A stretch of 64,000 nt of DNA, taken from assembly GCA_049973045.1 (NCBI GenBank), contig JBMFJZ010000001.1, forward strand, positions 473,363 to 537,362. Reading direction: 5' to 3'. Below are positions 1-64,000 of this stretch, one piece after another. The notes below the pieces were generated by a model. It was not told where the DNA came from, did no database searches, and saw nothing but the letters and a program-made list of their open reading frames with translations. The position numbers and the translations under genes are program-made. The DNA is from Bacteroidota bacterium. GTDB taxonomy: Bacteria; Bacteroidota; Ignavibacteria; 0-14-0-80-59-12. Within the stretch, counting starts at the first letter, position 1, and each line of letters begins with the position of its first letter.

Positions 1-35
1 GGAAAATCGCGTCGGATCTCGTCGGCATCGAGCAT
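1..35 (-). CDS. sufS: Cysteine desulfurase SufS, N-terminal fragment (gene continues beyond window start)
   Basis: Reverse strand ATG at 35..33 translates M-L-D-A-D-E-I-R-R-D-F-P, the classic SufS N-terminus (IRxDFP), directly downstream of sufD in the same orientation. Confidence 0.45.
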   Translation of the reverse strand, partial: MLDADEIRRDF

Positions 36-78
36 GAAAAACACTCCCGCAATATGGTAACGAATTTAAGTGAAGAGA

Positions 79-1380
79 TCATTTCATCTGCTGTTCAATG
101 TACTGCTGAACCCATTCCCGCACGTATTCCAGGGGAATATGTTGCAAAACTTGATTGAAAAATCCAAGCACAAGGAGTCGCTCCGCAAGGCGCCGATCAA
201 TTCCACGCCCCATCAAGTAGAAAAGCTGGTCACGATCAATAGGTCCTACTGTCGCACCATGCGTACATCGGACATCATTAGCTTCAATTTCCAGTGTCGG
301 AAGAGAATTAGCTCTCGCCTGATTGCTGAGAAGGAGATTCCGATTTGCTTGATAGGCATCCGTCCCTTGAGCCCCGGGATTCACACGGATGAGACCATGA
401 AATACAGAGTGTGCCTTGTCCTTTAATGCTCCCTTGTAAAGGAGGTCACTCTTTGCATGTGCAGCTTCATGCAGTTGCAACGTATCGTACTCAAGGTGCT
501 GCCCATCTCTGCCGAAATATATACCCATGAGTTGTGCATTTGCACCAGGTTCACGCAATACGACCTCAACACCGACTCGAGATACTTTTGTTCCCAAGCC
601 AATCTCTCCCCAGAGGATCTGACTATCTCTGGAAAGGATCGCACGTTTTAGGGTGAAGTTCCACGACATCGAACCATAATCCTGCACAGAAAGGTAATTA
701 ATACGGGATGAAGGCTTGGCAAAGATCTCGACGACGCCGGAAACAAAAGCCGGAGCCTCCCCATTTAACGCCGTCGAATGGTCTACCAGTGTAATGGAAC
801 TCCCCTCATCGACAACAACCAAGAGGTGTGGGAACAGAGCACCCCGGTTCTCATCAGCTATGAGAGAAAACTGGAGTGGTTGCGCAACCTCTGTGTGAGG
901 TGGAATGTATAAGAACATCCCCCCGCTCCAAAGTGCACCATTCATTGCAACGAACTTGTTCTCGGTAAACTTCGCTCCATCTGTGAAGAAATATCGCTTG
1001 ACCATCTCAGGAAATTCAATGGCAGCTCGTTCCAGGCTGGTAAAAACAACACCCTTATTGGTCAGCGATTCGTCCATAATTACTTCAAGATGAGATGAGT
1101 TCAACTGAAGCAAGTTACCCGCAACGGGTGCTCCACGAAGGAAAAGATGGTCGAGGGATTGAACATCCGGTTTAGATTTCTCAAGAGGAGGAAGAATATG
1201 GAGCTCATCAAGGCGAACAGCGGAGAAATCAATGCCACGCCAGCTGGGATATGAGGAACTTTCATAAATCGACCATGCCAGCAGCCGCATTTTCCGAAGC
1301 CATTCAGGCTCACTTTTTATTCGTGATAGTTCTTCAACTGCTTCACGACTGAATCCTTGGTTGATCAATAACTCTTGCAT
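79..1380 (-). CDS. sufD: Fe-S cluster assembly protein SufD
   Basis: 457-aa ORF with SufD-like sequence downstream of sufB/sufC. The ORF-track start at 1452 is TTG and overlaps sufB; the ATG at 1380 (MQELLINQ...) has a GAGAAGGG RBS. Confidence 0.8.
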   Translation of the reverse strand: MQELLINQGFSREAVEELSRIKSEPEWLRKMRLLAWSIYESSSYPSWRGIDFSAVRLDELHILPPLEKSKPDVQSLDHLFLRGAPVAGNLLQLNSSHLEVIMDESLTNKGVVFTSLERAAIEFPEMVKRYFFTDGAKFTENKFVAMNGALWSGGMFLYIPPHTEVAQPLQFSLIADENRGALFPHLLVVVDEGSSITLVDHSTALNGEAPAFVSGVVEIFAKPSSRINYLSVQDYGSMSWNFTLKRAILSRDSQILWGEIGLGTKVSRVGVEVVLREPGANAQLMGIYFGRDGQHLEYDTLQLHEAAHAKSDLLYKGALKDKAHSVFHGLIRVNPGAQGTDAYQANRNLLLSNQARANSLPTLEIEANDVRCTHGATVGPIDRDQLFYLMGRGIDRRLAERLLVLGFFNQVLQHIPLEYVREWVQQYIEQQMK

Positions 1381-1420
1381 GCGCCCTTCTCGTTTAAACT
1401 GAGACCCTGCTTTCGAACTT

Positions 1421-2830
1421 TTAGCCGACAGATTCGTCCATCTCAAGCTCAATCAATCGATTCAGCTCAATGGCGTACTGCATAGGCAACTGCTTCACAA
1501 TAGGTTCAATAAACCCACTGACGATGAGCGCTGTGGCTTCATCCTCTTTGAGACCACGACTTGTGAGGTAAAATAATTGCTCCTCGCCAATTTTGCTCAC
1601 CGTGGCTTCATGACCAATTTCAACTTCGTCCTCATCAACCTGAATGACCGGGTAGGTATCGCTACGAGCCTTCTCATCAAGCAAAAGCGCATCGCAGCGA
1701 ACGTTCGCCTTCACATGATGTGCGCCTTTTCCAACCTTCAGTAGACCACGGTAGCTTGATCGTCCCGTCCCCTTGCTAATCGATTTTGAGACGATACGGG
1801 AAGATGTATATGGAGCCAAATGAACTGCCTTCCCTCCAGCATCCTGATGTTGGCCATCACCTGCATATGCAATGGAAAGTACTTCACCGTGCGCTCCTTT
1901 CTCCATAAGAAAAACTGCAGGATATTTCATAGTCACTTTGCTGCCGAGATTCCCATCGACCCACTCCATTGTGCCATCTTTATAAACAAACGCGCGCTGT
2001 GTAACAAGGTTGTAAACATTATCGGACCAGTTCTGGATGGTCGTGTATCGAACACGTGCCCCTTCTTTTACAATGATTTCAATGACTCCGGTGTGAAGAG
2101 CATCGACAGCATAGACAGGGGCTGTGCACCCTTCGACATAGCTCACAAAACTTCCAGGTTCAGCTATGATCAATGTGCGTTCGAATTGTCCTGCGCTCTC
2201 TGAATTAATTCGGAAATAAGCTTGCAACGGCACCTCTACATGGACTCCTGCCGGGATATAAACGAATGAACCTCCACTCCACATTGCTCCATTGAGCGCT
2301 GCAAATTTATTGTCGCCTGGCGGAACGACGGTTCCTATGTACTGGCGCACGATGTCGGGGTACTTCTGAACGGCTTCGTCTGTGCTGCAGAAAATAACCC
2401 CCTGCTTTTCCCAGATACCCTTCAAACTCGAATAAACGCTCTCAGAGTCATACTGTGCCTCAACACCAGCAAGAAACTTTCGCTCAGCTTCCGGAATCCC
2501 GAGTTTCTCGAACGTCTGCTTTATTTTCTCAGGGACCTCATCCCAGCTTCTTCCCTTCCGTTCAGCAGGTCTGATATAGTAGTAAATCTCATCGAAATTG
2601 AGACCTGAAAGATCAGCTCCCCAGTTTGGCATCGGCTTCTTTTCAAAGATGCCCAGCGACCGAAGGCGGAAGTTACGCATCCAATCTGGCTCATTTTTTA
2701 TTGCAGAGATTTCTTCAACAATTCTGGCTGACAATCCCTTCTTTGTGCGGTACACATATGTTCCCGGGTCATAGAAACCATACTGTTCTCTATAGGTTTC
2801 TTTCCGATTCAAATCAAATGTATTTGCCAT
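1421..2830 (-). CDS. sufB: Fe-S cluster assembly protein SufB
   Basis: Highly conserved SufB sequence. ATG at 2830 (MANTFDL...) preceded by an AGGAG RBS; the longer ORF to 2893 lacks this support. Confidence 0.9.
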   Translation of the reverse strand: MANTFDLNRKETYREQYGFYDPGTYVYRTKKGLSARIVEEISAIKNEPDWMRNFRLRSLGIFEKKPMPNWGADLSGLNFDEIYYYIRPAERKGRSWDEVPEKIKQTFEKLGIPEAERKFLAGVEAQYDSESVYSSLKGIWEKQGVIFCSTDEAVQKYPDIVRQYIGTVVPPGDNKFAALNGAMWSGGSFVYIPAGVHVEVPLQAYFRINSESAGQFERTLIIAEPGSFVSYVEGCTAPVYAVDALHTGVIEIIVKEGARVRYTTIQNWSDNVYNLVTQRAFVYKDGTMEWVDGNLGSKVTMKYPAVFLMEKGAHGEVLSIAYAGDGQHQDAGGKAVHLAPYTSSRIVSKSISKGTGRSSYRGLLKVGKGAHHVKANVRCDALLLDEKARSDTYPVIQVDEDEVEIGHEATVSKIGEEQLFYLTSRGLKEDEATALIVSGFIEPIVKQLPMQYAIELNRLIELEMDESVG

Positions 2831-2858
2831 GGTTGTATCTCCTAATTCATAAGAAAAA

Positions 2859-3665
2859 TTAGATTCCTCTATCCTGCAGAGCAGCCGTTTCACCTAATTG
2901 ATCCTTCAGCCAATCGTAACCATGTTCCTCAAGATGCTCTGCAAGATCAGGACCTCCTGAAAGAGCGATCCTCCCATCCACAAGCACGTGTACAAAATGT
3001 GGCTGGATGTAGCGGAGAATCCTCTGATAATGTGTGATTACCAACACTCCTACGTTTGCATTGAATAGCGCATTCACACCCTCCGAGACAATCCGAAGCG
3101 CATCTATGTCTAATCCGGAATCTGTCTCATCAAGAATCGCAATTGATGGCTCCAGCATAGCCATCTGTAGAATCTCAGCACGCTTTTTCTCACCACCAGA
3201 AAATCCATCGTTCACATACCTCCGCGCAAACGACGAATCCATCTGCAAAAGCTTCATCTTTTCTTCAAGACGTTTGTAGAACTCAATAGCCGACATCTCC
3301 TTTACGGGTTGACCTGAGCGCGCGCCCTGTTTCTTTCGCACTGAATTGATCGCTGTGCGCAAGAAGTTTGCAAGAGTGACACCTGGTACCTCCACTGGGT
3401 ACTGAAAGGCAAGAAACAAGCCAAGTGCAGCACGATCATCGGGCGAGAGCCCAAGAATATTCTCTCCGTCAAGAAGAATCTCGCCTTGCGTTACAGTGTA
3501 CCCCGGATGGCCAAGCAGAGTGTATGAGAGTGTGCTCTTACCTGACCCATTTGGCCCCATGATGGCATGAATCTCTCCAGTTGAAATTTTCAAGTTAATT
3601 CCTTTCAATATCTCGTGCCCTTCGACCTCAACGTGGAGATTTCTAACCTCTAATGTCTTTCCCAT
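2859..3665 (-). CDS. sufC: Fe-S cluster assembly ATPase SufC
   Basis: Walker A GPNGSGKST, ABC signature, SufC-like length 268 aa; directly upstream of sufB. Confidence 0.9.
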   Translation of the reverse strand: MGKTLEVRNLHVEVEGHEILKGINLKISTGEIHAIMGPNGSGKSTLSYTLLGHPGYTVTQGEILLDGENILGLSPDDRAALGLFLAFQYPVEVPGVTLANFLRTAINSVRKKQGARSGQPVKEMSAIEFYKRLEEKMKLLQMDSSFARRYVNDGFSGGEKKRAEILQMAMLEPSIAILDETDSGLDIDALRIVSEGVNALFNANVGVLVITHYQRILRYIQPHFVHVLVDGRIALSGGPDLAEHLEEHGYDWLKDQLGETAALQDRGI

Positions 3666-3758
3666 AATTTTTCTCTTTCCTACATCTGATCCTGCAATGA
3701 TCTACTGGTGGAGCACCAGCCTCATCGCAAAAGGATGAAGCAGGTGCTCCTGCGGCAT

Positions 3759-4388
3759 TTATTTCTTCACATACCGCTTATAGCGTTCATTGATTCTACC
3801 CCAGTGCAAATTAGCGATGAAGTTATCTATGTACTTCGCGCGGGCTGGTCCGTCCTTGTGGTAGTATGCGTGCTCAAACACATCAAGTGCAATCAACGGA
3901 ATTCCACCCCATATTGCACCATAAGCGTGTTCATCTACAAGGACGTTGAGAAGCCTCTGCGAATAGAGAGCATCGTAGACGAGCAACCCCCAGCCACTCA
4001 ACTTCGCTGAAATCGCCGTTGCCCGAAAATCGGCTTTCCATGCATCGAACGAACCGAACTCTTTCTCAAGAGCTTTGATAACGTCCGGCCCTTTTGATGG
4101 ATCTCCGTCGCCTCCCATTACTTCCCAGTAGACATCATGCAAAAGCGCTCCTGAGTGATTCCAGGTAAACCGACGTTTCAGCTCCCCAATCTCACTGTAA
4201 TTTCCATTGGCTTTTGAGCGGTCAGCTGTCTCAAGACCTTGCTCAATCGTGTTAAGAGCTGTCACATATCCCTTATGGTGGGTATTATAGTGCCAGTCCG
4301 CTGTCTCAGGAGAGATAACGTTCTTCAACAGCTCCTTGGCTTCCGCATCAGAGTACGGGCGTGGATTAAATTTCCATTCGTAAGGCAT
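3759..4388 (-). CDS. sodA: Fe/Mn superoxide dismutase
   Basis: 209 aa with DVFEHAYY metal-binding motif and N-terminal HH..HH pattern of the Fe/Mn SOD family. Confidence 0.9.
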   Translation of the reverse strand: MPYEWKFNPRPYSDAEAKELLKNVISPETADWHYNTHHKGYVTALNTIEQGLETADRSKANGNYSEIGELKRRFTWNHSGALLHDVYWEVMGGDGDPSKGPDVIKALEKEFGSFDAWKADFRATAISAKLSGWGLLVYDALYSQRLLNVLVDEHAYGAIWGGIPLIALDVFEHAYYHKDGPARAKYIDNFIANLHWGRINERYKRYVKK

Positions 4389-4502
4389 AACTATCCTCCT
4401 TATTTTTGATGGTTAACAGTACAGTTTGACCATAGAAAAACGACTTTCCACATCCATAGCACTTCATAACTACCGAGATCCACTTACAGGATGCACAGGG
4501 AT

Positions 4503-4802
4503 TTATCTCTCCTGAACCTTCTCCCGCCGAGTCGCTCGAAATTCAGGATAGTCTAACAACCACCCCTGCTGATTTACCTGGCGAAGAATTCCTCTCTTTT
4601 CAAATTCCCTTATGACTTCGCGAGCGATCTCCTCTGCTTTAGTCAACCTAACCTTTATCCCGCGCTCGTGCAAATACCCCATTACTCCGTACTGCAAGTC
4701 TCTGAAAAAGATATTCGACCTATCAAACAATGGATACTTTGACCTCAGGAAACGCAAGAACTCACCATCATTCTGAATGATAATGTGAACCGGGCTTGTC
4801 AT
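4503..4802 (-). CDS. Hypothetical protein (99 aa), co-oriented between the Rrf2 regulator and sod
   Basis: ATG start, 9-bp gap after the upstream gene; no recognisable motif. Confidence 0.5.
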   Translation of the reverse strand: MTSPVHIIIQNDGEFLRFLRSKYPLFDRSNIFFRDLQYGVMGYLHERGIKVRLTKAEEIAREVIREFEKRGILRQVNQQGWLLDYPEFRATRREKVQER

Positions 4803-4811
4803 AGAACGACC

Positions 4812-5213
4812 TCACACGATTTCCGAAAGGGTCATATCTGAAAGAATTCGATCAAGGTTGCTTTGAATCTTATGGAGAGGCGATTTAATTGTGCAAGTAT
4901 CAGAGATTGGACAATCTTCATCAGTCTGTGCAATGCACTCTGCTACAACCTGGCGACCTTCAATAGCACGAACAATTAGAGACAGCGGAATTTGCGCTGG
5001 ACTCTTTGCTAACAGATAACCCCCCTTTACACCATGATGCGCCACAATCAATCCACTCTTCGCTAAACTCTGGAGTATCTTCGCAAGCAACTCATACGGT
5101 ATACGATACTTCGCTGCGATCTCTCTCGCAGTGGTTACCGAACCTACCGGTTGCATAGCGATATGCCTGATTGCGATTAGTCCGTATTCTACTTTCTTCG
5201 ATAACCGGAGCAT
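4812..5213 (-). CDS. iscR: Rrf2-family transcriptional regulator (IscR/SufR-like, three-Cys cluster ligands)
   Basis: N-terminus MLRLSKKVEYGLIA typical of the Rrf2 HTH; C-terminal C-x7-C-x5-C (AECIAQTDEDCPISDTC). Start placed at the ATG at 5213 rather than the ORF-track start. Confidence 0.75.
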   Translation of the reverse strand: MLRLSKKVEYGLIAIRHIAMQPVGSVTTAREIAAKYRIPYELLAKILQSLAKSGLIVAHHGVKGGYLLAKSPAQIPLSLIVRAIEGRQVVAECIAQTDEDCPISDTCTIKSPLHKIQSNLDRILSDMTLSEIV

Positions 5214-5533
5214 CAAAATGCGACCTAGAAAGTCGTGTTTCTTGCCAAAAATAAAAGGCTTAACTTCAACCTCAAATGTATTAACACACATGCATCCACA
5301 AGAGTTCCACACTTTGAAATTATAAAAAACTTTGAGCGAAAGCAAACTTCCCACTCGAGGGTCGACGGGACAGAAGCCTTGCATCGGAAATGCGTTTCTT
5401 CGTGAACCTGTAAACCAGATCGAACTACCCGCGACAAAATCTCCTTGAATCTCACAATGGCGTTCAGTATCTTACTTTTGTGCGTTTTGAGTCTTGAAAG
5501 ATTGCACTGTGTTAACATAGAAGAAAAGCAAAT

Positions 5534-6481
5534 ATGAAAGCTGAAAATATTCGCATAGAAGATCTCCTTCCTGGTATTCAACAAATAGGGCGTGAATCGG
5601 ATCGCATCGATAAAGTTGCCGTCGTCGGATTTGGTGTTATGGGACAAGGGATCGCCCAAACCATAGCCGCAGTTGGCATTGAAGTCCTCGCTGTAGAGAA
5701 AGATGAGGAATCTCTTGAGCGTAACCAGCTAAGCATTGAGGAGAAGCTTGATTACGAAATTCAGAGGTGGGCACTTACTCAGAGCGAAAAGAAAGCGATC
5801 CTTGCTCGCATCCATGGCTCAACAGATTTAGACGACTGCAAGGACTATGACCTTGTCATCGAAGCAGTTGATGAGGACTTTCAACTAAAGAAGTCGATTT
5901 TCCAAAAGCTCGATAAAATTTGTCCTCCGGGAACAATTATCGTTTCAAACACATCAACGCTCAGTCTAACAAAAATAGCCAACGCCACTAATCGTCCCGA
6001 CCGCATAATCGGAATGCACTTTCTTAATCCAGTACCCAAAGTCCCGTTGGTTGAAATTGTGCGTGCCCTTAAGACATCGGATAACACCTTCACGACCGTT
6101 AAGAAATTTGCGGAGCGACTTGGGAAAACCGTTGTTGAAGTCTATGAGTATCCAGGCTTTGTTACAACGCGTGTTATAGTCCCAATGATTAATGAAGCCA
6201 TTCATGTGCTGATGGAAGGAGTTGCAACAGCGGATGGAATCGATACAGCCATGCGGTTGGGCTATAATATGCCTTATGGACCGCTGGAGCTTGCTGACAC
6301 GATGGGACTTGACGAACTTCTTGCGTGGATGGAAACACTTTTCCACGAACTCGGAGATCTGAAGTACCGCCCCTGTCCACTTCTACGCCGTCTTGTTCGT
6401 GAGGGACACCTTGGGAAAAAGACAGGACAGGGATTCTTCCGATATGATGAAAATGGCAATCGCCTTGAGCTAAGTCCGTAG
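5534..6481 (+). CDS. hbd: 3-hydroxyacyl-CoA / 3-hydroxybutyryl-CoA dehydrogenase
   Basis: Rossmann motif VGFGVMGQG plus a 3HCDH C-terminal domain; carries a roughly 25-aa N-terminal extension. Confidence 0.85.
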   Translation: MKAENIRIEDLLPGIQQIGRESDRIDKVAVVGFGVMGQGIAQTIAAVGIEVLAVEKDEESLERNQLSIEEKLDYEIQRWALTQSEKKAILARIHGSTDLDDCKDYDLVIEAVDEDFQLKKSIFQKLDKICPPGTIIVSNTSTLSLTKIANATNRPDRIIGMHFLNPVPKVPLVEIVRALKTSDNTFTTVKKFAERLGKTVVEVYEYPGFVTTRVIVPMINEAIHVLMEGVATADGIDTAMRLGYNMPYGPLELADTMGLDELLAWMETLFHELGDLKYRPCPLLRRLVREGHLGKKTGQGFFRYDENGNRLELSP

Positions 6482-6509
6482 AATCATAACCACATTCGAC
6501 AGTGAAACT

Positions 6510-7757
6510 ATGAAAATACTCGTCCTTAATTCTGGAAGTTCATCCATCAAGTACCAGTTCATCGATGTTGAAACAGAGACCGTTCTCACAAAAGGGATCG
6601 TCGACAGAATTGGGATGTCCGAAGCTGTCTTGACGAACAAACGACTTGACGGAGACGAAATCAAAATCAGTGGCGACATTCTCGACCACGTTATGGCGAT
6701 CGAGTACATCCTTGCCGTTCTCCTGAGTCGAACCCATGGCGTCATTAAAGACAAATCGGAAATTGACGCTATCGGGCACCGAGTAGTGCATGGAGGTGAA
6801 ACGTTTACAGATTCGGTGCTGATCACCGATGAAGTGATCAAGGAAATACGCGAAAATATTGAATTAGCACCGCTCCATAATCCCCATAATTTGCGCGGAA
6901 TTCAAGCATGCAAGATTCACTTACCTGATACACCTCAGGTCGCCGTATTCGACACCGCATTCCACCAGAAGATGCCTCCCCGTGCCTATTTCTACGGTAT
7001 CCCCTATGTGCTCTATAAGCAGCACAAAATTCGGCGCTACGGTTTCCACGGAACTTCGCATTATTATGTTTCGAGGCGAGCGTATAAGATCCTTGGGGTC
7101 AAGAAAGACGAAATTAAGCTTATTACCGCGCACCTCGGCAACGGGTGCAGCATGGCGGCTGTAGACCGTGGCGTGTCCATCGATACAACTATGGGGTTCA
7201 CACCTCTTGAGGGTCTCCTTATGGGAACGCGTTCTGGAGACATGGACCCTTCCATTATCCTGTACATTATGGGAAAGGAAGGGCTGGCACTTTCTGAGGC
7301 GGGCACCCTGTTGAATAAACACAGTGGACTTCTGGGGATTTCCGGAATAAGCAGCGATATGAGAGAGATCATCGCCGAAATGAAGGAAGGGAACAAACGA
7401 GCTCAACTCGCATTTGATGTCTTTGCTTACAGAGTGAAAAAATACATCGGAGCTTATGCAGCCGCAATGGGAGGGTTAGACGCAATCGTCTTTACCGGTG
7501 GCATTGGAGAAAACAGCCCCGAGGTTCGTGAGGCAGCATGCGCAGATCTGCGGTTTCTCGGCATTGAAATCGATCAAAAGAAAAATTATTCGCCGGACCG
7601 AGAGAAAATTATTTCAACCGATGACTCGCCTGTCAAAGTGCTCGTGATTCCAACAAATGAAGAACTTGTCATCGCTATCGACACAGCGAAAATCGTGCGG
7701 CAAATGGTGAGTGCAAGCGCAGCCCACGCTCAGTTAGTGACCACCAAATCTCCATGA
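6510..7757 (+). CDS. ackA: Acetate kinase
   Basis: N-terminus MKILVLNSGSSSIKYQ and overall acetate/propionate kinase family sequence. Confidence 0.9.
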   Translation: MKILVLNSGSSSIKYQFIDVETETVLTKGIVDRIGMSEAVLTNKRLDGDEIKISGDILDHVMAIEYILAVLLSRTHGVIKDKSEIDAIGHRVVHGGETFTDSVLITDEVIKEIRENIELAPLHNPHNLRGIQACKIHLPDTPQVAVFDTAFHQKMPPRAYFYGIPYVLYKQHKIRRYGFHGTSHYYVSRRAYKILGVKKDEIKLITAHLGNGCSMAAVDRGVSIDTTMGFTPLEGLLMGTRSGDMDPSIILYIMGKEGLALSEAGTLLNKHSGLLGISGISSDMREIIAEMKEGNKRAQLAFDVFAYRVKKYIGAYAAAMGGLDAIVFTGGIGENSPEVREAACADLRFLGIEIDQKKNYSPDREKIISTDDSPVKVLVIPTNEELVIAIDTAKIVRQMVSASAAHAQLVTTKSP

Positions 7758-7812
7758 AGATCTCTCTTTGCTGACCGCACTCTTGTGTAATATCAGGTTT
7801 TGCCTGGTAGCA

Positions 7813-8424
7813 TTAAGATACGAGCCTGATGGAAATATTTCCCGCTGTTGCATCTATGATTGAATGATAAAAGGCATCAGCCGCTGATTTTCTAATTGAA
7901 ATTGTAAGTGTAACATCTTCCGCATAGGCAGCATCTTCAATGAGTGCATGCCACCGCTCAACGATATGCATGACCGAACCAACGCGCTCATAGGGAAAAG
8001 TTAGTACCAATCGCTCCATAAGGTACCGCTCAGCGACGCCACCGGCATCGAGCACAGCAAGTGTTGCATCCCGATACGCTCTGCTCAATCCACCGATGCC
8101 AAGTTTCGTACCGCCAAAATACCGAGTGACGACAACAGCTACATTGCTCAATCCTCTGCTTTCGATAGCCGAAAGAATCTTTTGACCTCCGGTACCGGTG
8201 GGCTCACCATCGTCGCCCGTGCGAATCTCCTTCTTTGGATACCCAACTATGTAGGCAAAGCAATTGTGCGTTGCATCACGGAATTCCCGCCGGATCTTTT
8301 CAATAAAATCCTCAGCTTCGATACGTGTTCTCACAGGAAGTGCAGATGCAATGAAACGTGATCCTTTGATTTTGAGTTCCTTCCTTGAGAATCTTGCAAT
8401 AGTAATGTAGGAATCGTTTTCCAT
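7813..8424 (-). CDS. yigZ: YigZ/IMPACT family protein (UPF0029)
   Basis: GEPxGTGG motif and 203-aa length typical of the family. Confidence 0.8.
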   Translation of the reverse strand: MENDSYITIARFSRKELKIKGSRFIASALPVRTRIEAEDFIEKIRREFRDATHNCFAYIVGYPKKEIRTGDDGEPTGTGGQKILSAIESRGLSNVAVVVTRYFGGTKLGIGGLSRAYRDATLAVLDAGGVAERYLMERLVLTFPYERVGSVMHIVERWHALIEDAAYAEDVTLTISIRKSAADAFYHSIIDATAGNISIRLVS

Positions 8425-8521
8425 GTCATCTAATTCCCTGTTGCAGTAACGAAAAGATCAGGGGAAATTGCCCACTACGGAATCACTCATTGCGGAACTC
8501 ATCAAGGAGAAGTAAATTAAA

Positions 8522-9676
8522 ATGTTATTGAGGGAACCATCAAGCATGACAATCGGGATTACGTGTTATCCAACGTACGGAGGAAGTGGCGTTATCGCTA
8601 CTGAGCTCGGGAAAGCCCTTGCCAAAAGAGGGCATGAGATACACTTCATTTGTTACGCTATCCCAATGCGGCTCAACGAATTCAGCGAAAATATTTTCTA
8701 TCATGAAGTTGAAATCTCTCAATACCCTTTGTTTGAGTTCCCCCTCTACACGCCAGCTCTTGCCAGCAAGATGACGGATGTGGCGCTGTTCAAAAAACTG
8801 GACCTCCTCCATGTTCATTACGCTATTCCTCATGCCACCAGTGCTTATTTGGCTCGCGAGATCGTCGGACGTGATCAATTAAAAATCATAACAACACTGC
8901 ACGGAACTGACATCACACTTGTCGGTTTAGAACCAAGCTATCTGGCGGTGATGAAATTCAGCATTGAACAAAGCGATGGTGTCACAGCGGTCTCGCATTT
9001 CCTCCGCGAACAGACGCTCACTAATTACAATATTCACAAAGAGATAGAGGTGATTCCGAATTTTGTAGACTTTCATAAATATCGACGCATTGATAGTGAT
9101 TCATGCCGAGAATCTGTTGCACCCAATGGGGAAAAAGTGCTGATCCACGTCTCAAACTTCCGTCCCGTGAAGCGCGTGCCAGATGTCATCAAGATCTTTG
9201 AGATTGTTCATCGATCAATTCCATCGAGACTTCTGTTAGTTGGAGATGGACCCGAACGTTCATCATGTGAATTGCTCAGTTACGAGCTTGGTATCAACAA
9301 CGATGTTTTGTTTCTTGGCAAACAAGCTGATCTGGTAAGAATCTATTCTGCTTCCGATCTCATGCTCATGCCAAGTCAATCCGAAAGTTTCGGCTTAGCT
9401 GCTCTGGAGGCTATGGCATGCGAAGTCCCTGTTGTGTCTTCAAACGCTGGTGGTCTTCCCGAACTCGTAGTCCACGGAGTAACTGGATATATGAGTGAGG
9501 TTGGGAATATTGAGCAAATGGCACATCACGCTATTGAGCTGCTGACAAACGAGAAAAAGAGAAGAAAATTTGCTCGAGCTGCGCGCCAGCCCGCTGTAGA
9601 GCATTTCCCGGCAGGGAAAATTGTTGAACAATACGAAGCATATTATGAAAAGGTCTTGGGCAAATCAAACCATTAA
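8522..9676 (+). CDS. bshA: GT4 glycosyltransferase, BshA-like (N-acetyl-alpha-D-glucosaminyl L-malate synthase)
   Basis: N-terminus [33 protein letters not shown] closely resembles BshA; GT4 C-terminal domain. The start could also be 8546. Confidence 0.7.
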
Positions 9677-9715
9677 CTGCACTGAGCAGGGCTCAATTGC
9701 ATGACGAATGGAAAA

Positions 9716-12001
9716 CTACTCTTCCTCTTTGCGAAGATGGGCATACTTAAGAAGCAGAAGCTTTCGCCCAACCTCATCAAAGTTCACAACGGCTCGCGCA
9801 TTCTCCCCCTCTCCTGAAATATCCACAATCCTTCCACGCCCAAAAGAGTCATGGTAAACTATCATGCCAGTGCTGAGAGAGTTAATCTCTTGTGGCGCCT
9901 TGGTGCCATTTTCTTGATGCTCAGCCTTATGCCCATCTCTTCGTGACAAGTATGTAGACCCCCTTACCCGTTGAAGGATCGTCTTCTTTGCACTATTCGG
10001 ATCACTTCGCTTCTCGGGGAAAAACCGGCTGGCTGTGGCGCCACTAAGGGAGGGTCTCCTCAACTCCAGCAGGTTCTGGTCGATCTCTTCGATGAAGCGT
10101 GAACGTCTTGAAGAATTCAGATCGCCAAAACGATATCGCATCCGCGTGTACGTGAGATAGAGCTTTTCCTTTGCTCGAGTCATGCCGACATAGCACAAGC
10201 GCCGCTCTTCCTCTAAGTTGAACCGATCAAGAGAATTTGTGTATAGAGGGAGAAGTCCTTCTTCCAATCCAACGATGAAAACAACGGGAAACTCTAATCC
10301 TTTCGCACTGTGAAGTGTCATTAAAGTGACTGTGCTTCTGTCATCTTCCCACCGGTCGATAGCACTTACGAGAGAGACTTCCTCAAGGAAATCCGCCAGT
10401 GTTGCTTCTGCATTGTTTGAGGAAAACTCAGATATTGCTGAAAGCAATTCCTGAATATTTTCCCAGCGTGAGAGCGCTTCAGGAGTTCCCTCTGCCTTCA
10501 ACGTGCTGAGGAAGCCAAGCTCATCAACAAGGGTGCGAGCTAATTCACTTGCGGACATTTTGTCTCGGAATGAGGTATACTTCGTAAGCAGCTCAGCAAG
10601 CGACTGCAGATTTTTTCTGCTTCGCTCGGCAAACGATGGTATCTCCTTTACAAACTGACCTTCGGCGACCTGTTTCAGCGCCTGAAAGAGAGATAGCTGA
10701 TGTTCAGCCGCAAAGCGCCTGAGATTTCCCAGAGTAGCTTCTCCAATTCCACGAGGTGGTGTATTGATTATCCGTAGAAGGCTTTCGTCATCGAGTGGAT
10801 TCACAATGATACGGAGATATGCTAATACATCCTTAATTTCTTTCCGTTGATAGAATTCAATCCCTCCGATGATAGTATAAGGGATTCCATTACGCCGCAG
10901 TGCATCTTCAATTGATCGAGATTGGGCATTAGTTCTGTAGAGAACCGCACAATCCCGAAAAGTATATCGCCCATGTGCAAGAAGATTCTCTATTTCCTTG
11001 GCGACTTGATGACCTTCATCAACTTCGTCGTCACATTCAAGCACTGTGATTTGATCTCCCTCGGGATTTGCCGTCCACAGTGTTTTCGGAATTTGGTCGC
11101 GATTCTTGCTAATCATTGTGCTGGCTGCGCTGAGAATTCTCTTCGTTGACCTGTAGTTTTGTTCAAGCCGAAAGATCTTACAATCTGGATACGTCCGCTC
11201 AAAATCAAGGATATTCCGTATGTCAGCTCCGCGAAAGGCATAGATGCTCTGAGCATCATCTCCAACAACAGTGAGATTCCGATATTTTGAAGCAAGGAGG
11301 TTGAGAAGAACAAACTGAGCACGGTTTGTGTCTTGATATTCATCAACAAGGATGAACTTAAAACGGTCCTGATATTTTTCCAGGACCCGGGTGTTCGTTT
11401 GAAAAAGTTCTATTGGTTTAATGAGAAGATCATCAAAATCCATAGCATTTTGTGCACGCAAGCGTTTCTCATATTCTTCATAGACGGCAACTGTTTTCTC
11501 TTCGAATAAATCTGAGGCAACCTGAGCATAGGCAGCTGGCGTAACCAACTGATTTTTTGCACCGCTTATGCGAGAACGAATTGCTTCAGGACTAAATTGC
11601 TGCGAAGAAATACCTAAGTCAGCCATGATTGATCGGACTGAATGCGAGGAATCCTCCGAGTCATAAATCGTAAAGGAACGAGAATATCCGATTTTTTCTG
11701 CTTCCATGCGGAGTATCCTTGCGAACATAGAGTGAAACGTTCCCATCCAGACCTCGCAACTCCGCGGTCCGACTAAATCAATGATCCGGCTTCGCATCTC
11801 ATTCGCGGCTTTGTTTGTGAATGTTAATGCAAGAATGGAAGAGGCAGGTATCCCCTTCTCCAGCATATAGGCAACGCGATAAGTAAGGACTCGCGTCTTT
11901 CCACTTCCAGCCCCAGCAACGATCAGAATAGGACCCGAGATCTCGCGGACAGCCTCACGTTGGGCGGGATCTAGTTGAGATAAGATATATTCAGCACTCA
12001 T
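9716..12001 (-). CDS. pcrA: ATP-dependent DNA helicase PcrA/UvrD family
   Basis: Walker A AGAGSGKT and UvrD helicase motifs throughout. The ORF-track start at 12010 is GTG; the ATG at 12001 (MSAEY...) is preferred. Confidence 0.9.
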   Translation of the reverse strand: MSAEYILSQLDPAQREAVREISGPILIVAGAGSGKTRVLTYRVAYMLEKGIPASSILALTFTNKAANEMRSRIIDLVGPRSCEVWMGTFHSMFARILRMEAEKIGYSRSFTIYDSEDSSHSVRSIMADLGISSQQFSPEAIRSRISGAKNQLVTPAAYAQVASDLFEEKTVAVYEEYEKRLRAQNAMDFDDLLIKPIELFQTNTRVLEKYQDRFKFILVDEYQDTNRAQFVLLNLLASKYRNLTVVGDDAQSIYAFRGADIRNILDFERTYPDCKIFRLEQNYRSTKRILSAASTMISKNRDQIPKTLWTANPEGDQITVLECDDEVDEGHQVAKEIENLLAHGRYTFRDCAVLYRTNAQSRSIEDALRRNGIPYTIIGGIEFYQRKEIKDVLAYLRIIVNPLDDESLLRIINTPPRGIGEATLGNLRRFAAEHQLSLFQALKQVAEGQFVKEIPSFAERSRKNLQSLAELLTKYTSFRDKMSASELARTLVDELGFLSTLKAEGTPEALSRWENIQELLSAISEFSSNNAEATLADFLEEVSLVSAIDRWEDDRSTVTLMTLHSAKGLEFPVVFIVGLEEGLLPLYTNSLDRFNLEEERRLCYVGMTRAKEKLYLTYTRMRYRFGDLNSSRRSRFIEEIDQNLLELRRPSLSGATASRFFPEKRSDPNSAKKTILQRVRGSTYLSRRDGHKAEHQENGTKAPQEINSLSTGMIVYHDSFGRGRIVDISGEGENARAVVNFDEVGRKLLLLKYAHLRKEEE

Positions 12002-12038
12002 CGCTTTCACAAATTCCTACAGGAAATCCAGTCTCAGG

Positions 12039-12074
12039 CCAAAAGAAAAAATTGCCGCTGTGGATCTAAGCGGC
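12039..12074 (-). terminator. Rho-independent terminator downstream of ogt
   Basis: On the minus-strand RNA, a GCCGCU...AGCGGC hairpin (6-bp stem) is followed by AAUUUUUUCUUUU. Confidence 0.55.
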
Positions 12075-12128
12075 TCTTTGTCAAAACACATTAAAACTAC
12101 ACAAACCTTATTTACAATGCAACCTCCC

Positions 12129-12638
12129 TTACAGCATGAGCGCCCCCTCAAGGCGGAGGAGAAATTCTTTTGTCTTCACACCACTTGTATACCCTTTCAG
12201 CGATCCGTCAGATCCGATGACGCGATGACATGGAACGAGAATGGGGAGAGGATTTGCATGGAGGGCTTGTCCTATTGCTCGATAGGCTTTCGGCGCACCG
12301 ACTCTCCGGGCGAGTTCTTTGTATGTGATCGTACGTCCATAAGGCACTCTGAGGAGTTCTCTCCATACTTTCCGCTGAAATGGCGTACCGCGATCATCAA
12401 GAGGAAGTGTAAATTGCACCAGACGTCGCTTGAAATATCTCGAGAGCTCATCAATGAGGGTCTTGTTCTTTGACCGGCTCTCTACGACTGCATAGTCATC
12501 AAAGTGTTGATGAAGCCAGGCAATGAAATCTTTCTTCGTCTCGCGAGGTAAACTGATCTTGCAAATGCCACGATCTGTAGAAGCTACATAGATCGTGCCA
12601 ATGCTTGACTGAAAAGAGGTGCAATAAGCAGTCTCCAT
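12129..12638 (-). CDS. ogt: Methylated-DNA--protein-cysteine methyltransferase
   Basis: Active-site PCHRVIG motif. Confidence 0.9.
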   Translation of the reverse strand: METAYCTSFQSSIGTIYVASTDRGICKISLPRETKKDFIAWLHQHFDDYAVVESRSKNKTLIDELSRYFKRRLVQFTLPLDDRGTPFQRKVWRELLRVPYGRTITYKELARRVGAPKAYRAIGQALHANPLPILVPCHRVIGSDGSLKGYTSGVKTKEFLLRLEGALML

Positions 12639-12671
12639 GTCAATAAAGGAGAAAGGAACAGGAGTTGACCA

Positions 12672-13328
12672 TTAAAATAGAGGAACTCCACCACGGAGCG
12701 CCAGAAACAACTCATACCCGACATAAACGCCAAAGGCAAGTAATGTATACCCGGCAGCCTGAGTGAGTCGGTGTATAGTGTTAAGCCTCAGAATATGTCT
12801 TTGGTAATGAACAATACGAACAACTGCATAGAACCAGAGCGCCGTGCCGATTCCAACCCCAAGAGCAAAAAGAACATTGGCTGCTGTCTCCACCGGGACA
12901 AGCCCATGTCCATGCACCACCCCTGCAACAGCGATCCAGTAAGCGAGGAAAGTTGGATTTGAAAGATAAAGCACAACGCCGACAAGAAAGATGCTGTGAA
13001 ATCTCTTTTGTAACCCATTTGTTGTCCCGTTGGGCTGTGGCTCGAAGTGGTGAAGCTTGGTAAAAATGTTCCGGAGTCCGTAGTAAAGAAGGAGAACAAA
13101 TCCGGCAGCCTCAAAAACTATTCGGACAATCGAGTGATCTATGAATGCAGAAATTCCCATCATAGCAATAAGAACGTACAGGAAATCCATTGCCACCGCG
13201 CCAAGGGCAAGGTTAAATCCAGCATGAACTCCATCCCGAAGGCTTTTAGACATAACTGCAACGCCTATAGGACCGATTGGAATTGAAGAAGCAAAGCCAA
13301 TGACAACACCAAGAATCAAAGGTACCAT
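12672..13328 (-). CDS. LysE/RhtB family amino-acid exporter
   Basis: 218-aa polytopic membrane protein with LysE-type N-terminus. Confidence 0.7.
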   Translation of the reverse strand: MVPLILGVVIGFASSIPIGPIGVAVMSKSLRDGVHAGFNLALGAVAMDFLYVLIAMMGISAFIDHSIVRIVFEAAGFVLLLYYGLRNIFTKLHHFEPQPNGTTNGLQKRFHSIFLVGVVLYLSNPTFLAYWIAVAGVVHGHGLVPVETAANVLFALGVGIGTALWFYAVVRIVHYQRHILRLNTIHRLTQAAGYTLLAFGVYVGYELFLALRGGVPLF

Positions 13329-13464
13329 TCACAAAGCCCCTCGTGTTGCGCAGAAGCGTGAGTTCGACATCTGGAACTCCATCCCTTCCCTCCACCAGAC
13401 AAAGTTAAGATAAGATTTTCTAAATAAATTGCAAAACATGGTTGCATAAAATTGACACAAATTC

Positions 13465-16400
13465 TCAGAAGAAGGCACGAACCTCCATACGCACAGAGTT
13501 TATAACCCGATTGCTCTGATCAGTTCTGCCATCGTACCGGAATGTGGCTTCCATGAATCCAGCAAAGCGGAGGTCTCCTCCAATAGCCCAGAGATAGTGG
13601 ACCCCCGGTAAACGACCATTGGTAAGCTCAAAAAGACCTGCAGCACTCGGACTTAGATTCACCTCTTCACGATTTAATTCCGCTCTGAACTGTCCACGCC
13701 CAGCGATTGATCGAACAAAACGAATTCCCTCTACGTTTATGTCAGCTATTTGCACTGGGGCTGTGGATTGATTCCGGTTCTCACCTACTTCAATATGAAG
13801 ACCAAACTCAATATCTTGCTGGGGACGATAAGAGAAATCAAACAAACCTGCATCTCCGCTCACATCATATGTGCGCCCTGAAGTTGTCCCTGTTCCGAGC
13901 GAAGTCGAAGGAGTCGAATTCAGTCGGTTAACCCGATGAAGGTACTCAAGCTGGAGAGAAAATTCCTCCAACGGTTTCAGCAGAAAACGAAGAGAGTGTT
14001 CCCGCAAACCGGACCGCTCAATAAAGCTCGCAAACTGCGACATGCTACGACGAATAAGAAAGCGCCCGCGTGCCGAGAAGAATGAATTGTTCTCAAGAAG
14101 ATACACATCTTGAGAGAAAAGATCCATGCCTGTAAGCGTCGTCGAATCATTTAGAAAGGTTGACAATCGTAGCAGATAGAGATTCGACAGATGAGGATCC
14201 ATGCTCTTCTCTTCAACTCTGATATACGTCTCAGACGAAATGCTGCGGAGGACCTTTTGGATGAATCTGTCAGAGGACCTCGGTGCTCCGAAACTCCTTG
14301 ACGGAGCAAATCGTACACGAAGACTGCTCTTGACAGAACTCACAGGATATAGTCTATCAGAAGGAACAGTTACTGGCACGTACTCTCCATCAAAGCGGAC
14401 CGGAACAAACTCATTGTCATCTGCAACACCGTTATGGTTCAGGTCGCCAAGATATGCATAATTTCCCGACCCCCTTTCAACTCGAAGGAAGACCCTCTCC
14501 AATTTCGCTGCTCGCTCTGCTGAAAACTCATAGTAGAGGTCCGATGCAAGGATGTTTTTCTTATCGTGATACTGAGAGACAGAACGGATGAGCAAGGTAT
14601 TCACATCGCCACTGGAAGAACGAGCAAGTCCGCTGAAGCGTCTTGACCGTTTTGTCAGATCGAGGGATGAAGAGACGCCGATAGAATTGGCAAATCTCCA
14701 GGAGGCTCCATAGCCGACCGACGTAGATTGACGGGCAAAACGGTCTCCATCGGGAATCTCATCCACTCGAAAAAAACCACTGAGATGTAACAGCGAACGA
14801 GATAAGATAGGTATAACAACTTGCGGACCAATCTCATAGAAACGGAAACTTGTGCTGCTAAGAACATTTTTCCGGGTCAACGTATCAGTCCCATATTCAC
14901 GTCTATCTTCCATTTCAAAGTGAAAAGATGGCTTTATAAAACCAGCATCGAGTTGTGCCGTTGCATACTGCCGCCACCAAGAGCTGCTCCGGAGAGCCAT
15001 ATCACCACGCCGACGGACATAATCAATTTTATAGTCAACGATGCGGGCTGTATCAGTGCCGATGAGAAGCGATGCAGACAACTTTGATGATGTAAGCCCT
15101 GAACCCAAAGTAAGAAAGCCAAAAGAATTAAGAATCCGAACCACCTTTAAAGGCTGATAAATAATTTCTCCTAACGCCACATTTTTAGAGCCGGGAAGAG
15201 TATCTGTTATGTCCCAGATGCGATTGAATTCCACTGCTTGAACTCGATCTAATGGACGAAACGTCGCACCATAATAGCGGTCTGATATGCTGGCGCCAAT
15301 TTCGCCAAGTACCGTGCTCCCAATTTGAATACGAGCAGGTTTTAAAGAGACCCCAACTCTGAACGCATGACCACTATTTTGTTCGTTCGCAATTGCCGAG
15401 AGTCTGTTTGGATCGAAGCTGCTGAATGCATATTCTCCTTCAGCATGTAGCAAGGAACCGCCATCCCATGCAAATGATATATCCGCAAGTTGATGCATCT
15501 CAGGCAAAGGGAGAAGAACGATGGGCAAGTAACTACCGGCTGAAGGACCGACGTAGACATATTCCCCAATCTGTTGGCGCGCGTAATCTCCTCGACCATT
15601 TCCAACATAAGAGAAGGTCGCATTGTAAAGAGCCCCGGGATCTCCCGGCGAGTACCGAAGAATTCTCCTTACAGTGCCGTTGATAAGCGTATCAACAAGC
15701 TTATAGCGTCCCTTTGGTATCCCCGTCAATGAGTCAACACCAACGTACTGAATGCTTGACTTTGAGGCTGCCAGCGGGTTATTCCCTGCCGCCGCGATAA
15801 CTGCACGATCGCTATCCGAAAGAGAAACATCAACAGGAGAATCTGGATTATCAGCTTCGCGATAATATGATAACCCAAAATGAAATCCAGCAACATCTGA
15901 AATTGCTTCCACACCAGCGAAGGTTCTTGTAAACTTGCGATCTACATATTGGAAATCAACGCTTATACGCGATGCAGCAGTAATAGGGCGCTTCACAGTA
16001 AAGGTGATCTGCGCCAGACTGTAATCGATGGTGTAGTCATCAGTTGCCCCGCGAAGCATAAGCTCGCCATTAATGTAAACACGCTCTGACCCTGGAACAA
16101 CGACAATTCCTCGCTCACCATTTGCGCCGGTCAATTGATATGGACCCTGCACAGCATCGAGTCCGTTAAATTGGTTCGTTGTAAACTTCCCTCGCGCAAC
16201 AGCCGCCGAAATGTCAATACCCGTTCCACTTTCTTGAAGCGAAGCGCTCATGTTTTGGAGAATCCCATCTGAAGCATTTCTGAGAACTCCACCAAGAGAA
16301 ATACGCATCTCTGCCCCTTGAAGCCTTCGCTGAACTTTTGCAAATTCGCCGTTAGTCCTGAGAAGATCAAAATCGCCCAGAGTGGCAGCAACTCGCGGAG

Positions 16401-17169
16401 AATTTATCTCAACAAATACCTTGTCGAATTCTTGAAGGGTTCTTGTCGTGCCTTCGGGTGGAATTGGAGAATTCTGATCCGTCAGCGCCGCACGTATGCT
16501 GATATCGTCCGTAAGTTTTCCTGAAAGCTGTAGGCGAAAATTTGACGTTACACTCAGATCTTGATTTGACCCGACGCTGATGCCACGACTCAGGCTCCCG
16601 CTCCGAGAAAGATTCGACCCAAAAATCTCATTGATTCGAAATGGCTCAGAAGAGAAGAACATAGCTGAATCTCGTCTCATTGAATCGGTGAAGACCAACC
16701 CACCTCTGGCGGACTGAACAAAATGCGTTTTTATAAATGGTTGTACAGTTCTTAACTCGAGACGGAGAAAATGTGAGGAAGCCACGGCATGCAGCGAATC
16801 AATTGGAGAAATAATACGGCGATATAGCTCAGGTCGAAGATGCAATGTGCTTGTCCCTGTGTCAATCGTAAACTCGCTCCCTTCGACAAGGAGCAATGAA
16901 TCGAGGTAAACAGAAAGGGATTGCTTGCCTGTGTGGAGCTGGAAAGACGCCGGCAGAGGGACGATCGAATCGCGAAGAGCAATTGTATAAGAGAAAACAG
17001 TACCTTTATCATCCGACACGTTAGAGGGGACGGATCCGAGGGGCTGCTCCGCCTGCGCAAAGTTAGCTGTGGTGGAGAGCAAAGAAATTCCGCACAAGAT
17101 CGTCAAAAAAGGTCTGTGCAAACCTTCCCAGGCAATGGCGGGACCCGCTGTACGGCCATTTTGATGCAT
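13465..17169 (-). CDS. Large (1234 aa) secreted outer-membrane beta-barrel-like hypothetical protein
   Basis: Signal peptide; C-terminal ...VRAFF with terminal Phe typical of OM beta-barrels; beta-rich composition. ATG at 17169 (the listed GTG start is at 17187). Confidence 0.6.
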   Translation of the reverse strand: MHQNGRTAGPAIAWEGLHRPFLTILCGISLLSTTANFAQAEQPLGSVPSNVSDDKGTVFSYTIALRDSIVPLPASFQLHTGKQSLSVYLDSLLLVEGSEFTIDTGTSTLHLRPELYRRIISPIDSLHAVASSHFLRLELRTVQPFIKTHFVQSARGGLVFTDSMRRDSAMFFSSEPFRINEIFGSNLSRSGSLSRGISVGSNQDLSVTSNFRLQLSGKLTDDISIRAALTDQNSPIPPEGTTRTLQEFDKVFVEINSPRVAATLGDFDLLRTNGEFAKVQRRLQGAEMRISLGGVLRNASDGILQNMSASLQESGTGIDISAAVARGKFTTNQFNGLDAVQGPYQLTGANGERGIVVVPGSERVYINGELMLRGATDDYTIDYSLAQITFTVKRPITAASRISVDFQYVDRKFTRTFAGVEAISDVAGFHFGLSYYREADNPDSPVDVSLSDSDRAVIAAAGNNPLAASKSSIQYVGVDSLTGIPKGRYKLVDTLINGTVRRILRYSPGDPGALYNATFSYVGNGRGDYARQQIGEYVYVGPSAGSYLPIVLLPLPEMHQLADISFAWDGGSLLHAEGEYAFSSFDPNRLSAIANEQNSGHAFRVGVSLKPARIQIGSTVLGEIGASISDRYYGATFRPLDRVQAVEFNRIWDITDTLPGSKNVALGEIIYQPLKVVRILNSFGFLTLGSGLTSSKLSASLLIGTDTARIVDYKIDYVRRRGDMALRSSSWWRQYATAQLDAGFIKPSFHFEMEDRREYGTDTLTRKNVLSSTSFRFYEIGPQVVIPILSRSLLHLSGFFRVDEIPDGDRFARQSTSVGYGASWRFANSIGVSSSLDLTKRSRRFSGLARSSSGDVNTLLIRSVSQYHDKKNILASDLYYEFSAERAAKLERVFLRVERGSGNYAYLGDLNHNGVADDNEFVPVRFDGEYVPVTVPSDRLYPVSSVKSSLRVRFAPSRSFGAPRSSDRFIQKVLRSISSETYIRVEEKSMDPHLSNLYLLRLSTFLNDSTTLTGMDLFSQDVYLLENNSFFSARGRFLIRRSMSQFASFIERSGLREHSLRFLLKPLEEFSLQLEYLHRVNRLNSTPSTSLGTGTTSGRTYDVSGDAGLFDFSYRPQQDIEFGLHIEVGENRNQSTAPVQIADINVEGIRFVRSIAGRGQFRAELNREEVNLSPSAAGLFELTNGRLPGVHYLWAIGGDLRFAGFMEATFRYDGRTDQSNRVINSVRMEVRAFF

Positions 17170-17377
17170 GGCTTGATTCCAGTGCACAAACTACAATCCT
17201 CATCAGCCATTTAAGTATGGTCGTAGCAACGGGACGACGAACTTGACCTCTTGGGAAAAATCAGTTATATTTTATTTACGATGCTCTTTTGAATCAAGCA
17301 CCGTAATTTAATCTACAAAGATTGAACATCGAACACAAGTGGCACCAAGGCGCCATCTTTTAGCAGTCGTTTTGCAT

Positions 17378-17464
17378 GCCGAAGTGGCGGAACTGGTAGA
17401 CGCGCTGGACTCAAAATCCAGTGGAGCTAACCCCTCCGTGTCGGTTCGACTCCGACCTTCGGCA
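17378..17464 (+). tRNA. tRNA-Leu (anticodon CAA)
   Basis: Cloverleaf with acceptor GCCGAAG/CTTCGGC, anticodon loop CTCAAAA, long variable arm, T-loop GGTTCGACTCC. Confidence 0.85.
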
Positions 17465-17676
17465 CAAAGGAGGCTTAGACCGCAAAGGCAGTTTCATCAT
17501 CCTTGTGTTACGCTCTTTAGTGCGCCCTGTGGTTAGACTGGTTTAAGCGAAAACAACCGTCCCGAGGGTTCTGGTGACAGTCGCAAGCGGTAAGTGACCG
17601 CTCAGTGCCTTTATAGTCCTCCTCAATCCCTGCTTTCGCAAATGACGATTCATCCTTCCCCTTCGACAAACAGCGC

Positions 17677-18156
17677 TCACGCTCCGCCCTCAAGCGTCAA
17701 AAGAAACTCTTTAAGTTCATCGAACGACCGAAAAATCCTCGTCGTGCACCCGAGAACCCAACCGGGAATTTCGTTTAGTGGTGCTCTGTGCGCCATTACC
17801 ATAAACACAGGCTTCCCAAAGAACTTCGCAATCGAAAGTTCACCTTTAGTCCCTGCCCCACGCTGTGCGGATTCATCCCAGAGACAGATCAGGTAGTCAG
17901 TGCGGTGGGCTATTTCATTCATGTCAAGCTCAACGAGTCCGGAAGCGATCGCCTTGTATCGGTCGATGTCTTCAAACTTCAATTTACGGAAATACTCATC
18001 ATCGATGCCGAGCGCAGCAAAATAGCGCTCACTCTCCACATTGGGATTAAATACCTCATGACCCAGGTGCGAGCGAATCCACTCTTCTAACTCCTTTCGC
18101 CAGGAGGCACCATGATTGGGCGCATGCTCCATTCCGCCTGAAAGATATGCTCTCAT
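17677..18156 (-). CDS. Nucleoside 2-deoxyribosyltransferase-like protein
   Basis: N-terminal AYLSGGM and a D-x-GT-x-x-E-x-G-x-A...GKPV motif (DESAQRGAGTKGELSIAKFFGKPV) characteristic of the NDT-like fold. Confidence 0.5.
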   Translation of the reverse strand: MRAYLSGGMEHAPNHGASWRKELEEWIRSHLGHEVFNPNVESERYFAALGIDDEYFRKLKFEDIDRYKAIASGLVELDMNEIAHRTDYLICLWDESAQRGAGTKGELSIAKFFGKPVFMVMAHRAPLNEIPGWVLGCTTRIFRSFDELKEFLLTLEGGA

Positions 18157-18177
18157 TGAAAATCCTCATATCTTCTC

Positions 18178-19539
18178 TTAACCAGATTGATTCTGATCTC
18201 CTTCATATGCTCTCCTGAGCAACGTCACAATGTGAAGCAACTCAACTCTTCTTCTTTGCTGACCTGCCTCTTCCGTTTGTGCTGTCCTTCTCAATCCATG
18301 TTCGAGTTGGATGTGGCATCCGGGGTTACTGGTGACCAAAATATCGGCATCAGTTTTCCTGACGTTTTCCATCTTTCTGTCGAGCAGCTTCATAGACTCT
18401 TCATAGTGGATGATGTTGTAGATACCGGCGCTTCCGCAACACCAGGAGGATTCCGGCAATTCCACAAATTCGACACCGGGGATGGATCGAATAATTTCCC
18501 TTGGCTGAGCTGAGATTCTCTGCGCATGAACCAGATGACACGGTTCGTGATATGTCACACGCCGCTGGATTTCATGTGTAGGTTTCTTAAATCCAATTTC
18601 GATGAGAAATTCGGTAATGTCGCGGACCTTTGCAGAAAGTATCCTCGCTTTCTCAGCATAGGATGGATCGTCGTGAAGGAGTCTGCCATATTCTTTCATG
18701 AACGCACTACATCCGGCGGCGTTCACGACCAAATAGTCAATATTACTTTTGAGAAACGCATCAATGTTGCGGCGAGCAAGGAGCCGAGCTGTCTCAACGT
18801 CTCCATTGTGAGCATGAACTGACCCACAACATTCCTGAGCCTTCGGAATCACCACCTCACAATCATTTCTTAGAAGCACCTCCACAGTATCTTGATTGAC
18901 ATCTGGAAATGCAACATCCATAATGCAACCTGTGAGGATCGCAACGCGGTAACGTGGCTTCGATGCCGGTCGGAGCACCTCCGGAGCGGTCGCACTGAAG
19001 AATTTTTTCCCAATGTGAGGTATTAGCGATTGAATTTTTGAAAGCTTTGGAAATAGCGTCTTAGCAATTTTCGTCTTCGCAACGAACAGACGCAGTCCCA
19101 GGGTATTATACCAATAGACTATCCGCGCCGCTGCATGAAACCGATTTCTTGACCGAAACAGCCAATCCAGAGAGATTCTCTTCAAGAGCCGGCGCCTCAT
19201 TCCACCATAGCCGGCACGTTCAATTTGCACCCTCGCTGCTTCGACCAATGCACCGTAGTGAACACCAGCGGGGCAGGCGGTTTCGCATGCGCGGCAATCA
19301 AGGCAAAAATACATTTCCCGGGCAAAAGCATCAGTTATCAGAAGTTGCCCCTCAGCGACCGCTTTCATCAGTCGGATACGGCCTCGTGGAGATGAGCGCT
19401 CGTCGCCAGTCAGCAGATACGTTGGACATGTAGGTAAGCACAAGCCGCAATGCATGCAGCTCAAAATAAAATCGTAGCTTGGTATATCAGTGCCGGCTGA
19501 GCTCCACGTCCCGACAAGAAATGCAGACTTCCGCTTCAT
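18178..19539 (-). CDS. glcF: Glycolate oxidase / D-lactate dehydrogenase iron-sulfur subunit (GlcF-like, two CCG domains)
   Basis: Two 4Fe-4S ferredoxin motifs (CxxCxxCxxxCP) and C-terminal cysteine-rich CCG repeats. Start placed at the ATG at 19539 (MKRKSAF...). Confidence 0.8.
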   Translation of the reverse strand: MKRKSAFLVGTWSSAGTDIPSYDFILSCMHCGLCLPTCPTYLLTGDERSSPRGRIRLMKAVAEGQLLITDAFAREMYFCLDCRACETACPAGVHYGALVEAARVQIERAGYGGMRRRLLKRISLDWLFRSRNRFHAAARIVYWYNTLGLRLFVAKTKIAKTLFPKLSKIQSLIPHIGKKFFSATAPEVLRPASKPRYRVAILTGCIMDVAFPDVNQDTVEVLLRNDCEVVIPKAQECCGSVHAHNGDVETARLLARRNIDAFLKSNIDYLVVNAAGCSAFMKEYGRLLHDDPSYAEKARILSAKVRDITEFLIEIGFKKPTHEIQRRVTYHEPCHLVHAQRISAQPREIIRSIPGVEFVELPESSWCCGSAGIYNIIHYEESMKLLDRKMENVRKTDADILVTSNPGCHIQLEHGLRRTAQTEEAGQQRRRVELLHIVTLLRRAYEGDQNQSG

Positions 19540-19556
19540 GATAGAAATCGCCTTGT

Positions 19557-20240
19557 TCACTGCTGCCAGAAGAAGTAATAGCCTCGCTTCTTGAAGAAGC
19601 CGATTAATGTCCCTCCGACTATGAAACCTCCGACATGTGCCCACCAGGCAATGCCTCCCGCCGTCCCGGTCTCAAGACTCAAAAGACCGCTATACATCTG
19701 TAGAATAAACCATATACCGAGAAACACAACTGCTGGAATTTCGACGACAAAGAAAATGAACATTGGAAACCAGGTAAGAACACGAGACCAGGGGTAGAGG
19801 AGAAAATACGCGCCCAAAACGCCCGCAATGGCTCCACTTGCACCGATGATTGGTTCTTGAGAAATGGGGTTCACAATATAGTAAATCGCTGCTGCTCCAA
19901 CTCCCGAAAGCAAATAAAAAATAAGATAGCGAAAATGGCCCATGCTATCTTCAACATTGTCGCCAAAAATCCAGAGGAAAAGCATATTGCCGCCGAGATG
20001 AAACCAACCTCCATGAAGAAACATTGAGACAAGAACAGGGGTGAACGTAGAGAGAGTGATGTTGTTTTGATAAACAGACATTGTAAATGCAGCCGGGACG
20101 AACGCGGTTGCAGCAATAAATCTCTGCAGATGGTGACCGAGTGAAAGCTCGAAAAGAAAGATCACCACATTAGCTATAATGAGCAAATAGTTGACAACCG
20201 GGACAGTCCGTGAGGGAATGGAATCATGCAGCGGGATCAT
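19557..20240 (-). CDS. Rhomboid-family intramembrane serine protease
   Basis: GASGAIAG catalytic serine motif, downstream His in AHVGGF, six TM helices. Confidence 0.85.
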   Translation of the reverse strand: MIPLHDSIPSRTVPVVNYLLIIANVVIFLFELSLGHHLQRFIAATAFVPAAFTMSVYQNNITLSTFTPVLVSMFLHGGWFHLGGNMLFLWIFGDNVEDSMGHFRYLIFYLLSGVGAAAIYYIVNPISQEPIIGASGAIAGVLGAYFLLYPWSRVLTWFPMFIFFVVEIPAVVFLGIWFILQMYSGLLSLETGTAGGIAWWAHVGGFIVGGTLIGFFKKRGYYFFWQQ

Positions 20241-20303
20241 GGGGTAGTAGCCGGCTTTATCCGATCAAGTGGCGATTTGACATCATGGTGTTTTGGCACT
20301 TGC

Positions 20304-21755
20304 TTAGAGAAATGCATCAGCAAACTTCTTGATTTGTTCCTGGTTTCGGGGTAAGGAGCCCTCACAGCGTGGCTTAATTGAGATGATCTTGCCGGGGTTC
20401 AAAACGTTGTTTGGATCAAGGCTACACTTTATTTTTTTCATCAGTTCTACCCCAGCTTCACCAGCATGTTGAGGCAGGAATTTCTTTTTCGCAAGACCAA
20501 TTCCATGCTCACCTGTGATGGTGCCTCCCAAACGAAGCGCCTCCGCAAAGATTTCTTCAAAAGCTTTCTCAGCTCTAACAATCTCATCGGCATCGCGCTC
20601 GTCCGTCAGGCATGTGGGATGGAGGTTACCATCTCCTGCATGGCCAAAGGTGCCAATCGTCAGATTATATTTTCGAGCGATACGGTCAATCGATTCCACC
20701 ATTGGAGCAACTTCACTTCGCGGGACTGTTGCATCTTCGAGGATTGTCGTCGGCTTCACCCGGGCAAGAGCTGCGAGAGCTGCACGGCGAGCAGCTTTGA
20801 GGCGGTCAGCTTCCATTTCGTCTTTTGCAACCTGTACACTGATAGCGTTGTGGCTCCGAACAATTTCCTGAACACGTTCAGCGTCCTCAGTAACTTCAGT
20901 ATCCCGCCCATCAACTTCGATGAGAAGCAATGCTCCAATCGAGGTTGGCAAACCGAGATTCGCATAGGCTTCCACACTTCGAATAGTCGTATTGTCCAGA
21001 AATTCAAGTGTTGCAGGAATCACATGTGCAGCGATAATTGCAGAAACTGTTTCCGCGGCATCACGGATGGTGTTGTAGTAGGCTACCATCGTCCGCGAGG
21101 CAGTTGGCGGAGGAATAAGCCTAAGAAGAATTCGAGTAAAAATTCCAAGTGTTCCTTCGGACCCAATAAACCAATCTTTCAGACTGTATCCGGAGACGTC
21201 TTTCACCGACTTTCCCCCTGTCACAAGAACATCACCATTCGGGAGAACCACCTCCATCCCCATCACATAGTTCTTGGTAACACCGTACTTGAGACCCCTC
21301 AATCCACCTGCATTTTCAGCAACATTTCCTCCAATGGTACAAACATTCATGCTCCCCGGGTCAGGTGGATAGAATAATCCAACAGCCTGGACGGCTTTGT
21401 GAAGTTCGGCAGTGATGACACCAGGCTCAACCCAAGCTGTCATGTTCTCGCTATCAATTTCTAAGATCCTATTCCATCCTGTGAAGACAATGACAATGGA
21501 ATCTTTCTGCGGTATAGAGCCACCACTCAAGCCTGACCCGGAGCCACGCGGCACAATTCCAAAGTTCGCTTCGTTTGCAAGCTTCAACAACGCACAGACA
21601 TCTTCGATGGATCGAGGGAATACAACTGCATCGGGAAGATGTGCAATTAATGGGGTACCATCATACGAGTAAACTATTTTGTGCTCGTCGGAATCGAGGT
21701 ATCGTTCAGACCCGACGATGTTGCGGATTTTCTTCAGAAGTTGCGGCGACAACAC
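20304..21755 (-). CDS. glcD: FAD-linked oxidase, glycolate oxidase subunit GlcD / D-lactate dehydrogenase
   Basis: FAD-binding PCMH domain (VVFP...GSGSGLSGG) and C-terminal FAD-oxidase domain; GTG start. Confidence 0.85.
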   Translation of the reverse strand: MLSPQLLKKIRNIVGSERYLDSDEHKIVYSYDGTPLIAHLPDAVVFPRSIEDVCALLKLANEANFGIVPRGSGSGLSGGSIPQKDSIVIVFTGWNRILEIDSENMTAWVEPGVITAELHKAVQAVGLFYPPDPGSMNVCTIGGNVAENAGGLRGLKYGVTKNYVMGMEVVLPNGDVLVTGGKSVKDVSGYSLKDWFIGSEGTLGIFTRILLRLIPPPTASRTMVAYYNTIRDAAETVSAIIAAHVIPATLEFLDNTTIRSVEAYANLGLPTSIGALLLIEVDGRDTEVTEDAERVQEIVRSHNAISVQVAKDEMEADRLKAARRAALAALARVKPTTILEDATVPRSEVAPMVESIDRIARKYNLTIGTFGHAGDGNLHPTCLTDERDADEIVRAEKAFEEIFAEALRLGGTITGEHGIGLAKKKFLPQHAGEAGVELMKKIKCSLDPNNVLNPGKIISIKPRCEGSLPRNQEQIKKFADAFL

Positions 21756-21871
21756 AGTTGATACTCGAACTTTGTCCTATGCAACATTAAATAGATGCAG
21801 ATGACTGAAAGCCATCTGCATCTTGGTCACGTGCGGTGATCAAAAAGGTTATCCGATGAAAATCTCAACGA

Positions 21872-22423
21872 TTACTTCTCTTTCAACAACTTGATAAATT
21901 CTCTCATAAATGCCGGATGGTCAGGCCAGGCACGAGATGAGACAAGATTACCATCCACAACAACTTCCTGGTCTACAAACTTTCCGCCTGCTTTCTCGAT
22001 ATCAGGCTTCAGAACGGGATAGGCGGTCAGCGTGCGGCCTTTCACTTTATCATGGGCAGCCAGTATAAGCGGACCATGACAAATTGCTGCTACAGGTTTT
22101 CCCTTCTCGAAGAAGTGGTCGACAATCTTGTCCATTCCCTTCTCATTCCGGATCCACTCCGGCGCACGTCCACCAGCGAAAATTACACCCACATATTCGG
22201 CAGGATCAACCTCCTCAAACCCAACATCAGCCGGAACACGGTACCCGGGTTTCTCCGTGTAGGTATCGAAGCCCGGCTCAAAATCGTGAACAACGCACTG
22301 AAGCACTTTCTTCTTTGGGGCTGCGATGTGGACTTCGTACCCCTCTTCTTTCAGACGCTGATACGGGTACATCACCTCAAGCGATTCAGCAGCATCACCA
22401 GCAACAAGGAGAACTTTTTCCAT
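21872..22423 (-). CDS. DJ-1/PfpI family protein
   Basis: Nucleophile elbow AICHGP and 183-aa length. Confidence 0.85.
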   Translation of the reverse strand: MEKVLLVAGDAAESLEVMYPYQRLKEEGYEVHIAAPKKKVLQCVVHDFEPGFDTYTEKPGYRVPADVGFEEVDPAEYVGVIFAGGRAPEWIRNEKGMDKIVDHFFEKGKPVAAICHGPLILAAHDKVKGRTLTAYPVLKPDIEKAGGKFVDQEVVVDGNLVSSRAWPDHPAFMREFIKLLKEK

Positions 22424-22794
22424 GGCAACCTCCTTACGTCATTTATAGACAATCTGTGAATTGCAAAAGAAATTAGCAAACAGGAAGTGTATAATCAAGA
22501 AAGAGACCACTTTGCACGTCGGAAATCTTCGCGATTGTAAGACCTCAGTACAAAGCATGGCCCTTCTTAGCACCATAGCGTGACAAACTCTGCAATAGTT
22601 GGACCTCACCGCGAGTCTTCCAGAGATGGAACTAAGCTCGCCTTCGGCAGGTTTTATTTCAACCCGCCTCCAGTGGACGGTCGGCTCAGGGCGTGACCTA
22701 CATGCACACCTTTTGCATCTCAGCGCCAGATTTTTTACAATTACTTCAATCCTATTTCAGAAATTCTTTGAAACAAATAAGCAGGAGCAAAGAT

Positions 22795-23511
22795 ATGGAA
22801 ACACTCGGAAGTAAAAAGATTGCTCGCTCGCCACTTGCAGCTCTTACGAGCCTGTTGCTCTTTATACTCCTATCCTCATTGCTTCAGGCACAACAGGGTC
22901 ACGTTTACGGAACAATGCCAGAGCCACCTAATCTGGGTATTCTCAAGCAGACAATCCGGTATTATATCGAATCGGGCGCTTACGAAGCAGACATAGGGCG
23001 AGTAATCGACTCAGCACGAGCATATGTTTCAATCCGGTACGCAGATGTACAACAGCCTGCCATCGTGCTTGACATAGATGAGACATCTTTGTCAAATCTC
23101 TCTTTTGAATATCAGTATGACTTCGGATACGAACCGAATGCATGGAACAATTGGGTCAAAGAAGAGACAGCCAAACCAATCAAAGCGACGCGTGAGCTTG
23201 TCCAGTGGGCACGAGAGAAGAACATAGCTGTCTTCTTCATCACTGGTAGACAGCAGCTCTCGCCCAATCTTTCAACTGATCCAACAGTCTTAAACCTAAG
23301 TCGAGCGGGGTACGTTAGCTGGACAAAGATATACTTCAAGCCCGCTGATGCAAAAATGACAACCGTCCAGTTTAAAACTAACGCACGGAAGGAGATCTCA
23401 AAAGAGGGGTATACAATCATAGCGAACATAGGTGACCAGTATAGCGATCTTGAAGGAGGCTACGCTGAAAGAGCATTTAAACTGCCCAACCCGATGTACT
23501 ACATACCATGA
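22795..23511 (+). CDS. HAD-superfamily class B acid phosphatase / 5'-nucleotidase lipoprotein e(P4)-like (secreted)
   Basis: DIDET motif, IGDQYSDL motif, signal peptide. ATG at 22795 with an AGGAG RBS (the ORF-track start at 22693 is earlier). Confidence 0.75.
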   Translation: METLGSKKIARSPLAALTSLLLFILLSSLLQAQQGHVYGTMPEPPNLGILKQTIRYYIESGAYEADIGRVIDSARAYVSIRYADVQQPAIVLDIDETSLSNLSFEYQYDFGYEPNAWNNWVKEETAKPIKATRELVQWAREKNIAVFFITGRQQLSPNLSTDPTVLNLSRAGYVSWTKIYFKPADAKMTTVQFKTNARKEISKEGYTIIANIGDQYSDLEGGYAERAFKLPNPMYYIP

Positions 23512-23691
23512 AAGACTTTTTAAATTTTCTTTCTTTGTGCTCTCTGTGTACTTTGCGGCTAAAGATGGTTTGCTCATCTCGTTCGCCCCAAAGGATCTGC
23601 CGAGAGCGGACGCGCAAATACTTTCTAAATTTATTTTCCCCTTTGTCTCCCACCCTGGTGGGATGTACTCTGCAGTTAGACGTGATTCAAC

Positions 23692-24429
23692 TCAAAACTG
23701 GATCGCGAATCCGGATACAACGTGTAAACTCTGAAGTGTTGTGGAAAGCCTCCCTGAAGGAACACCTGCGTTCTGAACTCTTGCAACAGTATATTTACAC
23801 TCAAGAAACCAGGCAAGCTCTCCGACGAGCTTCACATCGCCCGCAGCGCTTGCCTGAAATGCAGGTCCTCTCAGTTCATACTGCTCTTGGTGTTGTTGTT
23901 CTATTGTACTCTCAGTATGGGGGATAACAGCGCCCACCCCGATCCTTGCCACAGCATGAATTCTCTTCTGCAGTCCGTGGGCATCTTTAGGAAATCCGTA
24001 TCGCATGAGGAGGTTCAGTAGCTGAAGATTCAGTCCGTGAGAGATGCTGAATTCCTGCAGCCTGTCACCGAGACGCACCATTCCAGCCACGGGGGCGTTC
24101 TGCCAGCGACCCGAAACAGAAACGGATTCATTCGGGTTAGAATAAACCTTCAGATGAATGAATTCCGTCTCTATTCCAATAAAGTTGATGCCCGGTAGAA
24201 AATATCCCAGGCGCAAGCCGTAATAAAGAGGAAACTGAAATGAGCGATCTTCATAGTGAACATCATAAAACATCACGTCGGTCCCTTGTGAAGGCTGAAC
24301 AATATGTAGGTCACTTGAAACGGTAACCCCCTTTCCAAGGTATCCTCCCAACTCAATCTGTGCATACAGCCGAGACGCAGGAGAGACTGAAAAGAAAAAC
24401 GCTGAAAGCAAGAAGAATGGTAATGCCAT
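23692..24429 (-). CDS. Outer-membrane beta-barrel protein (hypothetical)
   Basis: Signal peptide MALPFFLLSAFFFSVSPASRLYAQ, alternating hydrophobic beta pattern, C-terminal Phe. Confidence 0.6.
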   Translation of the reverse strand: MALPFFLLSAFFFSVSPASRLYAQIELGGYLGKGVTVSSDLHIVQPSQGTDVMFYDVHYEDRSFQFPLYYGLRLGYFLPGINFIGIETEFIHLKVYSNPNESVSVSGRWQNAPVAGMVRLGDRLQEFSISHGLNLQLLNLLMRYGFPKDAHGLQKRIHAVARIGVGAVIPHTESTIEQQHQEQYELRGPAFQASAAGDVKLVGELAWFLECKYTVARVQNAGVPSGRLSTTLQSLHVVSGFAIQF

Positions 24430-24443
24430 TGGCTCCCGAGTTT

Positions 24444-26102
24444 TCACAGTGAGATCTCTTCCCATAAGGGGTCATCTTTTTCTTTCTCAAGCACTGTATC
24501 GTGACGGAAATGCTCGTCGTCGACGTAGGGGAAATCTATCATGTAATGAAGTCCACGGCTCTCCTGCCTTCTCAGCGCCGACTTGACGATGATGCCAGCG
24601 ACACAAGCAAGATTCCGCAGTTCAAGGAGGCTGGTGCTGAGCCGGGTTCGTCTATAAAAATCTTCGACCTCCGCTTGAATCAACCGAATTCGCCGTAGCG
24701 CTCGCTTGAGCCGATCCGCGGAGCGAACGATGCCAACGTAATCCCACATCAGTTGCTGAATCTCTTTCCTGTTATGTGAAATAAGAACCCACTCATCGGA
24801 GTTTGTAAGCTCGCGATTTTCCAACACAGGTACATCTACTTTTCCCAGGTGTCTCCCTCGTGCGCGGAAATCCGATAAAGCACCACAAGAAGATCTTGCG
24901 GCACGTGCCGAAAAGACGAGAGCCTCCAAAAGCGAGTTGCTCGCAAGCCGATTTGCTCCATGCAATCCGGTCATGCTGACTTCACCAGCAGCATATAGAC
25001 CACCGATAGTTGTCCGGCCGTGAAGATCGGTGGCAATACCGCCACATGAATAATGAGCCGCAGGCACAACGGGCACAGGCTCTTTTGTGATATCGAGCTT
25101 AAAACGTTCTTTGCACGTTGTGTAGATATAGGGGAACTGTTCACGGACTGCATCAGCCGACAGATGTCGGAGATCAAGATAAACAAAATCGTCCCCTCGT
25201 TTCTTAAGTTCCGTATCAATAGCGCGTGCAACTATGTCCCGTGATGCCAACGATCCTCGTTCATCGTATCGGGTCATGAATTCTTCCCCATCCCTTGTTC
25301 GAAGGACTGCCCCAAATCCACGGACAGCCTCTGAAATCAGAAACGCCGGAGATCCGGAATTATACAACGCAGTCGGATGAAATTGTATAAACTCCATGTT
25401 AGCGATTCGAGCCCCTGCGCGATAGGCAATTGCAATGCCGTCCCCTGTTGCGATCGTCGGATTCGTCGTATGAAGATAAACTTGCCCCACGCCACCAGTT
25501 GCCAGGAGTGTTGAAGATGCAACAAACGCCAATATCTTCCCTGACCGTTCATCCAAAACATATGCACCGTAGCAGCGAGGCGATTTGTCTTCACTCTCCG
25601 GTTTTGATGATATGAGATGATGATCGGTTATCAACTCAATAACTGCATGATGCTCAAACAGTTGTATATTTGGATGCTCACTTGCACGAGCTAAGAGAAC
25701 ACGTTCAATTTCTCTCCCTGTGAGGTCTTTCGCATGTACAATCCGATTTCGAGAATGTCCACCCTCTCTGCCAAGGTCAAACCGTCCATCATGCATTGTG
25801 AATTCGACTCCAAGGTCAAGCAACTTCTTCAGATGATCAGGACCCTCCCGAACAGTGACCTCAACTGCAGTTCTGTTGCAAATGCCTGCCCCCGTGCGGA
25901 GAGTATCTTCTATATGTAACTCATATGAGTCATCAGGTGAGACAACTGAGGCAATGCCTCCCTGCGCATAGTTAGTGTTTGAATCCGCACGCTCTTTCTT
26001 TGTCACAATGGCAACGGTGCCGTGCTCAGCAACGGATAGTGCGTAATAAAGCCCCGCGATCCCACTGCCGATGACGAGGAAATCTGACCGAGTCGTTTCC
26101 AT
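24444..26102 (-). CDS. nadB: L-aspartate oxidase
   Basis: FAD motif VIGSGIAGL and succinate DH/fumarate reductase flavoprotein family motifs. Confidence 0.9.
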   Translation of the reverse strand: METTRSDFLVIGSGIAGLYYALSVAEHGTVAIVTKKERADSNTNYAQGGIASVVSPDDSYELHIEDTLRTGAGICNRTAVEVTVREGPDHLKKLLDLGVEFTMHDGRFDLGREGGHSRNRIVHAKDLTGREIERVLLARASEHPNIQLFEHHAVIELITDHHLISSKPESEDKSPRCYGAYVLDERSGKILAFVASSTLLATGGVGQVYLHTTNPTIATGDGIAIAYRAGARIANMEFIQFHPTALYNSGSPAFLISEAVRGFGAVLRTRDGEEFMTRYDERGSLASRDIVARAIDTELKKRGDDFVYLDLRHLSADAVREQFPYIYTTCKERFKLDITKEPVPVVPAAHYSCGGIATDLHGRTTIGGLYAAGEVSMTGLHGANRLASNSLLEALVFSARAARSSCGALSDFRARGRHLGKVDVPVLENRELTNSDEWVLISHNRKEIQQLMWDYVGIVRSADRLKRALRRIRLIQAEVEDFYRRTRLSTSLLELRNLACVAGIIVKSALRRQESRGLHYMIDFPYVDDEHFRHDTVLEKEKDDPLWEEISL

Positions 26103-26153
26103 CTCTGAAAGAAAAACGGCGCCCCGAAGGGCGCCGCTCCTGAACCTGGCTCA

Positions 26154-26801
26154 TCAGAAATATATAGCAACAGTAAGAGTTGCTGTGCCAGTGCCAAAAC
26201 GTGTCTCAGTTGGAAGATCCGTTTTCACTGAAACACCACCGATTTTCGCCTCAACGCTACCACTGGAAGTAGAGAATCCTAACCGGTACTCGCCAGCGAC
26301 GCTCATTGATTGGCTGACGAAGTACTCAACTCCTAATATCCCACCAATCCCAAATGTTGTCGTAGAAGCGCTCGTCGATCGCTCAGGGTTCCCGACGGGA
26401 ACAGACTCTGACGTGCTTGCTGAACTCAAACCCACACCCAGTTCACCCCCAAGATACATTGAAACATTCTTGGCATTCAGCACGTGATACTCCAGTCCGG
26501 CACCAATTGGAATTTCCGTTGTGCTCTGTTTTTCATCTGTAGATCCCGGAGCACCCTTCGTGGTCTTGCTGTAATATCCGATACCAATAGAGCCACGTAG
26601 AGCCATCATTGGCGCCAGATAGTATTTCAGCCCTATCCCACCATGAAATGGTGCAACGCCAAGATTTGAGAGACCGGAGAACTCAAAAAGAACGGCTTTT
26701 GAGCCGGCACCTGTTTGTGGTTTGATCTCCTGTGCAGATAAAAATCCCACCGGAATTGCAAGTACTACAAACAGAGTGAGAAAACGTAATGCGGGTTTCA
26801 T
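26154..26801 (-). CDS. Outer-membrane beta-barrel protein (OmpA-like barrel/porin family)
   Basis: Signal peptide, Gly/Ser-rich beta strands, C-terminal ...VAIYF; AGGAGG RBS. Confidence 0.65.
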   Translation of the reverse strand: MKPALRFLTLFVVLAIPVGFLSAQEIKPQTGAGSKAVLFEFSGLSNLGVAPFHGGIGLKYYLAPMMALRGSIGIGYYSKTTKGAPGSTDEKQSTTEIPIGAGLEYHVLNAKNVSMYLGGELGVGLSSASTSESVPVGNPERSTSASTTTFGIGGILGVEYFVSQSMSVAGEYRLGFSTSSGSVEAKIGGVSVKTDLPTETRFGTGTATLTVAIYF

Positions 26802-26867
26802 AGTGGTACCTCCTAATGATTTGTGGATCAGTTTTCCCCTAACCAGTTGCGAACTGTGGAAGGGGCG

Positions 26868-28085
26868 CTAATTATGGATTGAAGAAAAGACGTCATCTAA
26901 TGCCTCGATAATTTCCATTGCCTGCTCATTTGTAAGAATAAATGGAGGAAGGAAGCGAAGTACAGTGTCGCTGGTGCAGTTAATGAGTATATGCCTTTTG
27001 AGCATTTCTTCAACCAGTGAGCTACAATTCATGCAGCAATCTATGCCGAGCATCAGTCCGCGTCCACGGACTTCTTTGATAATCTGCGGATATTTCTCTG
27101 CGAGCCTTTGAAAACCAGTTCGCAAAAGATCTCCAACTGTTTGCACATGCTGAAGCAATCCATTCTCGAAAAGTTCCTCCAGCACTGCGATTCCAGCGGC
27201 ACAGGCAACCGGGTTCCCACCAAAGGTCGTTCCATGAACACCTGTCGAGAACACGTCTGCGACGCGGTCAGCACCGAGAAAAGCCCCCAGCGGAAGTCCC
27301 CCTCCTATTGGCTTAGCAATTGTCACAACATCGGGACGAACATCGTAGTGCTCAAATGCAAAGAACTTGCCTGTTCTTCCAATCCCTGATTGAATCTCAT
27401 CAGCAACCACGAGGAAACCAAATTTCTCCCTCAGCTTGAAAAGTTCATGAACAAATTCCCCAGAAGCGACGTGTATACCACCCTCTCCCTGAATAAATTC
27501 AAGAAAAACAGCTGCTGTGTTCTCACCAATTTTCTTACGCAGATCGGCGACATCATTGAATTGAATGTGATCAATATTAGGGATAAATGGCTCGAACCCT
27601 TCACGATATTTCTGTCGTTCTGTCAAAGAGAGTGCACCCATTGTTCTTCCACTGAAACCATTGGTCATGCCGAAGATCATCGTCTTTCCATTCTTCTTTG
27701 ACCATTTCCTTACAAGTTTAAGTGCACCTTCTACCGCTTCCGTTCCTGAGTTAGTCAGAAAGATTTTAGCATATCCGGTAACTTGAAGCAGTTTCTCAGC
27801 GAGGGCGATTTGAGTTTCTTGAAGAAAGAGATTGGAGAGATGCAGATATCTTCGGGACTGTTGAGCGATTGCTTGAAGTACTCTCTGATTCCCATATCCA
27901 AGGATGTTCACACCCAAGCCTGTGAAGCAATCTAAGTAGCGGTCACCCTGGGGCGTGACGAGGTAAGCTCCTTCGCCATGATCAACCTCAAATGGCAGGC
28001 GCTTATATGTTGGGAAAAAAATTTTCGATTCTCGTGCAGCAAGAAAATTCATAATGGCATTTTCAGTTGCTTTTTGTATCATCAT
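26868..28085 (-). CDS. argD: Acetylornithine/class-III aminotransferase
   Basis: Class-III PLP aminotransferase motifs (ADEIQSGIGRTGKFFAFEH, LTNSGTEAVEGALK). Confidence 0.85.
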   Translation of the reverse strand: MMIQKATENAIMNFLAARESKIFFPTYKRLPFEVDHGEGAYLVTPQGDRYLDCFTGLGVNILGYGNQRVLQAIAQQSRRYLHLSNLFLQETQIALAEKLLQVTGYAKIFLTNSGTEAVEGALKLVRKWSKKNGKTMIFGMTNGFSGRTMGALSLTERQKYREGFEPFIPNIDHIQFNDVADLRKKIGENTAAVFLEFIQGEGGIHVASGEFVHELFKLREKFGFLVVADEIQSGIGRTGKFFAFEHYDVRPDVVTIAKPIGGGLPLGAFLGADRVADVFSTGVHGTTFGGNPVACAAGIAVLEELFENGLLQHVQTVGDLLRTGFQRLAEKYPQIIKEVRGRGLMLGIDCCMNCSSLVEEMLKRHILINCTSDTVLRFLPPFILTNEQAMEIIEALDDVFSSIHN

Positions 28086-28749
28086 GCTCCATCCTGAGTT
28101 GTCCTGCGATCCGTTTCACAAGGCGAACAGCGAACCTTGCCTGATGCCGCAATTCAGTTTTCGAGCCGGTGTTGTAGATAACCAGATCAGCCTTTGCAAT
28201 CTTCTTCGGAGCTGGCATTTGTCGCAACTCTCGCTTCTCGATCTCTTCCTCTGGAACGTGCAATTTGCGTGCAGCGCGTTTCAAGCGATCCTCATGTGGC
28301 GCATTTACAACGATAATAAAATCGAGGCTTTTATCAAAGCCTGTCTCGAAAATAAGAGCTGCTTCAACTGCCGCAATCCTCTTGCCCTCCGCAGCCAGTT
28401 CATCAAATTTTTTCTCAAGGAAATTAAAAACCCTTGGATGTACAAGTGACTCAAGCTGGGAAAGCTTCTCCTGATCATTGAAAACGATAGATGCAAGGAC
28501 CCTGGTGTCTACTGTTCCGTTTGAGCGGAGGATGCCGTCCCCAAATAGAGCAGCCACAGCATGAGAAACTTCCTCCGATTGGAGAATATTCTTTGCAAGG
28601 TCATCAGCGGAGAGAACTGGGATTCCTCCTCTTTCGAACTCCTCAGCCACAGTTGTTTTACCGCTGCCGATTGGTCCGGTAATGCCAATTTTGAACAAAG
28701 CGGACGGAGGTCCCTTTTCCATAATAAAGCGAGATTTTCGTTGCTTCAT
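28063..28749 (-). CDS. coaE: Dephospho-CoA kinase
   Basis: P-loop GITGPIGSGKTTV and CoaE-family body; overlaps argD start by 23 nt. Confidence 0.8.
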   Translation of the reverse strand: MKQRKSRFIMEKGPPSALFKIGITGPIGSGKTTVAEEFERGGIPVLSADDLAKNILQSEEVSHAVAALFGDGILRSNGTVDTRVLASIVFNDQEKLSQLESLVHPRVFNFLEKKFDELAAEGKRIAAVEAALIFETGFDKSLDFIIVVNAPHEDRLKRAARKLHVPEEEIEKRELRQMPAPKKIAKADLVIYNTGSKTELRHQARFAVRLVKRIAGQLRMEHDDTKSN

Positions 28750-28752
28750 CAG

Positions 28753-30315
28753 TTACTTTGCAAAAGCAACAGCTCGAACTTCGCGGATAACCGTCACCTT
28801 AATCTGTCCAGGGTATTCCATTTCTTGCTGGATTCGTGCCGCAATGTCGTGAGAAAGCTGGTCAGCAAATGCATCATCAACCCGGTCTGGTTCCACGATC
28901 ACCCGAATTTCTCGTCCGGCCTGGATGGCGTATGTTTTAGCCACCCCTTCGAACGACTTTGCAAGTGACTCAAGTTTTTCCAGTCGCTTCACATATCCTT
29001 CGACAGATTCGCGTCGGGCGCCCGGTCGAGCGCCGCTGATCGCATCAGCCGCCTGAACAAGAGCAGCAATTGGCGATTCCATCGGTATGTCTTCATGGTG
29101 CGAACCTATTGCATTCACCACAAGTGGGTGTTCATTGTACTTCTTCGCGAGCTCATGGCCCAGGATCGCATGTGGTCCTTCAATATCACGGTCAACGGTT
29201 TTTCCAATATCATGGAGAAGTCCAGCCCGCTTTGCAAGATTAGCATCGAGTCTTAATTCTGCTGCCATAATCCCCGTAAGATACGCCACTTCAATGCTAT
29301 GCTGGAGAAGATTTTGCCCGTAGCTCGAGCGGTACTTCATTTTCCCAATATGTTTCACTAATTCCGGATGCATGCCATGGATTCCGAGCTCAAGCAATGT
29401 ATTCTCTCCAACCTTGGCAATCTCCTCTTCAAGTTCTTTGCGGACTTTCTCGACAACCTCCTCAATCCGAGCCGGGTGAATGCGCCCATCGGCAATAAGT
29501 CTTTCCAGGGCAACCCGTGCAACTTCTCGCCGGAAGGCATCGAATCCGGAGAGGATCACTGCTTCTGGTGTATCGTCTACGATAACATCGACACCCGTTG
29601 CTGCTTCGAAGGCACGGATGTTTCGTCCTTCGCGGCCGATGATACGTCCTTTCATTTCGTCGTTTTGAATGTTCAACACACTGACCGTCGTCTCAACGGT
29701 ATGGTCAGCAGCGGTTCTTTGGATTGCCTGGATGATAATGCGCTGTGCCTCGCGCTGAGCCTCTTCTTGCGCCCGATCGCGAATTTCCTTGATCATCTGC
29801 GCTGCTTCGCGCTTCGCCTCACTGACCATGTTCTCGATAAGCATCTTCTTTGCCTCATCCCGAGAAACACCGGAGACACGCTCGAGTCGCTCATTCTCCT
29901 CCTCAATAAGCCGGTTCAGCTCCTCTTGTTTCTGATTCACAACTTTAGTTTTTTCTTCAACTATACGGCGAAGCTGATTGACCTCCTTTTCTTTCTTGTT
30001 GAGAAGGTCGAGCTTTCGGTCTATATTCTCTTCGCGGGCAAGAAGCTGCTTCTCATAGGCTTGGAGCTTGCTTCGTTTGTTCTGGACTTCGCTATCGAAC
30101 TCCTGTTTCTTCCGGTACCATTCGTCCTTTACTTCAAGAAGTTTCTCGCGTTTTAGGGCGGCAACATCACGCTCAGCATCCTCGAGAATCTTCTTTGCTC
30201 GCGCTTCGGCACTCGCAATACGATTCTCGCCAGAACGGGCGTTGAGATGCCATCCCGCATAAAAAGCAATAGCGGCAATAGCCACAACCATTGGTATAAG
30301 AATGTATATATCCAT
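28753..30315 (-). CDS. rny: Ribonuclease Y
   Basis: N-terminal TM helix, coiled coil, KH domain ([15 protein letters not shown]), HD domain (LLHDIGK); AGGAGG RBS. Confidence 0.9.
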
Positions 30316-30672
30316 AATTCCTCCTTATCCCGCATGTAAGCGGGCTTACCACTCAATGAAACAAAAATCCGCACACATTCAGCCATGAACAAAGGTTCTG
30401 AAGAACCTCTATCAAACATGGTGGGTGTCCCCCTGGAAAATTCGCGCTTCCGCTGCACTTGCTCATCCCGAGCTCGCTCGAGAGTCACCGCAAGATGCCC
30501 CTTTGCGTCGGGGTGCGGCCTGCACTCCTCATCCATGAGCAGGACTCCCTGTACATATTACTTGTCAGGTTCTTTTTTCGTTTGACCACAGCTGACGGTG
30601 CGGATTACACTCGTCACGACAACACTTTTATGTCAGAGAACAGGCAACCGGTCATTACGTCGCGGGCGCTTT

Positions 30673-30999
30673 TTAACCAACTACCCCCTTGGCATCTGCT
30701 TCAGATAAACTCTGCTCAAGAAATCCAGCAATTTTCTTCAATTCTCGTGAAAAGAGTTCAATCTGATACTGGTTCTTCTCTCGCTCTTTAAAAAGGTCTT
30801 CTGCAATATTCAATGCTGAAAGAACCGCAATCGTCAGCGGTGGCTGGTCAGGAATTTTTGCGTGGATCGTACGGATCATCTCGTCTACATACTGCGCAAT
30901 GCTTCGTGTCAACTCCTCACTCTCTCCACGCAGGGGGTACTCGGAACCAAAAATAGTAACCCTGATGCTACGACCATCCATTTTCAATCCAATATGCAT
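30673..30999 (-). CDS. zapA: Cell division protein ZapA
   Basis: 108 aa with a ZapA-like N-terminal domain (VTIFGSEYPLRG) and C-terminal coiled coil. Confidence 0.75.
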   Translation of the reverse strand: MHIGLKMDGRSIRVTIFGSEYPLRGESEELTRSIAQYVDEMIRTIHAKIPDQPPLTIAVLSALNIAEDLFKEREKNQYQIELFSRELKKIAGFLEQSLSEADAKGVVG

Positions 31000-31033
31000 G
31001 AATATTGCACTATACGCCCGCTGACCATCTCAG

Positions 31034-31393
31034 TCACGAACCAAGATACGTTGTAATCCGCACAAGCAAATCCCGAATTTTCGCCTTGAGAGCTTCTACT
31101 TCTTCCTTTGCAAACACCCCCTCGTTCCCATCCCGCTGCGAGAGCAGTGAGGCACCCTTAAGCTTTGAAATGTCAGCATCCTTACGCTCGAGAAGGCGAC
31201 GCAATGATTCAATCTCCTGTTCCAACTTCTTCGCTCGAAGACGCAATTGAGCATTCTCTTCATGAAGCTCATGCAATCTCGACGCAGTTCTCTTTGCAAC
31301 TTCCCCGATAGCTTCTAACGCTTCTTTCATTGCATGGGCACTAGGATCAGTTGCAACATTAGCGTCTTGATAGTTTGATGACGAAACCATCAT
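31034..31393 (-). CDS. Coiled-coil protein (ZapB-like?) upstream of zapA
   Basis: Heptad-rich sequence. ATG at 31393 overlaps the pheT stop as ATGA, suggesting translational coupling. Confidence 0.5.
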
Positions 31394-33831
31394 TTGATCC
31401 GACTTTGGCTGGCGGAACGGAGCTCTGCTCCAATCGAGCATGCATTTTCAACTATCCGCTGAACCATCTGATCGACGATTTCCTCAGTCAGCGTCCGCTC
31501 ATCTGAGCGAAATTCTAAAGAAAACGCCATGCTTTTCTTCCCTTGCGGAACCCGCTCCCCCTCATACAAATCAAATAAGTGAACGCTCTGTAACTCCTTC
31601 AGTCCACTCCTCTCGATGGCTCCCATCAATTCCTCAGCCGACATATCAGCATTGACGAGGAATGAAACATCCCGTACAACGCTCGGATATTTTGGGAGCT
31701 CTCTAAACCGTTTCGAATGGCTACGGCACTGTTCGAGTAGAGAAATGTTTAACTCGCCAAAGTAAACGTCGTACTCAAGATCGAATCGCAGCTTTAGTTC
31801 CCGCTTTACCTTCCCAATGTATCCCAAACGGATACCATCATGTTCAAAGAACACCGTCGGCTGAACAGCCATTCCATCTATAGAATAATAAACAAAATGG
31901 ACTTTGTCAAGAAAAATCTTCTCGAAAAGGCTCTCGACCTCACCTTTTAGATCAAATAAGTCAAACAACCTCTCAGAAGAATACCAGTTAGCCCTCTCAG
32001 CAACACCAGCAATAGCCAGCCCAAGCATCTCTTCTTCAAGAATTTCATCGACAAGAACACGCTGATTTTTTTCCGTCGCCTTGCGAAATACTCTCCCGAT
32101 CTCAAAGATTTGGACGGATTTCCTACCAACGTTGAAATTAAGCTTCGCTACCTGAAGTAAACCTGGCAACAGGCTAGTTCGCAAAGCAGCCATGTCACGG
32201 CTTAGAGGATTTCTTACCAGGATCGGCTCGATGCCCCATACTCGTGCAAGCTCCTCGTCTTGCATACTGTTCGTATAAACCTCATAGTAACCACGACTTG
32301 TTAGAAAATCCCGGAGCGTATCAGGGAGATGCTCTCTTGGTGGTTCCGAACTAAACGATATCTGAGAGAAAAGCTGATCTGGAATTTTCCCGAAGCCGTA
32401 GAGCCGGGCAACTTCTTCAACGAGATCAATTTCTCGCTCTATATCAATGCGAAATGTGGGGACTTCAACATCGAAAATATCGGCGGTTTCCTGGGAGACA
32501 TGAAATCCAAGCCTCTCCAGAATGGACTGAATTTCTTCGGCATGTAGGGTCGTTCCAAGGATATCATTCGTACGAGAGACACGCAGCGAAACATGTCGCG
32601 GGCTAAAAGGCTCAGGGTAAACATCAATCACACCAGATAGAACCTCTCCCCCTGCGAGCTCAGCAATCAATTGAGCAGCTCGATTTATGGCGACGATTGT
32701 TCCATTCGGATCAGCGCCGCGTTCAAAGCGTTGGGAAGCATCTGTGGTAAGCCCAAGTCGCTTCGAGGTGCGTCGAATGCGCCACGGAGCGAAGTATGCA
32801 CTCTCTAACAAAATGTTCGTGGTTGACGAGCTTATTTCAGAGTTCGCCCCACCCATTATGCCAGCAATAGCAACGCCCCGTTCTCCATCGCAGATAAGCA
32901 CAGCTTCGCTATCGAGAGTCCGCCCCTTCCCATCCAGTGTCACAAAATATTCACCATCTCTTGCACGGCGGACAACAATTCGATGCCCGACGAGCCTATC
33001 AAGATCAAAAGCGTGAAGGGGGTGACCGAACTCCAGCATGACATAGTTCGTCACATCGACAACATTGTTGATTGGGCGGAGTCCCACAGCTTCAAGGCGT
33101 TGCTGCAGCCACCGCGGTGAAGGACCAATCTTCGCACCGCGAATCACACGCGCAGAGTACCGCGGGCATCCTTCCAGGTCTTCAATCACTACAGAGGCAA
33201 CTGAAGAGGCGGGTAAATCACTCTCTTGCACAATAACACGAGGCAATCGCAACATCGACCTGGTTGCGGCAGCGATCTCTCGAGCAATGCCAATGTGACT
33301 CAGACAATCGGGACGGTTTGGCGTTACTCCAATGCTCATGACAACATCAGATAAGCCGAGGAACTCAGCGAATGGCGTTCCCACCTCCGCCGATTGATCA
33401 AGAACGAGAATCCCTTCTTTATCGTCGCCAAGATCGAGTTCAAACGCGGAACAGATCATTCCATTTGATTCGACTCCCCGGATCTTCGTGCGCTCAAGCT
33501 GGAATGGCAAGCCTTTCGGGTCATGCTGGTTTCGAGGGATAACTGCTCCCACACGTGCAACTACAACTTTCTGTCCTGCTGCAACGTTTGGCGCACCACA
33601 AACAATCTGTAACTGTTCCCCCCCTACATCCACGGAGCAGACACTCAAGTGATTCGCATTTGGGTGTTTTGTTCGCTCAAGGACTTTGCCGACTACGAAG
33701 TTTGCGTATTTCGCTCCACGCTCCTCCAGACTCTCAACCTCAAGCCCAAGCATCGTAAGAGTCTCAGCTAATTCGGAGGGTTCAAGCGAAATATCGACGT
33801 ACTCGCGTAACCAGTTGAGAGAAATGTTCAT
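31390..33831 (-). CDS. pheT: Phenylalanine--tRNA ligase beta subunit
   Basis: [13 protein letters not shown]-terminus, B3/4 and tRNA-binding domains, 813 aa. Confidence 0.9.
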
Positions 33832-33855
33832 TGTTTGTGATCAATTCCTGTAAAA

Positions 33856-34878
33856 TTAAAACTGCTCAAGAAAGCGCAGATCATTGTCATAGAACAACCT
33901 GATGTCCTCAATACCATAGCGCAGCATAGCGATACGCTCTATCCCCATGCCGAAGGCGTAGCCAGTGTATTCTTCGGGATCATAGCCAACAGCCTTAAAT
34001 ACATTTGGGTCGACCATACCGCATCCAAGGATTTCTAACCAGCCAGTATATTTGCACACGCGACAACCTTTTCCACCGCAGAGAAAGCAGGAAATGTCCA
34101 TTTCAGCGCTCGGTTCAGTAAACGGGAAGAAACTTGGTCGAAACCGATAGCGGAGATTCTCACCGTAGAATTGCTTTGCAAATGATGCGAGGGTTCCTTT
34201 CAACTCAGCAAAAGTTATGTGATGGTCGACAGTTAGACCTTCAACTTGGTGGAAGAGACAGTAGCTTCGTGCGCTGATGGCTTCGTTCCGGTACACTCGT
34301 CCGGGAATGATAACCCGAATTGGTGGTCTCGAATGCTCCATCACCCGGATCTGCACCGGTGAAGTGTGCGTTCGAAGAAGCACCGTGTCCGTAATAAAGA
34401 ATGTGTCCTGCATATCGCGGGCAGGGTGATCTGGCGGAAAATTGAGCGCCTCAAAATTATGGTAATCATCTTCAACCTCCGGTCCTTCTGCAACACTGAA
34501 TCCCATCGATTGAAAAATCCGCTTGATATCACGAAGCGTCTGTGTCAGAGGATGAAGAGAAGCAAAAGGACGACGTCGTCCGGGAAGACTGAGGTCGATC
34601 TTTAGTTCCGCCGGATGGGGAGCAGACAAACGGCTCCTAAGCGAGTCAAATTCGCTTTGGGCGTAATCCCTAAGATCGTTGAGAACTTTCCCCGCTTGTT
34701 TGCGTTCTTCCAGCGGTAAGGTTTTTAGTTCATCAAAAAGAGATGGGATAGCACCTTTCCGGGCAAGAAACCGGATACGGAGAGCCTCAAGATCGCTTAG
34801 AGTCTCAACGCGTACAAGTGCTTCTTCAAACTCGCGCTGAAGCGACTCTGCCCGATTTCGAATTTCCTGAAGGTTCAA
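33856..34878 (-). CDS. pheS: Phenylalanine--tRNA ligase alpha subunit
   Basis: Class-II aaRS motifs ([21 protein letters not shown]); TTG start. Confidence 0.9.
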
Positions 34879-34985
34879 CGTAAATCCTTTGCGAGATATA
34901 AAAATACCCCTTTTGCTGTGGCTTTAGTAGCTCAGCAAAGGGGACTATCTACAAAGCCACCGATACGACAAAGGGGATTAGTGAA

Positions 34986-35333
34986 TCATGCAACAGCAAA
35001 TCTTACAATCTCGGCGAATGCATCAGAATTTCGCACTGCGAGATCTGCAAGGAGCTTGCGGTTGATCTCAATATGCTTCTTATTAAGTCCAGCGATAAGT
35101 TTTGAATACGAAATCCCGTGAGCTCGTGCGGCTGCATTGATACGAGCGATCCACAACTGTCGGAAATTCCGTTTCTTTGTACGCCGATCACGATACTCAT
35201 ATTGGAGCGCTTTATCTACATGATGCTTTGCAATTGTGTAGACTTTGCTTCGTGCACCCCAATATCCTTTTGCCTGTTCCAGAACCTTTTTCCGTCTGCG
35301 ATGTGATGCCGGTTTATTTCGTGCCCGTGGCAT
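34986..35333 (-). CDS. rplT: 50S ribosomal protein L20
   Basis: [16 protein letters not shown]... L20 signature; ATG at 35333. Confidence 0.9.
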
Positions 35334-35355
35334 TTCTTTTCCTCCATTAAAATCT

Positions 35356-35550
35356 TTACACAATAATCATCTGTTTCACACGCTTTTCATCAGCCTTTGA
35401 GACAAGAGCTGGTCTCCTCAAGTGACGTTTTCGCTTTCTGGATTTTGAGGTAAGTATGTGGCTGCGGTATGCGTGACGTCTTTTGTATTTTCCAGAAGCG
35501 GTTCTACGAAACGATTTCATTGCACCGCGATTGCTCTTCATCTTTGGCAT
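35356..35550 (-). CDS. rpmI: 50S ribosomal protein L35
   Basis: [17 protein letters not shown]... L35 signature, 64 aa. Confidence 0.9.
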
Positions 35551-35565
35551 GTTACTCTATCCTTT

Positions 35566-36114
35566 CTACATTGGCGTTGGCTGTGACTGATCCTGGGGAG
35601 GTTTCTTTGAAGGTTTCTTCTTCGAACGATCCGGCGCGAAGAGAAGGCTCATCATCCTCCCTTCCATTCGGGCTTCCTGTTCTATCTTTCCGATATCACC
35701 CAAGGCTTCGCCAAGGCGTTGCAGAAGTGCTTCTCCTTGCTCCCGGTAAGTAATCTCTCTCCCTTTGAAAACCACACTTGCCTTCACCTTGTGTCCATCT
35801 TCAAGGAATTTGCGTGCATGGCGCACCTTAAATGCAAAATCATGTTCATCCGTGTTGACATGGAATCGGACTTCCTTCACCAACGTTGTCTGCTGATGTT
35901 TTCTCTGCAGCTTCTCACGACGCGATTGTTCATAGCGATACTTACCATAATCTATGATTTTGCAGACTGGTGGATCAGCATTAGGGACAATTTCTACAAG
36001 ATCCAACCCTTGATCCGAAGCTAACCGCAGAGCTTCAGGAACACTCATGATTCCGTATTGATGTCCATCTTCACTGACAACTCGAACCCTTGGGGCACGA
36101 ATGTCTTCATTCAC
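35566..36114 (-). CDS. infC: Translation initiation factor IF-3
   Basis: IF3 N- and C-domains. No AUG at the start: GTG at 36114 or ATT at 36120, consistent with the autoregulated non-AUG infC start. Confidence 0.85.
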   Translation of the reverse strand: MNEDIRAPRVRVVSEDGHQYGIMSVPEALRLASDQGLDLVEIVPNADPPVCKIIDYGKYRYEQSRREKLQRKHQQTTLVKEVRFHVNTDEHDFAFKVRHARKFLEDGHKVKASVVFKGREITYREQGEALLQRLGEALGDIGKIEQEARMEGRMMSLLFAPDRSKKKPSKKPPQDQSQPTPM

Positions 36115-36145
36115 TCGAATCCGATTGTCCGGGATACGCCGTCTC

Positions 36146-38068
36146 CTATGTTGTGAGTACCTTTGTTTCGATTTCTTCTACAATTTTCTTGACAAATTGC
36201 TCCGTTGGAATCACGCCACGATCTCCTTTCCCATGCTGACGCACCGAAACCGTGCCGGTATTTTTCTCCTTCTCACCGAGGATCAGCATGTAGGGTACCT
36301 TCTTCACCTCCCACTCACGAATCTTGTAGTTGATTTTCTCATTCCTATCATCAAGCTGAACGCGAACAGTATACGACTGAAGTTGATGCAGCACGTGCTC
36401 AGCGTATTCATACTGCCCTTCTGTAATTGGGATAACAACGACCTGAACTGGAGAGAGCCAAAGAGGGAACGCTCCGCCGAAATGTTCTGTCAAAATGCCA
36501 ACAAATCGCTCGAATGAACCAAAAATTGCGCGATGAATCATCACAGGGCGAACACGCTTGCCGGCTTCATCAACGTACTCTAACCCAAATCGCTCCGGCA
36601 TCTGAAAATCTAACTGGATCGTAGCCAGTTGCCATGAGCGACCCAGTACATCTTTGATCTGCACATCGATCTTCGGTCCATAAAAAGCTCCCTCACCCGG
36701 TTTCAGCTGATAGGCAATCTTTTTCTCCTCAAGGGCTTCGGCAAGAGCTCTTTCAGCTTTCTCCCAGAGAGCTGGATCACCCATTGCTTTCTCTGGCTTA
36801 GTAGAAAGATTGAATTCTGATGAGAAACCGAACAAAGAATAAAACTTCAAAACAAGATCAAGTAGCCCGCCAATTTCTGAGAGAATCTGGTCTGGTCGGC
36901 AATATATGTGAGCATCATCCATTGTGATTTGCCGCACCCGAAACATTCCACCAAGTGCACCTGAAATCTCGTTCCTGTGAAGCCGACCGATCTCGGAGTA
37001 TCGCAACGGTAACTCGCGATAACTGCGCACTTTTTGTCTGTACACGAATGTGCTCTCGGGGCAGTTCATTGGCTTCAAGCTGTAGATCTCATCATCGACT
37101 TCAAGAAGAAACATGTTTTCTTTATAGTGTGTCCAATGCCCCGATTGCTCCCACAAATCTTTCTTGACGAGTATAGGGGTGCTAATTTCCTGATAGCCAC
37201 GTCTATCTAATTCTTCTCTAAGAAATTTTTCAAGCTCACGATAAATGATCATGCCGTTTGGCAACCAGAAGGGTGCACCCGGAGAAACCTCGTGGAAGAC
37301 AAACAGTTCTAATTCTTTCCCCAACCGCCGGTGATCCCTTCGCTTCGCCTCTTCAAGACGATGGAGATAGTCATCGAGATCGCTCTTCTTAGGAAACGAA
37401 ATTCCGTAAATACGCTGAAGCGTTTTATTCTTGCTATCGCCTCTCCAATACGAGGATGAAACACTGAGGAGTTTGAAATTCTTTAGCTTTCCTGTAGACG
37501 GAACGTGAGGTCCTCGACATAAGTCAACAAAATTCCCCTCACGGTAAATGCTCACCGTCTCCGAAGATTGATCAATCTCGTTAAGAATTTCGACCTTATA
37601 CGGATCCTGCTTTTCAGAGAAAAGCTTTAGAGCCGCCTCTTTTGTAAGTTCTTCTCTTTCGAATGGTTCGTCTTTCTTGCTCAGCTCAAGCATACGCTTT
37701 TCTATCTGCGCAAGATCCTCTGGCACAAGCTGCTTGTCGACATCAATATCATAGTAGAAACCCTCGTCAATGGCAGGTCCAACTCCAAATTTTGCACCAG
37801 GGAAAAGGTCCTCGACCGCATGTGCCATCAAGTGAGATGTGCTGTGCCAGTAAACTTCGCGTCCCTCGGGATCATCGAATGTGAGAATACGCACAGTGGC
37901 ATCATGAAAAAGGTGGGTGCTGAGATCAACGGCTTTCCCATCAACAATTGCGGCAAGTGCCTCCTCTGCTAAGTGAGAAGAGATGGAACGCGCGATCTCA
38001 AAGAGAGTGATCCCGGAGGGATATTCCTTTTTACTCCCATCAGGTAATGTTATCCGAATGTTTCCCAT
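36146..38068 (-). CDS. thrS: Threonine--tRNA ligase
   Basis: TGS domain N-terminus, class-II core and anticodon-binding domain, 640 aa. Confidence 0.9.
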   Translation of the reverse strand: MGNIRITLPDGSKKEYPSGITLFEIARSISSHLAEEALAAIVDGKAVDLSTHLFHDATVRILTFDDPEGREVYWHSTSHLMAHAVEDLFPGAKFGVGPAIDEGFYYDIDVDKQLVPEDLAQIEKRMLELSKKDEPFEREELTKEAALKLFSEKQDPYKVEILNEIDQSSETVSIYREGNFVDLCRGPHVPSTGKLKNFKLLSVSSSYWRGDSKNKTLQRIYGISFPKKSDLDDYLHRLEEAKRRDHRRLGKELELFVFHEVSPGAPFWLPNGMIIYRELEKFLREELDRRGYQEISTPILVKKDLWEQSGHWTHYKENMFLLEVDDEIYSLKPMNCPESTFVYRQKVRSYRELPLRYSEIGRLHRNEISGALGGMFRVRQITMDDAHIYCRPDQILSEIGGLLDLVLKFYSLFGFSSEFNLSTKPEKAMGDPALWEKAERALAEALEEKKIAYQLKPGEGAFYGPKIDVQIKDVLGRSWQLATIQLDFQMPERFGLEYVDEAGKRVRPVMIHRAIFGSFERFVGILTEHFGGAFPLWLSPVQVVVIPITEGQYEYAEHVLHQLQSYTVRVQLDDRNEKINYKIREWEVKKVPYMLILGEKEKNTGTVSVRQHGKGDRGVIPTEQFVKKIVEEIETKVLTT

Positions 38069-38092
38069 CCTTTCAAAAGCGAATTAACCCAG

Positions 38093-38167
38093 TGGGCCGT
38101 AGTGGATTCGAACCACTGACCTCTACCGTGTCAAGGTAGCACTCTAAACCATCTGAGCTAACGGCCC
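38093..38167 (-). tRNA. tRNA-Val (anticodon GAC)
   Basis: Reverse complement folds as GGGCCGTTAGCTCAGATGGTTTAGAGTG...anticodon loop TTGACAC...GGTTCGAATCC. Confidence 0.85.
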
Positions 38168-38312
38168 ATAGAACTGAACTTGAACAATTTACTAAAACAA
38201 AACATAATTTCCCAATCCCTTCAGTCAATCCCTATAACCCGCCTATAGCAAGCTATGAGAACCTGGATCTTGCTTCATCAAATTAAATCAACGGGAATGA
38301 GGCTGATGGGTG

Positions 38313-38400
38313 TGCCGAGGGCCGGAATCGAACCGGCACTCCCCGTCTCTGGGGAAAAGGATTTTAAGTCCTTCGCGTCTACCTATTCCGCCACCCCGGC
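38313..38400 (-). tRNA. tRNA-Leu (anticodon TAA)
   Basis: Reverse complement GCCGGGGTGGCGGAATAGGTAGACGCG...anticodon loop CTTAAAA, long variable arm, GGTTCGATTCC. Confidence 0.85.
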
Positions 38401-38473
38401 GAACTCTGGTTTCTTGTTCGACTGTAAAGTGAATTGCTGTATTCAAGATATGAGCCACTTTAACTTTTCGGGT

Positions 38474-38707
38474 TCACTGCTGCGGGTGCTGCTTCTCTTC
38501 CGGAGAATGCGCTCTCCTCGATGACCGAGGCCAATACCAGCTCCACCAATATTGCTCCCGCCGTTGGCGGGAAGAAAAAATCATGGAGAGACCCCAGATA
38601 ATCAATAAACTGGGCCAGATAACGTCCCACGCACTTCCTGAGATGAATCCTAAATTCTTTAGAAGAAAAATAACACCAATGACAATCAGAATTAATGGAA
38701 AAAACAT
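38474..38707 (-). CDS. Small (77 aa) membrane protein with Trp-rich C-terminus (hypothetical; LiaF/PspC-like TM region?)
   Basis: ATG at 38707 with an AGAGGA RBS. Two predicted TM helices, then a WWSWYW basic tail. Lies inside the tRNA cluster. Confidence 0.45.
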   Translation of the reverse strand: MFFPLILIVIGVIFLLKNLGFISGSAWDVIWPSLLIIWGLSMIFSSRQRREQYWWSWYWPRSSRRAHSPEEKQHPQQ

Positions 38708-38749
38708 TTCAACAATTCCTCTTTGCACTTGCAAACAAAGTAGACCTTG

Positions 38750-38822
38750 AGGCGCCGGGCGGATTCGAACCGCCGAATCGAGGTTTTGCAGACCTCTCCC
38801 TTAGCCACTTGGGTACGGCGCC
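38750..38822 (-). tRNA. tRNA-Cys (anticodon GCA)
   Basis: Reverse complement GGCGCCGTACCCAAGTGGCTAAGGGAGAGGTCTGCAAAACCTC...GGTTCGAATCC. Confidence 0.85.
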
Positions 38823-38928
38823 GTAGAGACCTTGTGCTGAGATAGAATAGCCCCGCTCCTTAACAGCATGCCAAAGTTCGTGGATTGCGGGGCCATCCCT
38901 AAGGAGGTGCTTTCCGAAAAACGCCTTG

Positions 38929-39001
<73 letters not shown>

Positions 39002-39099
39002 AGCTTTTATCCTAAAAAGATCACCTCTAAAAATATAGCCTGAATATTTCAAAAAGTCAAGATAAACGCAAAGCCGAAAACCGCCACCAAAGACAAACG

Positions 39100-40596
39100 T
39101 CATTGTGTCCCATCATGGCAATCACTGCATAAAGATGTTCTCCACGAATCTCCTATGTCAACCGGATGATTGAAGGGGACTCCTGAAAGATTTACGTCAT
39201 GAACGGGATTGTTCCCTTGCGAAAGTATAATATGACAAGTCTGACAATCATTAGAAATTATCTGACCATCATTGCTCTTATGTTTGCCGTCATGGCAACG
39301 GAAGCATCCCGGATTACTGTGATGACCTATGTTGTCCCGGTACGCACGCCAGTCAACTCGCATGGATGGGAAAAAATTTTCTCGATAAATAGACTGTAGA
39401 GAGGCAATGGCAGAATCAATAGCCAGTCTCCGAGAAATGTAAATGTCGGGGTAGTTTTGTCTATAAAAAGTTTGCACATATAAGGCGATACTGTCAAGAG
39501 CATTCTCTGCGGTCGTGTAACGAGGAATTAAGGCTTGCACAGAAACTTGCTTAATAAGCGGGAGGTCACGGCTGATGCGATTTCTGGCAATCGCTTCGTT
39601 AACAGCACCGTTGGGAGTCTTGATTATGTGGGTGGGACGATTATGGCAATCCATACAGTCCATAGTGGAGATTTTTGCTTTCTGCACCTCCTCGAGAGAA
39701 ATTGGACTATCCTCAGAAATAAAAATAATTGGCTTGCGTCCCGGATATTCGAGGCTAACCCATGGTATAATTTGCTGTGCTGAATCAGTCGCAAAGTATC
39801 GGACTACCGCATTTGACACATGCCAGTGGACACCGGGGCGGGGTTCCTCCGTTATCATCCCGCTCCCAATCTTCAACAGCATATCGATAGTCCATGGCGT
39901 ATTAGCAGTGTCTGAAAGAAAGTACTCGTGAATGATCCTCTTCTCACCGAGGAACGCCCTTGGCCAGTGGCATTCTTCACAGGTTTCACGGGCAGGGCGC
40001 AAGTTTTTAATAGGGGTTGGGATGGGGCGAGGATACTTATTGAAAACTGTAGCGTAAATCTGGTATGCGCCGGACAGCTTTGATCGGACATACCAGCTTG
40101 CCCCAGGACCCACATGGCATTCCACACATGCTACTCGAGCATGAGGGGAGTGTTGGTAAGTTGTATATTCAGGCTTCATCACTTTGTGACATGTCAGACC
40201 ACAGAACTGAACCGATTCTGTATACTCAAAAGCACGGTAACTCCCCACCGCGCTAAAAAGGAGAAGAACAAGTGTTGTAATTGAGAAAAAGAAAAACACG
40301 GAACGTTGCCTCGGATCATTGAGGTCAATCCTGGGCAGAGGAGGCTTCTCCACCCCAGCCATACGATGCCGACGACGGCGTTCGATCAATGCCCCAAGGG
40401 GAACGATAAATAAACCAAGAAGGAGAATGGCTGGAAGCAGAATGTACGTAATGAGACCGAGATAGGGCGCCGTTGCAGTGGTAACCAAATCAACGAGCAT
40501 GAGGAACACAATCATTGCAAAGCTTACAGCCGCGATGGCGCCACCAACAAGGCTAATTGGATTATATAGAATATCTGGCAACCTTTTCTTCGTCAT
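39100..40596 (-). CDS. Membrane-anchored multiheme cytochrome c (NapC/NrfH-superfamily-like, about 7 heme sites)
   Basis: Two N-terminal TM helices. Six CxxCH motifs (CVECH, CEECH, CMDCH, CFRCH, CQTCH, CSDCH) plus one CGLTCH (CX3CH). GAGGTG RBS. Confidence 0.8.
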   Translation of the reverse strand: MTKKRLPDILYNPISLVGGAIAAVSFAMIVFLMLVDLVTTATAPYLGLITYILLPAILLLGLFIVPLGALIERRRRHRMAGVEKPPLPRIDLNDPRQRSVFFFFSITTLVLLLFSAVGSYRAFEYTESVQFCGLTCHKVMKPEYTTYQHSPHARVACVECHVGPGASWYVRSKLSGAYQIYATVFNKYPRPIPTPIKNLRPARETCEECHWPRAFLGEKRIIHEYFLSDTANTPWTIDMLLKIGSGMITEEPRPGVHWHVSNAVVRYFATDSAQQIIPWVSLEYPGRKPIIFISEDSPISLEEVQKAKISTMDCMDCHNRPTHIIKTPNGAVNEAIARNRISRDLPLIKQVSVQALIPRYTTAENALDSIALYVQTFYRQNYPDIYISRRLAIDSAIASLQSIYRENFFPSMRVDWRAYRDNIGHHSNPGCFRCHDGKHKSNDGQIISNDCQTCHIILSQGNNPVHDVNLSGVPFNHPVDIGDSWRTSLCSDCHDGTQ

Positions 40597-40899
40597 GTTT
40601 CACCTCTAAGTATGTAAAAAGTAGCAAACATAAAATTACTCTCTTTCCAGCTTTGATTCAACGATGCTAAAAGTCCCATAACCCAATTTATCGCTTCTTT
40701 CATACCGCAGTTGACAACCCCAGAGAGCTTAGTGCTACATGTCGCGGGACAAAAGGCTGGATTCACTAAGCTGAAACTACCCCGCTTGAAAATTTAACAA
40801 AAGAATCGGAGATTGCAAACTCCTCCACGTGCTGGTTGATTCTTAGCCCTTATTTTCGTACCTTAATTTAGTCTTACACCCTTTCCATGATAAGGGTCT

Positions 40900-42396
40900 A
40901 TGTCGATGTCGAAAATGCTGAATGTTCTCTTCGTTTCCAGTGAAGTCGATCCGTTCGCTAAGACCGGAGGCCTTGCCGATGTTTCAGGAGCACTTCCTCA
41001 AGCTTTAAAAGAACTGGGCATCGAAGTACGGATCATAATGCCGAGGTATGGAGCTATAGACGAAGAGAAATTCCGACTACATGAGGTAATCCGTTTGCGC
41101 GATATACCAATCCCAGTTGGACATCGCACTGAGGTTGGATGTATTAGATCCGCCTTCATTGTCGGACCAAAAACAAAGGTTCAGGTTTACTTTCTTTCGC
41201 ACGACAACTTTTTTGGGAACCGAGACTCCCTGTATGTGGATTCTTCTACAAAGAAAGATTATCCTGACAACGATGAGCGTTTTATTTTCTTTGACCGCAG
41301 CGTTCTGGAGATGCTCAAACGCCTCGGATGGCAACCGGATATTATCCATTGCAACGATTGGCAAACCGGATTGATCCCAGCTTATCTCAAGACAATTTAT
41401 AAAAGCGACCCATTCTTCAAAGATGTAAAAACCATCTTTACAATCCACAACATCGCCTACCAGGGATCCTTCCCTCGATCATCGTTCGAGAAAACAGGTC
41501 TCCCCGCGGAGACATTTACCCCGGACGGGGTTGAGTTCTATGGCAACCTCAATTTCTTAAAGGCAGGTTTGGTCTACTCCGACATACTCACCACAGTCAG
41601 CGAACGGTACGCAGAGGAGATCCGGACACTCGACGAATACGGCGCCGGGATGACTGGCATCCTTCAAAAGCGGAGGAACGACCTTTATGGGATCGTGAAT
41701 GGCATTGACTACAGCGTTTGGAATCCCGCCGTCGATTCTCTGATACCATATCGCTATAATTTGAACACACTCGATAATAAAGCCGAAAATAAAAAGATTC
41801 TGCTAAGAAAATATAACTTACAATTTGATCCAACAAAGCCACTTATCGGCTCTATTTCTCGATTGGCAGACCAGAAAGGATTCGACCTCATTGCTGAAGT
41901 CTCCGAGGAGCTGATGAAAAGAAACCTCCAGTATGTTATTCTGGGTACGGGCGAAAAGAAATATCACGAGCTATTTGAGTCACTCAGGAAGAAATATCCC
42001 ACTAAGATCGGCGTGTATCTTGGTTTCAATAATGAACTTGCCCACCTAATCGAAGCCGGCGCTGATATGTTTCTTATGCCATCACGATACGAACCATGTG
42101 GGCTCAATCAGCTCTATAGCCTGAAATACGGAACAGTTCCGATTGTTCGATCAACAGGGGGACTTGCCGATACCATCGAAGATGTGGATTTGAAAACAGG
42201 CAAAGGAACGGGATTTAAGTTCACCGAGTACAATGGATCAGCCCTTCTCGAAGCCATTGACCGAGCGTTGAAAGCCTGGCAAAATCAGGCACTCTGGCGG
42301 AAAATCATGAAGGAAGGAATGTCAAGGGATTTCTCGTGGGAAACATCCGCAAAGAAATACCTCTCGCTTTACAAGAAGCTCGCCAAGAAATCATAA
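40900..42396 (+). CDS. glgA: Glycogen synthase (ADP-glucose type)
   Basis: N-terminus VLFVSSEVDPFAKTGGLADV plus GT5/GT1 domains; the start may instead be 40915. Confidence 0.9.
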   Translation: MSMSKMLNVLFVSSEVDPFAKTGGLADVSGALPQALKELGIEVRIIMPRYGAIDEEKFRLHEVIRLRDIPIPVGHRTEVGCIRSAFIVGPKTKVQVYFLSHDNFFGNRDSLYVDSSTKKDYPDNDERFIFFDRSVLEMLKRLGWQPDIIHCNDWQTGLIPAYLKTIYKSDPFFKDVKTIFTIHNIAYQGSFPRSSFEKTGLPAETFTPDGVEFYGNLNFLKAGLVYSDILTTVSERYAEEIRTLDEYGAGMTGILQKRRNDLYGIVNGIDYSVWNPAVDSLIPYRYNLNTLDNKAENKKILLRKYNLQFDPTKPLIGSISRLADQKGFDLIAEVSEELMKRNLQYVILGTGEKKYHELFESLRKKYPTKIGVYLGFNNELAHLIEAGADMFLMPSRYEPCGLNQLYSLKYGTVPIVRSTGGLADTIEDVDLKTGKGTGFKFTEYNGSALLEAIDRALKAWQNQALWRKIMKEGMSRDFSWETSAKKYLSLYKKLAKKS

Positions 42397-42995
42397 CGCC
42401 TTCTTCTCGTGCTCTTTTCCTTGACCGCGATGGGACGATCAACGAGGAAGTGCATTTCCTTTCTTCCCCGAACGAGGTTCGACTTATCCCGGGATCTGCA
42501 AAAGCTATCAGAGAAGCACGGCAACACGGATACAAGGTTTTCATTATCACAAACCAATCAGGTATCGCCCGTGGTTATCTTACCGAAATCGATCTTCACC
42601 AGGTACATAAGCGATTGCTTCATCTCCTTGCCGAAGAAGAGGCGTTCATCGACGATATCTACTATTGCCCACATCATCCAGAAGTCGGAATTCCTCCACT
42701 GAATACGGTCTGCCCATGCCGAAAGCCCAAGCCGGGGATGCTCTTGAAAGCACAACAAGAGCATGGAGTCAACCTCTCGCAGTCATTTGTCATCGGAGAC
42801 AGGCTCATTGACGTAGAAACTGGTTACAACGGAGGTGCTCGCTCCATTCTTGTCCTGACCGGATACGGAAGGACTGAACGATCGCAACTTGAGACCTCTC
42901 CCATGGTGAAACCGGAATACATTGCGCAAAACTTACTTGATGCCGTTCATTACATTCTCTCGCTGAACCATCAAACTATTCGAGAAAACCCATGA
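42336..42995 (+). CDS. gmhB: HAD-family D,D-heptose 1,7-bisphosphate phosphatase-like (GmhB/HisB-N family)
   Basis: FLDRDGTIN motif, CxC...KPKPGML motif. GTG start that overlaps the glgA end; start uncertain. Confidence 0.65.
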   Translation: MGNIRKEIPLALQEARQEIITPSSRALFLDRDGTINEEVHFLSSPNEVRLIPGSAKAIREARQHGYKVFIITNQSGIARGYLTEIDLHQVHKRLLHLLAEEEAFIDDIYYCPHHPEVGIPPLNTVCPCRKPKPGMLLKAQQEHGVNLSQSFVIGDRLIDVETGYNGGARSILVLTGYGRTERSQLETSPMVKPEYIAQNLLDAVHYILSLNHQTIRENP

Positions 42996-44173
42996 GTAAA
43001 TTACTGAAACGGAAGCACTCATTCGCCGTCACTCTGCAAGTGAGATGGGCTTGCGTTATTCTCTTCCTCGCCTTGACTTTGTGGTCCTGTAGCCAAAAAC
43101 CAAATTCAACAGGGATTGGGATCCTACCACCAGACGATGTTATCGCACCCGATAGCACCGTTGTCACTGCCTCTGAAGCAACGACATTCCTGGATACTCT
43201 CTACACTGGGCATGCCAATGTGCTTCTTGTGGGCACTTTCCAAAATGGCGAATCTATTGGGCTCCTATCGTTTGATGGTGTCCCCGACACTCTGAAAGAC
43301 GCTTCTGTAACATCAGCTACACTGGTTCTATCTCCCCGGTATTCATTTGGGAACTCGCTCACACCATTCACGATGAACATCTATGAGATCGCGCAAGCCT
43401 GGAAAGCTGACAGCGTCACATGGGCTTCCATCACACCGGGCTTCTACCAATCGAACCCAGTTGGATCCTTCGATGGAAATGTGCCAGACACCGGCACGGT
43501 GAGCATTTCACTTGACCCCTCTCTTCTCCAGAAATGGTTTCAACGCAAAGCCGATTCACTCCCAATTTATGGTTTAGCCCTTGTCGCGCCACAAGGAAAA
43601 AACGTAGTCAAAGGCTTTGGGACATTTCAATCATCAAGCCCTCCAGCGCTTGAAGTAATTTACATAAAGGATGGAAGTCAGGATACAATCCGACTCAGCA
43701 GCGGTGCCAATGCTTACGTCGCACATCCTATCTCACCTATTTCTCCTTCAAATGAATTCGTTGTTCAAGGTGGCACTGGCTTGCGAGGATTCCTCCTTTT
43801 TGATGTTCACTCTATCCCATCTCATTCGTTCATCAATGATGCGCAACTCGTGCTCAGCCTCGATCCGAATGAAACGCAGCTTAACAGTTATTCAGTCGAC
43901 AGTGTCATTGCATATTTCGTGACTGATTCCACTAACAGGACGGTCAGCGAAGTTAGTTATCGTTTCAGCTCTCCGAGGGCCCTTACCCAAACAACCGTTG
44001 AGATTCCTATTGCACCAATTGTCCAGAGGTGGGTTTCCGGCGAGCCAAACCAAGGAATAATTCTCCGTGCTGCAGCGGAAAATTCCCGTCTTGACAGGTT
44101 CGCTTTTTACAGCGTAACAGCAGATTCCCTATTGCAGCCGCGGTTATTTATCAAATATACATCCATAAAGTGA
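42992..44173 (+). CDS. Lipoprotein with two DNRLRE-like beta-sandwich repeats (hypothetical)
   Basis: Signal peptide plus lipobox LTLWSC; internal repeat (LLSFDGVPDTL... / LLFDVHSIPSHS...). ATG overlaps the gmhB stop (ATGA). Confidence 0.6.
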   Translation: MSKLLKRKHSFAVTLQVRWACVILFLALTLWSCSQKPNSTGIGILPPDDVIAPDSTVVTASEATTFLDTLYTGHANVLLVGTFQNGESIGLLSFDGVPDTLKDASVTSATLVLSPRYSFGNSLTPFTMNIYEIAQAWKADSVTWASITPGFYQSNPVGSFDGNVPDTGTVSISLDPSLLQKWFQRKADSLPIYGLALVAPQGKNVVKGFGTFQSSSPPALEVIYIKDGSQDTIRLSSGANAYVAHPISPISPSNEFVVQGGTGLRGFLLFDVHSIPSHSFINDAQLVLSLDPNETQLNSYSVDSVIAYFVTDSTNRTVSEVSYRFSSPRALTQTTVEIPIAPIVQRWVSGEPNQGIILRAAAENSRLDRFAFYSVTADSLLQPRLFIKYTSIK

Positions 44174-44182
44174 GCAGTCGCT

Positions 44183-45424
44183 ATGATGCGTGTTCGATTG
44201 GCTTTTTTCTTCACCGCTTTCGTTCCACTTATAAGTTTTTCTACAGGTGGAGGCTCACCCTATTCACGACTTGGGTTAGGTGACCTTCGATATTTTGCTG
44301 GGACGGCAGCAATTGGAATGGCAAATACCGGCATTGCCGTTGTCCATCCTAATGAGATCAGCGCACTTAATCCTGCAGCTTGGGCTGGAATTCACAGAAC
44401 GCGCTTCGACGTTGGCTTTCTCTATGAGGGATTCCAAACAGACGATCAACAAGTGAGCGTGTTCCAGAGCTCTGGGAATTTCAGTGGTCTTCTCTTTGCC
44501 ATCCCAGTAGCTCCCAGCCAGGGATTAACTGTAGCTGGAGGATTCTTGCCTTACTCGACGATGAATTACAACATCGAGACCTCCGTCTCGCTTTTCTCCA
44601 CGCCTGCTATTTCTCACTATTATGGAGATGGCGGAATTTCTATAGCTACCATCGGTTTTTCATACGACCTCATGTCGGATTTTCATATTGGTTCGCGATT
44701 TAACTACATTTTCGGAACGCTGGGATTCAACACTTCTCTTTCGTTTCCTCAAGCTAATGAACTCTTTGGAGGAACAGCACGAAAGGAGCTCAGCACCTAT
44801 GGAGTTAACTTTACACTCGGTGCAGTTGTCGATAGCCTTGGCAAACTTCTTTCGATGAGATTACTGAGGTCCGCATCGATTGGCTTTATCATCACAACAC
44901 CGAGCAAACTCAATCTTTCGAGAGTGACATATTATACGTATGCTCAGAAAAAGGATACAAGTGCCACGTCATCGTCAAGCGTTGATCTTCCATTCTCATT
45001 GGGTATCGGCATAGCTTTGCCGATTGCTCAGCGAACACTTCTCGCAGCGGATTTCTTCACTCAACCCTGGTCGAAGTCCAAGCCCTTGAGCCCCTCATCA
45101 CCGTTTGAAAATCTCCATCGCATTGCTCTCGGAATTCAACGTTCTCCCTATATCGAACCGGGTGCAGCCTATTTTGATCGAAGTGAATTTCGTGCTGGAA
45201 TATTTTATTCAACGCTCTATGAGACTGTAAATGGGAACAGCCTTCGTGAGTACGGGCTGAGCGGAGGCATCGGCTTACCCCTTTCAAGCGGAACAATGAT
45301 GCGAATTTCTGTGGAATACGCTCGTCGGGCACCGGAAGGGGAAAATCTTATAAATGACAGAATAATCCGGCTCGGCATCATGATCAGTGCCAGCGAACGG
45401 TGGTTCGTGCGTCCCGAGGAATGA
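44183..45424 (+). CDS. FadL/OmpP1/TodX-family outer-membrane transport protein (hydrophobic compounds)
   Basis: Signal peptide; hatch-like N-terminus GGGSPYSRLGLGDLRYFAGTAAIGMANTGIAV...NPAAW (the NPA motif region of the FadL family). Confidence 0.5.
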   Translation: MMRVRLAFFFTAFVPLISFSTGGGSPYSRLGLGDLRYFAGTAAIGMANTGIAVVHPNEISALNPAAWAGIHRTRFDVGFLYEGFQTDDQQVSVFQSSGNFSGLLFAIPVAPSQGLTVAGGFLPYSTMNYNIETSVSLFSTPAISHYYGDGGISIATIGFSYDLMSDFHIGSRFNYIFGTLGFNTSLSFPQANELFGGTARKELSTYGVNFTLGAVVDSLGKLLSMRLLRSASIGFIITTPSKLNLSRVTYYTYAQKKDTSATSSSSVDLPFSLGIGIALPIAQRTLLAADFFTQPWSKSKPLSPSSPFENLHRIALGIQRSPYIEPGAAYFDRSEFRAGIFYSTLYETVNGNSLREYGLSGGIGLPLSSGTMMRISVEYARRAPEGENLINDRIIRLGIMISASERWFVRPEE

Positions 45425-45864
45425 TAATGATTGCACTTGCCAGTGATCATGCGGGGTTTGAATACAAGGAAAGGGCGAAGGAGCTCCTGCAAACTCTTGG
45501 CCTTGCATATAAAGATTTCGGAACATTTTCTGAGGAGTCTACGGATTATCCTGATTATGCACATCCAGCCTCCGTTGCTGTTTCCACGGGCAAATGCGAT
45601 CGTGGGATTTTCGTTTGTGGAACTGGCATTGGTATGTCAATCGTCGCAAATAAGCACCGGGGTGTTCGTGCAGCGGCTTGCGAAACTCCAGAAGCGGCGC
45701 GCTTAAGTCGTGCACACAATGACGCCAATGTTCTCACACTTGGTCAACGTCTCATTGATTGGGCAACAGCGGAGCAAATCATACGGATTTTTCTTTCCAC
45801 CAGCTTTGACGGTGGTCGCCATGAACGACGTGTTGAAAAGATTCATACATTAACAAACCTTTGA
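45421..45864 (+). CDS. rpiB: Ribose-5-phosphate isomerase B
   Basis: [17 protein letters not shown]... RpiB/LacAB family. ATG at 45421 overlaps the preceding stop (ATGA). Confidence 0.85.
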
Positions 45865-45883
45865 ATTAGAGAAGGAGATAAAC

Positions 45884-47209
45884 ATGCCTTCCCTGTCGCC
45901 ACAGAAGGGGCAATCTTCAATTTTGAAAGAACACGATCCGGAAATTTTTGCCGCTCTGAAAAATGAGATCCACCGACAAAATTCCAAACTTGAACTTATA
46001 GCCTCGGAAAATTTTGTCAGCCTTGCTGTCCTGGAGGCGTTGGGCTCCGTGTTGACAAACAAATATGCGGAAGGGTATCCGGGGAAAAGATACTACGGCG
46101 GCTGTGAATTCGTGGATATTGCAGAGAATGTGGCTCGCGAGCGCGTGAAGAAACTCTTTGGCGCGGAATATGCCAATGTACAGCCGCACTCTGGCTCGCA
46201 GGCGAACATGGCGGTGTATTTCACGTTCGTGAAACCGGGAGACACAGTTATGGGGATGAATCTCTCCCATGGAGGGCATCTCACACACGGTTCCCCTGTG
46301 AATTTCTCTGGTCAACTCTACCGCATTGTCTCATACGGTGTGGATCGCGAAACAGGGCGTATCGATTTCAATCAGGTTGAAGACCTTGCAAAAAAAGAAA
46401 AGCCTAAGCTCATCATCATTGGGGCAAGTGCTTACTCCCGCGACTACGAATATGAAAAATTTCGTGCTATCGCAGATAAAGTCGGCTCATATGTCATGGC
46501 AGATATCGCTCACCCTGCCGGACTCATCGCGGCAAAACTGATGAGCGATCCGCTCCCTTACTGCGACGTTGTCACCTCAACAACTCATAAGACCCTCCGG
46601 GGTCCTCGAGGTGGTTTACTTCTCATAGGGAAAGACAGGGAAAACCCACTCGGCATCCGCGCACCAAAGTCCGGGAGACTCAAACTCATGTCTGAGGTAA
46701 TGGACAGCACTGTTATGCCTGGTATTCAGGGTGGACCACTGATGCATGTCATAGCTGCAAAAGCTGTCGCTTTTGGAGAAAATCTCCAGCCGGGTTTTCG
46801 TGTGTACGCTGAACAGATTATCAAAAATGCAAAGCATCTCGCTGCGAAGCTAATCGACAGAGGCTACAACATTGTTTCCGGTGGGACAGACAACCATCTC
46901 ATGTTAATTGACTTACGGAACAAAGGTGTCACGGGCAAAGCCGCAGAAGATGCTCTAAATGCATCCGGTATAACCGTGAACAAGAACATGGTCCCATTTG
47001 ACGATCAGAGCCCTGTGATCACAAGCGGGATTCGCCTCGGAACCCCGGCAATTACAACGCGGGGAATGAAAGAACCTGAAATGGAAATCATTGCAGAATT
47101 AATCGACCGAGTGATCACAAATATTGGGAACGAAGCTGTCTACGCCGACGTTCGAAAAAATGTAGAAGAACTCTGCCAACGCTTTCCACTCTATCCTGAA
47201 TTGCAATAA
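45884..47209 (+). CDS. glyA: Serine hydroxymethyltransferase
   Basis: SHMT PLP motif region ([16 protein letters not shown]); GAAGGAGA RBS. Confidence 0.9.
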
Positions 47210-47217
47210 AGGAGACA

Positions 47218-48024
47218 GTGGATCAACAACTTCCCATAGAGCCGGAGGTCAAGGACTCGCCGCGATCGGGCGATGGTGAACCGAGAACGGTTTTCGAAGA
47301 AGGGGTGGAAATGTCCTTCCTCGATCACCTTGAGGAACTTCGCTGGCGTATCGTGAAATCTTTGCTCGCTATTGCGGCAGGAGCCATTCTATGCTGGATA
47401 TTCATCGATTGGATCATCGATTCTGTTCTCATTCGTCCAGCAGTGAGCGCTGGCATACATCTTCAAAATCTGAAACCGTTTGGTCAACTCCTGCTCTACA
47501 TGGAAGTAGCATTCATCGGTGGAATCATCATCGCAATACCAGTTATTCTTTACCAACTCTGGAGATTCATTGCTCCGGGACTATTCCCAAGAGAGCGTAA
47601 ACCAGTATTAGCCATCGTTTCTTTCAGTTCTATATGCTTTCTTGCAGGACTTGCTTTTGCTTATTTCGCTTTGCTCCCCATGGCACTGAGATTCTTTGCT
47701 CACTTCGGTTCAGTCAATATCGAAAACAATATTGCTATTAACGAGTACATGAGCTTCATCATCAGCGCCATGCTCGGCGCCGGGATCGTCTTCGAATTGC
47801 CGATGGTTTCGTGGTTCCTCTCAAAGCTGGGAGTCATTACACCGGCTTTCATGCGACACTATCGACGTCATGCGATTGTGGTCATCTTTATCCTTGCAGC
47901 AGTTCTCACACCAGGGACAGACCCGGTGAGTCAGGTAATCCTCGCAGTCCCGCTTGTCCTTCTTTACGAGATAAGCATATGGATATCGAAGATCGCACAG
48001 AAAAAATCAACGGGAACAGCATGA
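47218..48024 (+). CDS. tatC: Sec-independent protein translocase TatC
   Basis: FLDHLEELRWRI N-terminus, six TM helices. GTG start with AAAGGAGA RBS; the ATG at 47311 is an alternative. Confidence 0.8.
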   Translation: MDQQLPIEPEVKDSPRSGDGEPRTVFEEGVEMSFLDHLEELRWRIVKSLLAIAAGAILCWIFIDWIIDSVLIRPAVSAGIHLQNLKPFGQLLLYMEVAFIGGIIIAIPVILYQLWRFIAPGLFPRERKPVLAIVSFSSICFLAGLAFAYFALLPMALRFFAHFGSVNIENNIAINEYMSFIISAMLGAGIVFELPMVSWFLSKLGVITPAFMRHYRRHAIVVIFILAAVLTPGTDPVSQVILAVPLVLLYEISIWISKIAQKKSTGTA

Positions 48025-48031
48025 GAATATT

Positions 48032-49003
48032 GTGACCCTGAAAGACATTACAGCCCCAATTAAAAACGAACTTGCCACCTTCGATGCCTTGTTCAAATCC
48101 ACCATGCGCTCGAAGGTGGGAATTGTAGATACGGTAGCACGCTATATCGTGAAACGTAAGGGGAAACGGATTCGTCCCATTCTTGTTCTTCTTTCTGCTA
48201 ACGTCAGTGGGGGAATTACGGAAAGTACTTATCGTGCGGCGACACTCGTGGAGGTCCTTCACACTGCCACACTCGTACATGATGACGTCGTTGATAATGC
48301 CGATACTCGAAGGGGGTTCCTTTCCGTGAATGCGATCTGGAAAAACAAAGTAGCCGTCCTTATGGGCGATTATTTGCTCGCAAGAGGTCTCCTCCTATCA
48401 TTAGAAAACGACGACTTCCTCTTCTTGAAAATCATCTCGAAAGCCGTTAGGCAAATGAGCGAAGGGGAACTTTTGCAGATTTACAAAAGCAGGAAACTCG
48501 ATATTGACGAAGAAACTTATATCCATATCATTACCGACAAAACCGCTTCCCTAATCGCAACATGCTCAGAATTAGGAGCCCTCAGTGCAACGAATAGCGA
48601 GATGATTAGAATGCAGTTGCGCTCTTTCGGCGAAAACCTTGGAATAGCATTTCAAATCCGTGACGACCTGCTGGACTTCATCGGCAAATCAACTCTCCTC
48701 GGCAAACCTGTCGGCGGCGACTTAAAGGAGAAGAAGATCACACTTCCACTCATTTACGCACTGAGAAACGCCACGCCATCTGAATCTCGCCGCCTTCTAA
48801 ACATCATCAAAAATGGTGCAAAATCGAAGGACATTGCAAGAGTAGTCCACTTCGTAAATGAACACGGTGGAATTGAATACGCAAAGCAGCGCGCTGAAGA
48901 ATTCGCCGCTCAAGCAAAGGCGCACCTCTCTACATTGCCAGACTCGCCGAGTAAGACTTCACTCCTCCATCTGGTCGACTTCGTCGTCACGCGGACAAAT
49001 TAA
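48032..49003 (+). CDS. ispB: Polyprenyl diphosphate synthase (hepta/octaprenyl type)
   Basis: First DDxxD motif (LVHDDVVDNADTRRG) and second motif region; GTG start. Confidence 0.85.
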   Translation: MTLKDITAPIKNELATFDALFKSTMRSKVGIVDTVARYIVKRKGKRIRPILVLLSANVSGGITESTYRAATLVEVLHTATLVHDDVVDNADTRRGFLSVNAIWKNKVAVLMGDYLLARGLLLSLENDDFLFLKIISKAVRQMSEGELLQIYKSRKLDIDEETYIHIITDKTASLIATCSELGALSATNSEMIRMQLRSFGENLGIAFQIRDDLLDFIGKSTLLGKPVGGDLKEKKITLPLIYALRNATPSESRRLLNIIKNGAKSKDIARVVHFVNEHGGIEYAKQRAEEFAAQAKAHLSTLPDSPSKTSLLHLVDFVVTRTN

Positions 49004-49018
49004 GCTGAAAGTCGTGCG

Positions 49019-49037
49019 CTCCAATGCATAGCATTGG
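49019..49037. terminator. Perfect 8-bp stem hairpin (TCCAATGC-ATA-GCATTGGA) between convergent ispB and uspA
   Basis: Inverted repeat seen directly; no strong U tract, so it may act as a bidirectional or factor-dependent terminator. Confidence 0.3.
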
Positions 49038-49286
49038 AACGAGAACAAGATTCTAACACCTGTGTCACGGCGAGGAGTTCTTCAACAAGCTCAGTACAAA
49101 CTCCGCGACGAAGCAGTCCGATCAATAATGCAGCACTGCGATCTCCATGGAGATTTCTACGTGGTGCCTTCACGCTCCTTTCCGCGGGTTCGCGATGGCA
49201 GTAAGACGGTAACAGTAATAACAAATGTGCCGGAGGGGATCTTTCATCTCCAGGACAAAAGGAACCACCATACTGCTGATCACCAC

Positions 49287-49802
49287 TCAAACGGCAAAAC
49301 GGGGATCGTTCAAAGCTCCCCCACGGACGGTTAATACCGGACATGGGGCTTTTCGAACAACTCTCTCCGTAGTACTCCCAAAGAGGAGATGCTCAACCGC
49401 CCCATGTCCATGCGCCGCAATAACAATGAGGTCGACATTTTCTGTTTCAGCAAGATGAACAATTTCTGCTGATGGTCTGCCGGTCAGGACCAAAGTACGA
49501 ACCTTTTTGGCAGCCGCACGCTTTTTAAGATACTTTACAACAAGTTTGTCAAGTTCCTCCTGACCCCGGAGCCGCAACTCATCCTCAACATTTGGAATCC
49601 CCACCTGACCCATACTAAAATCAGCAGGATAAATCACTGGCTCAACAACATAGCAAAGAAGCACTTCAGCATTAAACAGTTCAGCAAAGCGTGCTGCATA
49701 TTGAAACGCGTATTTCGAATGTTCAGAGAAATCAATTGGAACAAGAATTTTCTTTATCCGAACAGGGGATGGCGTTTGTCTTATTCGACGAACGTTAGCC
49801 AT
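49287..49802 (-). CDS. uspA: Universal stress protein UspA family
   Basis: KILVPIDFSEHS...AHGHGAVEHLLFGSTTERVVRKAPCPVL. Confidence 0.85.
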   Translation of the reverse strand: MANVRRIRQTPSPVRIKKILVPIDFSEHSKYAFQYAARFAELFNAEVLLCYVVEPVIYPADFSMGQVGIPNVEDELRLRGQEELDKLVVKYLKKRAAAKKVRTLVLTGRPSAEIVHLAETENVDLIVIAAHGHGAVEHLLFGSTTERVVRKAPCPVLTVRGGALNDPRFAV

Positions 49803-50701
49803 TGGTAAGGGTCCTCTCCATCCCTGACGATCTCGAAGAACCGCTTCTGCAAATCAAGCGTTATCGGCCCGGGCTTTCCATCGCCGATGAGAATTCGATC
49901 AATGGAGCGAATGGGGGTAATCTCAGCAGCGGTCCCGCAGAAGAAAAGCTCATCAGCAATGTAGAGCATCTCGCGAGAGATGTCGACTTCATGTACTTCA
50001 TATCCCGCATCTTTCGCTATTCTTAGGAGCGACATTCTCGTAATCCCTGGGAGAACCGCGCGTGTAAGCGGTGGGGTAAAAAGAATTCTATCGCGCACCA
50101 TAAATATGTTCTCTCCACTCCCTTCGCTTACGTAGCCATAGGCATCAAGAGCAATTCCTTCGGCGTAGCCATCAGCAGCAGCTTCAAGTCTGATTAACTG
50201 TGAGTTAAGATAATTACCTGTCGACTTCGCATAAGTAGGAAATGTATCCGGTGCAGCACGATGCCACGAAGAAAGCCGCACGTCAATCCCATTTGCTAGA
50301 GCACCAGCACCAAGGTAGCTTCCCCATTCCCAGACAGCAATGGCAACGTCTATAGGAATGCCGGATGGATCGACGCCAACATCACCATAGCCCCGATAGA
50401 CGAGGGGACGGATATAACAAGCCTTGAGCCCATTTGCTTTGATTGTCTCAATGATTGCTTCCTTCAGTTGATCAAGCGTATACGGAATTTCCACGCGATA
50501 GATTTTGCATGAATCATGCATCCGCCTTAGATGCTCCTGAAGTCGAAAAATCGCAGTTCCCCGCTTTGTCTCATATGCACGAATCCCCTCGAACCACCCA
50601 GACCCATATTGGATAACGTGAGAAAGAATGTGAATCTTCGCATCTGCCCAATCTACCAACGCTCCATTCATCCAGATCTTTGCAACTGGTTTAATGGACA
50701 T
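49781..50701 (-). CDS. ilvE: Branched-chain amino acid aminotransferase
   Basis: Class-IV aminotransferase motifs; AGGAGG RBS. Confidence 0.9.
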   Translation of the reverse strand: MSIKPVAKIWMNGALVDWADAKIHILSHVIQYGSGWFEGIRAYETKRGTAIFRLQEHLRRMHDSCKIYRVEIPYTLDQLKEAIIETIKANGLKACYIRPLVYRGYGDVGVDPSGIPIDVAIAVWEWGSYLGAGALANGIDVRLSSWHRAAPDTFPTYAKSTGNYLNSQLIRLEAAADGYAEGIALDAYGYVSEGSGENIFMVRDRILFTPPLTRAVLPGITRMSLLRIAKDAGYEVHEVDISREMLYIADELFFCGTAAEITPIRSIDRILIGDGKPGPITLDLQKRFFEIVRDGEDPYQWLTFVE

Positions 50702-50789
50702 AGGAACCTCCTTTTGCTCAAAAAATATGATGATGCTCGTTCAGCATCAAATGACCTGTTTTCCAGTGATAATTTCACCGGTCCCCCGC

Positions 50790-51914
50790 CTACGCGGGGA
50801 TTGGGATTTCGTAGAGTCGGTACTTCTTGTAAAGCTCGGCATTCAATAATTTAGCACTTCGGTTCATCATCAGATTGTCTTCTAAAACCCAGCTCGCTTC
50901 AGCATCGGCATACCCCAGCTCGATCCCCCGTCTGGCTGTCTCATAAAAAAGGACCGATGCTGCTCCTCCGCGTTGATACTCAGGGATAACTCCGAGAACG
51001 ATAATCCGCAGCCACGTGATCTCCTTCTTGTGAAGGATGAGTTTAATCATTCCGGGGATCAGCCTCCCTTTCTTATTGTACTTCAATGCCATATTTAAGT
51101 CGGGTAGTGATAGAGCAAACCCTATTGGCTTACCTTTCGACTCAGCGATGATCACAAGCTCCGGAACGACAATTTTCTTCAGATCCTCTGCAAGGTAATA
51201 AAACTCTTCGTCCGTCATTGCCACAGCGCCCCAGTTCTTTGCCCATGCCCGGTTATAAATCTCCTTGATACGGTTCACCTCATTATCAAAATCTTTCATA
51301 TTAATCGTTCGGAAACGGAGCCCCTCACGTTGCTTCACTGCTTCGGCTACACGTACAAGCTTATCAGAAATAACCCTATCCTTAGAAAGGTGGTAAGCGT
51401 AGAGGTCCTTAATTTTCCGCAAGCCGTACCCCTCAGTGAGTTCGATGTAGTATCGCGGATTGTACGGCATCATAATGACGGGAGGATACTCAAATCCTTC
51501 GATAAGAAGTCCCCAATCATCGTTCACAGAGGGATTAGCCGGTCCACGCATGGCAGTCGCACCTTTTGACTTTAGCCACTCACGCGCAGCATCAAAAAGA
51601 GAATTAGCAACGTGCTGGTCGTTTATTGACTCAAAAAATCCGTAAAAGCCTATGTTCTCGCCGTGCGTTTGGTTATGAGCATAGTTCATAATTGCCCCGA
51701 TTCTGCCGACGAGCTCACCATCACGTGAAGCAAGAAAAAGAGCAAGATCAGCATGGCGGTAAAACGGATTGTGCACAGTGTCAACGATCTTGCGGCGATC
51801 CATTAAAAGGGGTGGTACCCACATGGGCTCGTTCTCGTAGATCTTCCAGGGAAACTTTATAAAGCGCTTCAGATCACGCTTCCCTTCAACGCGGTGGATC
51901 GTTACATCACTCAT
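50790..51914 (-). CDS. GNAT-fold acyltransferase family protein (candidate bacterial ceramide synthase)
   Basis: About 375 aa with acyl-CoA N-acyltransferase-like halves. ATG at 51914 with a GAGGAGG RBS (the ORF-track start at 51959 is GTG). Located beside spt. Confidence 0.5.
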   Translation of the reverse strand: MSDVTIHRVEGKRDLKRFIKFPWKIYENEPMWVPPLLMDRRKIVDTVHNPFYRHADLALFLASRDGELVGRIGAIMNYAHNQTHGENIGFYGFFESINDQHVANSLFDAAREWLKSKGATAMRGPANPSVNDDWGLLIEGFEYPPVIMMPYNPRYYIELTEGYGLRKIKDLYAYHLSKDRVISDKLVRVAEAVKQREGLRFRTINMKDFDNEVNRIKEIYNRAWAKNWGAVAMTDEEFYYLAEDLKKIVVPELVIIAESKGKPIGFALSLPDLNMALKYNKKGRLIPGMIKLILHKKEITWLRIIVLGVIPEYQRGGAASVLFYETARRGIELGYADAEASWVLEDNLMMNRSAKLLNAELYKKYRLYEIPIPA

Positions 51915-51993
51915 GGAATATAGCCTCCTCTCTTGTTCAATGTACAAAACCTGGTTCACTTAACGCATACTTCAAAGCAACTTTCAACGAGGT

Positions 51994-52035
51994 ATAAAAT
52001 AAAAAAGCCACGGCACCATACCGTCGCCGTGGCGC
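51994..52035 (-). terminator. Rho-independent terminator downstream of spt
   Basis: Minus-strand RNA forms a GCCACGGC...GCCGUGGC hairpin (8-bp stem) followed by UUUUUUAUUUUA. Confidence 0.6.
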
Positions 52036-52068
52036 GAGAAGTCTGAAAAAAGAATGATAAGCATAGAC

Positions 52069-53310
52069 TCAGTGAATAACACCGAGTTTTCTTCCCACCT
52101 TGCTAAAGGCATCGAGAATCTGATCCAGATGTGATTCCTCGTGGGTCGCCATAAAACTGGTACGAATGAGCTGCATCCCCTGCGGTACAGCAGGGCTGAT
52201 CACCGCATTCACAAACACTCCCGCATCAAATAGTTCTTTCCAGAAGATAAACGTCTTCATGTCATCGCCAATGATCACAGGGACAATAGCCGTTTTGCCG
52301 GGGATGACATTAAAGCCGAGTGATTGCAAACCTTGCCGAATTTTCTCTGAGTTATAGTGCAAGCGTTGAATACGTTCCGGCTCCTGCTCAATAATTTCAA
52401 GTGCGGCAAGAACCGCAGCAACTGCAGCGGGCGTTGGACTTGCGCTGAAAATCAAAGCTTGAGAATGATGTTTGATATATTCAATAACTTTCCGCTCACC
52501 AGCCACAAATCCACCAAGCGAAGCAAAAGACTTGCTGAAGGTTCCCATAATGAGATCAATTTTGTCATCCAGACCGAAGTAGCTCGCTGTCCCTCTCCCC
52601 CCTTTTCCAAGCACGCCTAACCCATGGGCATCATCAACCATAATACGTGCATTGTAATGTTCGGCAATCTCTACAAGCCTGGGCAGGTTCACGATATCAC
52701 CCGACATGCTGAACACACCGTCAACAACAATTAACTTTCCAGCATGTTTCGGTGTTTTCGAGAGCAACCGCTCAAGGTCATCCATGTCATTATGCTTGAA
52801 TCGTAAAAGCTCTCCCCCGCCACCTTTGACAATGAGTGTTCCCACAACTATACTGGCGTGATTTTCTTTGTCGCTGATGACGTAGTCACCCTTCTGGACA
52901 AGTGTTGCAATTACACCTTGATTTGTTTGATACCCGGTGCTGAAGATGAGTGCAGCTTCTTTTCCAACGAATTTAGCAAGGCGTTCTTCAAGCTGAACGT
53001 GAAGGTCGAGTGTACCGTTCAAATACCGAGAACCCGAATTCCCTGACCCATATTTCATTACAGCATTCATTGCTGCTTCTTTTACTTTGGGATGCGTTGT
53101 GAGACCGAGGTAGTTGTTAGAACCTGCCATGATCACCGTTTTCCCTTCTATTGTTACGACCGGTCCATCGTTAGCCTCGATCACCTTGAAATAAGGGTAG
53201 TATCCAAGTTTCTTTACCTCCTCAGCCCGGGTAAAGTTCCTGCATTTGTCAAAAAGATCCAATGTCCCTCCAGAATCTGAATCTCTTGGTATGACTCGTT
53301 TGCCTGACAT
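52069..53310 (-). CDS. spt: Serine palmitoyltransferase (alpha-oxoamine synthase family)
   Basis: [36 protein letters not shown]...[25 protein letters not shown]...VDDAHG, GTFSKS motifs. These match the Spt pattern recalled from Sphingomonas better than the Kbl or BioF patterns. Confidence 0.7.
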
Positions 53311-53358
53311 TGCTTCTCAGGCTTTTTTTGAATATAATTCTCTACATTCTAAAAATCA

Positions 53359-54372
53359 ATGAAAGAGATGGGCCTACGAGCTACCAAGCTAAATAATCCA
53401 AAAGCGTTCGTCACAGGTGGCACGGGCTTCATTGGTAGCCACCTCATAGAAGCTCTCATTTCAAAGGGGTATGCAGTACGTTGCTTGATACGACAAACAA
53501 GCAACACTCGCTGGCTCAAGACACTGGACCTGGAGTTAGTCCACGGCTCCCTGAGTGACCCTGATTCGCTTCTCCCCTTCCTCGCCGACGTTGAATACAT
53601 CTTCCACGTTGCTGGCATAACAAAGGCAAAGAGGTCACAAGAATATTTTCAAGCGAATGCTGAATCAACAAAGAACCTCCTCACCGCAGCGGTTCACTCC
53701 GGAGCTCCATTAAAACGCTTCGTGCTTGTAAGCAGTCTCGCCGCTGTCGGGCCCAGCCTCGACGGCGCCCCAGTGGATGAGCTCACTCCGTATCATCCTA
53801 TCACGGCGTATGGCAAAAGCAAGATGGCTGCAGAGCAATACTGCCATGCAGTGCTCGACCAAATTCCAATCACAATTATACGTCCACCAGCAGTCTATGG
53901 TCCCCGAGATCGTGACATCTACGCGCTTTTCAAATTAATCTCACACAGCATTCGACCAATCATGGGATCACGAAAGGCTTCATTAATTTATGTTCGTGAC
54001 CTCGTCGAGGGAATTATAATGGCAGCTGAACATGCAGCAACTGCCGGAAAAACCTATTTCCTCGCCGATGACCAAGTATACGATTGGAACCTTCTTGGCG
54101 TACTCATTTCAAATGCACTCGGGAAGAGGACCGTTGCCGTTTGGATTCCGAAGTCAATTGCTCTTGGAGTAGGTTGCTTCGTCCAAGCTACCTCGATATT
54201 CTCTTCCAAGCCTCCCCTCTTGAGTGTCGAGAAGATACGGGATTTGATCCAACCTAACTGGACGTGCTCAGCAAGACGTGCCCATGAGGATTTTGGGTTT
54301 TCCTCGCAAACACCAATTGAGAGAGGCGTAGCAGAAACTGTCGCATGGTATAAGACTGCAGGATGGTTATGA
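53359..54372 (+). CDS. NAD-dependent epimerase/dehydratase family reductase (candidate ceramide/3-ketosphinganine reductase, CerR-like)
   Basis: VTGGTGFIGSHL Rossmann and YxxxK extended-SDR features; divergent from spt with only a 48-bp intergenic gap. Confidence 0.6.
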   Translation: MKEMGLRATKLNNPKAFVTGGTGFIGSHLIEALISKGYAVRCLIRQTSNTRWLKTLDLELVHGSLSDPDSLLPFLADVEYIFHVAGITKAKRSQEYFQANAESTKNLLTAAVHSGAPLKRFVLVSSLAAVGPSLDGAPVDELTPYHPITAYGKSKMAAEQYCHAVLDQIPITIIRPPAVYGPRDRDIYALFKLISHSIRPIMGSRKASLIYVRDLVEGIIMAAEHAATAGKTYFLADDQVYDWNLLGVLISNALGKRTVAVWIPKSIALGVGCFVQATSIFSSKPPLLSVEKIRDLIQPNWTCSARRAHEDFGFSSQTPIERGVAETVAWYKTAGWL

Positions 54373-54427
54373 CAAGCTTGAGCGAACCATCAACGCATAT
54401 AGCACATCACATTTCAGGGAGCCTTCG

Positions 54428-55723
54428 ATGAAGTCTCGATCGATTGCTTTCCTTCTCGTATTTGCACTCGCAACTGGCAATGCTCAGAGAGTAGACTACA
54501 ACAAGTTTTTCACTGAGAAGCGCATGCGAATTGATTACTTCCATACGGGAACAAAAACGGAGGAATTTTTCAGCATTGACCAAGTCTATGAGGAACCGGT
54601 GTGGGCTGGCAGTCGAACGAATCTCATCGACACGCTCAACCTGGGCACGTACCAAGTGCGTGTCTACGATCTGGCAACAAATCAGCTTATCTATTCTCAC
54701 GGATTTTCAAGTATCTTCGGCGAATGGAGGACCACCGACGAAGCTGCCCAGAATGTCTTCCGAACGTTTTCTGAATCTGTTCTTATCCCTTACCCAAAGT
54801 ATCCAGTTCAGCTCGTCATAGCCGCACGAGATCGCTGGAATCATTTCATTGAAAAATGGAATTTTAGCATTGATCCTTCATCACGGTTCGTCAATCGGAC
54901 TCCACATGGGCAAAATATCCCGTACACGACGTGGATGAAAAACGGCGCCGAAGCAACGCACGTTGATCTCGCCGTACTTGCTGAAGGATACACAAAAGAA
55001 GAGATGAAAAAATTCCAGAGCGATGCAGATCGGCTGCTGAAAGTCCTCTTCTCCACCTCACCTTACGATACAATGAGACAGGCGTTCAACGTGTACCTCG
55101 TCGAGACTATTTCATCGCAGTCGGGCACTGATGAGCCGCGTGAAAATGTGTGGGTAAGTACAGCCCTGGAAACCACGTTCAATTTCTTTGACCTCGCTCG
55201 TTACCTTATGACAACAGATAATAAGACAATGCGGGACGATCTCGGGTCAATCCCTTATGACGCAATTATCATACTTGTGAACACCCAGAAATATGGAGGC
55301 GGAGGCATTTACAATCTTTATGCGACCTGTCCCTCCGATAACCAGTGGTCAAATTACGTCTTCGTTCATGAATTTGGCCATTCGTTTGCCGGCTTAGGAG
55401 ATGAATACTACACGTCAGAGGTCACATATAACGAGTTTTATCCTCGTGGTGTCGAGCCCTGGGAACCAAACATCACCGCACTCCTTAATCCGACGGAACT
55501 GAAGTGGAAAGACCTGGTTACCGCTGGCACCCCCATCCCAACGCCACCGGATTCAGCAAAGTATCCTTTCCCGACTGTCGGGGCGTTCGAAGGCGCTGGA
55601 TACGCAGCAAAAGGCTTATACCGCCCATCGATCGATTGCATCATGTTTTCAAAAACGTTGAACAAGTTCGACCCGGTATGCAATCGAGCAATACGGAGAG
55701 TTATCGAAAGTTATCGAAATTAA
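54428..55723 (+). CDS. Secreted peptidase M64 family (IgA-peptidase-like zinc metalloprotease)
   Basis: Signal peptide; HEFGHSF zinc-binding HExxH; M64 N-terminal domain-like sequence. Confidence 0.7.
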   Translation: MKSRSIAFLLVFALATGNAQRVDYNKFFTEKRMRIDYFHTGTKTEEFFSIDQVYEEPVWAGSRTNLIDTLNLGTYQVRVYDLATNQLIYSHGFSSIFGEWRTTDEAAQNVFRTFSESVLIPYPKYPVQLVIAARDRWNHFIEKWNFSIDPSSRFVNRTPHGQNIPYTTWMKNGAEATHVDLAVLAEGYTKEEMKKFQSDADRLLKVLFSTSPYDTMRQAFNVYLVETISSQSGTDEPRENVWVSTALETTFNFFDLARYLMTTDNKTMRDDLGSIPYDAIIILVNTQKYGGGGIYNLYATCPSDNQWSNYVFVHEFGHSFAGLGDEYYTSEVTYNEFYPRGVEPWEPNITALLNPTELKWKDLVTAGTPIPTPPDSAKYPFPTVGAFEGAGYAAKGLYRPSIDCIMFSKTLNKFDPVCNRAIRRVIESYRN

Positions 55724-55793
55724 TGCCCGGTGTTGATGGACATCTATGAACACTGCAGGGATTCGTTCCGTTCAAGAGTAATAAGGCACGCTT

Positions 55794-58700
55794 ATGAAAC
55801 AATTTCTTGTTAAAGTCCTCTGTGCGTTACAGCTCGTAGGCTTTATCTTTGTAGCACTAACAGTGTTCACCTCTTTTTCTCAGCCCGAGGCTGATCCTCC
55901 TATGGCTGAGATTTCACAGGCTCTAACTGGTGACCTCCGGGGAGATCAATACTCATGGAGCTTTCTTTCCCTTTCAACGTGTGGAGTTGACCAATTTCTT
56001 GGCGAACATCCAACGTATGATGGGAGAGGCGTATTAATAATCATCCTCGATACTGGTGTCGACGTAGGCATTCCTGGGCTGATGAAAACATCCACCGGTG
56101 AGACAAAAATCATTGAAGTAAGGGATTTCTCTGGTGAGGGGGATGTTCCAGTTGAGAAAGCCATTCTGAACAAGGACAAAGGTGACAGCAGCATAAGACT
56201 CTCCGCTCCAGATAGCTCAATTAAGGTTGCGAACGTTCAGAAACTTCCGTTCAAACCGGCAAACGGTGTGTACTACATTGGAGTCTTCCGCGAAACGAAT
56301 TTTAAGAACGGGGCTGTCAACGATTTCAATGGAAACGGAACATCGGAGGATGCTTTTGCTGTCGTCGCGTTTCAGGTGGCATTGCCAAAAGTTGAAAAAG
56401 ATACCGTAAGTGATTCTATGAGGAGTGATAGTACCCAGTGGGTCGTTTACATCGACACGAACGGCAATGGCGATATTTCCGATGAGCGCCCATTGAGAGA
56501 CTACGAGCTGAACCATGATACATTCACGTTTGTCAGCAAGCCGCACAAAAAGCAAAAGGACCCTTTGACGTTAGCACTGAACTTTTATCCCCCGGAAGAT
56601 TCCGGAGATGGCAAAGTTTCAATTTTCTTCGACGATGGAGGGCATGGGACACATGTTGCTGGAATTGCAGCAGGGTACGAAATCAACGGGCAGCCAGGAT
56701 TTAACGGGGTAGCACCTGGGGCAAAGATCATTGCACTCAAAATTGGCAACAACACCTACTCAGGGGGTTCTACTCTCACAGGGAGCATGAAGCGAGCCTA
56801 CCTCTATGCCGCAACGCTCTCAAAGAAATACCACATGCCGACGGTCATCAATATGAGCTATGGCATCGGTTCCGAGATTGCTGGTCACAGCGACATTGAC
56901 GAATTCCTTGATAGCCTTCTGACAGAAAACGAAGACCTGGCGATCTGTGTTTCAGCAGGAAACAATGGCCCCGGCATTAGCTCCATCGGAACACCGGCAG
57001 CTTCCCAACTTGTCTGGACCTCGGGGGCACTATTTCCGAGAGAGACTGCGCGAGATGCCTACGGAATGGAGATGTTAGAGAACCGGATATTTTTCTTTAG
57101 CTCGCGTGGCGGGGATGTCCCAAAGCCTGACGCAGTTGCTCCTGGCGTTGCTGTCTCCACCGTGCCACATTTTGCGCATGGTGACCGAATGAACGGCACG
57201 AGCATGGCGTCTCCATACTCAGCGGGCGTCATGGCGCTCCTTCTAAGTGCTGTTAAACAACTCCACCCCGATATTACTCTCCCATTCAGACTGTTGAAGA
57301 AAGCCCTCTGGTATTCAGCAAAACCACTCCCGGGCTACTCAATGCTCGATCAAGGCCATGGGGTCCTTTCTGTCCCCGCTGCTTTTGACCTCTTGAAAAA
57401 ACTCATCGACAATAATGCTATCAAAGAAACCATTGACTACGAAGCGTTCACTGAAAGTCCAATCTTCCCTGATAATGAGGGACATACTGCATACTGGAGA
57501 AGCGTCTATTTTCCGCATGGAGAGTTAAAACAAACTTTCCACGTGAAGGGATTGTACCCTGAATGGATGAGCGAGAAAGAAAAACAGCTCTTTTTTCGGG
57601 CTTTTGCTATCAGATCAACTGCCGATTGGCTCAAGCCAATCGAGCATCTGACTTATCTTCGTGGGTCCCAGTTAGCCACAGTTACCGTCAAGTACGAGAC
57701 AGCTAAACTCGCGAAGCCCGGACTTTACACAGGTAAGATTCTTGCTTTCCGTCGTGGGGCTCCAAAGCCGATCGCTGACGTTCCTGAATTTGAACTTCTT
57801 AATACCATCGTTGTACCCTACACTTTTGGACCAAACAATGGTTATACACTCACACTCGATGATTCTCTTGCAGGAAGCGGGGCTCTGAAACGGTATTTCA
57901 TCGCTGTGCCCCCAGGAGCAACAGCAATGAATGTTTCTATAGAAGCGCTTCAGGGCAGAGAATGTCATCTCAGCGCCGCTTTCTTCTTTAACCCTGACGG
58001 AAAGAAGCGCGGTGGTACGCCACCAATTGAAACACGTGATGGAATTTTGCAGTCAAGGTCCGCCATAGGCGGACGTGGAACCGAGCTAACGCCAGGCATC
58101 TGGGAAATTGACATTCTCTCAAACCTCGTCATACCTACACCATCGCAATACAGAATAACCATAAACTTCAATGGATTTACTCTTAATCCCTCGGGGATTA
58201 CTTCCCTGAACGAAGGCGGCCATAGGCAGACGGTGCTGGTGACGAACACCTTCTCAGCCCCCTTTACTGGCTCCGGCGTTGCTTCAATCTCGTCGTTCGA
58301 AAGAGAAATTATTGACACAGTAAGGAAAGGCGACCGATTCACTTACGCGTTTAGAGGCGATTCGCTCGTGAGCTCAGTCCGGTTCAAAATTGAAATGAGC
58401 CGGGAGGACTACAACAAATTCACCGATGTGCCCGTCAACATTTACAATGAGCAAGGTAAAGGGGTGTCAAGAGAAAGTTTGGAGGAAGCTCGTGGTGAAA
58501 TCTCCTTTACTTTCTCACCCGGAGATACCACATTGTACACCCTTGAAGTAATGGGAGCTTTCACAAACTACGACAGAATGACACCCTTTGTAGTTCGTAT
58601 CATAGAAAGTCGCGTGCTGAAGGACCCCGTACCGTTCAGTGTCACCTCAGGAGGATCGCATTTGATGACATTTTATCCTGATTTTCCTGTCGTGCTTGAC

Positions 58701-58823
58701 GTCAGCGCAAAGAAGCCGCTGCCGCAGCCTCCGTTCGGTTACTATCTTGCCGGAGAAGTGAGCGTCACCGACCGGAATGGAAATGTTGGATTTGTTATAC
58801 CAATTCGATTAATGAGTAGGTGA
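55794..58823 (+). CDS. Large secreted subtilisin-like serine protease (peptidase S8) with C-terminal beta-domains
   Basis: Catalytic triad contexts ILDTGVD (Asp), HGTHVAGIAAG (His), GTSMASPYSAG (Ser); signal peptide; 1009 aa. Confidence 0.85.
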   Translation: MKQFLVKVLCALQLVGFIFVALTVFTSFSQPEADPPMAEISQALTGDLRGDQYSWSFLSLSTCGVDQFLGEHPTYDGRGVLIIILDTGVDVGIPGLMKTSTGETKIIEVRDFSGEGDVPVEKAILNKDKGDSSIRLSAPDSSIKVANVQKLPFKPANGVYYIGVFRETNFKNGAVNDFNGNGTSEDAFAVVAFQVALPKVEKDTVSDSMRSDSTQWVVYIDTNGNGDISDERPLRDYELNHDTFTFVSKPHKKQKDPLTLALNFYPPEDSGDGKVSIFFDDGGHGTHVAGIAAGYEINGQPGFNGVAPGAKIIALKIGNNTYSGGSTLTGSMKRAYLYAATLSKKYHMPTVINMSYGIGSEIAGHSDIDEFLDSLLTENEDLAICVSAGNNGPGISSIGTPAASQLVWTSGALFPRETARDAYGMEMLENRIFFFSSRGGDVPKPDAVAPGVAVSTVPHFAHGDRMNGTSMASPYSAGVMALLLSAVKQLHPDITLPFRLLKKALWYSAKPLPGYSMLDQGHGVLSVPAAFDLLKKLIDNNAIKETIDYEAFTESPIFPDNEGHTAYWRSVYFPHGELKQTFHVKGLYPEWMSEKEKQLFFRAFAIRSTADWLKPIEHLTYLRGSQLATVTVKYETAKLAKPGLYTGKILAFRRGAPKPIADVPEFELLNTIVVPYTFGPNNGYTLTLDDSLAGSGALKRYFIAVPPGATAMNVSIEALQGRECHLSAAFFFNPDGKKRGGTPPIETRDGILQSRSAIGGRGTELTPGIWEIDILSNLVIPTPSQYRITINFNGFTLNPSGITSLNEGGHRQTVLVTNTFSAPFTGSGVASISSFEREIIDTVRKGDRFTYAFRGDSLVSSVRFKIEMSREDYNKFTDVPVNIYNEQGKGVSRESLEEARGEISFTFSPGDTTLYTLEVMGAFTNYDRMTPFVVRIIESRVLKDPVPFSVTSGGSHLMTFYPDFPVVLDVSAKKPLPQPPFGYYLAGEVSVTDRNGNVGFVIPIRLMSR

Positions 58824-59268
58824 TAATAGATTCAGGCTTTAAAATGGTGGCAAAACACGAGTGCAGAGGACGGTGCCCAGGCCGCTGCACCTTTAGCCCA
58901 ACTTGGTGGCTTCCTCTTCAGAGATAAAAAATAATCCCGTTCCACGCCCGAAGATCAAACATCCATCCTATGAGCTCGAGATTGCAATTCCATTTGGTGC
59001 TGCAGCACAAACGCGCGTCGATGCTCATTTTGTGTTGCTCATCAGACTGTGTGAAAAGCTAGTTTGCGCAACTTGAAAAACCTCCATTTCTAACCCTTCA
59101 ACCAGACGGTGATGGGCCTTTCTTTGAAGAGTTCAGTTGATAATGTGCCCCCTGGGCTTCTTGGTTAAGACATCGAAAGTAGACTATCTTCCATTCTGAA
59201 GCTCACCACTCAGAGCGCTCATATTCTTTGAAGAGCTATTACGTTTGTCAACTTTTTTGTCCCGCTAC

Positions 59269-59297
59269 TTGACAAGGTGTTTTTTTTGTTATATTCT
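59269..59297 (+). promoter_or_regulatory. Sigma70-like promoter (TTGACA, 17-bp spacer, TATTCT) upstream of the MauE-like gene
   Basis: TTGACA at 59269-59274 and TATTCT at 59292-59297, located in a 548-bp intergenic region (58824-59371). Confidence 0.35.
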
Positions 59298-59392
59298 AAT
59301 GTCGATAAAAATCACGGTTTTACTTGGTCTGAGCAGGCTGGTCGGAAGATTCTTGCAAAGGTTTCCTGGGCTTGCGTTCAGGTGGAGCAAAG

Positions 59393-59740
59393 ATGAAGGA
59401 TGTGTATGGCTTCTCTAAGATTGTCAGAGATTACCACATTCTGCCTCAGGCATTTGTAATTCTGTTTTCAAGTTTAGTAGCATTTGCAGAGTTTGTTTTA
59501 GGATTGATGTTAGTCCTGAATTACCTGCCGAAGATTTCAAGCTTAACGTTATTGCTTATGGTCTCAGTGTTTACCCTTTTTACTCTTCTTAGATATACCT
59601 CAGGCGACACATCTGAATGCGGATGTTTTGGGACACTGATCCACCGAGCAGTTGACTGGAAGTTCTTTGCAGAGAATACTATGCTCATCGGTGGATTGGT
59701 AGTAACAATAATAAAAACCACAAACAATAAGGAGGACTGA
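59393..59740 (+). CDS. MauE/DoxX-like small membrane protein with CGCFG motif
   Basis: Three TM helices and SECGCFG, the signature of the methylamine-utilisation MauE family (disulfide formation). ATG at 59393 (the ORF-track start at 59372 is TTG). Confidence 0.55.
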   Translation: MKDVYGFSKIVRDYHILPQAFVILFSSLVAFAEFVLGLMLVLNYLPKISSLTLLLMVSVFTLFTLLRYTSGDTSECGCFGTLIHRAVDWKFFAENTMLIGGLVVTIIKTTNNKED

Positions 59741-59743
59741 AAC

Positions 59744-59959
59744 ATGAGACGCATGAGCGTCGTCGCACGGCTGGTAATTGCGGCATTGTCCCTCTGCATG
59801 CTGGCAAGTATCGCTTTCGACTTAATCCCGGTAGCGACAGCCACCCAGGAAGCTAAATGCGGATTGATTTACTGCATTGATGGAAAGAAAAGTTACACAG
59901 GGTGTGCTCGAGATATGACAACCGATTGCGGCACAGCTGGAGCAAACTGTGATTGCTGA
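59744..59959 (+). CDS. Small secreted cysteine-rich peptide precursor (71 aa; 6 Cys in about 38-aa mature region)
   Basis: AAGGAGGA RBS 6 nt upstream. Signal peptide MRRMSVVARLVIAALSLCMLASIAF, then ...ATA/TQEAKCGLIYCIDGKKSYTGCARDMTTDCGTAGANCDC. Starts 4 nt after the MauE-like stop. Confidence 0.6.
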   Translation: MRRMSVVARLVIAALSLCMLASIAFDLIPVATATQEAKCGLIYCIDGKKSYTGCARDMTTDCGTAGANCDC

Positions 59960-60281
59960 AAATGGGGGGCGCCCTGAGAATTTTTCGGTATGCCCCCTCA
60001 ATATCACGCAGGTTGCCCGAGGAAGTGCACGGAGATGTTAAACGAGGGGATAGGCGATACGGTCCACCAGTGAGGCTGGGGAAGCTACTAGTTGGTTGAA
60101 GACTTCGCGGGAATCACACACATCAGTTGATCTGATGTAAATGGGTTTAAGCCTCGATCCCTTGCATACGACTCTTGCGCCGAGAAAGGGAACTGTGTAA
60201 ACGCCGGAGTGTCGTGGCAACCGAGACAAGATTCTACTTCTAAGGAATATCATCTATTAATATAGGCATGAGGACAAATCA

Positions 60282-61361
60282 ATGAAAAAGGTGAGCATTC
60301 ATTGCCTACTTGTGATATCAAGCAGCGTTTTATTGGTGTTCTTCTCAGCGGGCTGCACAAAAAGACCCTCTTCTCGGAGTAATCTTCCGAGGGAGACGGT
60401 TGAACGCCTTGCTGCCAAACACAGATTCGACGAGTTGTTCAGACCCGTTGGTGTCATAGAGCTTAGAACAGATTCAAGCCATTTAGTTGGAAGAGTTGAT
60501 GTGATGGCTTTTTTCAACAACGGAAATTTTGCCATTGGCGACAACGCTTCACATCAGATTTTGTTGTTCGACCGTTTTGGAAATTTCATCTCTCAGGTTG
60601 GAAAATTTGGCAGAGGCCCTGGAGAATATGTTCGTATTGCAAGCTTGGCAACAAACGATAGGAATGAGTTGCTTTGCCTTGATAACAGCTTGAACATGGT
60701 TTCAAGATTTGATTCAGCAGGTCGTTATGTGAACTCGTGCCAGGTAAAATACGGGTTCGTTCTTAAAACTGCAGAAGATCGAGGTTTTTACGTTTATAAT
60801 TACTTAACTCCACCTGAGAGCAAGAGAAATGTTGTTTTCAAATACGATTCCAGTGGAAATCTTGTGAAAAGTTTTGGTTCTCCCTGGCCAAAAGTTATCA
60901 TCGACCGAGTTCCCATTGGAGGTGGGGGGATGGCCCGTTTTGATAATGAAATTTTCATCATCCAAGCCTCGGAGTTCAAGGTTCGAAAGTATTCCAGCGA
61001 AGGCAGGTTCATAAAGGAATTCGGGAGAGATTCACCGGTTTACAAGCCTCTGCAGCCCCCGGTATCATTCTCTGACAGAGAAAAGTTGGAATCCTTCACA
61101 GCAGTCAGCTCGATTTTTGCACTTTCCCCAGGCGTCCTCGCTGTATTCCTCACAAGAACACAGCCCGCGTCCCAATGGATTGAACTCTTCGATAGAGAGG
61201 GAAATTTCTTAACCGGAGCAATTGAAGTGCCGCAGAACCTTGAGGTTTGTAGATCAGCCTATAAGGATATTCTCTACTTTGTTGAGTACCCTTCTCTGAT
61301 TCAGGGCTCAAAAGGCGGGTTCGCAAATCCTAAAATTCATGGGTATCAACTTATCCCGTAG
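60282..61361 (+). CDS. Lipoprotein with 6-bladed beta-propeller (NHL/TolB-like) repeats
   Basis: Signal peptide plus lipobox FFSAGC; repeated FD..G.FI..FG..G.GPGEY-type blades. Confidence 0.6.
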   Translation: MKKVSIHCLLVISSSVLLVFFSAGCTKRPSSRSNLPRETVERLAAKHRFDELFRPVGVIELRTDSSHLVGRVDVMAFFNNGNFAIGDNASHQILLFDRFGNFISQVGKFGRGPGEYVRIASLATNDRNELLCLDNSLNMVSRFDSAGRYVNSCQVKYGFVLKTAEDRGFYVYNYLTPPESKRNVVFKYDSSGNLVKSFGSPWPKVIIDRVPIGGGGMARFDNEIFIIQASEFKVRKYSSEGRFIKEFGRDSPVYKPLQPPVSFSDREKLESFTAVSSIFALSPGVLAVFLTRTQPASQWIELFDREGNFLTGAIEVPQNLEVCRSAYKDILYFVEYPSLIQGSKGGFANPKIHGYQLIP

Positions 61362-61380
61362 GTATCAAGCGAGAAGGCTA

Positions 61381-62001
61381 ATGGTCCATCGGAAAGCATT
61401 ATTTCAGATAATCACATCCGGAGTTCTTCTAATATTCGCAGCATATTCAGCATATGTGAATGCTCACCTGAAAAGGAAATTAGCAGAACAAACAACTACG
61501 ATAGATTCATTAACCTCGTACCAGAGGACGAGCACGTGGATTGACGACCGCGAGGGGGCACGTTTGCCGAACGATATCCTGAGAAATACTGAAGGAGATA
61601 CCGTAGGGCTTCTGCGTCTTTTGAAATTATCCGGTTACTCCATACTCGTGATTGAACCGGAGAATACGTGTAGTACTTGTCTTGAGACTACACTGGCTAC
61701 TTGGAAAAAGGCTTCTGCGTCCTCTTCTTTAGAACGGCAGCTCGGTTTCTTCATCGTTTCGATGGATGAAGGACGGCGAGCATATCTTCTGGCGCGGAAG
61801 TTCCAGCTGGAAAATCATTGTTACGTGGATAGAACCCGGGAACTTTCTAGCTTCCTTCCCGTTCCTCCAACTCTTCCCTTTGCTCTTTTCGCCGACAAGA
61901 ATGGGAAAGTTGTCTATGCTCAGGTCTTAAGTTGGAGATCGCCCGAACGATTTGTTAGCTTTCTTAAAAAAGTCGATCGCTACCTACGAGAGGAAATGTG
62001 A
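61381..62001 (+). CDS. Membrane-anchored TlpA/ResA/MauD-like thioredoxin-fold thiol:disulfide oxidoreductase
   Basis: N-terminal TM helix; ILVIEPENTCSTC CxxC motif in thioredoxin-fold context. ATG at 61381 with a GAGAAGG RBS, just after the upstream stop (the ORF-track start at 61339 overlaps). Confidence 0.6.
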   Translation: MVHRKALFQIITSGVLLIFAAYSAYVNAHLKRKLAEQTTTIDSLTSYQRTSTWIDDREGARLPNDILRNTEGDTVGLLRLLKLSGYSILVIEPENTCSTCLETTLATWKKASASSSLERQLGFFIVSMDEGRRAYLLARKFQLENHCYVDRTRELSSFLPVPPTLPFALFADKNGKVVYAQVLSWRSPERFVSFLKKVDRYLREEM

Positions 62002-62339
62002 CTCAAAGCTACCGGATCTTTTATTCAAGTTAGAGGATGCAGAGCATCGACTGCAACTGGACACAGGAAAGTTCAACCGCCGAGCCTAAGGGTCGACCAC
62101 AATGCATAACATCCAGCAATTAGATTTAGTCGGCAGGCTTGACGTTACGAAATCTGAACCGCACGGCCCACAGGCTCCGCTCGACATGTGCTCGTGTTGG
62201 TTAAGATTTCAGGCTGAGTAAATACCATGCTCCCTAACTGAAGTCGCAATATCGGATCCGCTATAATCACCAATGGCTTGGTTGTCGTACAGTTGCCCCA
62301 GAGTCTCAACCGGTAAACAACACGCAGCAGGGATGAACT

Positions 62340-64000
62340 TTACATACTCAATGCCTCACGGAGGAAGCGGGCTGTATAAGATTTTTCAACATTTATAATT
62401 TCTTCAGGAGGTCCCTCCGCAACAATGTATCCCCCTGCGTCCCCGCCTTCTGGTCCAAGATCAATGATCCAATCAGCCGTCTTAATAACGTCCATGTTAT
62501 GTTCGATGACGATCACCGTATTCCCCCTGTCAACAAGTTTGTTGAGCACTGCAAGGAGCATTCGAACGTCTTCGAAATGAAGCCCTGTAGTAGGTTCGTC
62601 GAGAATGTATAGAGTCTTACCTGTGCTCACTTTCGAAAGCTCGGTTGAAAGCTTTACGCGCTGAGCCTCTCCGCCGCTTAATGTTGTAGCTTGTTGCCCC
62701 AATCGAATGTAACCCATGCCGACATCATGGAGTGTTTCCAGCTTTCTACGAACCGCCGGGATATCCGCGAAAAATTCAAGTGCTTCAGTTACTGTCATAT
62801 TCAAAACATCGGCAATAGATTTCCCCTTGTAAAGAACTTCAAGGGTCTCTTTATTGTAGCGTTTACCCCCACATGCATCGCATAGAACATACACGTCAGG
62901 AAGAAAATTCATTTCGATTTTCTTGACACCGTCTCCATCGCATTCTTCGCACCGTCCACCTCTTACATTGAAACTAAATCGACCCGGCGAGTAGCCGCGC
63001 ATTTTCGCTTCCGGAAGCTGAGCAAAGAGATCCCGGATAGAGGTGAACAAACCAGTGTATGTAGCTGGATTTGACCGTGGTGTTCTACCGATTGGCGATT
63101 GATCGACGTTAACAACACGCTTTAGGTGCTCAATACCCTCAATGCTTTTATAAGGAAGCGGAATTTCTTTCGACTTATAAAATTCCCGCGCAAGAATCGG
63201 ATACAGTGTCTCAGTTATCAGTGACGATTTTCCTGAGCCGCTCACACCTGTAACACAAATGAATACACCCAATGGGAAGCGCACATCGATGGACTTCAAA
63301 TTGTTGCCGGAAGCTTTCCTGAGAACCAGACTTTTGCCGCTACCCGTTCTCCGCAAAGGAGGCGGCAGAATCTTCCTCGCACCGCTCAGATACTCCAGTG
63401 TTAACGAGCCTAAAGTACCTCCATCACCGCCTAATTTGCTTCGACGGACAAGCTCTCGTGGCGAACCGGTAACTACGACATACCCACCATGCTCCCCTGC
63501 CCTCGGTCCAAGATCAACAATGAAGTCTGCGTTCTGGATCATTTCGCGATCATGTTCAACCACCATCACAGTGTTGCCAAGATCGCGCAGTTCTTTCAAT
63601 GAACGAATGAGTCTCAGGTTATCCCGTTGGTGAAGACCGATACTTGGCTCATCGAGCACGTAGAGAACCCCAACGAGCTGTGAGCCGATCTGAGTCGCAA
63701 GCCGTATACGCTGTGCCTCACCGCCTGAAAGAGTACGAGACGGTCGATCGAGTGTGAGATAATCAAGTCCAACATCCACAAGAAATTTCAGTCGCTGCTG
63801 AATCTCCTTCACAATCTGTCGAGCAATCTCCTCCTGGCGGGGCTTCAACGCAAGGGTTTGAAAATAGAGATATGCTTGATTAATCGGCATGCTCACAATG
63901 TCAAAAATGTTCTTCTTCTCACCCGTCGCTGCATCAACAAGTCTGATTGCCAAGCTTTCTTTCTTCAGGCGGCCGCCACCGCATGTTGGGCACGCCTTCG
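62340..64000 (-). CDS. uvrA: Excinuclease ABC subunit A, C-terminal portion (gene start lies beyond window end)
   Basis: Two ABC signature/Walker regions and UvrA zinc-finger Cys pairs; C-terminal [20 protein letters not shown]. The ORF continues past 64000. Confidence 0.9.

Follow-up and report, generated by a model that had tools for sequence, protein, structure and literature searches.

Identity and Layout of the Locus

The question raised by this locus is whether three adjacent genes, found in a 64-kb stretch of DNA (the window) from an uncultured bacterium, together encode a route to ceramide. The host lineage is of the Ignavibacteria/Kryptoniota type, which belongs to the Bacteroidota in the GTDB sense. 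The original prediction read the genes as serine palmitoyltransferase (Spt), a bacterial ceramide synthase (bCerS) and a ceramide reductase (CerR). All three are homologues of these enzymes, which supports that interpretation, and sequence comparison makes it very likely that this is a compact Spt/bCerS/CerR-type locus for biosynthesis of ceramide, the sphingolipid backbone. The basis of this reading is the family homology of each protein, the conservation of catalytic residues and of gene linkage, and the existence of gene fusions. The trio is more than a chance grouping, since each gene matches its counterpart in the known pathway of three enzymes and dozens of genomes show the arrangement. 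The novelty lies in a lineage that is new to an already described pathway, and not in a new enzyme family, mechanism or kind of system. Published work already describes the pathway and predicts that it is widespread (PMC11334938, PMC11087976).

All three open reading frames predicted at positions 50790-54372 are present (Table 1). The extended SDR gene is divergent from the alpha-oxoamine synthase (AOS) gene, and the gap between them is exactly the 48 bp predicted. The GNAT gene lies downstream of spt past a terminator, as had been claimed, with a hairpin and U-tract between the AOS stop codon and the GNAT start. The hairpin reads GCCACGGC..GCCGUGGC followed by U6AU4 (written out, GCCACGGCGACGGUAUGGUGCCGUGGC then UUUUUUAUUUU). 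The 79-nt intergenic region that contains it folds with an MFE of -20 kcal/mol (z -2.8). A terminator dividing spt from the GNAT gene in the source genome counts against the ceramide-locus reading. The gap between these genes is approximately 10 nt in many relatives, which shows that the terminator is not conserved at this locus.

The GNAT reading frame spans 50790..51959 on the minus strand, where it reaches a GTG at 51959. The true start is almost certainly the ATG at 51914, since an AGGAGG sequence lies 8-13 nt upstream of it, homologues are approximately 372 aa long, and gene callers on the source contig give a protein of 374 aa. The Rfam scan of the window returns tRNAs only, with no riboswitch near the locus. 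The neighbouring genes in the window, classified by Pfam (M64 and S8 peptidases, glycogen synthase, HAD, cytochromes), have no sphingolipid link and are not conserved.

Table 1. Features of the putative ceramide locus, in window coordinates.
Feature	Position	Strand	Description
bcerS-like gene	50790..51914	-	YghO/CC_1154-family tandem-GNAT N-acyltransferase, 374 aa
Intrinsic-terminator-like hairpin and U-tract	51997..52033	-	Between spt and the bcerS-like gene
spt	52069..53310	-	PLP-dependent alpha-oxoamine synthase (AOS), serine palmitoyltransferase-like, 413 aa
spt/SDR divergent intergenic region	53311..53358		48 bp, start codon to start codon; read from sequence, no promoter established
cerR-like gene	53359..54372	+	Extended SDR (NAD-dependent epimerase/dehydratase / 3-beta-HSD family), 337 aa

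The Serine Palmitoyltransferase-like Protein

The AOS belongs to the Pfam family Aminotran_1_2. Its best NCBIfam model is NF047600 (SerpalmtaseCFB, 531 bits), followed by TIGR01825 (420 bits), Kbl (395 bits), BioF (391 bits), ALAS (273 bits) and CqsA (224 bits). The score is below the NF047600 cut-off of 640, and the cut-offs of NF047599 and NF047603 are missed too, which counts against the ceramide-locus reading. The protein is accordingly classed as Spt-like, short of a certified equivalog. Among PDB entries, it is most similar to the SPT of Sphingobacterium multivorum (SmSPT; 412 bits), compared to 273 bits for Kbl and 247 and 224 bits for cysteate acyltransferases. SmSPT is the closest characterised Spt (50% identity), and the SPAVP loop is common to both. 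In the neighbour-joining tree, which contains few references and leaves out HemA and cysteate acyltransferase, the AOS falls within an SPT clade that has 94% bootstrap support and excludes Kbl, ThAOS and BioF. The model scores, the PDB scores and the tree agree with the predicted identity as an SPT, as opposed to Kbl or BioF. By sequence, the AOS is a member of the CFB-type Spt subgroup and not of the alpha/beta-proteobacterial one.

In the alignment with SmSPT, 19 of the 21 checked positions are identical and the other two are conservative (F83 in SmSPT is Y96 in the AOS, and M271 is I287). AOS residues K260, H151, D226, H229, T257 and S259 align with SmSPT K244, H138, D210, H213, T241 and S243. 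Likewise, N65, G93, S94, S201 and A228 align with N52, G80, S81, S185 and A212. The PLP-binding lysine, the catalytic His/Asp/His set and the residues that hold L-serine in SmSPT are thus present (roles in PLP and L-serine contacts from PMC10196870). The motifs quoted in the original prediction are all present, and they discriminate only in part. The ASNNYLG..HP motif is common to the Kbl/BioF-like ThAOS of Thermus and is not SPT-specific. The SGSRxLNGT stretch is SPT-like; ThAOS has SGAVRTIAGT there.

The bCerS-like N-acyltransferase

The GNAT protein has a tandem-GNAT fold of the GNAT-superfamily acyl-CoA N-acyltransferases. It is 36% identical to E. coli BL21 YghO (ECD_02850; E 1e-75), with 374 of 374 residues aligned. 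YghO is in turn 44% identical to Caulobacter bCerS CC_1154 (E 1e-107, 98% coverage; PMC9386255 Table S2). The predicted similarity to bCerS is thus recovered, with the link running through the E. coli orthologue. The PDB sequence search with this protein gives no match, and no NCBIfam model matches it. At E<=1e-30 the YghO-like family comprises 2460 clusters. This very large size counts against the ceramide-locus reading, and the family need not be monofunctional.

A placement of bCerS in the Pfam family FemAB_like (PF04339) was considered on the basis of weak collinear GNAT matches (E 1.8e-5; 10 of 27 homologues). It was dropped because E. coli YghO has no Pfam match. The FemAB_like matches are probably distant tandem-GNAT similarity only.

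The CerR-like SDR

The SDR matches the Pfam families Epimerase and 3Beta_HSD. The Rossmann motif (GGTGFIG, residues 20-26) and the YxxxK motif (YGKSK, residues 151-155) are both intact. Over 308 aa, it shares 32% identity with E. coli BL21 ECD_02852 (Epi; E 2e-45, 144 bits), compared to scores of 58 bits for E. coli RfaD and 116 bits for the best PDB entry. ECD_02852 is an orthologue of CerR CC_1164 (34% identity, E 7e-38; PMC9386255 Table S2). The nearest NCBIfam models are lipid 3-oxo reductases and their relatives (HpnA, SdmB and OleD), all under cut-off. The match to the HpnA model is full-length (165 bits, cut-off 368) and counts against the ceramide-locus reading. The SDR appears to be of the CerR type, linked to Caulobacter CC_1164 through ECD_02852; it is possible that it belongs instead to the wider group of lipid reductases.

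No signal sequence, hydrophobic stretch or Tat-like stretch is found at the N-terminus of the SDR, where the Rossmann motif begins at residue 20. E. coli ECD_02852 likewise opens directly with the Rossmann motif. Caulobacter CerR is periplasmic (PMC11087976), and an SDR without a signal sequence counts against the ceramide-locus reading.

Acyl Carrier Protein and Acyl-ACP Synthetase

In tblastn searches of the 64-kb window, the proteins of the E. coli BL21 sphingolipid cluster match these three genes only. BL21 AcpR and AasR have no match in the window at E<=1e-3, and neither is found among the conserved neighbours in 80 loci. This confirms the claim that the window contains no acyl carrier protein or acyl-ACP synthetase gene. 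Without AcpR and AasR homologues, the locus falls outside the rhodobacterial five-gene subtype (Spt, AcpR, AasR, CerR and bCerS). In this absence, it resembles the acyl-CoA-using Bacteroidetes/delta-proteobacterial SPT subgroup.

Gene Linkage and Gene Fusions

The gene order, with the SDR gene divergent from spt and the GNAT gene following spt, is kept in related genomes. Of 73 loci, 71 have spt and the GNAT gene side by side, and 55 of 60 have the divergent SDR gene. The divergent gap between spt and the SDR gene has a median of approximately 63 bp in the relatives (range 12-282). Five related loci lack the SDR gene, which counts against the ceramide-locus reading. The genes ilvE and usp are syntenic with the trio in many loci, and the trio persists in Melioribacteraceae-type loci without them. 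No further conserved lipid genes (head-group transferases, kinases or ACP) are found around the trio among the 80 loci.

Spt-bCerS fusion proteins are present in metagenomes, on independent contigs (P0178, P0225 and P0218). At one locus (L084), a gene for a 30%-identical SDR overlaps the start of an Spt-bCerS fusion gene. A further protein, P0235, is a fusion of bCerS with an acyl-AMP ligase.

Proposed Pathway and Order of Steps

In the proposed pathway, the PLP enzyme Spt would condense L-serine with a long-chain acyl-CoA to give 3-ketosphinganine. The YghO-family tandem-GNAT protein would then N-acylate the amine from an acyl thioester, giving 3-keto-dihydroceramide, and the extended SDR, using NAD(P)H, would reduce the 3-keto group. 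The pathway probably ends in a dihydroceramide. The substrates (serine, and the chain lengths), the order of acylation and reduction, the location of the reductase and any later head group are to be read as predictions.

The same enzymes may also act in a eukaryote-like order, in which the SDR is a 3-ketosphinganine reductase that acts first and the GNAT protein then N-acylates sphinganine. Olea-Ozuna et al. are said to have proposed this order for Caulobacter. The main intermediate in B. thetaiotaomicron is sphinganine, and this species has a separate 3-KDSR, BT_0972. Both orders are debated (PMC11324152, PMC11087976). Without a recognisable signal sequence, the SDR of the window could meet the soluble/membrane-bound Spt product in the cytoplasm, as reduction before acylation would have it. 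However, the cerS knockout of B. fragilis accumulates 3-KDS and the cerR knockout accumulates keto-dihydroceramide (preprint 10.1101/2023.05.23.541633). The Spt-bCerS fusions place the acyltransferase, and not the reductase, beside the Spt active site, and the periplasmic location of Caulobacter CerR also speaks against early reduction. The eukaryote-like order is considered unlikely here, and acylation first is preferred.

In the fusion proteins, bCerS stands beside the Spt product. These recurrent fusions, and the tight clustering of the SDR, spt and bcerS genes in this branch of Bacteroidota, raise the tentative idea, held at somewhat below even confidence, that Spt hands 3-ketosphinganine straight to bCerS. 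In that case, acylation before reduction could be the general and ancestral bacterial order, and the present lineage, whose CerR looks cytoplasmic and which has no ACP, could hold a minimal version of three genes that lends itself to reconstitution. A weaker addition to this idea is that the conserved neighbour ilvE may supply branched-chain primers for iso-branched sphingoid bases.

It is improbable that the AOS is not a true SPT and uses another amino acid, giving a 1-deoxy(dihydro)ceramide from alanine, a glycine-derived base or a capnine-type sulfonolipid from cysteate. The AOS score below the SPT equivalog cut-off fits such a substrate, and 1-deoxyceramides and sulfono-1-deoxyceramides are abundant in anoxic waters, where they are attributed in part to Bacteroidota (PMC11334938). 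SPTs also take Ala and Gly, at low efficiency (PMC10196870). However, the SmSPT residues for the serine carboxylate and hydroxyl are kept (N52, G80, S81, H138 and S243, with isoleucine at the main-chain position M271), the solved cysteate-C-fatty acyltransferases score far below SmSPT, and the conserved neighbours include no cysteate synthase gene.

On another reading, a housekeeping synthase of the Kbl/BioF type, a sugar-nucleotide epimerase and a generic acetyltransferase are neighbours with no functional relation; this is effectively refuted. In its favour, Pfam alone gives generic families, NCBIfam has no model for the GNAT protein and only sub-threshold matches for the SDR, and the synteny of ilvE and usp in many loci means that part of the conservation reflects close relatedness. 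Against it, the three proteins have specific full-length matches in the E. coli BL21 sphingolipid cluster, the AOS lies inside the SPT clade, Spt-GNAT fusions, one with an adjacent SDR gene, occur in a distant lineage, loci that have lost ilvE and usp still carry the trio, and no tdh or bio genes are adjacent.

Significance

With a Spt/bCerS/CerR-type ceramide locus, uncultured Ignavibacteria/Kryptoniota-type bacteria join the organisms predicted to make sphingolipids. Sediments, soils, hot springs and bioreactors commonly harbour these bacteria, and their inclusion aids the assignment of environmental ceramides to source organisms. Literature searches for sphingolipids or lipid analysis in the Ignavibacteria lineage returned nothing relevant. 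Unlike in cultured Bacteroidota, the three genes stay side by side in this branch, accompanied by neither an ACP nor an acyl-ACP synthetase, which makes them a compact set to reconstitute in a heterologous host. The order of steps in the bacterial pathway is disputed, and the Spt-bCerS fusions offer independent genomic evidence on it.

Comparison with Known Systems

The Caulobacter crescentus pathway, reportedly described by Olea-Ozuna in 2021 and Stankeviciute in 2022, is said to comprise Spt (CC_1162/CCNA_01220), bCerS (CC_1154/CCNA_01212) and CerR (CC_1164/CCNA_01222). This pathway and its counterpart in E. coli BL21(DE3) (ECD_02850-02854) draw on the three enzyme families of the window, likewise encoded at one locus. 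The Spt, GNAT protein and SDR of the window are 40%, 36% and 32% identical to BL21 Spt, YghO and Epi, which is comparable with the divergence among proteobacterial orthologues. The likeness to Caulobacter is transitive, through E. coli BL21 orthologues with presumed activity (PMC9386255), and this counts against the ceramide-locus reading. Unlike the Caulobacter and BL21 loci, the window lacks AcpR, AasR and the LptF/G paralogues, its Spt is of the CFB type, and its gene order differs, with a divergent SDR gene and then spt and bcerS on one strand. A further difference is that Caulobacter CerR is periplasmic, while no signal sequence is evident in the SDR of the window.

In Bacteroides, Porphyromonas and Sphingobacterium, the corresponding proteins include the SPTs BT_0870 and SmSPT (PDB 3A2B/8GUH) and, in B. 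fragilis, CerS BF9343_4218 and CerR BF9343_4240. SmSPT uses acyl-CoA and no AcpR, and its host is in the same phylum as that of the window in the GTDB sense. In cultured Bacteroidota the three genes reportedly lie apart from one another (PMC11334938), whereas they are contiguous in the window. The sulfonolipid (capnine) pathway, which also occurs in Bacteroidota, likewise combines an AOS (cysteate-C-fatty acyltransferase), ketone reduction (dehydrocapnine reductase) and N-acylation. The AOS of the window is far closer to SPT (412 bits) than to the solved cysteate acyltransferases (247 and 224 bits).

Sphingolipid producers are predicted in approximately 40 phyla (PMC11334938). The main text of that study makes no mention of Ignavibacteria, Kryptoniota or Spt-bCerS fusions. 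The Spt-like clade B loci in Black Sea MAGs (Ding et al. 2024, PMC11334938) follow the same logic as the window, with bCerS and CerR co-located. In the Black Sea loci and the window alike, an Spt-like protein outside or at the edge of known SPT diversity has bCerS and CerR homologues nearby.

Locus arrangement and conservation

The three genes of the predicted ceramide locus are found at the expected positions in the window (see the table below). As originally described, the start codons of the synthase and SDR genes are divergent and separated by 48 bp, and a terminator lies between the stop codon of the synthase gene and the start of the GNAT gene. It consists of a GC-rich hairpin followed by U6AU4, and the hairpin is part of a 79-nt fold with an MFE of -20 kcal/mol (z = -2.8). 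This terminator is specific to the window genome; the spt-GNAT gap is approximately 10 nt in many relatives. The most likely start of the GNAT gene is the ATG at 51914, since AGGAGG is directly upstream, homologues are approximately 372 aa and the source-contig gene call is 374 aa.

Coordinates of the genes in the window, in the E. coli reference region (L081) and on the contigs with fusion genes (L084-L086)
Feature	Position	Strand	Remarks
Four-tRNA cluster (Val, Leu, Cys, Gly)	38092-39001	-	
NapC/NirT-type cytochrome c gene	39100-40596	-	498 aa, multihaem
ORF	42992-44173	+	393 aa
ORF	44183-45424	+	413 aa
Universal stress protein gene	49287-49802	-	downstream of GNAT gene
Branched-chain amino acid aminotransferase gene (ilvE)	49781-50701	-	directly downstream of GNAT gene
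GNAT-family (bcerS-like) ORF	50790-51959	-	374 aa from likely start
Synthase (spt) gene	52069-53310	-	413 aa
Extended SDR (cerR-like) gene	53359-54372	+	337 aa
M64 (IgA-peptidase-like) metallopeptidase gene	54428-55723	+	after SDR gene
Subtilase gene	55794-58823	+	1009 aa
E. coli BL21(DE3) cluster (NC_012971.2)	L081:9920-15646		
Extended SDR gene	L084:7003-8013		beside P0178
P0178 fusion gene	L084:8001-10343		metagenome
PAP2-family gene	L084:10356-11258		after P0178
P0235 fusion gene	L085:8001-10823		
P0225 and P0275 fusion gene	L086:1024-3357		metagenome
GT4 glycosyltransferase gene	L086:3578-4615		after L086 fusion
P0218 fusion gene			metagenome

A GNAT-profile scan with one genome per species yields 80 related loci. 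Their source MAGs carry labels such as Ignavibacteriota, Kryptoniota and Bacteroidota, and are fairly close relatives (52-66% identity). The synthase gene is directly upstream of the GNAT gene, in the same orientation, in 71 of the 73 loci with enough flank; of the remaining two, one is a split match. Of the 60 loci with enough flank for the SDR gene, 55 have it as the divergent neighbour. The five exceptions (L003, L010, L012, L017 and L038) form a single Kryptoniota-type subgroup that retains spt-bcerS-ilvE; in these genomes, the reductase must be encoded elsewhere or replaced. The upstream genes in L003 are ispG and genes for a HIT protein, a CPBP protease and a DUF488 protein.

The ilvE and universal stress protein genes are syntenic in most loci (58 and 51 of the 80, respectively, have them downstream of the GNAT gene). 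They are lost in the Melioribacteraceae-type loci, where the three genes are retained. IlvE could provide the branched primers from which iso-branched sphingoid bases are made; alternatively, inherited gene order may be all that this adjacency reflects. All-against-all clustering of neighbouring ORFs from the 80 loci identifies no further conserved lipid gene near the three, and the metallopeptidase and subtilase genes are not conserved beside them. Elsewhere in the window, Pfam gives no match at E<=1e-5 for two neighbouring ORFs (393 and 413 aa), and the tRNA cluster lies beside the cytochrome c gene.

Placement of the synthase

In Pfam, the synthase matches only the generic class I/II aminotransferase family. 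Its top NCBIfam model is NF047600 (Cytophaga-Flavobacteria-Bacteroides serine palmitoyltransferase), with a score of 531 bits that is approximately 110 bits over any Kbl or BioF model and does not reach the curated cut-off of 640. Among PDB sequences, it is most similar to the Sphingobacterium multivorum enzyme SmSPT (412 bits), followed by the Thermus synthase ThAOS (320 bits), the Sphingomonas SPTs (285-290 bits), Kbl (273 bits) and cysteate-C-fatty acyltransferase (247 bits). Its identity to E. coli BL21 Spt is 40%.

Besides the synthase, the alignment and neighbour-joining tree cover five relatives, two fusion proteins and, as references, SmSPT, S. wittichii SPT, BL21 Spt, ThAOS, and Kbl and BioF of E. 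coli. In this tree, the synthase falls within the SPT clade with 94% bootstrap support, and Kbl, ThAOS and BioF are outside it. This placement is congruent with the predicted grouping with Spt, apart from Kbl and BioF. All of the motifs on which that prediction drew are present and SGSRxLNGT is SPT-like, but NNYLG..HP does not discriminate, as it also occurs in ThAOS. Residues contacting PLP and L-serine have been defined from SmSPT crystal structures (PMC10196870). These are kept in the window protein, including the Schiff-base lysine K260; 2 of the 21 compared positions differ, both conservatively. The synthase can therefore be called Spt-like with good confidence. Its amino-acid and acyl substrates we infer.

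Placement of the acyltransferase and the reductase

For the GNAT protein, Pfam yields only an Acetyltransf_1 domain at the C-terminus and FemAB_like matches that are weak and below threshold; there is no match among NCBIfam models or in a sequence search of the PDB. E. coli BL21(DE3) contains a complete sphingolipid cluster of yghO, aasR, epi, acpR and spt (ECD_02850, 02851, 02852, 02853 and 02854, respectively; Padilla-Gomez et al. 2022, PMC9386255), and this region was taken from RefSeq for comparison. YghO is the orthologue of Caulobacter CC_1154 (bCerS; 44% identity, E 1e-107) and Epi is the orthologue of CC_1164 (CerR; 34% identity, E 7e-38) (PMC9386255, Table S2). Over its entire length, the window GNAT protein aligns with YghO (36% identity, E 1e-75), and the similarity to bCerS that had been proposed is thus found via YghO. 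The identities of the three window proteins to their BL21 counterparts fall inside the range among proteobacterial orthologues (e.g., CC_1154 and GOX2417, 34% identity, E 9e-62; PMC9386255, Table S2).

The SDR protein contains the Rossmann motif GGTGFIG and the catalytic motif YGKSK. Among NCBIfam models, the closest to it are HpnA, the sterol 3-keto enzyme SdmB and the OleD 2-alkyl-3-oxoalkanoate reductases; the scores are all far under cut-off, and ECD_02852 gives an identical ranking. This ranking fits a putative lipid 3-oxo reductase. The SDR protein matches ECD_02852 with 144 bits (32% identity over 308 residues, E 2e-45), compared with 58 bits for E. coli RfaD and 116 bits for the best PDB entry. 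The proposed similarity to CerR is found via ECD_02852, and specific orthology is likely.

Fusion proteins beyond the close relatives

A full HMMER search with the GNAT profile against 1.8 billion representatives gives 2460 clusters at E<=1e-30, several long proteins among them. P0178 (780 aa), P0225 (777 aa) and P0218, from several independent contigs, are fusions of an N-terminal Spt-like half and a C-terminal bCerS-like tandem GNAT. The top match of each synthase half is the CFB SPT model. P0178 is present on three independent contigs. On one of 819 kb, an extended SDR gene and the start of the fusion gene overlap. The product of this SDR gene shares 30% identity with the window SDR over the full length (E 1e-37) and 30% with ECD_02852. 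A distant lineage thus links the same three activities in another architecture, which is strong evidence that the Spt, bCerS and CerR activities act together. The PAP2-family and GT4 glycosyltransferase genes that follow two of the fusion genes are candidate head-group enzymes.

P0235 is a 940-aa fusion of a bCerS-like GNAT and a fatty acyl-AMP ligase, suggesting that in some lineages a dedicated activating enzyme may supply the GNAT family with its acyl donor. An MGDG-synthase-like glycosyltransferase adjoins P0235, and no synthase is visible on its contig.

Proposed pathway

The observation of a three-gene locus is confirmed and its interpretation as a ceramide locus is supported. Spt would convert serine and acyl-CoA to 3-ketosphinganine (3-KDS), the YghO-family enzyme would N-acylate this product and the SDR would reduce the 3-keto group, yielding dihydroceramide. 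The order of the bacterial pathway is disputed, and the Spt-bCerS fusions bear on it. Acylation before reduction is favoured because B. fragilis cerS knockouts accumulate 3-KDS and cerR knockouts accumulate keto-dihydroceramide (preprint 10.1101/2023.05.23.541633), and because the fusions put bCerS beside the Spt product. Both observations stand against a eukaryote-like order, which is less likely.

Comparison with known systems

The bacterial ceramide pathway has already been published, by Olea-Ozuna in 2021 and Stankeviciute in 2022. A wide predicted distribution has also been published, with Spt-like proteins in 40 phyla, often near bCerS and CerR (Ding et al. 2024, PMC11334938). What is modestly new is the contiguous three-gene version in the Ignavibacteria/Kryptoniota-type lineage, for which the literature search found no lipid data, and the existence of Spt-bCerS fusions, of which no mention was found in the sphingolipid papers examined.

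When eleven BL21 cluster proteins are compared with the whole window (tblastn), only the synthase, SDR and GNAT genes are matched. There is no match to AcpR, AasR or the LptF/G paralogues, in line with the lack of an ACP or acyl-ACP synthetase gene that had been noted. The absence of acpR and aasR agrees with the acyl-CoA-using SPT subgroup of Bacteroidetes and delta-proteobacteria (PMC9386255). The BL21 cluster is flanked by second lptF and lptG copies and other envelope genes. These copies parallel LptF2/G2 of Caulobacter, for which a role in sphingolipid transport has been proposed; the window has no counterpart. Unlike Caulobacter CerR, which behaves as a periplasmic protein (PMC11087976), the window SDR has no visible signal sequence. 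In cultured Bacteroidota, the sphingolipid genes are reported to be dispersed (PMC11334938), whereas in the window lineage they are contiguous.

Follow-up and report, generated by a model that had tools for sequence, protein, structure and literature searches.

In the published bacterial route to ceramides, Spt forms 3-ketosphinganine, which is then N-acylated and finally reduced (PMC11087976). The N-acyltransferase of dihydroceramide synthesis is represented by the aca genes, a list that includes CC_1154, yghO (ECD_02850), Swit_3908 and others (PMC9386255), and in Caulobacter the corresponding cerS, CC_1154, lies within the CC_1152–CC_1168 cluster (PMC11324152). Genetic evidence for N-acylation of 3-KDS also exists for the CerS of B. 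fragilis (bioRxiv 10.1101/2023.05.23.541633). The three ceramide genes are unclustered in Bacteroidales; Spt-like proteins as such occur in 40 phyla, often with homologues of bCerS and CerR nearby (PMC11334938). Both the bCerS family and the three-gene triad have therefore been published, and the protein described here, P0001, is a correct but ordinary case: judged from sequence, it is very probably a regular member of the bCerS family, a soluble tandem-GNAT bacterial ceramide synthase encoded in a three-gene set. The expectation of the earlier note that such an enzyme would extend the pathway to this lineage does not hold as a novelty, since PMC10667739, with reference to Stankeviciute et al. 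2022, already attributes this genetic potential to 'Ignavibacter'. The known picture of the pathway is left unaltered, and what the result provides is a confident annotation in a family whose members are mostly labelled 'hypothetical' or 'GNAT family' ('GNAT family N-acetyltransferase') in databases.

The P0001 gene occupies positions 50790–51914, stop codon included, on the minus strand of the window (the whole 64,000-nt stretch of DNA that was analysed; all unprefixed coordinates refer to it). Translation from the ATG at 51914 gives 374 amino acids. The strong ribosome-binding site that the earlier note had described is present as the Shine-Dalgarno site GAGAGGAGG (51924–51932, minus strand, read from the sequence), with AGGAGG 9 nt before the ATG. 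An alternative GTG start at 51959 would add 15 residues; this longer form is unlikely because relatives can be aligned from the first residue of the ATG form onward, and M1 is invariant in an alignment of 13 sequences (A2). Directly upstream on the same strand lies the gene of an Spt-like alpha-oxoamine synthase, P0002 (413 aa, 52069–53310, assigned by NCBIfam and PDB matches), and downstream, again on the minus strand, lies ilvE, for a branched-chain amino acid aminotransferase (49781–50701; NCBIfam equivalog, 427 bits), so that the position between spt and ilvE given in the earlier note is borne out. A third gene, absent from that note, completes the known ceramide triad: an extended SDR resembling CerR, P0274 (337 aa, 53359–54372), is encoded on the plus strand, divergently from the synthase gene, and was recognized by Pfam Epimerase and an E. 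coli homologue. The P0001-type GNAT gene is single-copy in the genome, and a second synthase gene is found on another contig.

Fold and family of P0001

The AlphaFold2 model of P0001, computed with a 66-sequence alignment as input, has a pLDDT of 96.1 and a pTM of 0.93 and shows a tandem GNAT fold, in agreement with the two acyltransferase halves that the earlier note had expected for a protein of about 375 aa. Among PDB structures, Foldseek ranks tandem-repeat GNATs highest, with TM scores of 0.6–0.66 at 11–15% identity; those named include MAB_4324, a glucosamine N-acetyltransferase, MshD and a clavulanate tandem GNAT. Like P0001, the tandem-repeat GNATs of solved structure from M. abscessus (MAB_4324) and C. 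acetobutylicum (glucosamine N-acetyltransferase), as well as mycothiol synthase MshD, consist of two fused GNAT lobes; unlike a ceramide synthase, these three transfer acetyl and not long-chain acyl groups, and their substrates and gene contexts are unrelated to those of P0001. Searches with the P0001 sequence found no matching NCBIfam model and no match in the PDB, and Pfam sees only its C-terminal half (Acetyltransf_1, residues 215–348). The same lobe carries the acyl-CoA motif QRGGAA at residues 314–319, the sole Q/R-x-x-G-x-G/A motif in the protein; of 31 diverse family members, at least 87% share its G317.

Homology to the published enzymes extends over the full length of P0001, with 36% identity to E. 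coli YghO over 374 aa (E 2e-76), 34% to the Sphingomonas homologue (E 1e-70) and 36% to that of Roseomonas; these named, annotated relatives were found by a translated search of a plasmid collection. Together with the linkage to an Spt-type synthase, this homology supports the candidate bCerS assignment of the earlier note. The connection to the genetically tested proteins, CCNA_01212 of Caulobacter and BF9343_4218 of B. fragilis, runs through published orthologue lists and gene position. CCNA_01212 (CC_1154), YghO and Swit_3908 of Sphingomonas wittichii resemble P0001 both in length, at about 375 aa, and in their partners, Spt and an epimerase-type reductase. Two features of the P0001 locus differ from the proteobacterial arrangement: in alpha-, beta- and gamma-proteobacteria, cerS and spt are said never to share an operon (PMC11324152), whereas the P0001 gene directly follows spt on the same strand, and the dedicated AcpR (ACP) and AasR (acyl-ACP synthetase) genes of the proteobacterial clusters are absent here.

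This is a large family, whose members matched below E 1e-30 fall into 1,678 clusters at 50% identity. In a quick maximum-likelihood tree of 31 members, P0001 and the proteobacterial bCerS proteins of Roseomonas, Sphingomonas and E. coli form one clade (SH-aLRT 94), to which neither the Bacteroidales-type clade (Phocaeicola, Prevotella) nor a further clade belongs. The Bacteroidales-type homologues share about 28% identity with P0001 and, with B. fragilis CerS, belong to the same superfamily and, in GTDB terms, to the same phylum; we infer that the Phocaeicola and Prevotella matches are orthologues of BF9343_4218. A 784-aa relative, P0124, matches P0001 in two stretches, as though the entire two-lobed protein had been duplicated in tandem.

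Conservation of gene linkage and co-occurrence

The neighbourhood of P0001 recurs among its relatives. The order synthase–GNAT–IlvE is found in 28 of 29 same-class loci. A second set, obtained by a search from alignment A2, comprises 80 loci of named species whose GNAT is 46–64% identical to P0001, and spans Ignavibacteria, Melioribacteraceae, Zixibacteria, Calditrichaceae, Gemmatimonadota, Bryobacterales, Caldisericaceae and others. A synthase gene lies in the flanks of 66 of these loci, directly upstream and co-directional in 59, and an SDR gene is present in 55; five of the 14 synthase-less loci have an upstream flank shorter than 1 kb. Among relatives in culture, Ignavibacterium and Melioribacter carry the triad as well. 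Four loci with 48–51% identical GNATs (L094, L108, L115 and L122; records labelled Kapaibacterium, Balneola and others) form a well-supported clade with no synthase or SDR gene within 10 kb, where either the gene has moved or the GNAT has another partner.

All six annotated homologues inspected, from Roseomonas, Sphingomonas, E. coli, Rubrobacter, Aureispira and Streptomyces, have a synthase gene adjoining or within about 10 kb, and an SDR is annotated in five, the exception being the Roseomonas stretch shown. In Sphingomonas parapaucimobilis the homologue shares one cluster with genes for an NAD(P)H-binding protein, an acyl carrier protein, a PLP synthase and an LptF/LptG pair. In Roseomonas mucosa it is clustered with ACP, synthase, CDP-alcohol transferase, DAG-kinase-like and phosphoesterase genes and an LptF/G pair, and is directly followed by an NTP-transferase gene. 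Both layouts match the description of the Caulobacter CC_1152–CC_1168 cluster (PMC11324152). The neighbours of E. coli yghO encode a fatty acyl-AMP ligase, an epimerase-type reductase, ACP, synthase, LptG and LptF, and a cluster of this kind is present in strain BL21 (PMC9386255). Rubrobacter and Streptomyces have the order synthase–GNAT–SDR, and in Aureispira an SDR gene is followed by synthase–GNAT in the opposite direction, which is the layout of the P0001 locus. On a linear plasmid of Streptomyces (L051:8042-9289) the overlapping synthase, GNAT and SDR genes precede one that encodes a condensation-domain protein; the set hints at a further modified N-acyl amino lipid.

In some relatives the two enzymes are a single protein. 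An N-terminal Spt-like synthase is fused to a P0001-type GNAT in P0165 (780 aa), P0259 (777 aa) and P0164, and frames of about 800 aa spanning synthase and GNAT occur within the same class, the overall size of the fusions being about 780–840 aa. Fusion frames were located in two genomes (G049:C12:18168-20558 and G341:C73:32711-35089); in G049 this contig also has an additional, separate copy of the GNAT.

Co-occurrence was assessed in a sample of 401 genomes of the phylum, where some match to P0001 is found in 387 and a P0002-type synthase (E 1e-110 or better) in 313. Close orthologues of P0001 track the Spt-type synthase across this sample. The close GNAT tier is present in 100 of 100 genomes of the class, the P0002-type synthase in 99; the corresponding counts are 85 and 86 of 87 in one family (f22) and 61 and 61 of 61 in another (f30). 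In two more families (f26 and f33) the synthase and a GNAT match of 1e-83 or better are confined to one and the same set of genomes. In family f18 all four genomes with a GNAT match at this level have the synthase, and the fifth synthase genome of that family, G063, carries a distant-tier GNAT directly after an Spt-like synthase. Two apparent exceptions (G245 and G065) have truncated GNAT matches, most likely because the contigs end there; G167 is a true exception, with a 44% identical GNAT and no close P0002-type synthase. The earlier note had named equal occurrence of the family in genomes lacking spt as the finding that would speak against its reading: this is not the case for the close orthologues, and it holds for distant subfamilies only, as GNAT tiers of 27–33% identity do occur in genomes without an Spt-type synthase. 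One such genome, G012, has as its best synthases a KBL and a cysteate fatty acyltransferase (669 bits to PDB 28EH).

Family membership alone leaves the amine substrate unfixed, because distant members occur without Spt and one of them, that of G012, lies near a cysteate acyltransferase. On the evidence of this genome, with its cysteate enzyme, and of G063, with its Spt-like synthase, the wider GNAT family appears to serve long-chain-base synthases in general. The GNAT gene of G012 (C12:478856-479908, L040) and its cysteate fatty acyltransferase gene (C12:493949-495085, L134) are about 14 kb apart; the GNAT, 28% identical to P0001 and of the Bacteroidales-type clade, is a candidate capnine N-acyltransferase of the sulfonolipid pathway.

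Proposed pathway and alternative readings

Beyond the observed family membership, fold, gene linkage, fusions and phyletic co-occurrence of P0001, we infer a pathway with its substrates, its acyl donor (CoA or ACP), its order of acylation and reduction, and actual production of the lipid. P0002 would condense serine with a long-chain acyl thioester to 3-ketosphinganine. P0001 would then use an acyl thioester to attach a second fatty acyl chain to the amino group, giving an oxidised ceramide; the thioester would be bound by the C-terminal GNAT lobe, where the pyrophosphate-binding motif QRGGAA is retained. The CerR-like P0274 would finally reduce the 3-keto group to yield dihydroceramide. P0274 shares 31% identity across 318 aa (E 1e-42) with the 'epi' protein of the E. 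coli yghO cluster, a protein that matches ECD_02852 of PMC9386255, a CerR orthologue, by product name and gene order. On this basis the uncultured Ignavibacteria-related lineage studied here, and all 100 same-class genomes sampled, are predicted to make ceramide-type lipids, which may help in assigning environmental sphingolipids to their source organisms.

The same enzymes could instead act in the order known from eukaryotes, with the SDR reducing 3-ketosphinganine to sphinganine before the GNAT acylates it. Such an order was proposed by Olea-Ozuna et al. for Caulobacter and is reported for B. thetaiotaomicron-type species (PMC11324152; bioRxiv 10.1101/2023.05.23.541633). It would fit a cytoplasmic reductase, which P0274 may be, because its Rossmann motif GGTGFIG begins close to the N-terminus, at residue 20, and no obvious signal peptide is seen by eye, whereas Caulobacter CerR is periplasmic (PMC11087976). 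Set against this are the mutant phenotypes of Caulobacter and B. fragilis, in which loss of cerR leads to accumulation of oxidised ceramide and loss of cerS to accumulation of 3-KDS (PMC11087976; bioRxiv 10.1101/2023.05.23.541633). Nothing in the sequence of the P0001 locus itself decides the order of the steps; we regard the eukaryote-like order as unlikely, though as the alternative that deserves most weight.

Far less probable is a reading in which the pair makes a lipid that is not derived from serine, such as a sulfonolipid, a 1-deoxy base or a glycine-derived base, and P0001 N-acylates that base. The score of P0002 against the NCBIfam model SerpalmtaseCFB, 531 bits, is below the equivalog cut-off of 640, and the Spt-less genome G012 shows that a bCerS-like GNAT can occur with a cysteate acyltransferase. 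The PDB matches of P0002 argue against this reading: the best is the SPT of Sphingobacterium multivorum (412.6 bits), with BioF/KBL at 321, Sphingomonas SPT at 290 and the cysteate acyltransferases 28EH and 7U7H at only 247.5 and 223.6 bits. In addition, the segment STGYQTN of P0002 aligns with STGFQSN of SPT; an Asn that lies next to PLP in SPT is missing in the cysteate enzyme (PMC13692747), and the Asn of STGYQTN is presumed to be this SPT-specific residue. The clade to which P0001 belongs is, moreover, the one linked to Spt-type synthases. A cysteate acyltransferase as the partner of P0001 was rejected on the Spt-type character of P0002, for which serine is a likely, if not certain, substrate, the reservation being due to the score under the NCBIfam cut-off.

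That P0001 is an unrelated GNAT standing beside the synthase by chance, whether a protein or small-molecule acetyltransferase, a FemAB-like peptidyl transferase or an N-acyl amino acid synthase, has a negligible probability: a weak match to Pfam FemAB_like (19.7 bits, E 5e-4) and the appearance of FemX among the lower structural matches would favour it, but that score is below the 27-bit cut-off, and adjacency kept across several phyla, fusions and strong co-occurrence effectively refute it. The functions that the earlier note had listed as incompatible give no above-threshold match to P0001, the FemAB-like identity failing also on Acetyltransf_6 (15.2 bits, cut-off 22) and on gene context, and the N-acyl amino acid synthase identity on a score below threshold and, likewise, on gene context.

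The intergenic hairpin and the downstream ilvE

The synthase and GNAT genes are separated by a 154-nt spacer that contains a hairpin followed by UUUUUUAUUUUAU, at about 52033–51994 of the minus strand, with a folding energy of -19 kcal/mol and a z-score of -2.3. The terminator that the earlier note had placed between spt and the GNAT gene is thus found as a predicted, terminator-like hairpin with a U-run; the separate promoter implied there is putative. A comparable hairpin before a T-run is present in 18 of 60 spacers of relatives, a count made without a shuffled control. A second terminator-like hairpin lies between the GNAT gene and ilvE (50731–50749, minus strand), as identified by pattern scan only. 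A scan for sigma-70 promoters was set aside, since the consensus is not expected in this bacterial group.

The gene ilvE directly follows the GNAT gene in 28 of the 29 same-class loci and in 24 of the 80 species loci; the GNAT is at least 49% identical to P0001 in all 24 and at least 53% in 21 of them. Linked to the bCerS gene, ilvE would plausibly supply branched-chain primers for iso-branched ceramide chains. A more far-reaching possibility is that in this lineage spt, cerS and ilvE form a conserved unit in which the recurrent hairpin is an attenuator setting the ratio of long-chain base to ceramide, with the transaminase coupling the branching of ceramide chains to branched-chain amino acid availability. 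We consider this idea doubtful and hold it with low confidence; if true, the attenuator and the ilvE unit would amount to operon-level control of bacterial sphingolipid synthesis, of which we found no description.

Several minor features of the region were also seen. A universal stress protein gene overlaps ilvE by 22 nt (window 49287–50701 for the pair), and the two genes follow the GNAT mostly in the closer relatives, ilvE in 24 and the universal stress protein gene in 21 of the 80 loci. The genome encodes one other class-IV aminotransferase, on contig C2 (36% identical). Further along the window, a 413-aa open reading frame with no Pfam match (44183–45424) sits between a gene for a carbohydrate-binding-like protein and rpiB.

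Follow-up and report, generated by a model that had tools for sequence, protein, structure and literature searches.

A candidate dedicated oxidative-folding cassette for a cysteine-rich exported peptide, with a MauE-type membrane protein and a DUF5128 beta-propeller, in an Ignavibacteria-like Bacteroidota bacterium

In methylamine dehydrogenase the disulfide-rich light chain MauA is held by MauB, a seven-bladed propeller, and in the sublancin operon of Bacillus subtilis SPbeta the bdbA/bdbB genes provide a DsbB-type oxidase and a thioredoxin-like protein together with a disulfide-containing secreted peptide. Maturation of the methylamine dehydrogenase light chain is described as needing both MauE and MauD (as cited within bioRxiv 10.64898/2026.03.05.709764 and PMC7794033). 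MauE has been shown experimentally to be a DsbB-like disulfide generator; it is described as a generalist that works through thioredoxin-family partners and is often fused to thioredoxin-family domains; it complements an E. coli dsbB deletion, and its CXC motif is required for this (Gonzalez et al. 2026, bioRxiv 10.64898/2026.03.05.709764). Candidate RiPP families of Streptomyces carry mauE (and mauD) beside precursors with at least 8 Cys, and the authors read the MauE/MauD homologues, as a prediction, as precursor-modifying (decRiPPter, PMC7794033). In the class IIf bacteroidetocin loci of Bacteroidales, whose phylum is described as having no general Dsb machinery, a membrane protein gene is followed by genes for a small Cys peptide and a thiol oxidoreductase, and active product requires all of them (PMC6671954). 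Proteins of the NHLRC2/SOQ1 type fuse a thioredoxin-like domain to a six-bladed NHL propeller, with conserved residues along the cleft between the domains, which points to a substrate site common to both; the bacterial NHLRC2 homologues showed no fixed operon partners (PMC6107167). The general idea behind the locus described here is not new, having precedents in the mau genes, in the bacteroidetocin loci and in the MauE-linked Cys-rich precursors of Streptomyces.

The window that we analyzed, a stretch of 64,000 nucleotides, contains a real four-gene cassette encoding an exported six-Cys peptide, a MauE-type membrane protein, a probable beta-propeller lipoprotein and a membrane-anchored thioredoxin-like protein. 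Its features, in window positions, are as follows.

59269..59297, + strand: promoter-like site TTGACA-17 nt-TATTCT, sigma-70-like, 10/12 matches
59299..59418, + strand: N-terminal MauE remnant, 39 codons, frame 1; most of transmembrane helix 1, then out of frame
59372..59740, + strand: MauE/DoxX-family membrane protein, truncated; 122 aa from TTG 59372, 115 aa from ATG 59393
59376..59377, + strand: site of an 8-nt deletion that frameshifts the MauE-like gene, from comparison with orthologues
59730..59735, + strand: putative Shine-Dalgarno AGGAGG of the peptide gene, within the 3' end of the MauE ORF, as read from the sequence
59744..59959, + strand: 71-aa Cys-rich peptide precursor; signal-peptide-like N-terminus 59744-59842, mature part 59843-59956
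59964..59998, + strand: G+C-rich hairpin directly 3' of the peptide stop codon; -19.8 kcal/mol, z=-2.1
60282..61361, + strand: DUF5128 six-bladed beta-propeller (Pfam), 359 aa, probable lipoprotein
61381..62001, + strand: membrane-anchored protein of predicted ResA/TlpA-type thioredoxin fold; CSTC at 61669-61680, N-terminal membrane helix

The cassette resembles the mau clusters (mauE/mauD/mauA/mauB) in having a CXC-bearing membrane protein of the MauE family, a CxxC protein of TlpA/ResA type with a membrane anchor, a short exported polypeptide rich in disulfides and a beta-propeller protein encoded alongside. However, MauG, MauA and MauB homologues were absent from the cassette in Pfam and NCBIfam scans, the CxxC protein was unmatched by the MauD model, the Sec-like signal peptide lacks a twin-arginine motif, and the propeller is DUF5128/NHL-like, with six blades and a predicted lipid anchor. 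The mature peptide has 38 residues and no Trp, so that no TTQ cofactor is possible; for this reason, and because the Pfam and NCBIfam scans found no mau-type neighbours, a methylamine dehydrogenase cluster was rejected. The bacteroidetocin loci have the same order of membrane protein, small Cys-containing peptide and thiol oxidoreductase, but differ in their 15-aa GG leader, C39-peptidase ABC exporter, four Cys and lack of a propeller lipoprotein, and no sequence similarity of the cassette peptide to bacteroidetocins was detected. Given the Sec-like signal ending in PVATA, and no ABC/C39 gene in the cassette or related loci, we also rejected a locus of that type. The cassette MauE belongs to the same Pfam family as the DsbB-like MauE proteins, and shares with them the CGCFG loop between helices 3 and 4 and a conserved Glu on helix 2; their predicted thioredoxin-family partner corresponds to the gene pairing seen here. 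Those proteins are described as generalists, whereas the intact cassette alleles are embedded among peptide-specific genes and the window allele is without helix 1. The Streptomyces families likewise place MauE, with or without MauD homologues, outside mau clusters and beside small Cys-rich precursor genes, but in another phylum with another cell envelope, with no propeller partner and no known kinship between their peptides and that of the cassette, and likewise as predictions only. NHLRC2 and SOQ1 also pair a thioredoxin-fold, CxxC-type domain with a six-bladed propeller, although the cassette has separate, translationally coupled genes and CSTC in place of CC(I/V)NC. The sublancin operon differs in using DsbB and not MauE, in its Gram-positive host, in its glycosylated, ABC-exported peptide, and in having no propeller.

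The initial annotation had proposed a MauE-family membrane protein carrying a CGCFG motif, and both family and motif were borne out. The ORF matches Pfam MauE (PF07291) at 75.6 bits against a gathering cut-off of 27 (E=5.8e-21) and also the DoxX model (2.3e-5, Pfam), as had been anticipated, and the NCBI name is "MauE/DoxX family redox-associated membrane protein". The CGCFG motif lies at 59618-59632 (CGC active-site motif, 59618-59626; ECGCFG, 59615-59632), with F-G following the CXC in the loop between helices 3 and 4. However, the gene is frameshifted. The Pfam match spans profile positions 19-126 of 128 only, and the ORF keeps helices 2-4 in one frame, short of a complete four-helix bundle, having lost helix 1, which holds a conserved Lys in functional MauE. 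The 8-nt deletion (window GGGCTTGCG--------TTCAGGT versus orthologue GGGGTTGTATTTATAGTTTCAGGT) divides the gene into a 39-aa fragment (59299..59418) and the 122-aa ORF, and the remnant, MSIKITVLLGLSRLVGRFLQRF.GL.F, aligns with the N-terminus of intact 149-aa orthologues. Relatives at least 90% identical have an intact MauE gene of 149 aa, and the truncated allele is common to two assemblies, the second differing from the window at one residue. The dN/dS of the ORF against the sister species is 0.32. Because its MauE gene is frameshifted, the cassette is not self-contained in the window's strain, contrary to what the initial annotation had suggested; either oxidising power comes there from another oxidase, or the cassette is starting to decay.

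For the CxxC protein, no Pfam or NCBIfam model was matched at E<=1. The thioredoxin and AhpC-TSA families suggested for it thus did not identify the window protein (no matches to AhpC-TSA, Redoxin or Thioredoxin_8), and weak AhpC-TSA matches occurred in only 2 of the 20 members of its family (best E=0.0043). Those 20 are the only cluster representatives in 1.84 billion, and CxxC is their only invariant motif. A profile of the family matched 2m72 in the PDB at 4.9e-6, with the CxxC aligned, and ResA at 0.08. The AF2 model (pLDDT 92.3) places C97-x-x-C100 at the start of helix 98-114 and has an N-terminal beta-hairpin of strands 66-68 and 74-76; Foldseek searches with it returned ResA, DsbE, Bcp and TlpA at the top, with E down to 6.7e-8 and a probability of 1.00 for ResA, DsbE, TlpA and CcmG. 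A thioredoxin fold with ResA/TlpA likeness is supported by this model, which together with the membrane helix upholds the TlpA-like half of the original description; membership of the MauD family was rejected, there being no NCBIfam MauD match. An alternative start at 61339 would give a 23-nt overlap with the propeller gene. At the expected cis-proline site the window protein has P-T, and the position is variable across the family. Proteins of the ResA/TlpA type are classical reductants, and this family has not kept the cis-proline; the direction of electron flow is therefore something that we infer.

The propeller protein matches Pfam DUF5128, "6-bladed beta-propeller", at 69.5 bits against a gathering cut-off of 22.9 (E=3.7e-19), over residues 45-197 of the protein and profile positions 19-174 of 321. 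Its N-terminus has a lipobox-like ...VFFSAGC, in which Cys25 is invariant among three orthologues, and most propeller homologues have a similar Cys. The propeller in the earlier description holds, and its lipid anchor is probable. Orthologues are 26-48% identical, and dN/dS against the sister species is 0.13.

The predicted 71-aa secreted peptide, with six Cys in 38 mature residues and its own ribosome-binding site, was confirmed as an ORF that starts 4 nt after the MauE stop, with AGGAGG 8 nt upstream of its ATG. The signal-like N-terminus terminates in PVATA, and the last 38 residues follow the pattern C-G-L-x-x-C-x9-C-x7-C-x6-C-x-C. Only two cluster representatives among 5.8 billion clusters matched the peptide, one identical and one 85% identical, and no Pfam or PDB relative was found. 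NVEALA (Pfam PF14055), a family proposed for comparison, was unmatched at E<=1 by the window peptide and by six peptides of related cassettes, in which its motif is absent. Five lineages have the CGL-type Cys pattern, in each case close to a DUF5128 propeller and to the CxxC family of the cassette, and there were 0 other matches among 4530 ORFs. By score, the peptides of different lineages resemble each other only weakly (phmmer E=0.0015 and 0.041), and the proposed homology would rest on Cys pattern and gene position. With a dN/dS of 0.18 against the sister species, all Cys conserved, and the Cys pattern present in five lineages, the small ORF is evidently a real gene. Its suggested role as a bacteriocin, signal or toxin is conjecture, as is its presentation by the propeller lipoprotein.

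Upstream of the cassette lies the 548-bp intergenic region reported earlier, measured up to 59372, with the promoter-like TTGACA-17-TATTCT inside it; this site can also be read as an extended -10, TGtTATATT, and the block TT(G/T)ACA...TTTTTTTGTTATATTC.AATG is kept in the sister species. The 3' end of the site is 2 nt upstream of the ancestral MauE ATG, a spacing that would imply a leaderless or near-leaderless mRNA if the predicted promoter is used. The four genes had been described as tightly spaced. This is true of the MauE and peptide ORFs, but a gap of 322 bp (59960-60281), conserved only in part, separates peptide and propeller genes, and with a conserved block immediately 5' of the propeller gene it suggests two transcription units. 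The hairpin at 59964-59998 has no U-tract and is not conserved; the corresponding region of the sister species does not fold (z=+0.8). Genes flanking the cassette encode an M64 peptidase, an S8 subtilase, UvrA and similar proteins (Pfam/NCBIfam scans). No dedicated RiPP maturase (radical SAM, YcaO, LanM/LanB etc.) adjoins the precursor in the window or in related cassettes, in agreement with the initial annotation, and a classical RiPP gene cluster was thereby ruled out.

The arrangement far exceeds what chance would give, and it is conserved across lineages, a point that the initial annotation had left to be checked. Of the refuting conditions set out there, neither a failure to match MauE/DoxX models nor a lack of conservation in related genomes was thus observed. 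The sister species has the same four genes, and the order MauE, small Cys-rich signal-peptide ORF, DUF5128 and thioredoxin-type protein recurs in distant contigs, both metagenomic ones and ones from Ignavibacteriales, some of which carry it in tandem, as in L068/L069 with two copies. DUF5128 adjoins the CxxC-family gene in nearly every context fetched, the exception being L064, where a transposase separates the pair (L065 is too short to judge), and most of these contexts have a Cys-rich ORF with a signal peptide. MauE is directly beside the peptide in the window, the sister species, L068/L069 (twice) and module C of L010, and is absent beside it in module B of L010, L062, L066 and L071; the constant core of the cassette is peptide, propeller and CxxC protein. 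Within L068/L069, identity between the MauE copies is 73% across the 66 residues that they have in common. The propellers there align at about 33% along about 85 residues, and the two peptides are not related to each other. The thioredoxin slot of the second L068 cassette holds a DsbA-like Thioredoxin_4 protein with CHYC. At 50 generic DUF5128/NHL control loci we found no MauE and no plausible signal-bearing Cys-rich ORF, with three off-frame chance matches only.

Taken as a whole, the cassette probably makes and uses a disulfide-locked peptide. We consider it reasonably likely that it is an accessory, dedicated oxidative-folding cassette of Ignavibacteria-like Bacteroidota that produces such a peptide in the periplasm along with its partner protein. 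The precursor would be exported by Sec and cut after a conserved P-x-A-x-A motif, and its six Cys would be joined into three disulfides by the ResA/TlpA-fold CxxC protein, whose domain would face the periplasm. The CxxC protein may then be re-oxidised by the four-helix MauE-type protein, which would act through the CGC loop on its periplasmic side and pass the electrons to quinone. Re-oxidation activity is known from other MauE proteins; for the cassette's own MauE it is an extrapolation. The DUF5128 propeller could be the peptide-specific partner, either as a folding scaffold or as what the folded peptide stays bound to, a role suggested by strict adjacency and by the divergence of propellers and peptides together in paralogous cassettes. 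That MauE is able to replace DsbB (bioRxiv 10.64898/2026.03.05.709764) makes a dedicated oxidative-folding module the best reading, and the DsbA-like protein in the second L068 cassette supports an oxidant role for the thioredoxin slot.

The same genes could be read in other ways. Were the cell to export the peptide as a weapon or signal, for instance a bacteriocin or toxin, its folding helpers would be MauE and the CxxC protein, and the propeller would confer immunity or assist export. Peptides that diverge strongly between tandem cassettes do look like toxin diversification, one L068 peptide faintly matches YxzE-like putative bacteriocins (E=0.022, below cut-off), and bacteroidetocin activity depends on every one of three locus products: a membrane protein with multiple passes, a peptide with four Cys and a thiol oxidoreductase. 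We nevertheless think this unlikely, since neither the window nor the related loci have a GG leader, a C39/ABC exporter or any other outer-membrane export component in the cassette or close to it, and a peptide with nothing more than a Sec signal stays periplasmic in a diderm cell. The known surface-export signal of Bacteroidota lipoproteins consists of acidic residues, whereas those after the lipid-anchor Cys of the propeller are basic, and signatures of mobile elements or immunity genes are absent from the window. A redox repair or reductive unit of propeller and CxxC protein (like NHLRC2, SOQ1 or TlpA-type metal-centre reductases), with the peptide as a thiol- or metal-binding cofactor kept reduced, would fit the closest folds (ResA, TlpA, CcmG, Bcp), which are reductants or peroxidases, the conserved functional cleft between thioredoxin-like domain and NHL propeller in NHLRC2, and the C-terminal CxC and CGL..C motifs of the peptide, which could bind metal. 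It is made improbable by a partner, MauE, that is an oxidase and not a CcdA/DsbD electron importer, by the DsbA-like protein in the same slot of a paralogous cassette, by the absence of metal-handling genes near the cassette in the window, and by the missing NHLRC2 signature.

Less probable again is that MauE and the CxxC protein are general periplasmic disulfide machinery with the peptide and propeller as unrelated neighbours. A housekeeping pair would not be expected to be duplicated inside one locus with differing peptides and propellers (L068/L069, L010, L070), the tiny CxxC family is DUF5128-adjacent in nearly every context, and the peptide Cys pattern is confined to CxxC-family loci, even though MauE has been proposed as a generalist DsbB substitute in many phyla, is dispensable in the window's strain, and may be transcribed apart from the later genes of the cassette. 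Decay of the cassette into a remnant without current function in the window's strain, to which the MauE frameshift in two assemblies and a 1-nt deletion in the peptide gene of a third (though close to a contig end) would point, is very improbable: the three other cassette genes (peptide, propeller, CxxC) remain intact, their dN/dS of 0.13-0.27 against the sister species indicating purifying selection, and an SD-like GGAG still precedes ATG 59393 of the truncated MauE ORF.

Within the dedicated-folding reading we advance one more specific proposal, tentatively and as a possibility more than an expectation. The folded peptide would be neither released nor a toxin; it would be a disulfide-locked small subunit or ligand of the propeller lipoprotein, in a miniature periplasmic complex of two subunits organised as in methylamine dehydrogenase, with a propeller as heavy chain, a light chain rich in disulfides and maturation of the MauE/MauD type, but without the quinone cofactor. 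Each paralogous cassette would then specify its own matching peptide and propeller, and specificities would differ between cassettes.

MauE has only recently been shown to be DsbB-like, and the cassette offers candidate natural partners and substrates for it outside methylamine dehydrogenase: together with a dedicated thioredoxin-fold protein and a six-Cys candidate substrate of 38 residues, MauE forms a compact triad that lends itself to testing. The analysis further delineates a peptide family not filed before and a thioredoxin subfamily, very small, that standard domain models overlook. If the peptide-propeller pairing is real, it would give the first functional handle on DUF5128, a large family of no known function, and would supply a natural system for substrate-specific oxidative folding in bacteria without DsbA and DsbB. 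The small-subunit proposal, if true, would make this the first dedicated triad of MauE, thioredoxin and substrate to occur naturally away from the mau genes, and DUF5128 would gain a function.

All four genes of the cassette lie on the + strand, as the initial annotation had described, but they are not all tightly spaced, since 322 bp lie between the peptide gene and that of the propeller. The features are as follows.

59269-59297, + strand: putative promoter-like site (TTGACA-17-TATTCT), by sequence match
59372..59740, + strand: MauE-like ORF; Pfam MauE 75.6 bits (cut-off 27), E=5.8e-21, with a DoxX match too
59744..59959, + strand: Cys-rich peptide ORF, 71 aa, AGGAGG upstream
60282..61361, + strand: DUF5128 "6-bladed beta-propeller" ORF; Pfam E=3.7e-19, lipobox-like FSAGC
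61339/61381..62001, + strand: CxxC protein ORF; one N-terminal membrane helix, CSTC motif

The small ORF proved to be as first described, a 71-aa signal-peptide precursor that starts 4 nt past the MauE stop, with a basic, hydrophobic N-terminus up to PVATA followed by 38 residues holding six cysteines. Only two relatives were found among the cluster representatives of 5.8 billion clusters searched, one identical and one 85% identical; against the latter, dN/dS was 0.18, every cysteine was retained, and substitutions fell mostly in the signal region. The pattern P-x-A-x-A…[KR]-C-G-L-x-x-C-x(9-12)-C-x(6-8)-C-x(4-6)-C-x-C was also present at L010 (an Ignavibacteriales MAG), L062 and L066, which are loci of distant members of the CxxC family, the G being found in four of five lineages and replaced by D in the window. 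Reduced to cysteine spacing, the pattern matched the same five lineages and none of the others among 4530 ORFs, while similarity across lineages by score alone was weak (E=0.0015 and 0.041). We found no Pfam relative of the window peptide, its profile had no match in the PDB, and the NVEALA family suggested initially matched neither this peptide nor six related ones in Pfam. On sequence grounds, we regard the small ORF as a real gene that defines a peptide family. In the part encoding the mature peptide (59843-59956), dS against the sister species was 0.24, compared to 1.0 in the signal part and 0.5-0.9 in neighbouring genes, a difference that, over 38 codons, may be due to chance or may reflect an added nucleotide-level constraint. 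A 99.9%-identical assembly (GCA_049700715.1) has a contig end inside the MauE gene (L001:1-300, window 59672-59960), and its peptide gene is cut down to 40 aa by a 1-nt deletion; this could be a second inactivating lesion or, because the contig end is nearby, an assembly error.

Word-based homologue searches returned almost nothing for the peptide, CxxC protein and propeller, and the sole distant propeller match (P0007) was discarded as a PEP-CTERM NHL protein of cyanobacterial origin with unrelated surroundings. The proposed arrangement is conserved in related genomes, namely the sister species, L010 and the tandem cassettes of L068/L069. In the sister species all four genes recur, with MauE intact, at the corresponding chromosomal position. 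L010, recovered as a single genome locus using a 4-member CxxC alignment, has one module of peptide, DUF5128 and CxxC genes, and a second consisting of a thioredoxin-like protein that lacks the two cysteines, a propeller, an unrelated 6-Cys signal-peptide ORF and MauE. In L068/L069 the order is MauE, 68-aa peptide, DUF5128, propeller-like, CxxC, MauE, 72-aa peptide, DUF5128 and Thioredoxin_4. An intact DUF5128 gene is paired with the CxxC family in L062, L066, L070 and L071, all of which also have small Cys-containing signal-peptide ORFs; the DUF5128 gene of L064 is split by a transposase, and the L065 contig is too short for the pairing to be judged. A metagenome scan with the propeller alignment returned 51 loci, 50 of which were generic DUF5128/NHL propellers without the other components and provided a negative control: MauE was absent from all fifty, and they contained no plausible signal-bearing Cys-rich ORF, only three off-frame chance matches. 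The constant core is the peptide, the propeller and the CxxC protein; MauE is frequent and optional. Further small thioredoxin-like genes lie beside other propellers (L010:573-1318 and 7160-7768; L070:9187-9729 and 12965-13495), some with CxxC (CRSC, CTFC, CYRC) and one without cysteines, and L010 also encodes a 571-aa protein with a TlpA-like domain at its C-terminus. The L010 and L070 loci have the appearance of propeller/thioredoxin module arrays.

The MauE-family assignment holds for the membrane protein, and the CGCFG motif is kept (as ECGCFG), but the gene is frameshifted in the window. The Pfam match starts no earlier than position 19 of the profile, an ORF located upstream in a different frame (59299..59418) apparently encodes helix 1, and alignment with the sister species revealed that 8 nt have been deleted between 59376 and 59377. 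The 122-aa remnant, labelled by NCBI as a MauE/DoxX protein, occurs in two assemblies that are one residue apart, and in relatives of at least 90% identity the protein is intact, with 149 aa. Because the remnant is common to two differing assemblies and the gene is intact in these relatives, the comparison indicates a real, strain-level lesion and rules out a one-off sequencing error. Helix 1, whose conserved Lys has been implicated in quinone binding (bioRxiv 10.64898/2026.03.05.709764), is now detached from helices 2-4. In the window strain, either another oxidase stands in for MauE or decay of the cassette has started; no second MauE gene was found within the 64-kb window, and the peptide, propeller and CxxC genes beside the truncated MauE are intact, with dN/dS of 0.13-0.27. 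A conserved -10-like element (window 59290-59301) stops 2-4 nt short of the ancestral MauE ATG, which has no Shine-Dalgarno in front of it, suggesting that the mRNA of the intact gene may be leaderless or that the true promoter may lie elsewhere.

The thioredoxin had been described as membrane-anchored and TlpA/MauD-like. No Pfam or NCBIfam model matched it at E<=1, and membership of MauD was ruled out for want of an NCBIfam match, but the TlpA part of the description was borne out. When 1.84 billion cluster representatives were searched exhaustively with HMMER, only 20 relatives appeared at E<=1e-3, of which 18 span 205-224 aa, and most full-length members have an N-terminal hydrophobic segment resembling the window's membrane helix. 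The two cysteines and Met1 are the sole invariant residues of the family alignment, and an EG motif characteristic of the N-terminal hairpin of ResA is close to invariant. Compared with the PDB, the family profile matched 2m72, an uncharacterised thioredoxin-like protein, with the CxxC aligned (E=4.9e-6), followed by ResA (E about 0.08). The AlphaFold2 model reached a pLDDT of 92.3 with the 20-sequence alignment, against 43 with two sequences, and Foldseek aligned the modelled domain to ResA, DsbE, TlpA, CcmG and Bcp structures (probability 1.00, E down to 6.7e-8). Taken together, the profile, model and structural matches identify a predicted divergent, membrane-anchored, periplasm-facing protein of the ResA/TlpA fold, outside the MauD family model.

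The DUF5128 match supports the description of the propeller as 6-bladed, and its lipobox-like sequence makes it a probable lipoprotein. Basic residues follow the putative lipid-anchor Cys, and in Bacteroidota lipoprotein sorting such residues suggest a periplasm-facing position. Only the ends of the 322-bp gap are conserved, including approximately 70 nt directly 5' of the propeller start (60214-60281), and two transcription units are therefore possible; this conserved stretch may mark a promoter or leader that serves the propeller-CxxC pair separately. The hairpin 3' of the peptide gene is not conserved, site numbers in a terminator scan did not exceed those of shuffled sequence, and Rfam had no match over 58700-62400. 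The window gap contains one copy (59997-60013) of a motif, CTCAAT(A/G)T(G/C)A(T/C)GCAG(A/G)T, and that of the sister species two copies about 70 nt apart (L003 ~868-895 and ~940-965); the motif is a candidate operator or regulatory element of another kind.

Directly upstream of the cassette lie two secreted peptidase genes, one of the M64 "IgA peptidase" family (54428-55723) and one encoding a 1009-aa S8 subtilase (55794-58823). No conserved link of either to the cassette was established, and the subtilase was dropped as a candidate leader protease because related contigs do not reach this far and the genes next to other cassettes differ. Seven independent sister species assemblies (L002-L008) terminate at points spread over about 110 nt, 46-157 nt 5' of the MauE start (their first 47-158 nt, ~ window 59140-59298), and are identical up to the break, which suggests a repeat, mobile element or strong strain heterogeneity immediately upstream; at this position the window has an unrelated 475-bp spacer and the subtilase gene. 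Downstream of the cassette, three unrelated contigs encode Wzy_C (O-antigen-ligase-like) proteins (L062:2039-5284, L064:8354-9065, L066:5319-7205), two of which carry TPR repeats or adjoin a TPR protein, with L066 additionally encoding a signal peptidase I (S26) and an S9 peptidase there.

MauE proteins of two phyla compensate for deletion of dsbB in E. coli in a manner that depends on the CXC motif, and 8% of MauE entries are fusions with thioredoxin-family domains (bioRxiv 10.64898/2026.03.05.709764); electrons would accordingly pass from substrate to thioredoxin partner, MauE and quinone. In the second L068 cassette (L068:5343-5795), a membrane-anchored DsbA-like Thioredoxin_4 protein with CHYC replaces the ResA-like family, which argues that the thioredoxin slot may be that of an oxidant. 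The MauE copies of L068/L069 share 73% identity over 66 shared residues, while their propellers share about 33% over about 85 residues and their peptides are unrelated; the propeller thus seems to have diverged in step with the peptide, MauE being apparently generic. The main rival reading is that the peptide is a released bacteriocin or signal. Since no cassette contains an outer-membrane carrier for it, and the propeller is apparently periplasm-facing and diverges with the peptide, we favour a periplasmic, disulfide-locked peptide that would work with, or stay bound to, the propeller lipoprotein. The initial proposal of a self-contained module is weakened by the truncated MauE of the window strain; functional linkage is well supported, and an oxidative-folding module is plausible. 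The initial observation was largely right.

The cassette architecture echoes that of methylamine dehydrogenase, in which a propeller heavy chain and a disulfide-rich light chain occur with MauE and MauD. Beyond the mau genes, the concept has precedents in bacteroidetocin loci, where a membrane protein, a 4-Cys peptide and a thiol oxidoreductase are all required (PMC6671954), in candidate RiPP families of Streptomyces where mauE/mauD adjoin precursors containing at least 8 Cys (PMC7794033), and in NHLRC2 and similar proteins, which fuse thioredoxin and NHL in one chain (PMC6107167). The literature searched made no mention of DUF5128 or NVEALA. What is new is the compact, predicted Sec-dependent layout, with neither exporter nor, as first noted, a RiPP maturase near the peptide, together with the peptide family itself, a cryptic thioredoxin subfamily and a fixed DUF5128 partner.

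What the first reader, a model, noticed from the sequence alone, without database searches (positions are those of the whole stretch)
59744..59959. 71-aa signal-peptide, six-cysteine peptide (KCGLIYCIDGKKSYTGCARDMTTDCGTAGANCDC)
This gene is short enough to escape routine annotation but has a near-perfect AAGGAGGA RBS and a Sec-type signal peptide with an AxA-like site (ATA). The mature region carries six cysteines, including a C-terminal CDC. Spacing such as C-x5-C-x9-C-x6-C-x6-C-x-C resembles knottin/defensin-like or bacteriocin-like scaffolds and has no obvious housekeeping role.
Basis: seen in the sequence. Interest (0 to 1): 0.7.

Follow-up and report, generated by a model that had tools for sequence, protein, structure and literature searches.

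The report
Exported six-cysteine peptide with own disulfide machinery
This is a real, conserved gene for a small exported six-cysteine peptide that sits in a four-gene cassette with its own disulfide-bond-forming enzymes and a beta-propeller lipoprotein; it is a rare, uncharacterised variation on a known theme and does not look like a knottin or defensin.

Summary
The 71-aa ORF at 59744-59959 is real. It has an AAGGAGGA RBS 7 nt upstream and lies 3 nt after the stop of the upstream gene. It is conserved under purifying selection (dN/dS 0.18 against an 85%-identical relative). Two distant homologs (about 45% identity over the aligned C-terminal part) keep all six cysteines. True spacing is C-x4-C-x9/10-C-x7-C-x6-C-x-C, usually ending CGC. 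NCBI already annotates it as a hypothetical protein, so it did not escape annotation.

The peptide is gene 2 of a conserved cassette: a MauE-like membrane protein (CGC active-site motif; MauE was recently shown to be a DsbB-like disulfide-forming enzyme), the peptide, an NHL/DUF5128 six-bladed propeller lipoprotein, and a membrane-anchored thioredoxin-like CxxC protein.

My best reading: Sec export, cleavage after a conserved P-x-A-T-A, then formation of three disulfides by the MauE to thioredoxin-like relay, with the propeller as docking partner.

No sequence or fold match supports a knottin or defensin, and the mature peptide is acidic to neutral. A bacteriocin-like role remains possible: one relative has tandem paralogs with hypervariable loops. 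No exporter or immunity gene is present. The family is very rare (three lineages). In this genome MauE has lost its first transmembrane helix through an 8-bp deletion.

The parts
59269..59297 (+). Promoter-like site (TTGACA-17-TATTCT) at the 5' edge of the conserved cassette. Similarity to the sister species begins around here.
   Evidence: Consensus scan. The T-rich/TATATTC block is conserved in L002 and L001 while sequence further upstream is not alignable. This is a consensus match only. It lies very close to the ancestral MauE ATG (59299), so the true transcription start is uncertain.
59299..59418 (+). Frameshifted remnant of the ancestral MauE N-terminus (first transmembrane helix). An 8-bp deletion between 59376 and 59377, relative to the sister species, throws it out of frame.
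   Evidence: DNA alignment with L002 and L001. Translation gives MSIKITVLLGLSRLVGRFLQRF... against L002 MSLKVTVLVVSDGLIGMLLRKF.... The same deletion is present in the independent MAG L012. Window-versus-L012 substitutions cluster in this stretch.
59393..59740 (+). MauE-like membrane protein, 115 aa from the ATG at 59393 (122 aa if from the TTG at 59372). It has an ECGCFG (CXC) motif and three remaining hydrophobic helices. It is the putative DsbB-like disulfide generator.
   Evidence: Pfam MauE E=5.8e-21, profile positions 19-126 of 128; also DoxX. NCBIfam BT_3928 family, N-terminal part. CGC at residue 76; the 149-aa full-length form is in L002. The function of MauE and its CXC active site come from bioRxiv 10.64898/2026.03.05.709764.
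59609..59716 (+). 3' third of the MauE gene with unusually conserved synonymous sites. It contains a promoter-like site (TTGACT-17-AATACT, 59652-59680) and is a candidate internal promoter or 5'-UTR for the peptide gene.
   Evidence: dS 0.30 here against 1.0 and 2.6 in the first two thirds of the gene; third-position identity 0.81 against 0.44-0.50. Promoter scan. The regulatory role is inferred, not shown.
59729..59736 (+). Shine-Dalgarno sequence AAGGAGGA of the peptide gene. It lies inside the last codons of MauE (stop TGA at 59738-59740), 7 nt before the ATG.
   Evidence: Sequence read. Identical in L001, L002 and L012.
59744..59842 (+). Signal/leader region of the peptide, residues 1-33: n-region MRRMSVVAR, h-region LVIAALSLCMLASIAF, c-region DLIPVATA with A-T-A at positions -3 to -1.
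   Evidence: Sequence and hydropathy profile. P-x-A-T-A is invariant in all five variants. This region evolves fast (dN 0.16, dS 1.0) as signal peptides do. No SignalP run was possible.
59843..59959 (+). Predicted mature 38-aa peptide TQEAKCGLIYCIDGKKSYTGCARDMTTDCGTAGANCDC plus stop codon. Six Cys, about 4.0 kDa, net charge -1.
   Evidence: Translation and spacing. Conserved CGL[IV][YW]C, TGCAR, CG and C-x-C-end motifs. dN 0.046, dS 0.24. Charge and pI.
59963..60000 (+). Stable G+C-rich hairpin just after the peptide stop codon. It may be an mRNA-stabilising or partial-terminator element at the start of the 322-nt spacer before the propeller gene.
   Evidence: RNA fold -23.9 kcal/mol, z = -3.1. 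Weak terminator-like match. The structure is not conserved in L002 and there is no Rfam match. Its role is uncertain.
60282..61361 (+). NHL-type six-bladed beta-propeller (DUF5128) with a lipoprotein signal (…VFFSAGC|TKRPSS). It is the conserved partner gene of the peptide.
   Evidence: Pfam DUF5128 E=3.7e-19. PDB sequence hits to NHL domains and to 4raa. 84% identical in L002, and 48% identical directly downstream of the distant peptide homolog in L007. dN/dS 0.13.
61381..62001 (+). Membrane-anchored thioredoxin-like protein with a C-S-T-C motif, 206 aa from M15 (an alternative upstream ATG at 61339 would give 220 aa). It is the putative DsbA/MauD-like disulfide carrier.
   Evidence: PDB 2m72 'thioredoxin-like protein' at E=0.0046 (single sequence) and 5.8e-4 (profile), with CSTC aligned on CKPC; the C-terminus aligns weakly to ResA. 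The CxxC and its surroundings are invariant between species. The N-terminal helix is confidently predicted. There is no Pfam hit, and the AF2 model of the domain failed (pLDDT 47).

Best explanation
The ORF is a genuine gene. It encodes the precursor of a small (about 38 aa, 4 kDa) disulfide-locked peptide made in the cell envelope, and it is the cargo of a self-contained four-gene maturation cassette.

Proposed mechanism:
(1) The gene is co-transcribed and translationally coupled with the upstream MauE-like gene, and possibly also has its own promoter embedded in the MauE 3' end.
(2) The N-terminal signal sends the precursor through Sec, and it is cleaved after the conserved P-x-A-T-A (between A33 and T34).
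(3) In the periplasm its six cysteines are oxidised to three disulfides by a dedicated relay. MauE, a DsbB-like quinone-linked enzyme with a CGC active site, re-oxidises the membrane-anchored thioredoxin-like CxxC protein, which passes disulfides to the peptide.
(4) The NHL propeller lipoprotein, always encoded next to the peptide, binds the peptide. It would act as a docking platform for the thioredoxin-like protein (a split version of the Trx-NHL architecture of NHLRC2/SOQ1), as a stable partner, or both.
(5) The folded peptide then acts outside the cytoplasm. I favour a competitive, bacteriocin-like or other ligand role, at about 0.3-0.35 on its own.

Shown here: gene reality, conservation of the Cys scaffold, the operon composition and its conservation, and the MauE CXC motif.
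Shown by others: MauE forms disulfides.
Inferred: signal cleavage, disulfide formation in this peptide, the role of the propeller, and the final biological activity.
For: Gene reality:
- RBS and coupling to the MauE stop codon.
- dN/dS 0.18.
- Homologs with identical Cys register found by exhaustive phmmer and by tblastn.

Cassette:
- MauE (Pfam 5.8e-21), peptide, DUF5128 propeller and a CxxC protein occur in the same order in the window, in a second MAG (L012) and in the sister species (L001-L006).
- All four genes are under purifying selection, dN/dS 0.13-0.32.
- The peptide-propeller pairing persists in a lineage whose propeller is only 48% identical.

Mechanistic precedent:
- MauE complements E. 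coli dsbB, needs its CXC (CGC) loop, and about 8% of MauE proteins are fused to thioredoxin-fold domains (bioRxiv 10.64898/2026.03.05.709764). The window protein has ECGCFG.
- The fourth gene aligns to a thioredoxin-like structure with CxxC on CxxC.
- Dedicated TM-protein plus thiol-oxidoreductase pairs flank Cys peptides in bacteroidetocin loci and are needed for activity (PMC6671954).
- mauE/mauD sit beside Cys-rich precursors in candidate Streptomyces RiPP clusters (PMC7794033).
- Trx-like domains work against the NHL propeller face in NHLRC2/SOQ1 (PMC6107167).

Product-like behaviour:
- Tandem paralogs in L007 have a conserved leader and scaffold (dN 0.11) but hypervariable loops 2 and 4 (dN about 1.0).
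Against: - In this genome (and in L012) MauE has lost its first transmembrane helix through an 8-bp deletion. MauE, like DsbB and VKOR, is described as a four-helix bundle, so the oxidase may be impaired here. The window peptide also carries the odd CDC ending.
- Whether MauE accompanies the distant homolog is unknown, because those contigs are only 1.6 kb.
- The thioredoxin-fold assignment is statistically modest (E about 6e-4, no Pfam hit, failed AF2 model). TlpA/ResA-type proteins are usually reductants, not oxidants (my own knowledge).
- In the distant homologs the conserved A-T-A lies about 22 residues after the hydrophobic core. That is atypical for signal peptidase I and suggests a propeptide or a different protease.
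- There is no exporter, immunity gene or outer-membrane secretion signal, so release from a diderm cell is unexplained. The peptides are acidic to neutral.
- No structure could be modelled confidently.
- Only three lineages exist, so the comparative power is low.
Confidence: 0.55

Rival explanations
1. The peptide is a small cross-linked subunit or tight ligand of the NHL propeller lipoprotein. Together they would form a periplasmic heteromer, built like methylamine dehydrogenase or quinohemoprotein amine dehydrogenase, where a small Cys-rich subunit matured by MauE/MauD sits on a beta-propeller subunit. On this view the peptide is not a released product.
For: - The peptide and propeller genes are adjacent in all three lineages, even at 48% propeller identity.
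- The cassette mirrors the four core roles of the mau cluster: propeller, MauE, a MauD-like Trx and a Cys-rich small protein (MauE/MauD background).
- The propeller's lipobox is followed by basic residues. By my own knowledge of Bacteroidota lipoprotein export signals, this suggests it faces the periplasm, where a Sec-exported peptide would end up.
- No exporter gene is present.
Against: - There is no sequence similarity to MADH light chains or QHNDH gamma subunits (PDB profile search empty).
- The window peptide has no Trp for a TTQ/CTQ cofactor.
- The propeller is a six-bladed NHL/DUF5128 type, not the MADH heavy-chain type.
- No MauG-like or radical-SAM maturase is in the cassette.
- Tandem paralogs with very different loops fit a diversifying product better than a fixed subunit.
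- A 322-nt spacer with a hairpin separates the two genes here.
Confidence: 0.22
2. The N-terminal hydrophobic segment is an uncleaved signal anchor. The product would be a tiny bitopic inner-membrane protein that displays a Cys-rich ectodomain, for example as a redox or metal-binding accessory of the MauE/Trx pair. Its cysteines (notably the C-terminal CXC, which mirrors MauE's own CGC) would be functional thiols or metal ligands, not structural disulfides.
For: - In P0004 the hydrophobic stretch is about 20 residues long and lies about 22 residues before the A-T-A, which is more anchor-like than signal-like.
- TlpA/ResA-type thioredoxins commonly keep cysteines reduced for cofactor or metal insertion (my own knowledge; TlpA/ScoI is cited within PMC6107167).
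- The C-terminal CGC matches the redox-active CXC motif defined for MauE.
Against: - In the window the h-region is only 16 residues, followed by a textbook P-x-A-x-A c-region.
- The P-x-A-T-A motif is invariant across variants while the flanks vary, which argues for a processing site.
- Six Cys at fixed spacing with hypervariable loops is the signature of a disulfide scaffold.
- There are no His, Met or other metal-site motifs.
Confidence: 0.12
3. MauE and the thioredoxin-like protein are simply this organism's general oxidative-folding pathway. On this view the small ORF is an unrelated neighbour whose Cys content is incidental to the operon.
For: The MauE preprint argues that MauE is a generalist disulfide-forming protein in many phyla. 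The locus sits in housekeeping chromosomal DNA next to uvrA.
Against: - A general pathway would be unlikely to tolerate loss of MauE's first helix in this species.
- The peptide start is 3 nt from the MauE stop and its RBS lies inside MauE.
- Gene order is conserved across species.
- At 6 Cys in 38 residues, the peptide is an obvious substrate.
Confidence: 0.08
4. The ORF is not a gene; it is a chance open frame in an intergenic region.
For: Short ORFs are abundant: 69 ORFs of at least 30 aa in 7 kb. There is no match to any curated family.
Against: There is a strong RBS. dN/dS is 0.18, with changes concentrated at third codon positions. Distant homologs preserve the reading frame, all six Cys and several motifs. 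Independent gene callers predict it.
Confidence: 0.02

Closest known systems
Bacteroidetocins (class IIf bacteriocins of Bacteroidota; Coyne et al. 2019, PMC6671954)
   Same: A small exported Cys-containing peptide is encoded between a multi-pass membrane protein and a dedicated thiol oxidoreductase. Those accessory genes are needed for active peptide. Both systems are in the same phylum, and the peptide genes are often poorly annotated.
   Different: Bacteroidetocins have a 15-16-aa double-glycine leader and a C39-peptidase ABC exporter, four Cys and 42-aa mature peptides. Here there is a Sec-type signal with P-x-A-T-A, six Cys, no ABC/C39 gene and an added NHL propeller lipoprotein. No sequence similarity to any curated family was detected. 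Homology of the membrane proteins was not tested.
mau cluster logic: MauE + MauD maturing the Cys-rich small subunit (MauA) of methylamine dehydrogenase, which docks on a beta-propeller large subunit
   Same: There is a true MauE homolog with the CXC motif, a membrane-associated thioredoxin-like CxxC protein, a small secreted Cys-rich protein and a beta-propeller protein, all in one operon.
   Different: The peptide is unrelated in sequence to MauA. It has 6 rather than 12 Cys and no Trp pair for TTQ. The propeller is the six-bladed NHL/DUF5128 type. There are no mauG/F/C/J/L/M/N-type genes. The resemblance is analogous, not orthologous.
MauE-centred disulfide-bond formation pathway (bioRxiv 10.64898/2026.03.05.709764)
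   Same: The upstream gene belongs to this family and carries the experimentally defined CGC active-site motif. It is paired with a thioredoxin-fold protein, as that work predicts.
   Different: That work describes MauE as a generalist DsbB replacement. Here it appears as a cassette-specific enzyme coupled to one peptide, and in this genome it lacks helix 1.
Candidate mauE/mauD-containing RiPP clusters with Cys-rich precursors in Streptomyces (decRiPPter, PMC7794033)
   Same: These are mauE (and once mauD) homologs found outside any methylamine pathway, next to a predicted precursor rich in Cys.
   Different: They are in a different phylum, their precursors have at least 8 Cys, no NHL propeller is reported, and they too are uncharacterised.
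NHLRC2 / SOQ1 (thioredoxin-like domain fused to an NHL six-bladed propeller)
   Same: A Trx-like CxxC-type module is combined with an NHL propeller whose 'cup' face is thought to hold the substrate next to the redox site. Here the same two modules are adjacent genes, 20 nt apart.
   Different: Here they are separate polypeptides. The active-site motif differs (CSTC against CC(I/V)NC). NHLRC2 was not among the PDB sequence hits of the propeller. The functions of NHLRC2 and SOQ1 are themselves unresolved.
Knottins / defensins
   Same: Both are small, secreted and have six cysteines.
   Different: There is no sequence-family hit and no PDB sequence hit. There is no significant Foldseek hit either, though the model was weak. 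The charge is acidic to neutral rather than cationic. The C-terminal C-x-C as the last three residues is not a typical spacing for these folds.

Membership tests
Sec/signal-peptidase-I secreted protein | Basic n-region, hydrophobic h-region of about 10-20 residues, and small residues at -3 and -1 of the c-region | tested here: met
   MRRMSVVAR / LVIAALSLCMLASIAF / DLIPVATA|T. This is a rule-based reading only. In the distant homologs the A-T-A is about 22 residues past the h-region, which is atypical.
Sec/signal-peptidase-I secreted protein | Positive call by a trained predictor (SignalP, DeepTMHMM) or an experimental N-terminus | not testable with these tools
   No such predictor or data were available.
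Knottin (inhibitor cystine knot) | Disulfide connectivity I-IV, II-V, III-VI forming a knot | tested here: inconclusive
   The AF2 model has pLDDT 63.6 and is too weak to read connectivity.
Knottin (inhibitor cystine knot) | Sequence or fold similarity to known knottin families | tested here: not met
   No Pfam or NCBIfam hit. The PDB profile search was empty. The best Foldseek PDB match has E about 3 and no hit was a knottin.
Defensin-like antimicrobial peptides | Cationic mature peptide | tested here: not met
   Net charge -2 to 0 and pI 4.4-5.8 in all five variants.
Defensin-like antimicrobial peptides | Defensin fold or family signature | tested here: not met
   No family hit, PDB sequence hit or significant fold hit. 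The fold test is weakened by the poor model.
Bacteroidetocin (class IIf bacteriocin) | Double-glycine leader of 15-16 aa | tested here: not met
   There is no GG motif before the core. The leader is a 33-aa hydrophobic signal ending A-T-A. Definition taken from PMC6671954.
Bacteroidetocin (class IIf bacteriocin) | Adjacent ABC transporter with a C39 peptidase domain | tested here: not met
   The cassette genes are MauE, the peptide, DUF5128 and a Trx-like protein. The flanking genes are an S8 peptidase and uvrA.
Bacteroidetocin (class IIf bacteriocin) | Flanking multi-pass TM protein and thiol oxidoreductase | tested here: inconclusive
   Both kinds of gene are present.
Methylamine dehydrogenase small subunit (MauA) system | MauE homolog with CXC motif in the operon | tested here: met
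   Pfam MauE E=5.8e-21. ECGCFG motif. It is truncated by one helix in this genome.
Methylamine dehydrogenase small subunit (MauA) system | Small subunit homologous to MauA, with the two Trp that form TTQ | tested here: not met
   No PDB sequence hit to MADH light chains. There is no Trp in the window or P0002 peptides.
Methylamine dehydrogenase small subunit (MauA) system | MADH-type heavy-subunit propeller and MauG | tested here: not met
   The propeller is NHL/DUF5128. There is no MauG-like gene in the locus.
NVEALA family (PF14055) small proteins of Bacteroidota | Match to the PF14055 profile | tested here: not met
   No hit at E<=10 for four peptide variants. The resemblance of the leader (DLAxVxLEAF) was only a recollection.
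SCIFF / ranthipeptide-type six-Cys RiPP precursors | Family HMM match and an adjacent radical-SAM maturase | tested here: not met
   No NCBIfam hit. There is no radical-SAM gene in the cassette.
Thioredoxin-fold oxidoreductase (for the fourth gene) | CxxC motif in a thioredoxin fold | tested here: inconclusive
   CSTC aligns on the CKPC of thioredoxin-like 2m72 over 123 residues, E=0.0046 (single sequence) and 5.8e-4 (profile). However, there is no Pfam hit and the AF2 model failed.

The most novel reading that the evidence does not exclude
This cassette defines a previously unrecognised class of Sec-dependent, disulfide-locked bacterial mini-proteins. Their maturation enzyme would be a 'split NHLRC2': an NHL propeller lipoprotein that captures the conserved leader or scaffold, plus a membrane-anchored thioredoxin-like protein. 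MauE would be the dedicated terminal oxidant. That would make it the first natural MauE substrate cassette outside methylamine dehydrogenase, and it would give DUF5128 propellers a function. The C-terminal CGC, identical to MauE's own active-site motif, might even be a redox-active element and not a structural disulfide.
Probability: 0.2. Interest if true: 0.7.

Novelty: new variant of a known kind. Interest (0 to 1): 0.45.

Why it matters
Small Cys-rich exported peptides with their own oxidative-folding genes are known in outline: bacteroidetocins, MADH maturation, and unproven Streptomyces clusters. MauE was shown experimentally to be a disulfide-forming enzyme only in 2026, and no dedicated non-MADH substrate has been described.

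This locus offers a compact, testable example with four genes and a 38-aa product. It also links two families of unknown role: DUF5128/NHL propeller lipoproteins, which by my own knowledge are common in Bacteroidota, and an orphan peptide scaffold with hypervariable loops. If the peptide is bioactive, it is a stable, engineerable scaffold from an uncultured lineage.

Three things limit the impact. The family is very rare, it comes from uncultured MAGs, and the oxidase gene is damaged in this particular genome.

Tried and rejected
- **Knottin/defensin fold test.** The AF2 model from the three-sequence alignment reached only pLDDT 63.6. Foldseek against PDB gave nothing below E about 3. This is inconclusive and leans negative.
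- **Thioredoxin-like protein model.** The single-sequence run gave pLDDT 47 and is unusable, so I fell back on PDB sequence and profile searches.
- **NVEALA (PF14055) idea for the leader.** No HMM hit; rejected.
- **SCIFF or other curated peptide families.** No hit.
- **Search for more family members.**
  - Word-indexed search with the single sequence and with a profile found only self and the 85% relative.
  - Exhaustive phmmer added one true distant homolog (P0004) and one spurious repeat protein (P0003).
  - The GTDB species-representative DNA scan found nothing with the peptide, and only an unrelated Eubacteriales NHL hit with the propeller.
  - The JGI metagenome scan returned only the loci already known.
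  - The viral contig scan found nothing.
- **Wasted search.** My last protein-database search, with the propeller, used too strict an E-value cutoff (1e-10). It returned only near-identical sequences, so I could not survey whether other DUF5128 propellers sit beside other small peptides.
- **RNA and defence checks.** No Rfam match in 58800-62300. The post-stop hairpin is not conserved in the sister species. No PADLOC hit.
- **Second peptide copy in the spacer or elsewhere in the window.** None found.
- **S8 peptidase upstream as a processing protease or inhibitor target.** Relatives' contigs end before that region, so it cannot be tested. It is not part of the alignable conserved block.
- **Literature.** Searches for DUF5128, NVEALA and BF3164 found nothing useful.
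Full report
**1. Observation**

Window 59744-59959 (+) is an ATG-initiated 71-codon ORF. It encodes MRRMSVVARLVIAALSLCMLASIAFDLIPVATATQEAKCGLIYCIDGKKSYTGCARDMTTDCGTAGANCDC. AAGGAGGA lies at 59729-59736, 7 nt before the ATG. It sits inside the last codons of the upstream gene, whose TGA stop (59738-59740) is 3 nt from the ATG.

The cysteines are at residues 18, 39, 44, 54, 62, 69 and 71. C18 lies in the signal region and is not conserved.

**2. Is it a gene?**

Yes, on four lines of evidence.
- The exact protein is already annotated in two NCBI Bacteroidota MAGs as a hypothetical protein (MGC9092053.1 and MGC8897488.1), so it did not escape annotation.
- An 85%-identical ortholog (P0002) occurs on seven metagenomic contigs.
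- Codon-by-codon comparison gives 15 synonymous and 11 non-synonymous differences. dN/dS is 0.094/0.53 = 0.18. The signal region evolves fast (dN 0.16) and the mature region slowly (dN 0.046).
- An exhaustive phmmer scan of 1.84 billion representative proteins found one further true homolog, P0004 (93 aa). It ends in CGLVYCITPWGSWTGCARTFTSSCGQYNNDCGC, with the same Cys register.

Reading P0004's contig showed that the partial gene just upstream is a second, tandem paralog...GLDLASVKLEAFIPSATAEDVRCGLVWCLLPSGYMTTGCARTFTSACGTPTWDCGC.

Across the five variants the invariant positions are P-x-A-T-A, C-G-L, C, T-G-C-A-R, T, C-G, C and C. Four of the five end in CGC. The window's CDC is a private change, because the 99%-identical MAG L012 has CGC.

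**3. Context**

The peptide is the second gene of a four-gene, same-strand block. The same order is found in the window, in L012 and in the sister species L001-L006, bounded downstream by a convergent uvrA. The relatives' contigs end just upstream of MauE, so the 5' boundary is not known there.

- **Gene 1 (59393-59740)** is a MauE-family membrane protein (Pfam E=5.8e-21). It has an ECGCFG motif.
- **Gene 3 (60282-61361)** is a lipoprotein with an NHL-type six-bladed propeller (DUF5128, E=3.7e-19). Its PDB sequence hits are NHL domains and 4raa.
- **Gene 4 (61381-62001)** has an N-terminal membrane helix and a domain that aligns over 123 residues to the thioredoxin-like protein 2m72, with its CSTC on the CKPC of 2m72. 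E is 0.0046 for the single sequence and 5.8e-4 for the two-sequence profile. The C-terminus resembles ResA.

All four genes are under purifying selection: dN/dS 0.32, 0.18, 0.13 and 0.28.

In the distant lineage the tandem peptides are followed by an ortholog of the same propeller at 48% identity. The gap is 12 nt by the gene call and could be up to about 70 nt with a later start codon. Those contigs are too short to show whether MauE and Trx genes are also present.

The surrounding window is ordinary chromosomal DNA: uvrD, pheT, thrS, glgA, glyA, RNase Y and uvrA. There is no viral or defence-system signal.

**4. What the neighbours imply**

- A 2026 preprint shows that MauE proteins replace DsbB in E. 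coli. They require their CXC (CGC) loop between helices 3 and 4. They are predicted to bind quinone, and about 8% are fused to thioredoxin-fold domains. The authors propose that MauE oxidises a DsbA/MauD-like carrier (bioRxiv 10.64898/2026.03.05.709764).
- In the bacteroidetocin loci of Bacteroidota, a multi-pass membrane protein and a thiol oxidoreductase flank a Cys peptide and are both needed for activity. The authors note that Bacteroides lack general Dsb machinery (PMC6671954).
- In Streptomyces, mauE/mauD homologs lie next to predicted precursors with at least 8 Cys in candidate RiPP clusters (PMC7794033).
- NHLRC2 and SOQ1 fuse a Trx-like domain to an NHL propeller, with the redox site facing the propeller's binding cup (PMC6107167).

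Taken together, the simplest reading is this. The peptide is the cargo. MauE and the Trx-like protein form its private oxidative-folding relay. The propeller is the docking partner.

**5. Proposed mechanism and its status**

- *Shown:* gene reality, the conserved scaffold, the conserved cassette and the MauE motif.
- *Shown by others:* MauE makes disulfides.
- *Inferred:* Sec export and cleavage at A33|T34 (rule-based only). Also inferred are three disulfides, peptide binding by the propeller, and an extracytoplasmic biological role.

A bacteriocin-like or ligand role is favoured for two reasons. The tandem paralogs keep the leader and scaffold (dN 0.11) but have hypervariable loops 2 and 4 (dN about 1.0 over 11 codons, a very small sample). 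The locus logic also resembles the bacteroidetocin loci.

Against that role: no exporter, immunity gene or outer-membrane secretion signal is present, and the mature peptides are acidic to neutral (net -2 to 0).

**6. Caveats specific to this genome**

An 8-bp deletion between 59376 and 59377 shifts the frame of the ancestral MauE N-terminus. The sister species has a 149-aa MauE. Here only 115-122 aa remain, and the first transmembrane helix is lost. The independent MAG L012 has the same deletion, so it is real and not an assembly error. Substitutions between the two MAGs cluster in the dead N-terminal remnant. MauE is also the most diverged gene of the cassette (60% identity). The oxidase may therefore be impaired in this species.

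In the distant homologs the A-T-A lies about 22 residues beyond the hydrophobic core. Their leader may therefore be a signal plus a propeptide, or an anchor.

**7.

- Pfam and NCBIfam scans of the peptide variants gave nothing. Pfam covered four variants and NCBIfam three at E<=10, plus the window peptide at E<=1. The only entries were two sub-threshold, chance-level Pfam hits. The L012 variant, which differs by one residue, was not scanned.
- The profile search of PDB sequences found nothing credible.
- The AF2 model (pLDDT 63.6, three short strands) is too weak, and its best Foldseek hit has E about 3.

Nothing supports a knottin or defensin, although the fold remains formally unknown.

**8. 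Rarity**

Word-indexed protein searches, the exhaustive representative search, and DNA scans of GTDB representatives, JGI metagenomes and viral contigs together yield only three lineages and five sequence variants.

I could not survey other DUF5128 neighbourhoods. My last protein search used too strict a threshold.

**9. Verdict**

This is a real small gene, and it is more interesting for its operon than for its sequence alone. It is a new variant of a known kind: an exported Cys peptide with dedicated thiol-oxidoreductase genes. What sets it apart is a Sec-type leader, a true MauE, an NHL propeller partner and an orphan scaffold. Interest is moderate (0.45). It offers a compact test case for MauE-dependent folding and for DUF5128 function, but the family is tiny, the organisms are uncultured, and the function is inferred.

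Noticed in passing
window 59299-59418 and 59376/59377: An 8-bp deletion relative to the sister species frameshifts the MauE N-terminus and removes transmembrane helix 1. The same lesion is in a second, independent MAG (L012). Substitutions between the two MAGs cluster in the dead remnant.
   Followed up: yes
window 59609-59716 (promoter-like site 59652-59680): The 3' third of the MauE gene has strongly suppressed synonymous divergence (dS 0.30 against 1.0-2.6 upstream). It contains a conserved TTGACT-17-AATACT match, which may be an embedded promoter or 5'-UTR for the peptide gene.
   Followed up: partly
L007 1-210 and 312-593 (also L008, L011): The distant relative carries at least two tandem paralogs of the peptide (67% identical). 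The leader and Cys scaffold are conserved and loops 2 and 4 are hypervariable. Loop 2 is 10 rather than 9 residues in one copy.
   Followed up: yes
window 59963-60000: There is a stable G+C-rich hairpin (-23.9 kcal/mol, z -3.1) immediately after the peptide stop codon. It has no clear U-tract, and the structure is not conserved in the sister species.
   Followed up: partly
L002 about 590-610 against window 59715-59728: A 10-bp tandem duplication (AACCACAAAC) at the very end of the MauE gene in the sister species changes the C-terminal tail (…KTTNNHKQ against …KTTNNKED), just upstream of the peptide's RBS.
   Followed up: no
L002 about 880-990 (peptide-propeller spacer): The sister species has an imperfect direct repeat (CTCAATATGATGCAGATGGTAT / CTCAATGTGACGCAGATGGTAT) in the spacer. 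The window has a single copy (CTCAATATCACGCAGGT at about 59998-60014). There is no Rfam match and the meaning is unknown.
   Followed up: no
window 54428-58823: A peptidase M64 gene (431 aa) and a large S8 subtilase gene (1009 aa) lie directly upstream on the same strand. They could process or be targeted by the peptide, but the relatives' contigs end before this region, so no link can be tested.
   Followed up: no
window 13465-17187 (-) and 44183-45424 (+): A 1239-aa ORF and a 413-aa ORF have no Pfam match at E<=1e-5.
   Followed up: no
window 39100-40596 (-): A 497-aa multihaem cytochrome c (NapC/NirT, c7 and c3 motifs) hints at a respiratory lifestyle with a quinone pool, which a MauE-type oxidase would need.
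   Followed up: no
window 59380-59392, 59729-59736, 60268-60274: Cassette genes have clear Shine-Dalgarno sequences (GGTGGAG, AAGGAGGA, GAGGA). By my own knowledge this is unusual for classical Bacteroidia and suggests a deep-branching Bacteroidota lineage.
   Followed up: no
L001 2184-2801: The pipeline's gene call there (a 116-aa gene on the minus strand) hides an intact 206-aa thioredoxin-like gene on the plus strand. This is an annotation artefact, not a gene loss.
   Followed up: yes
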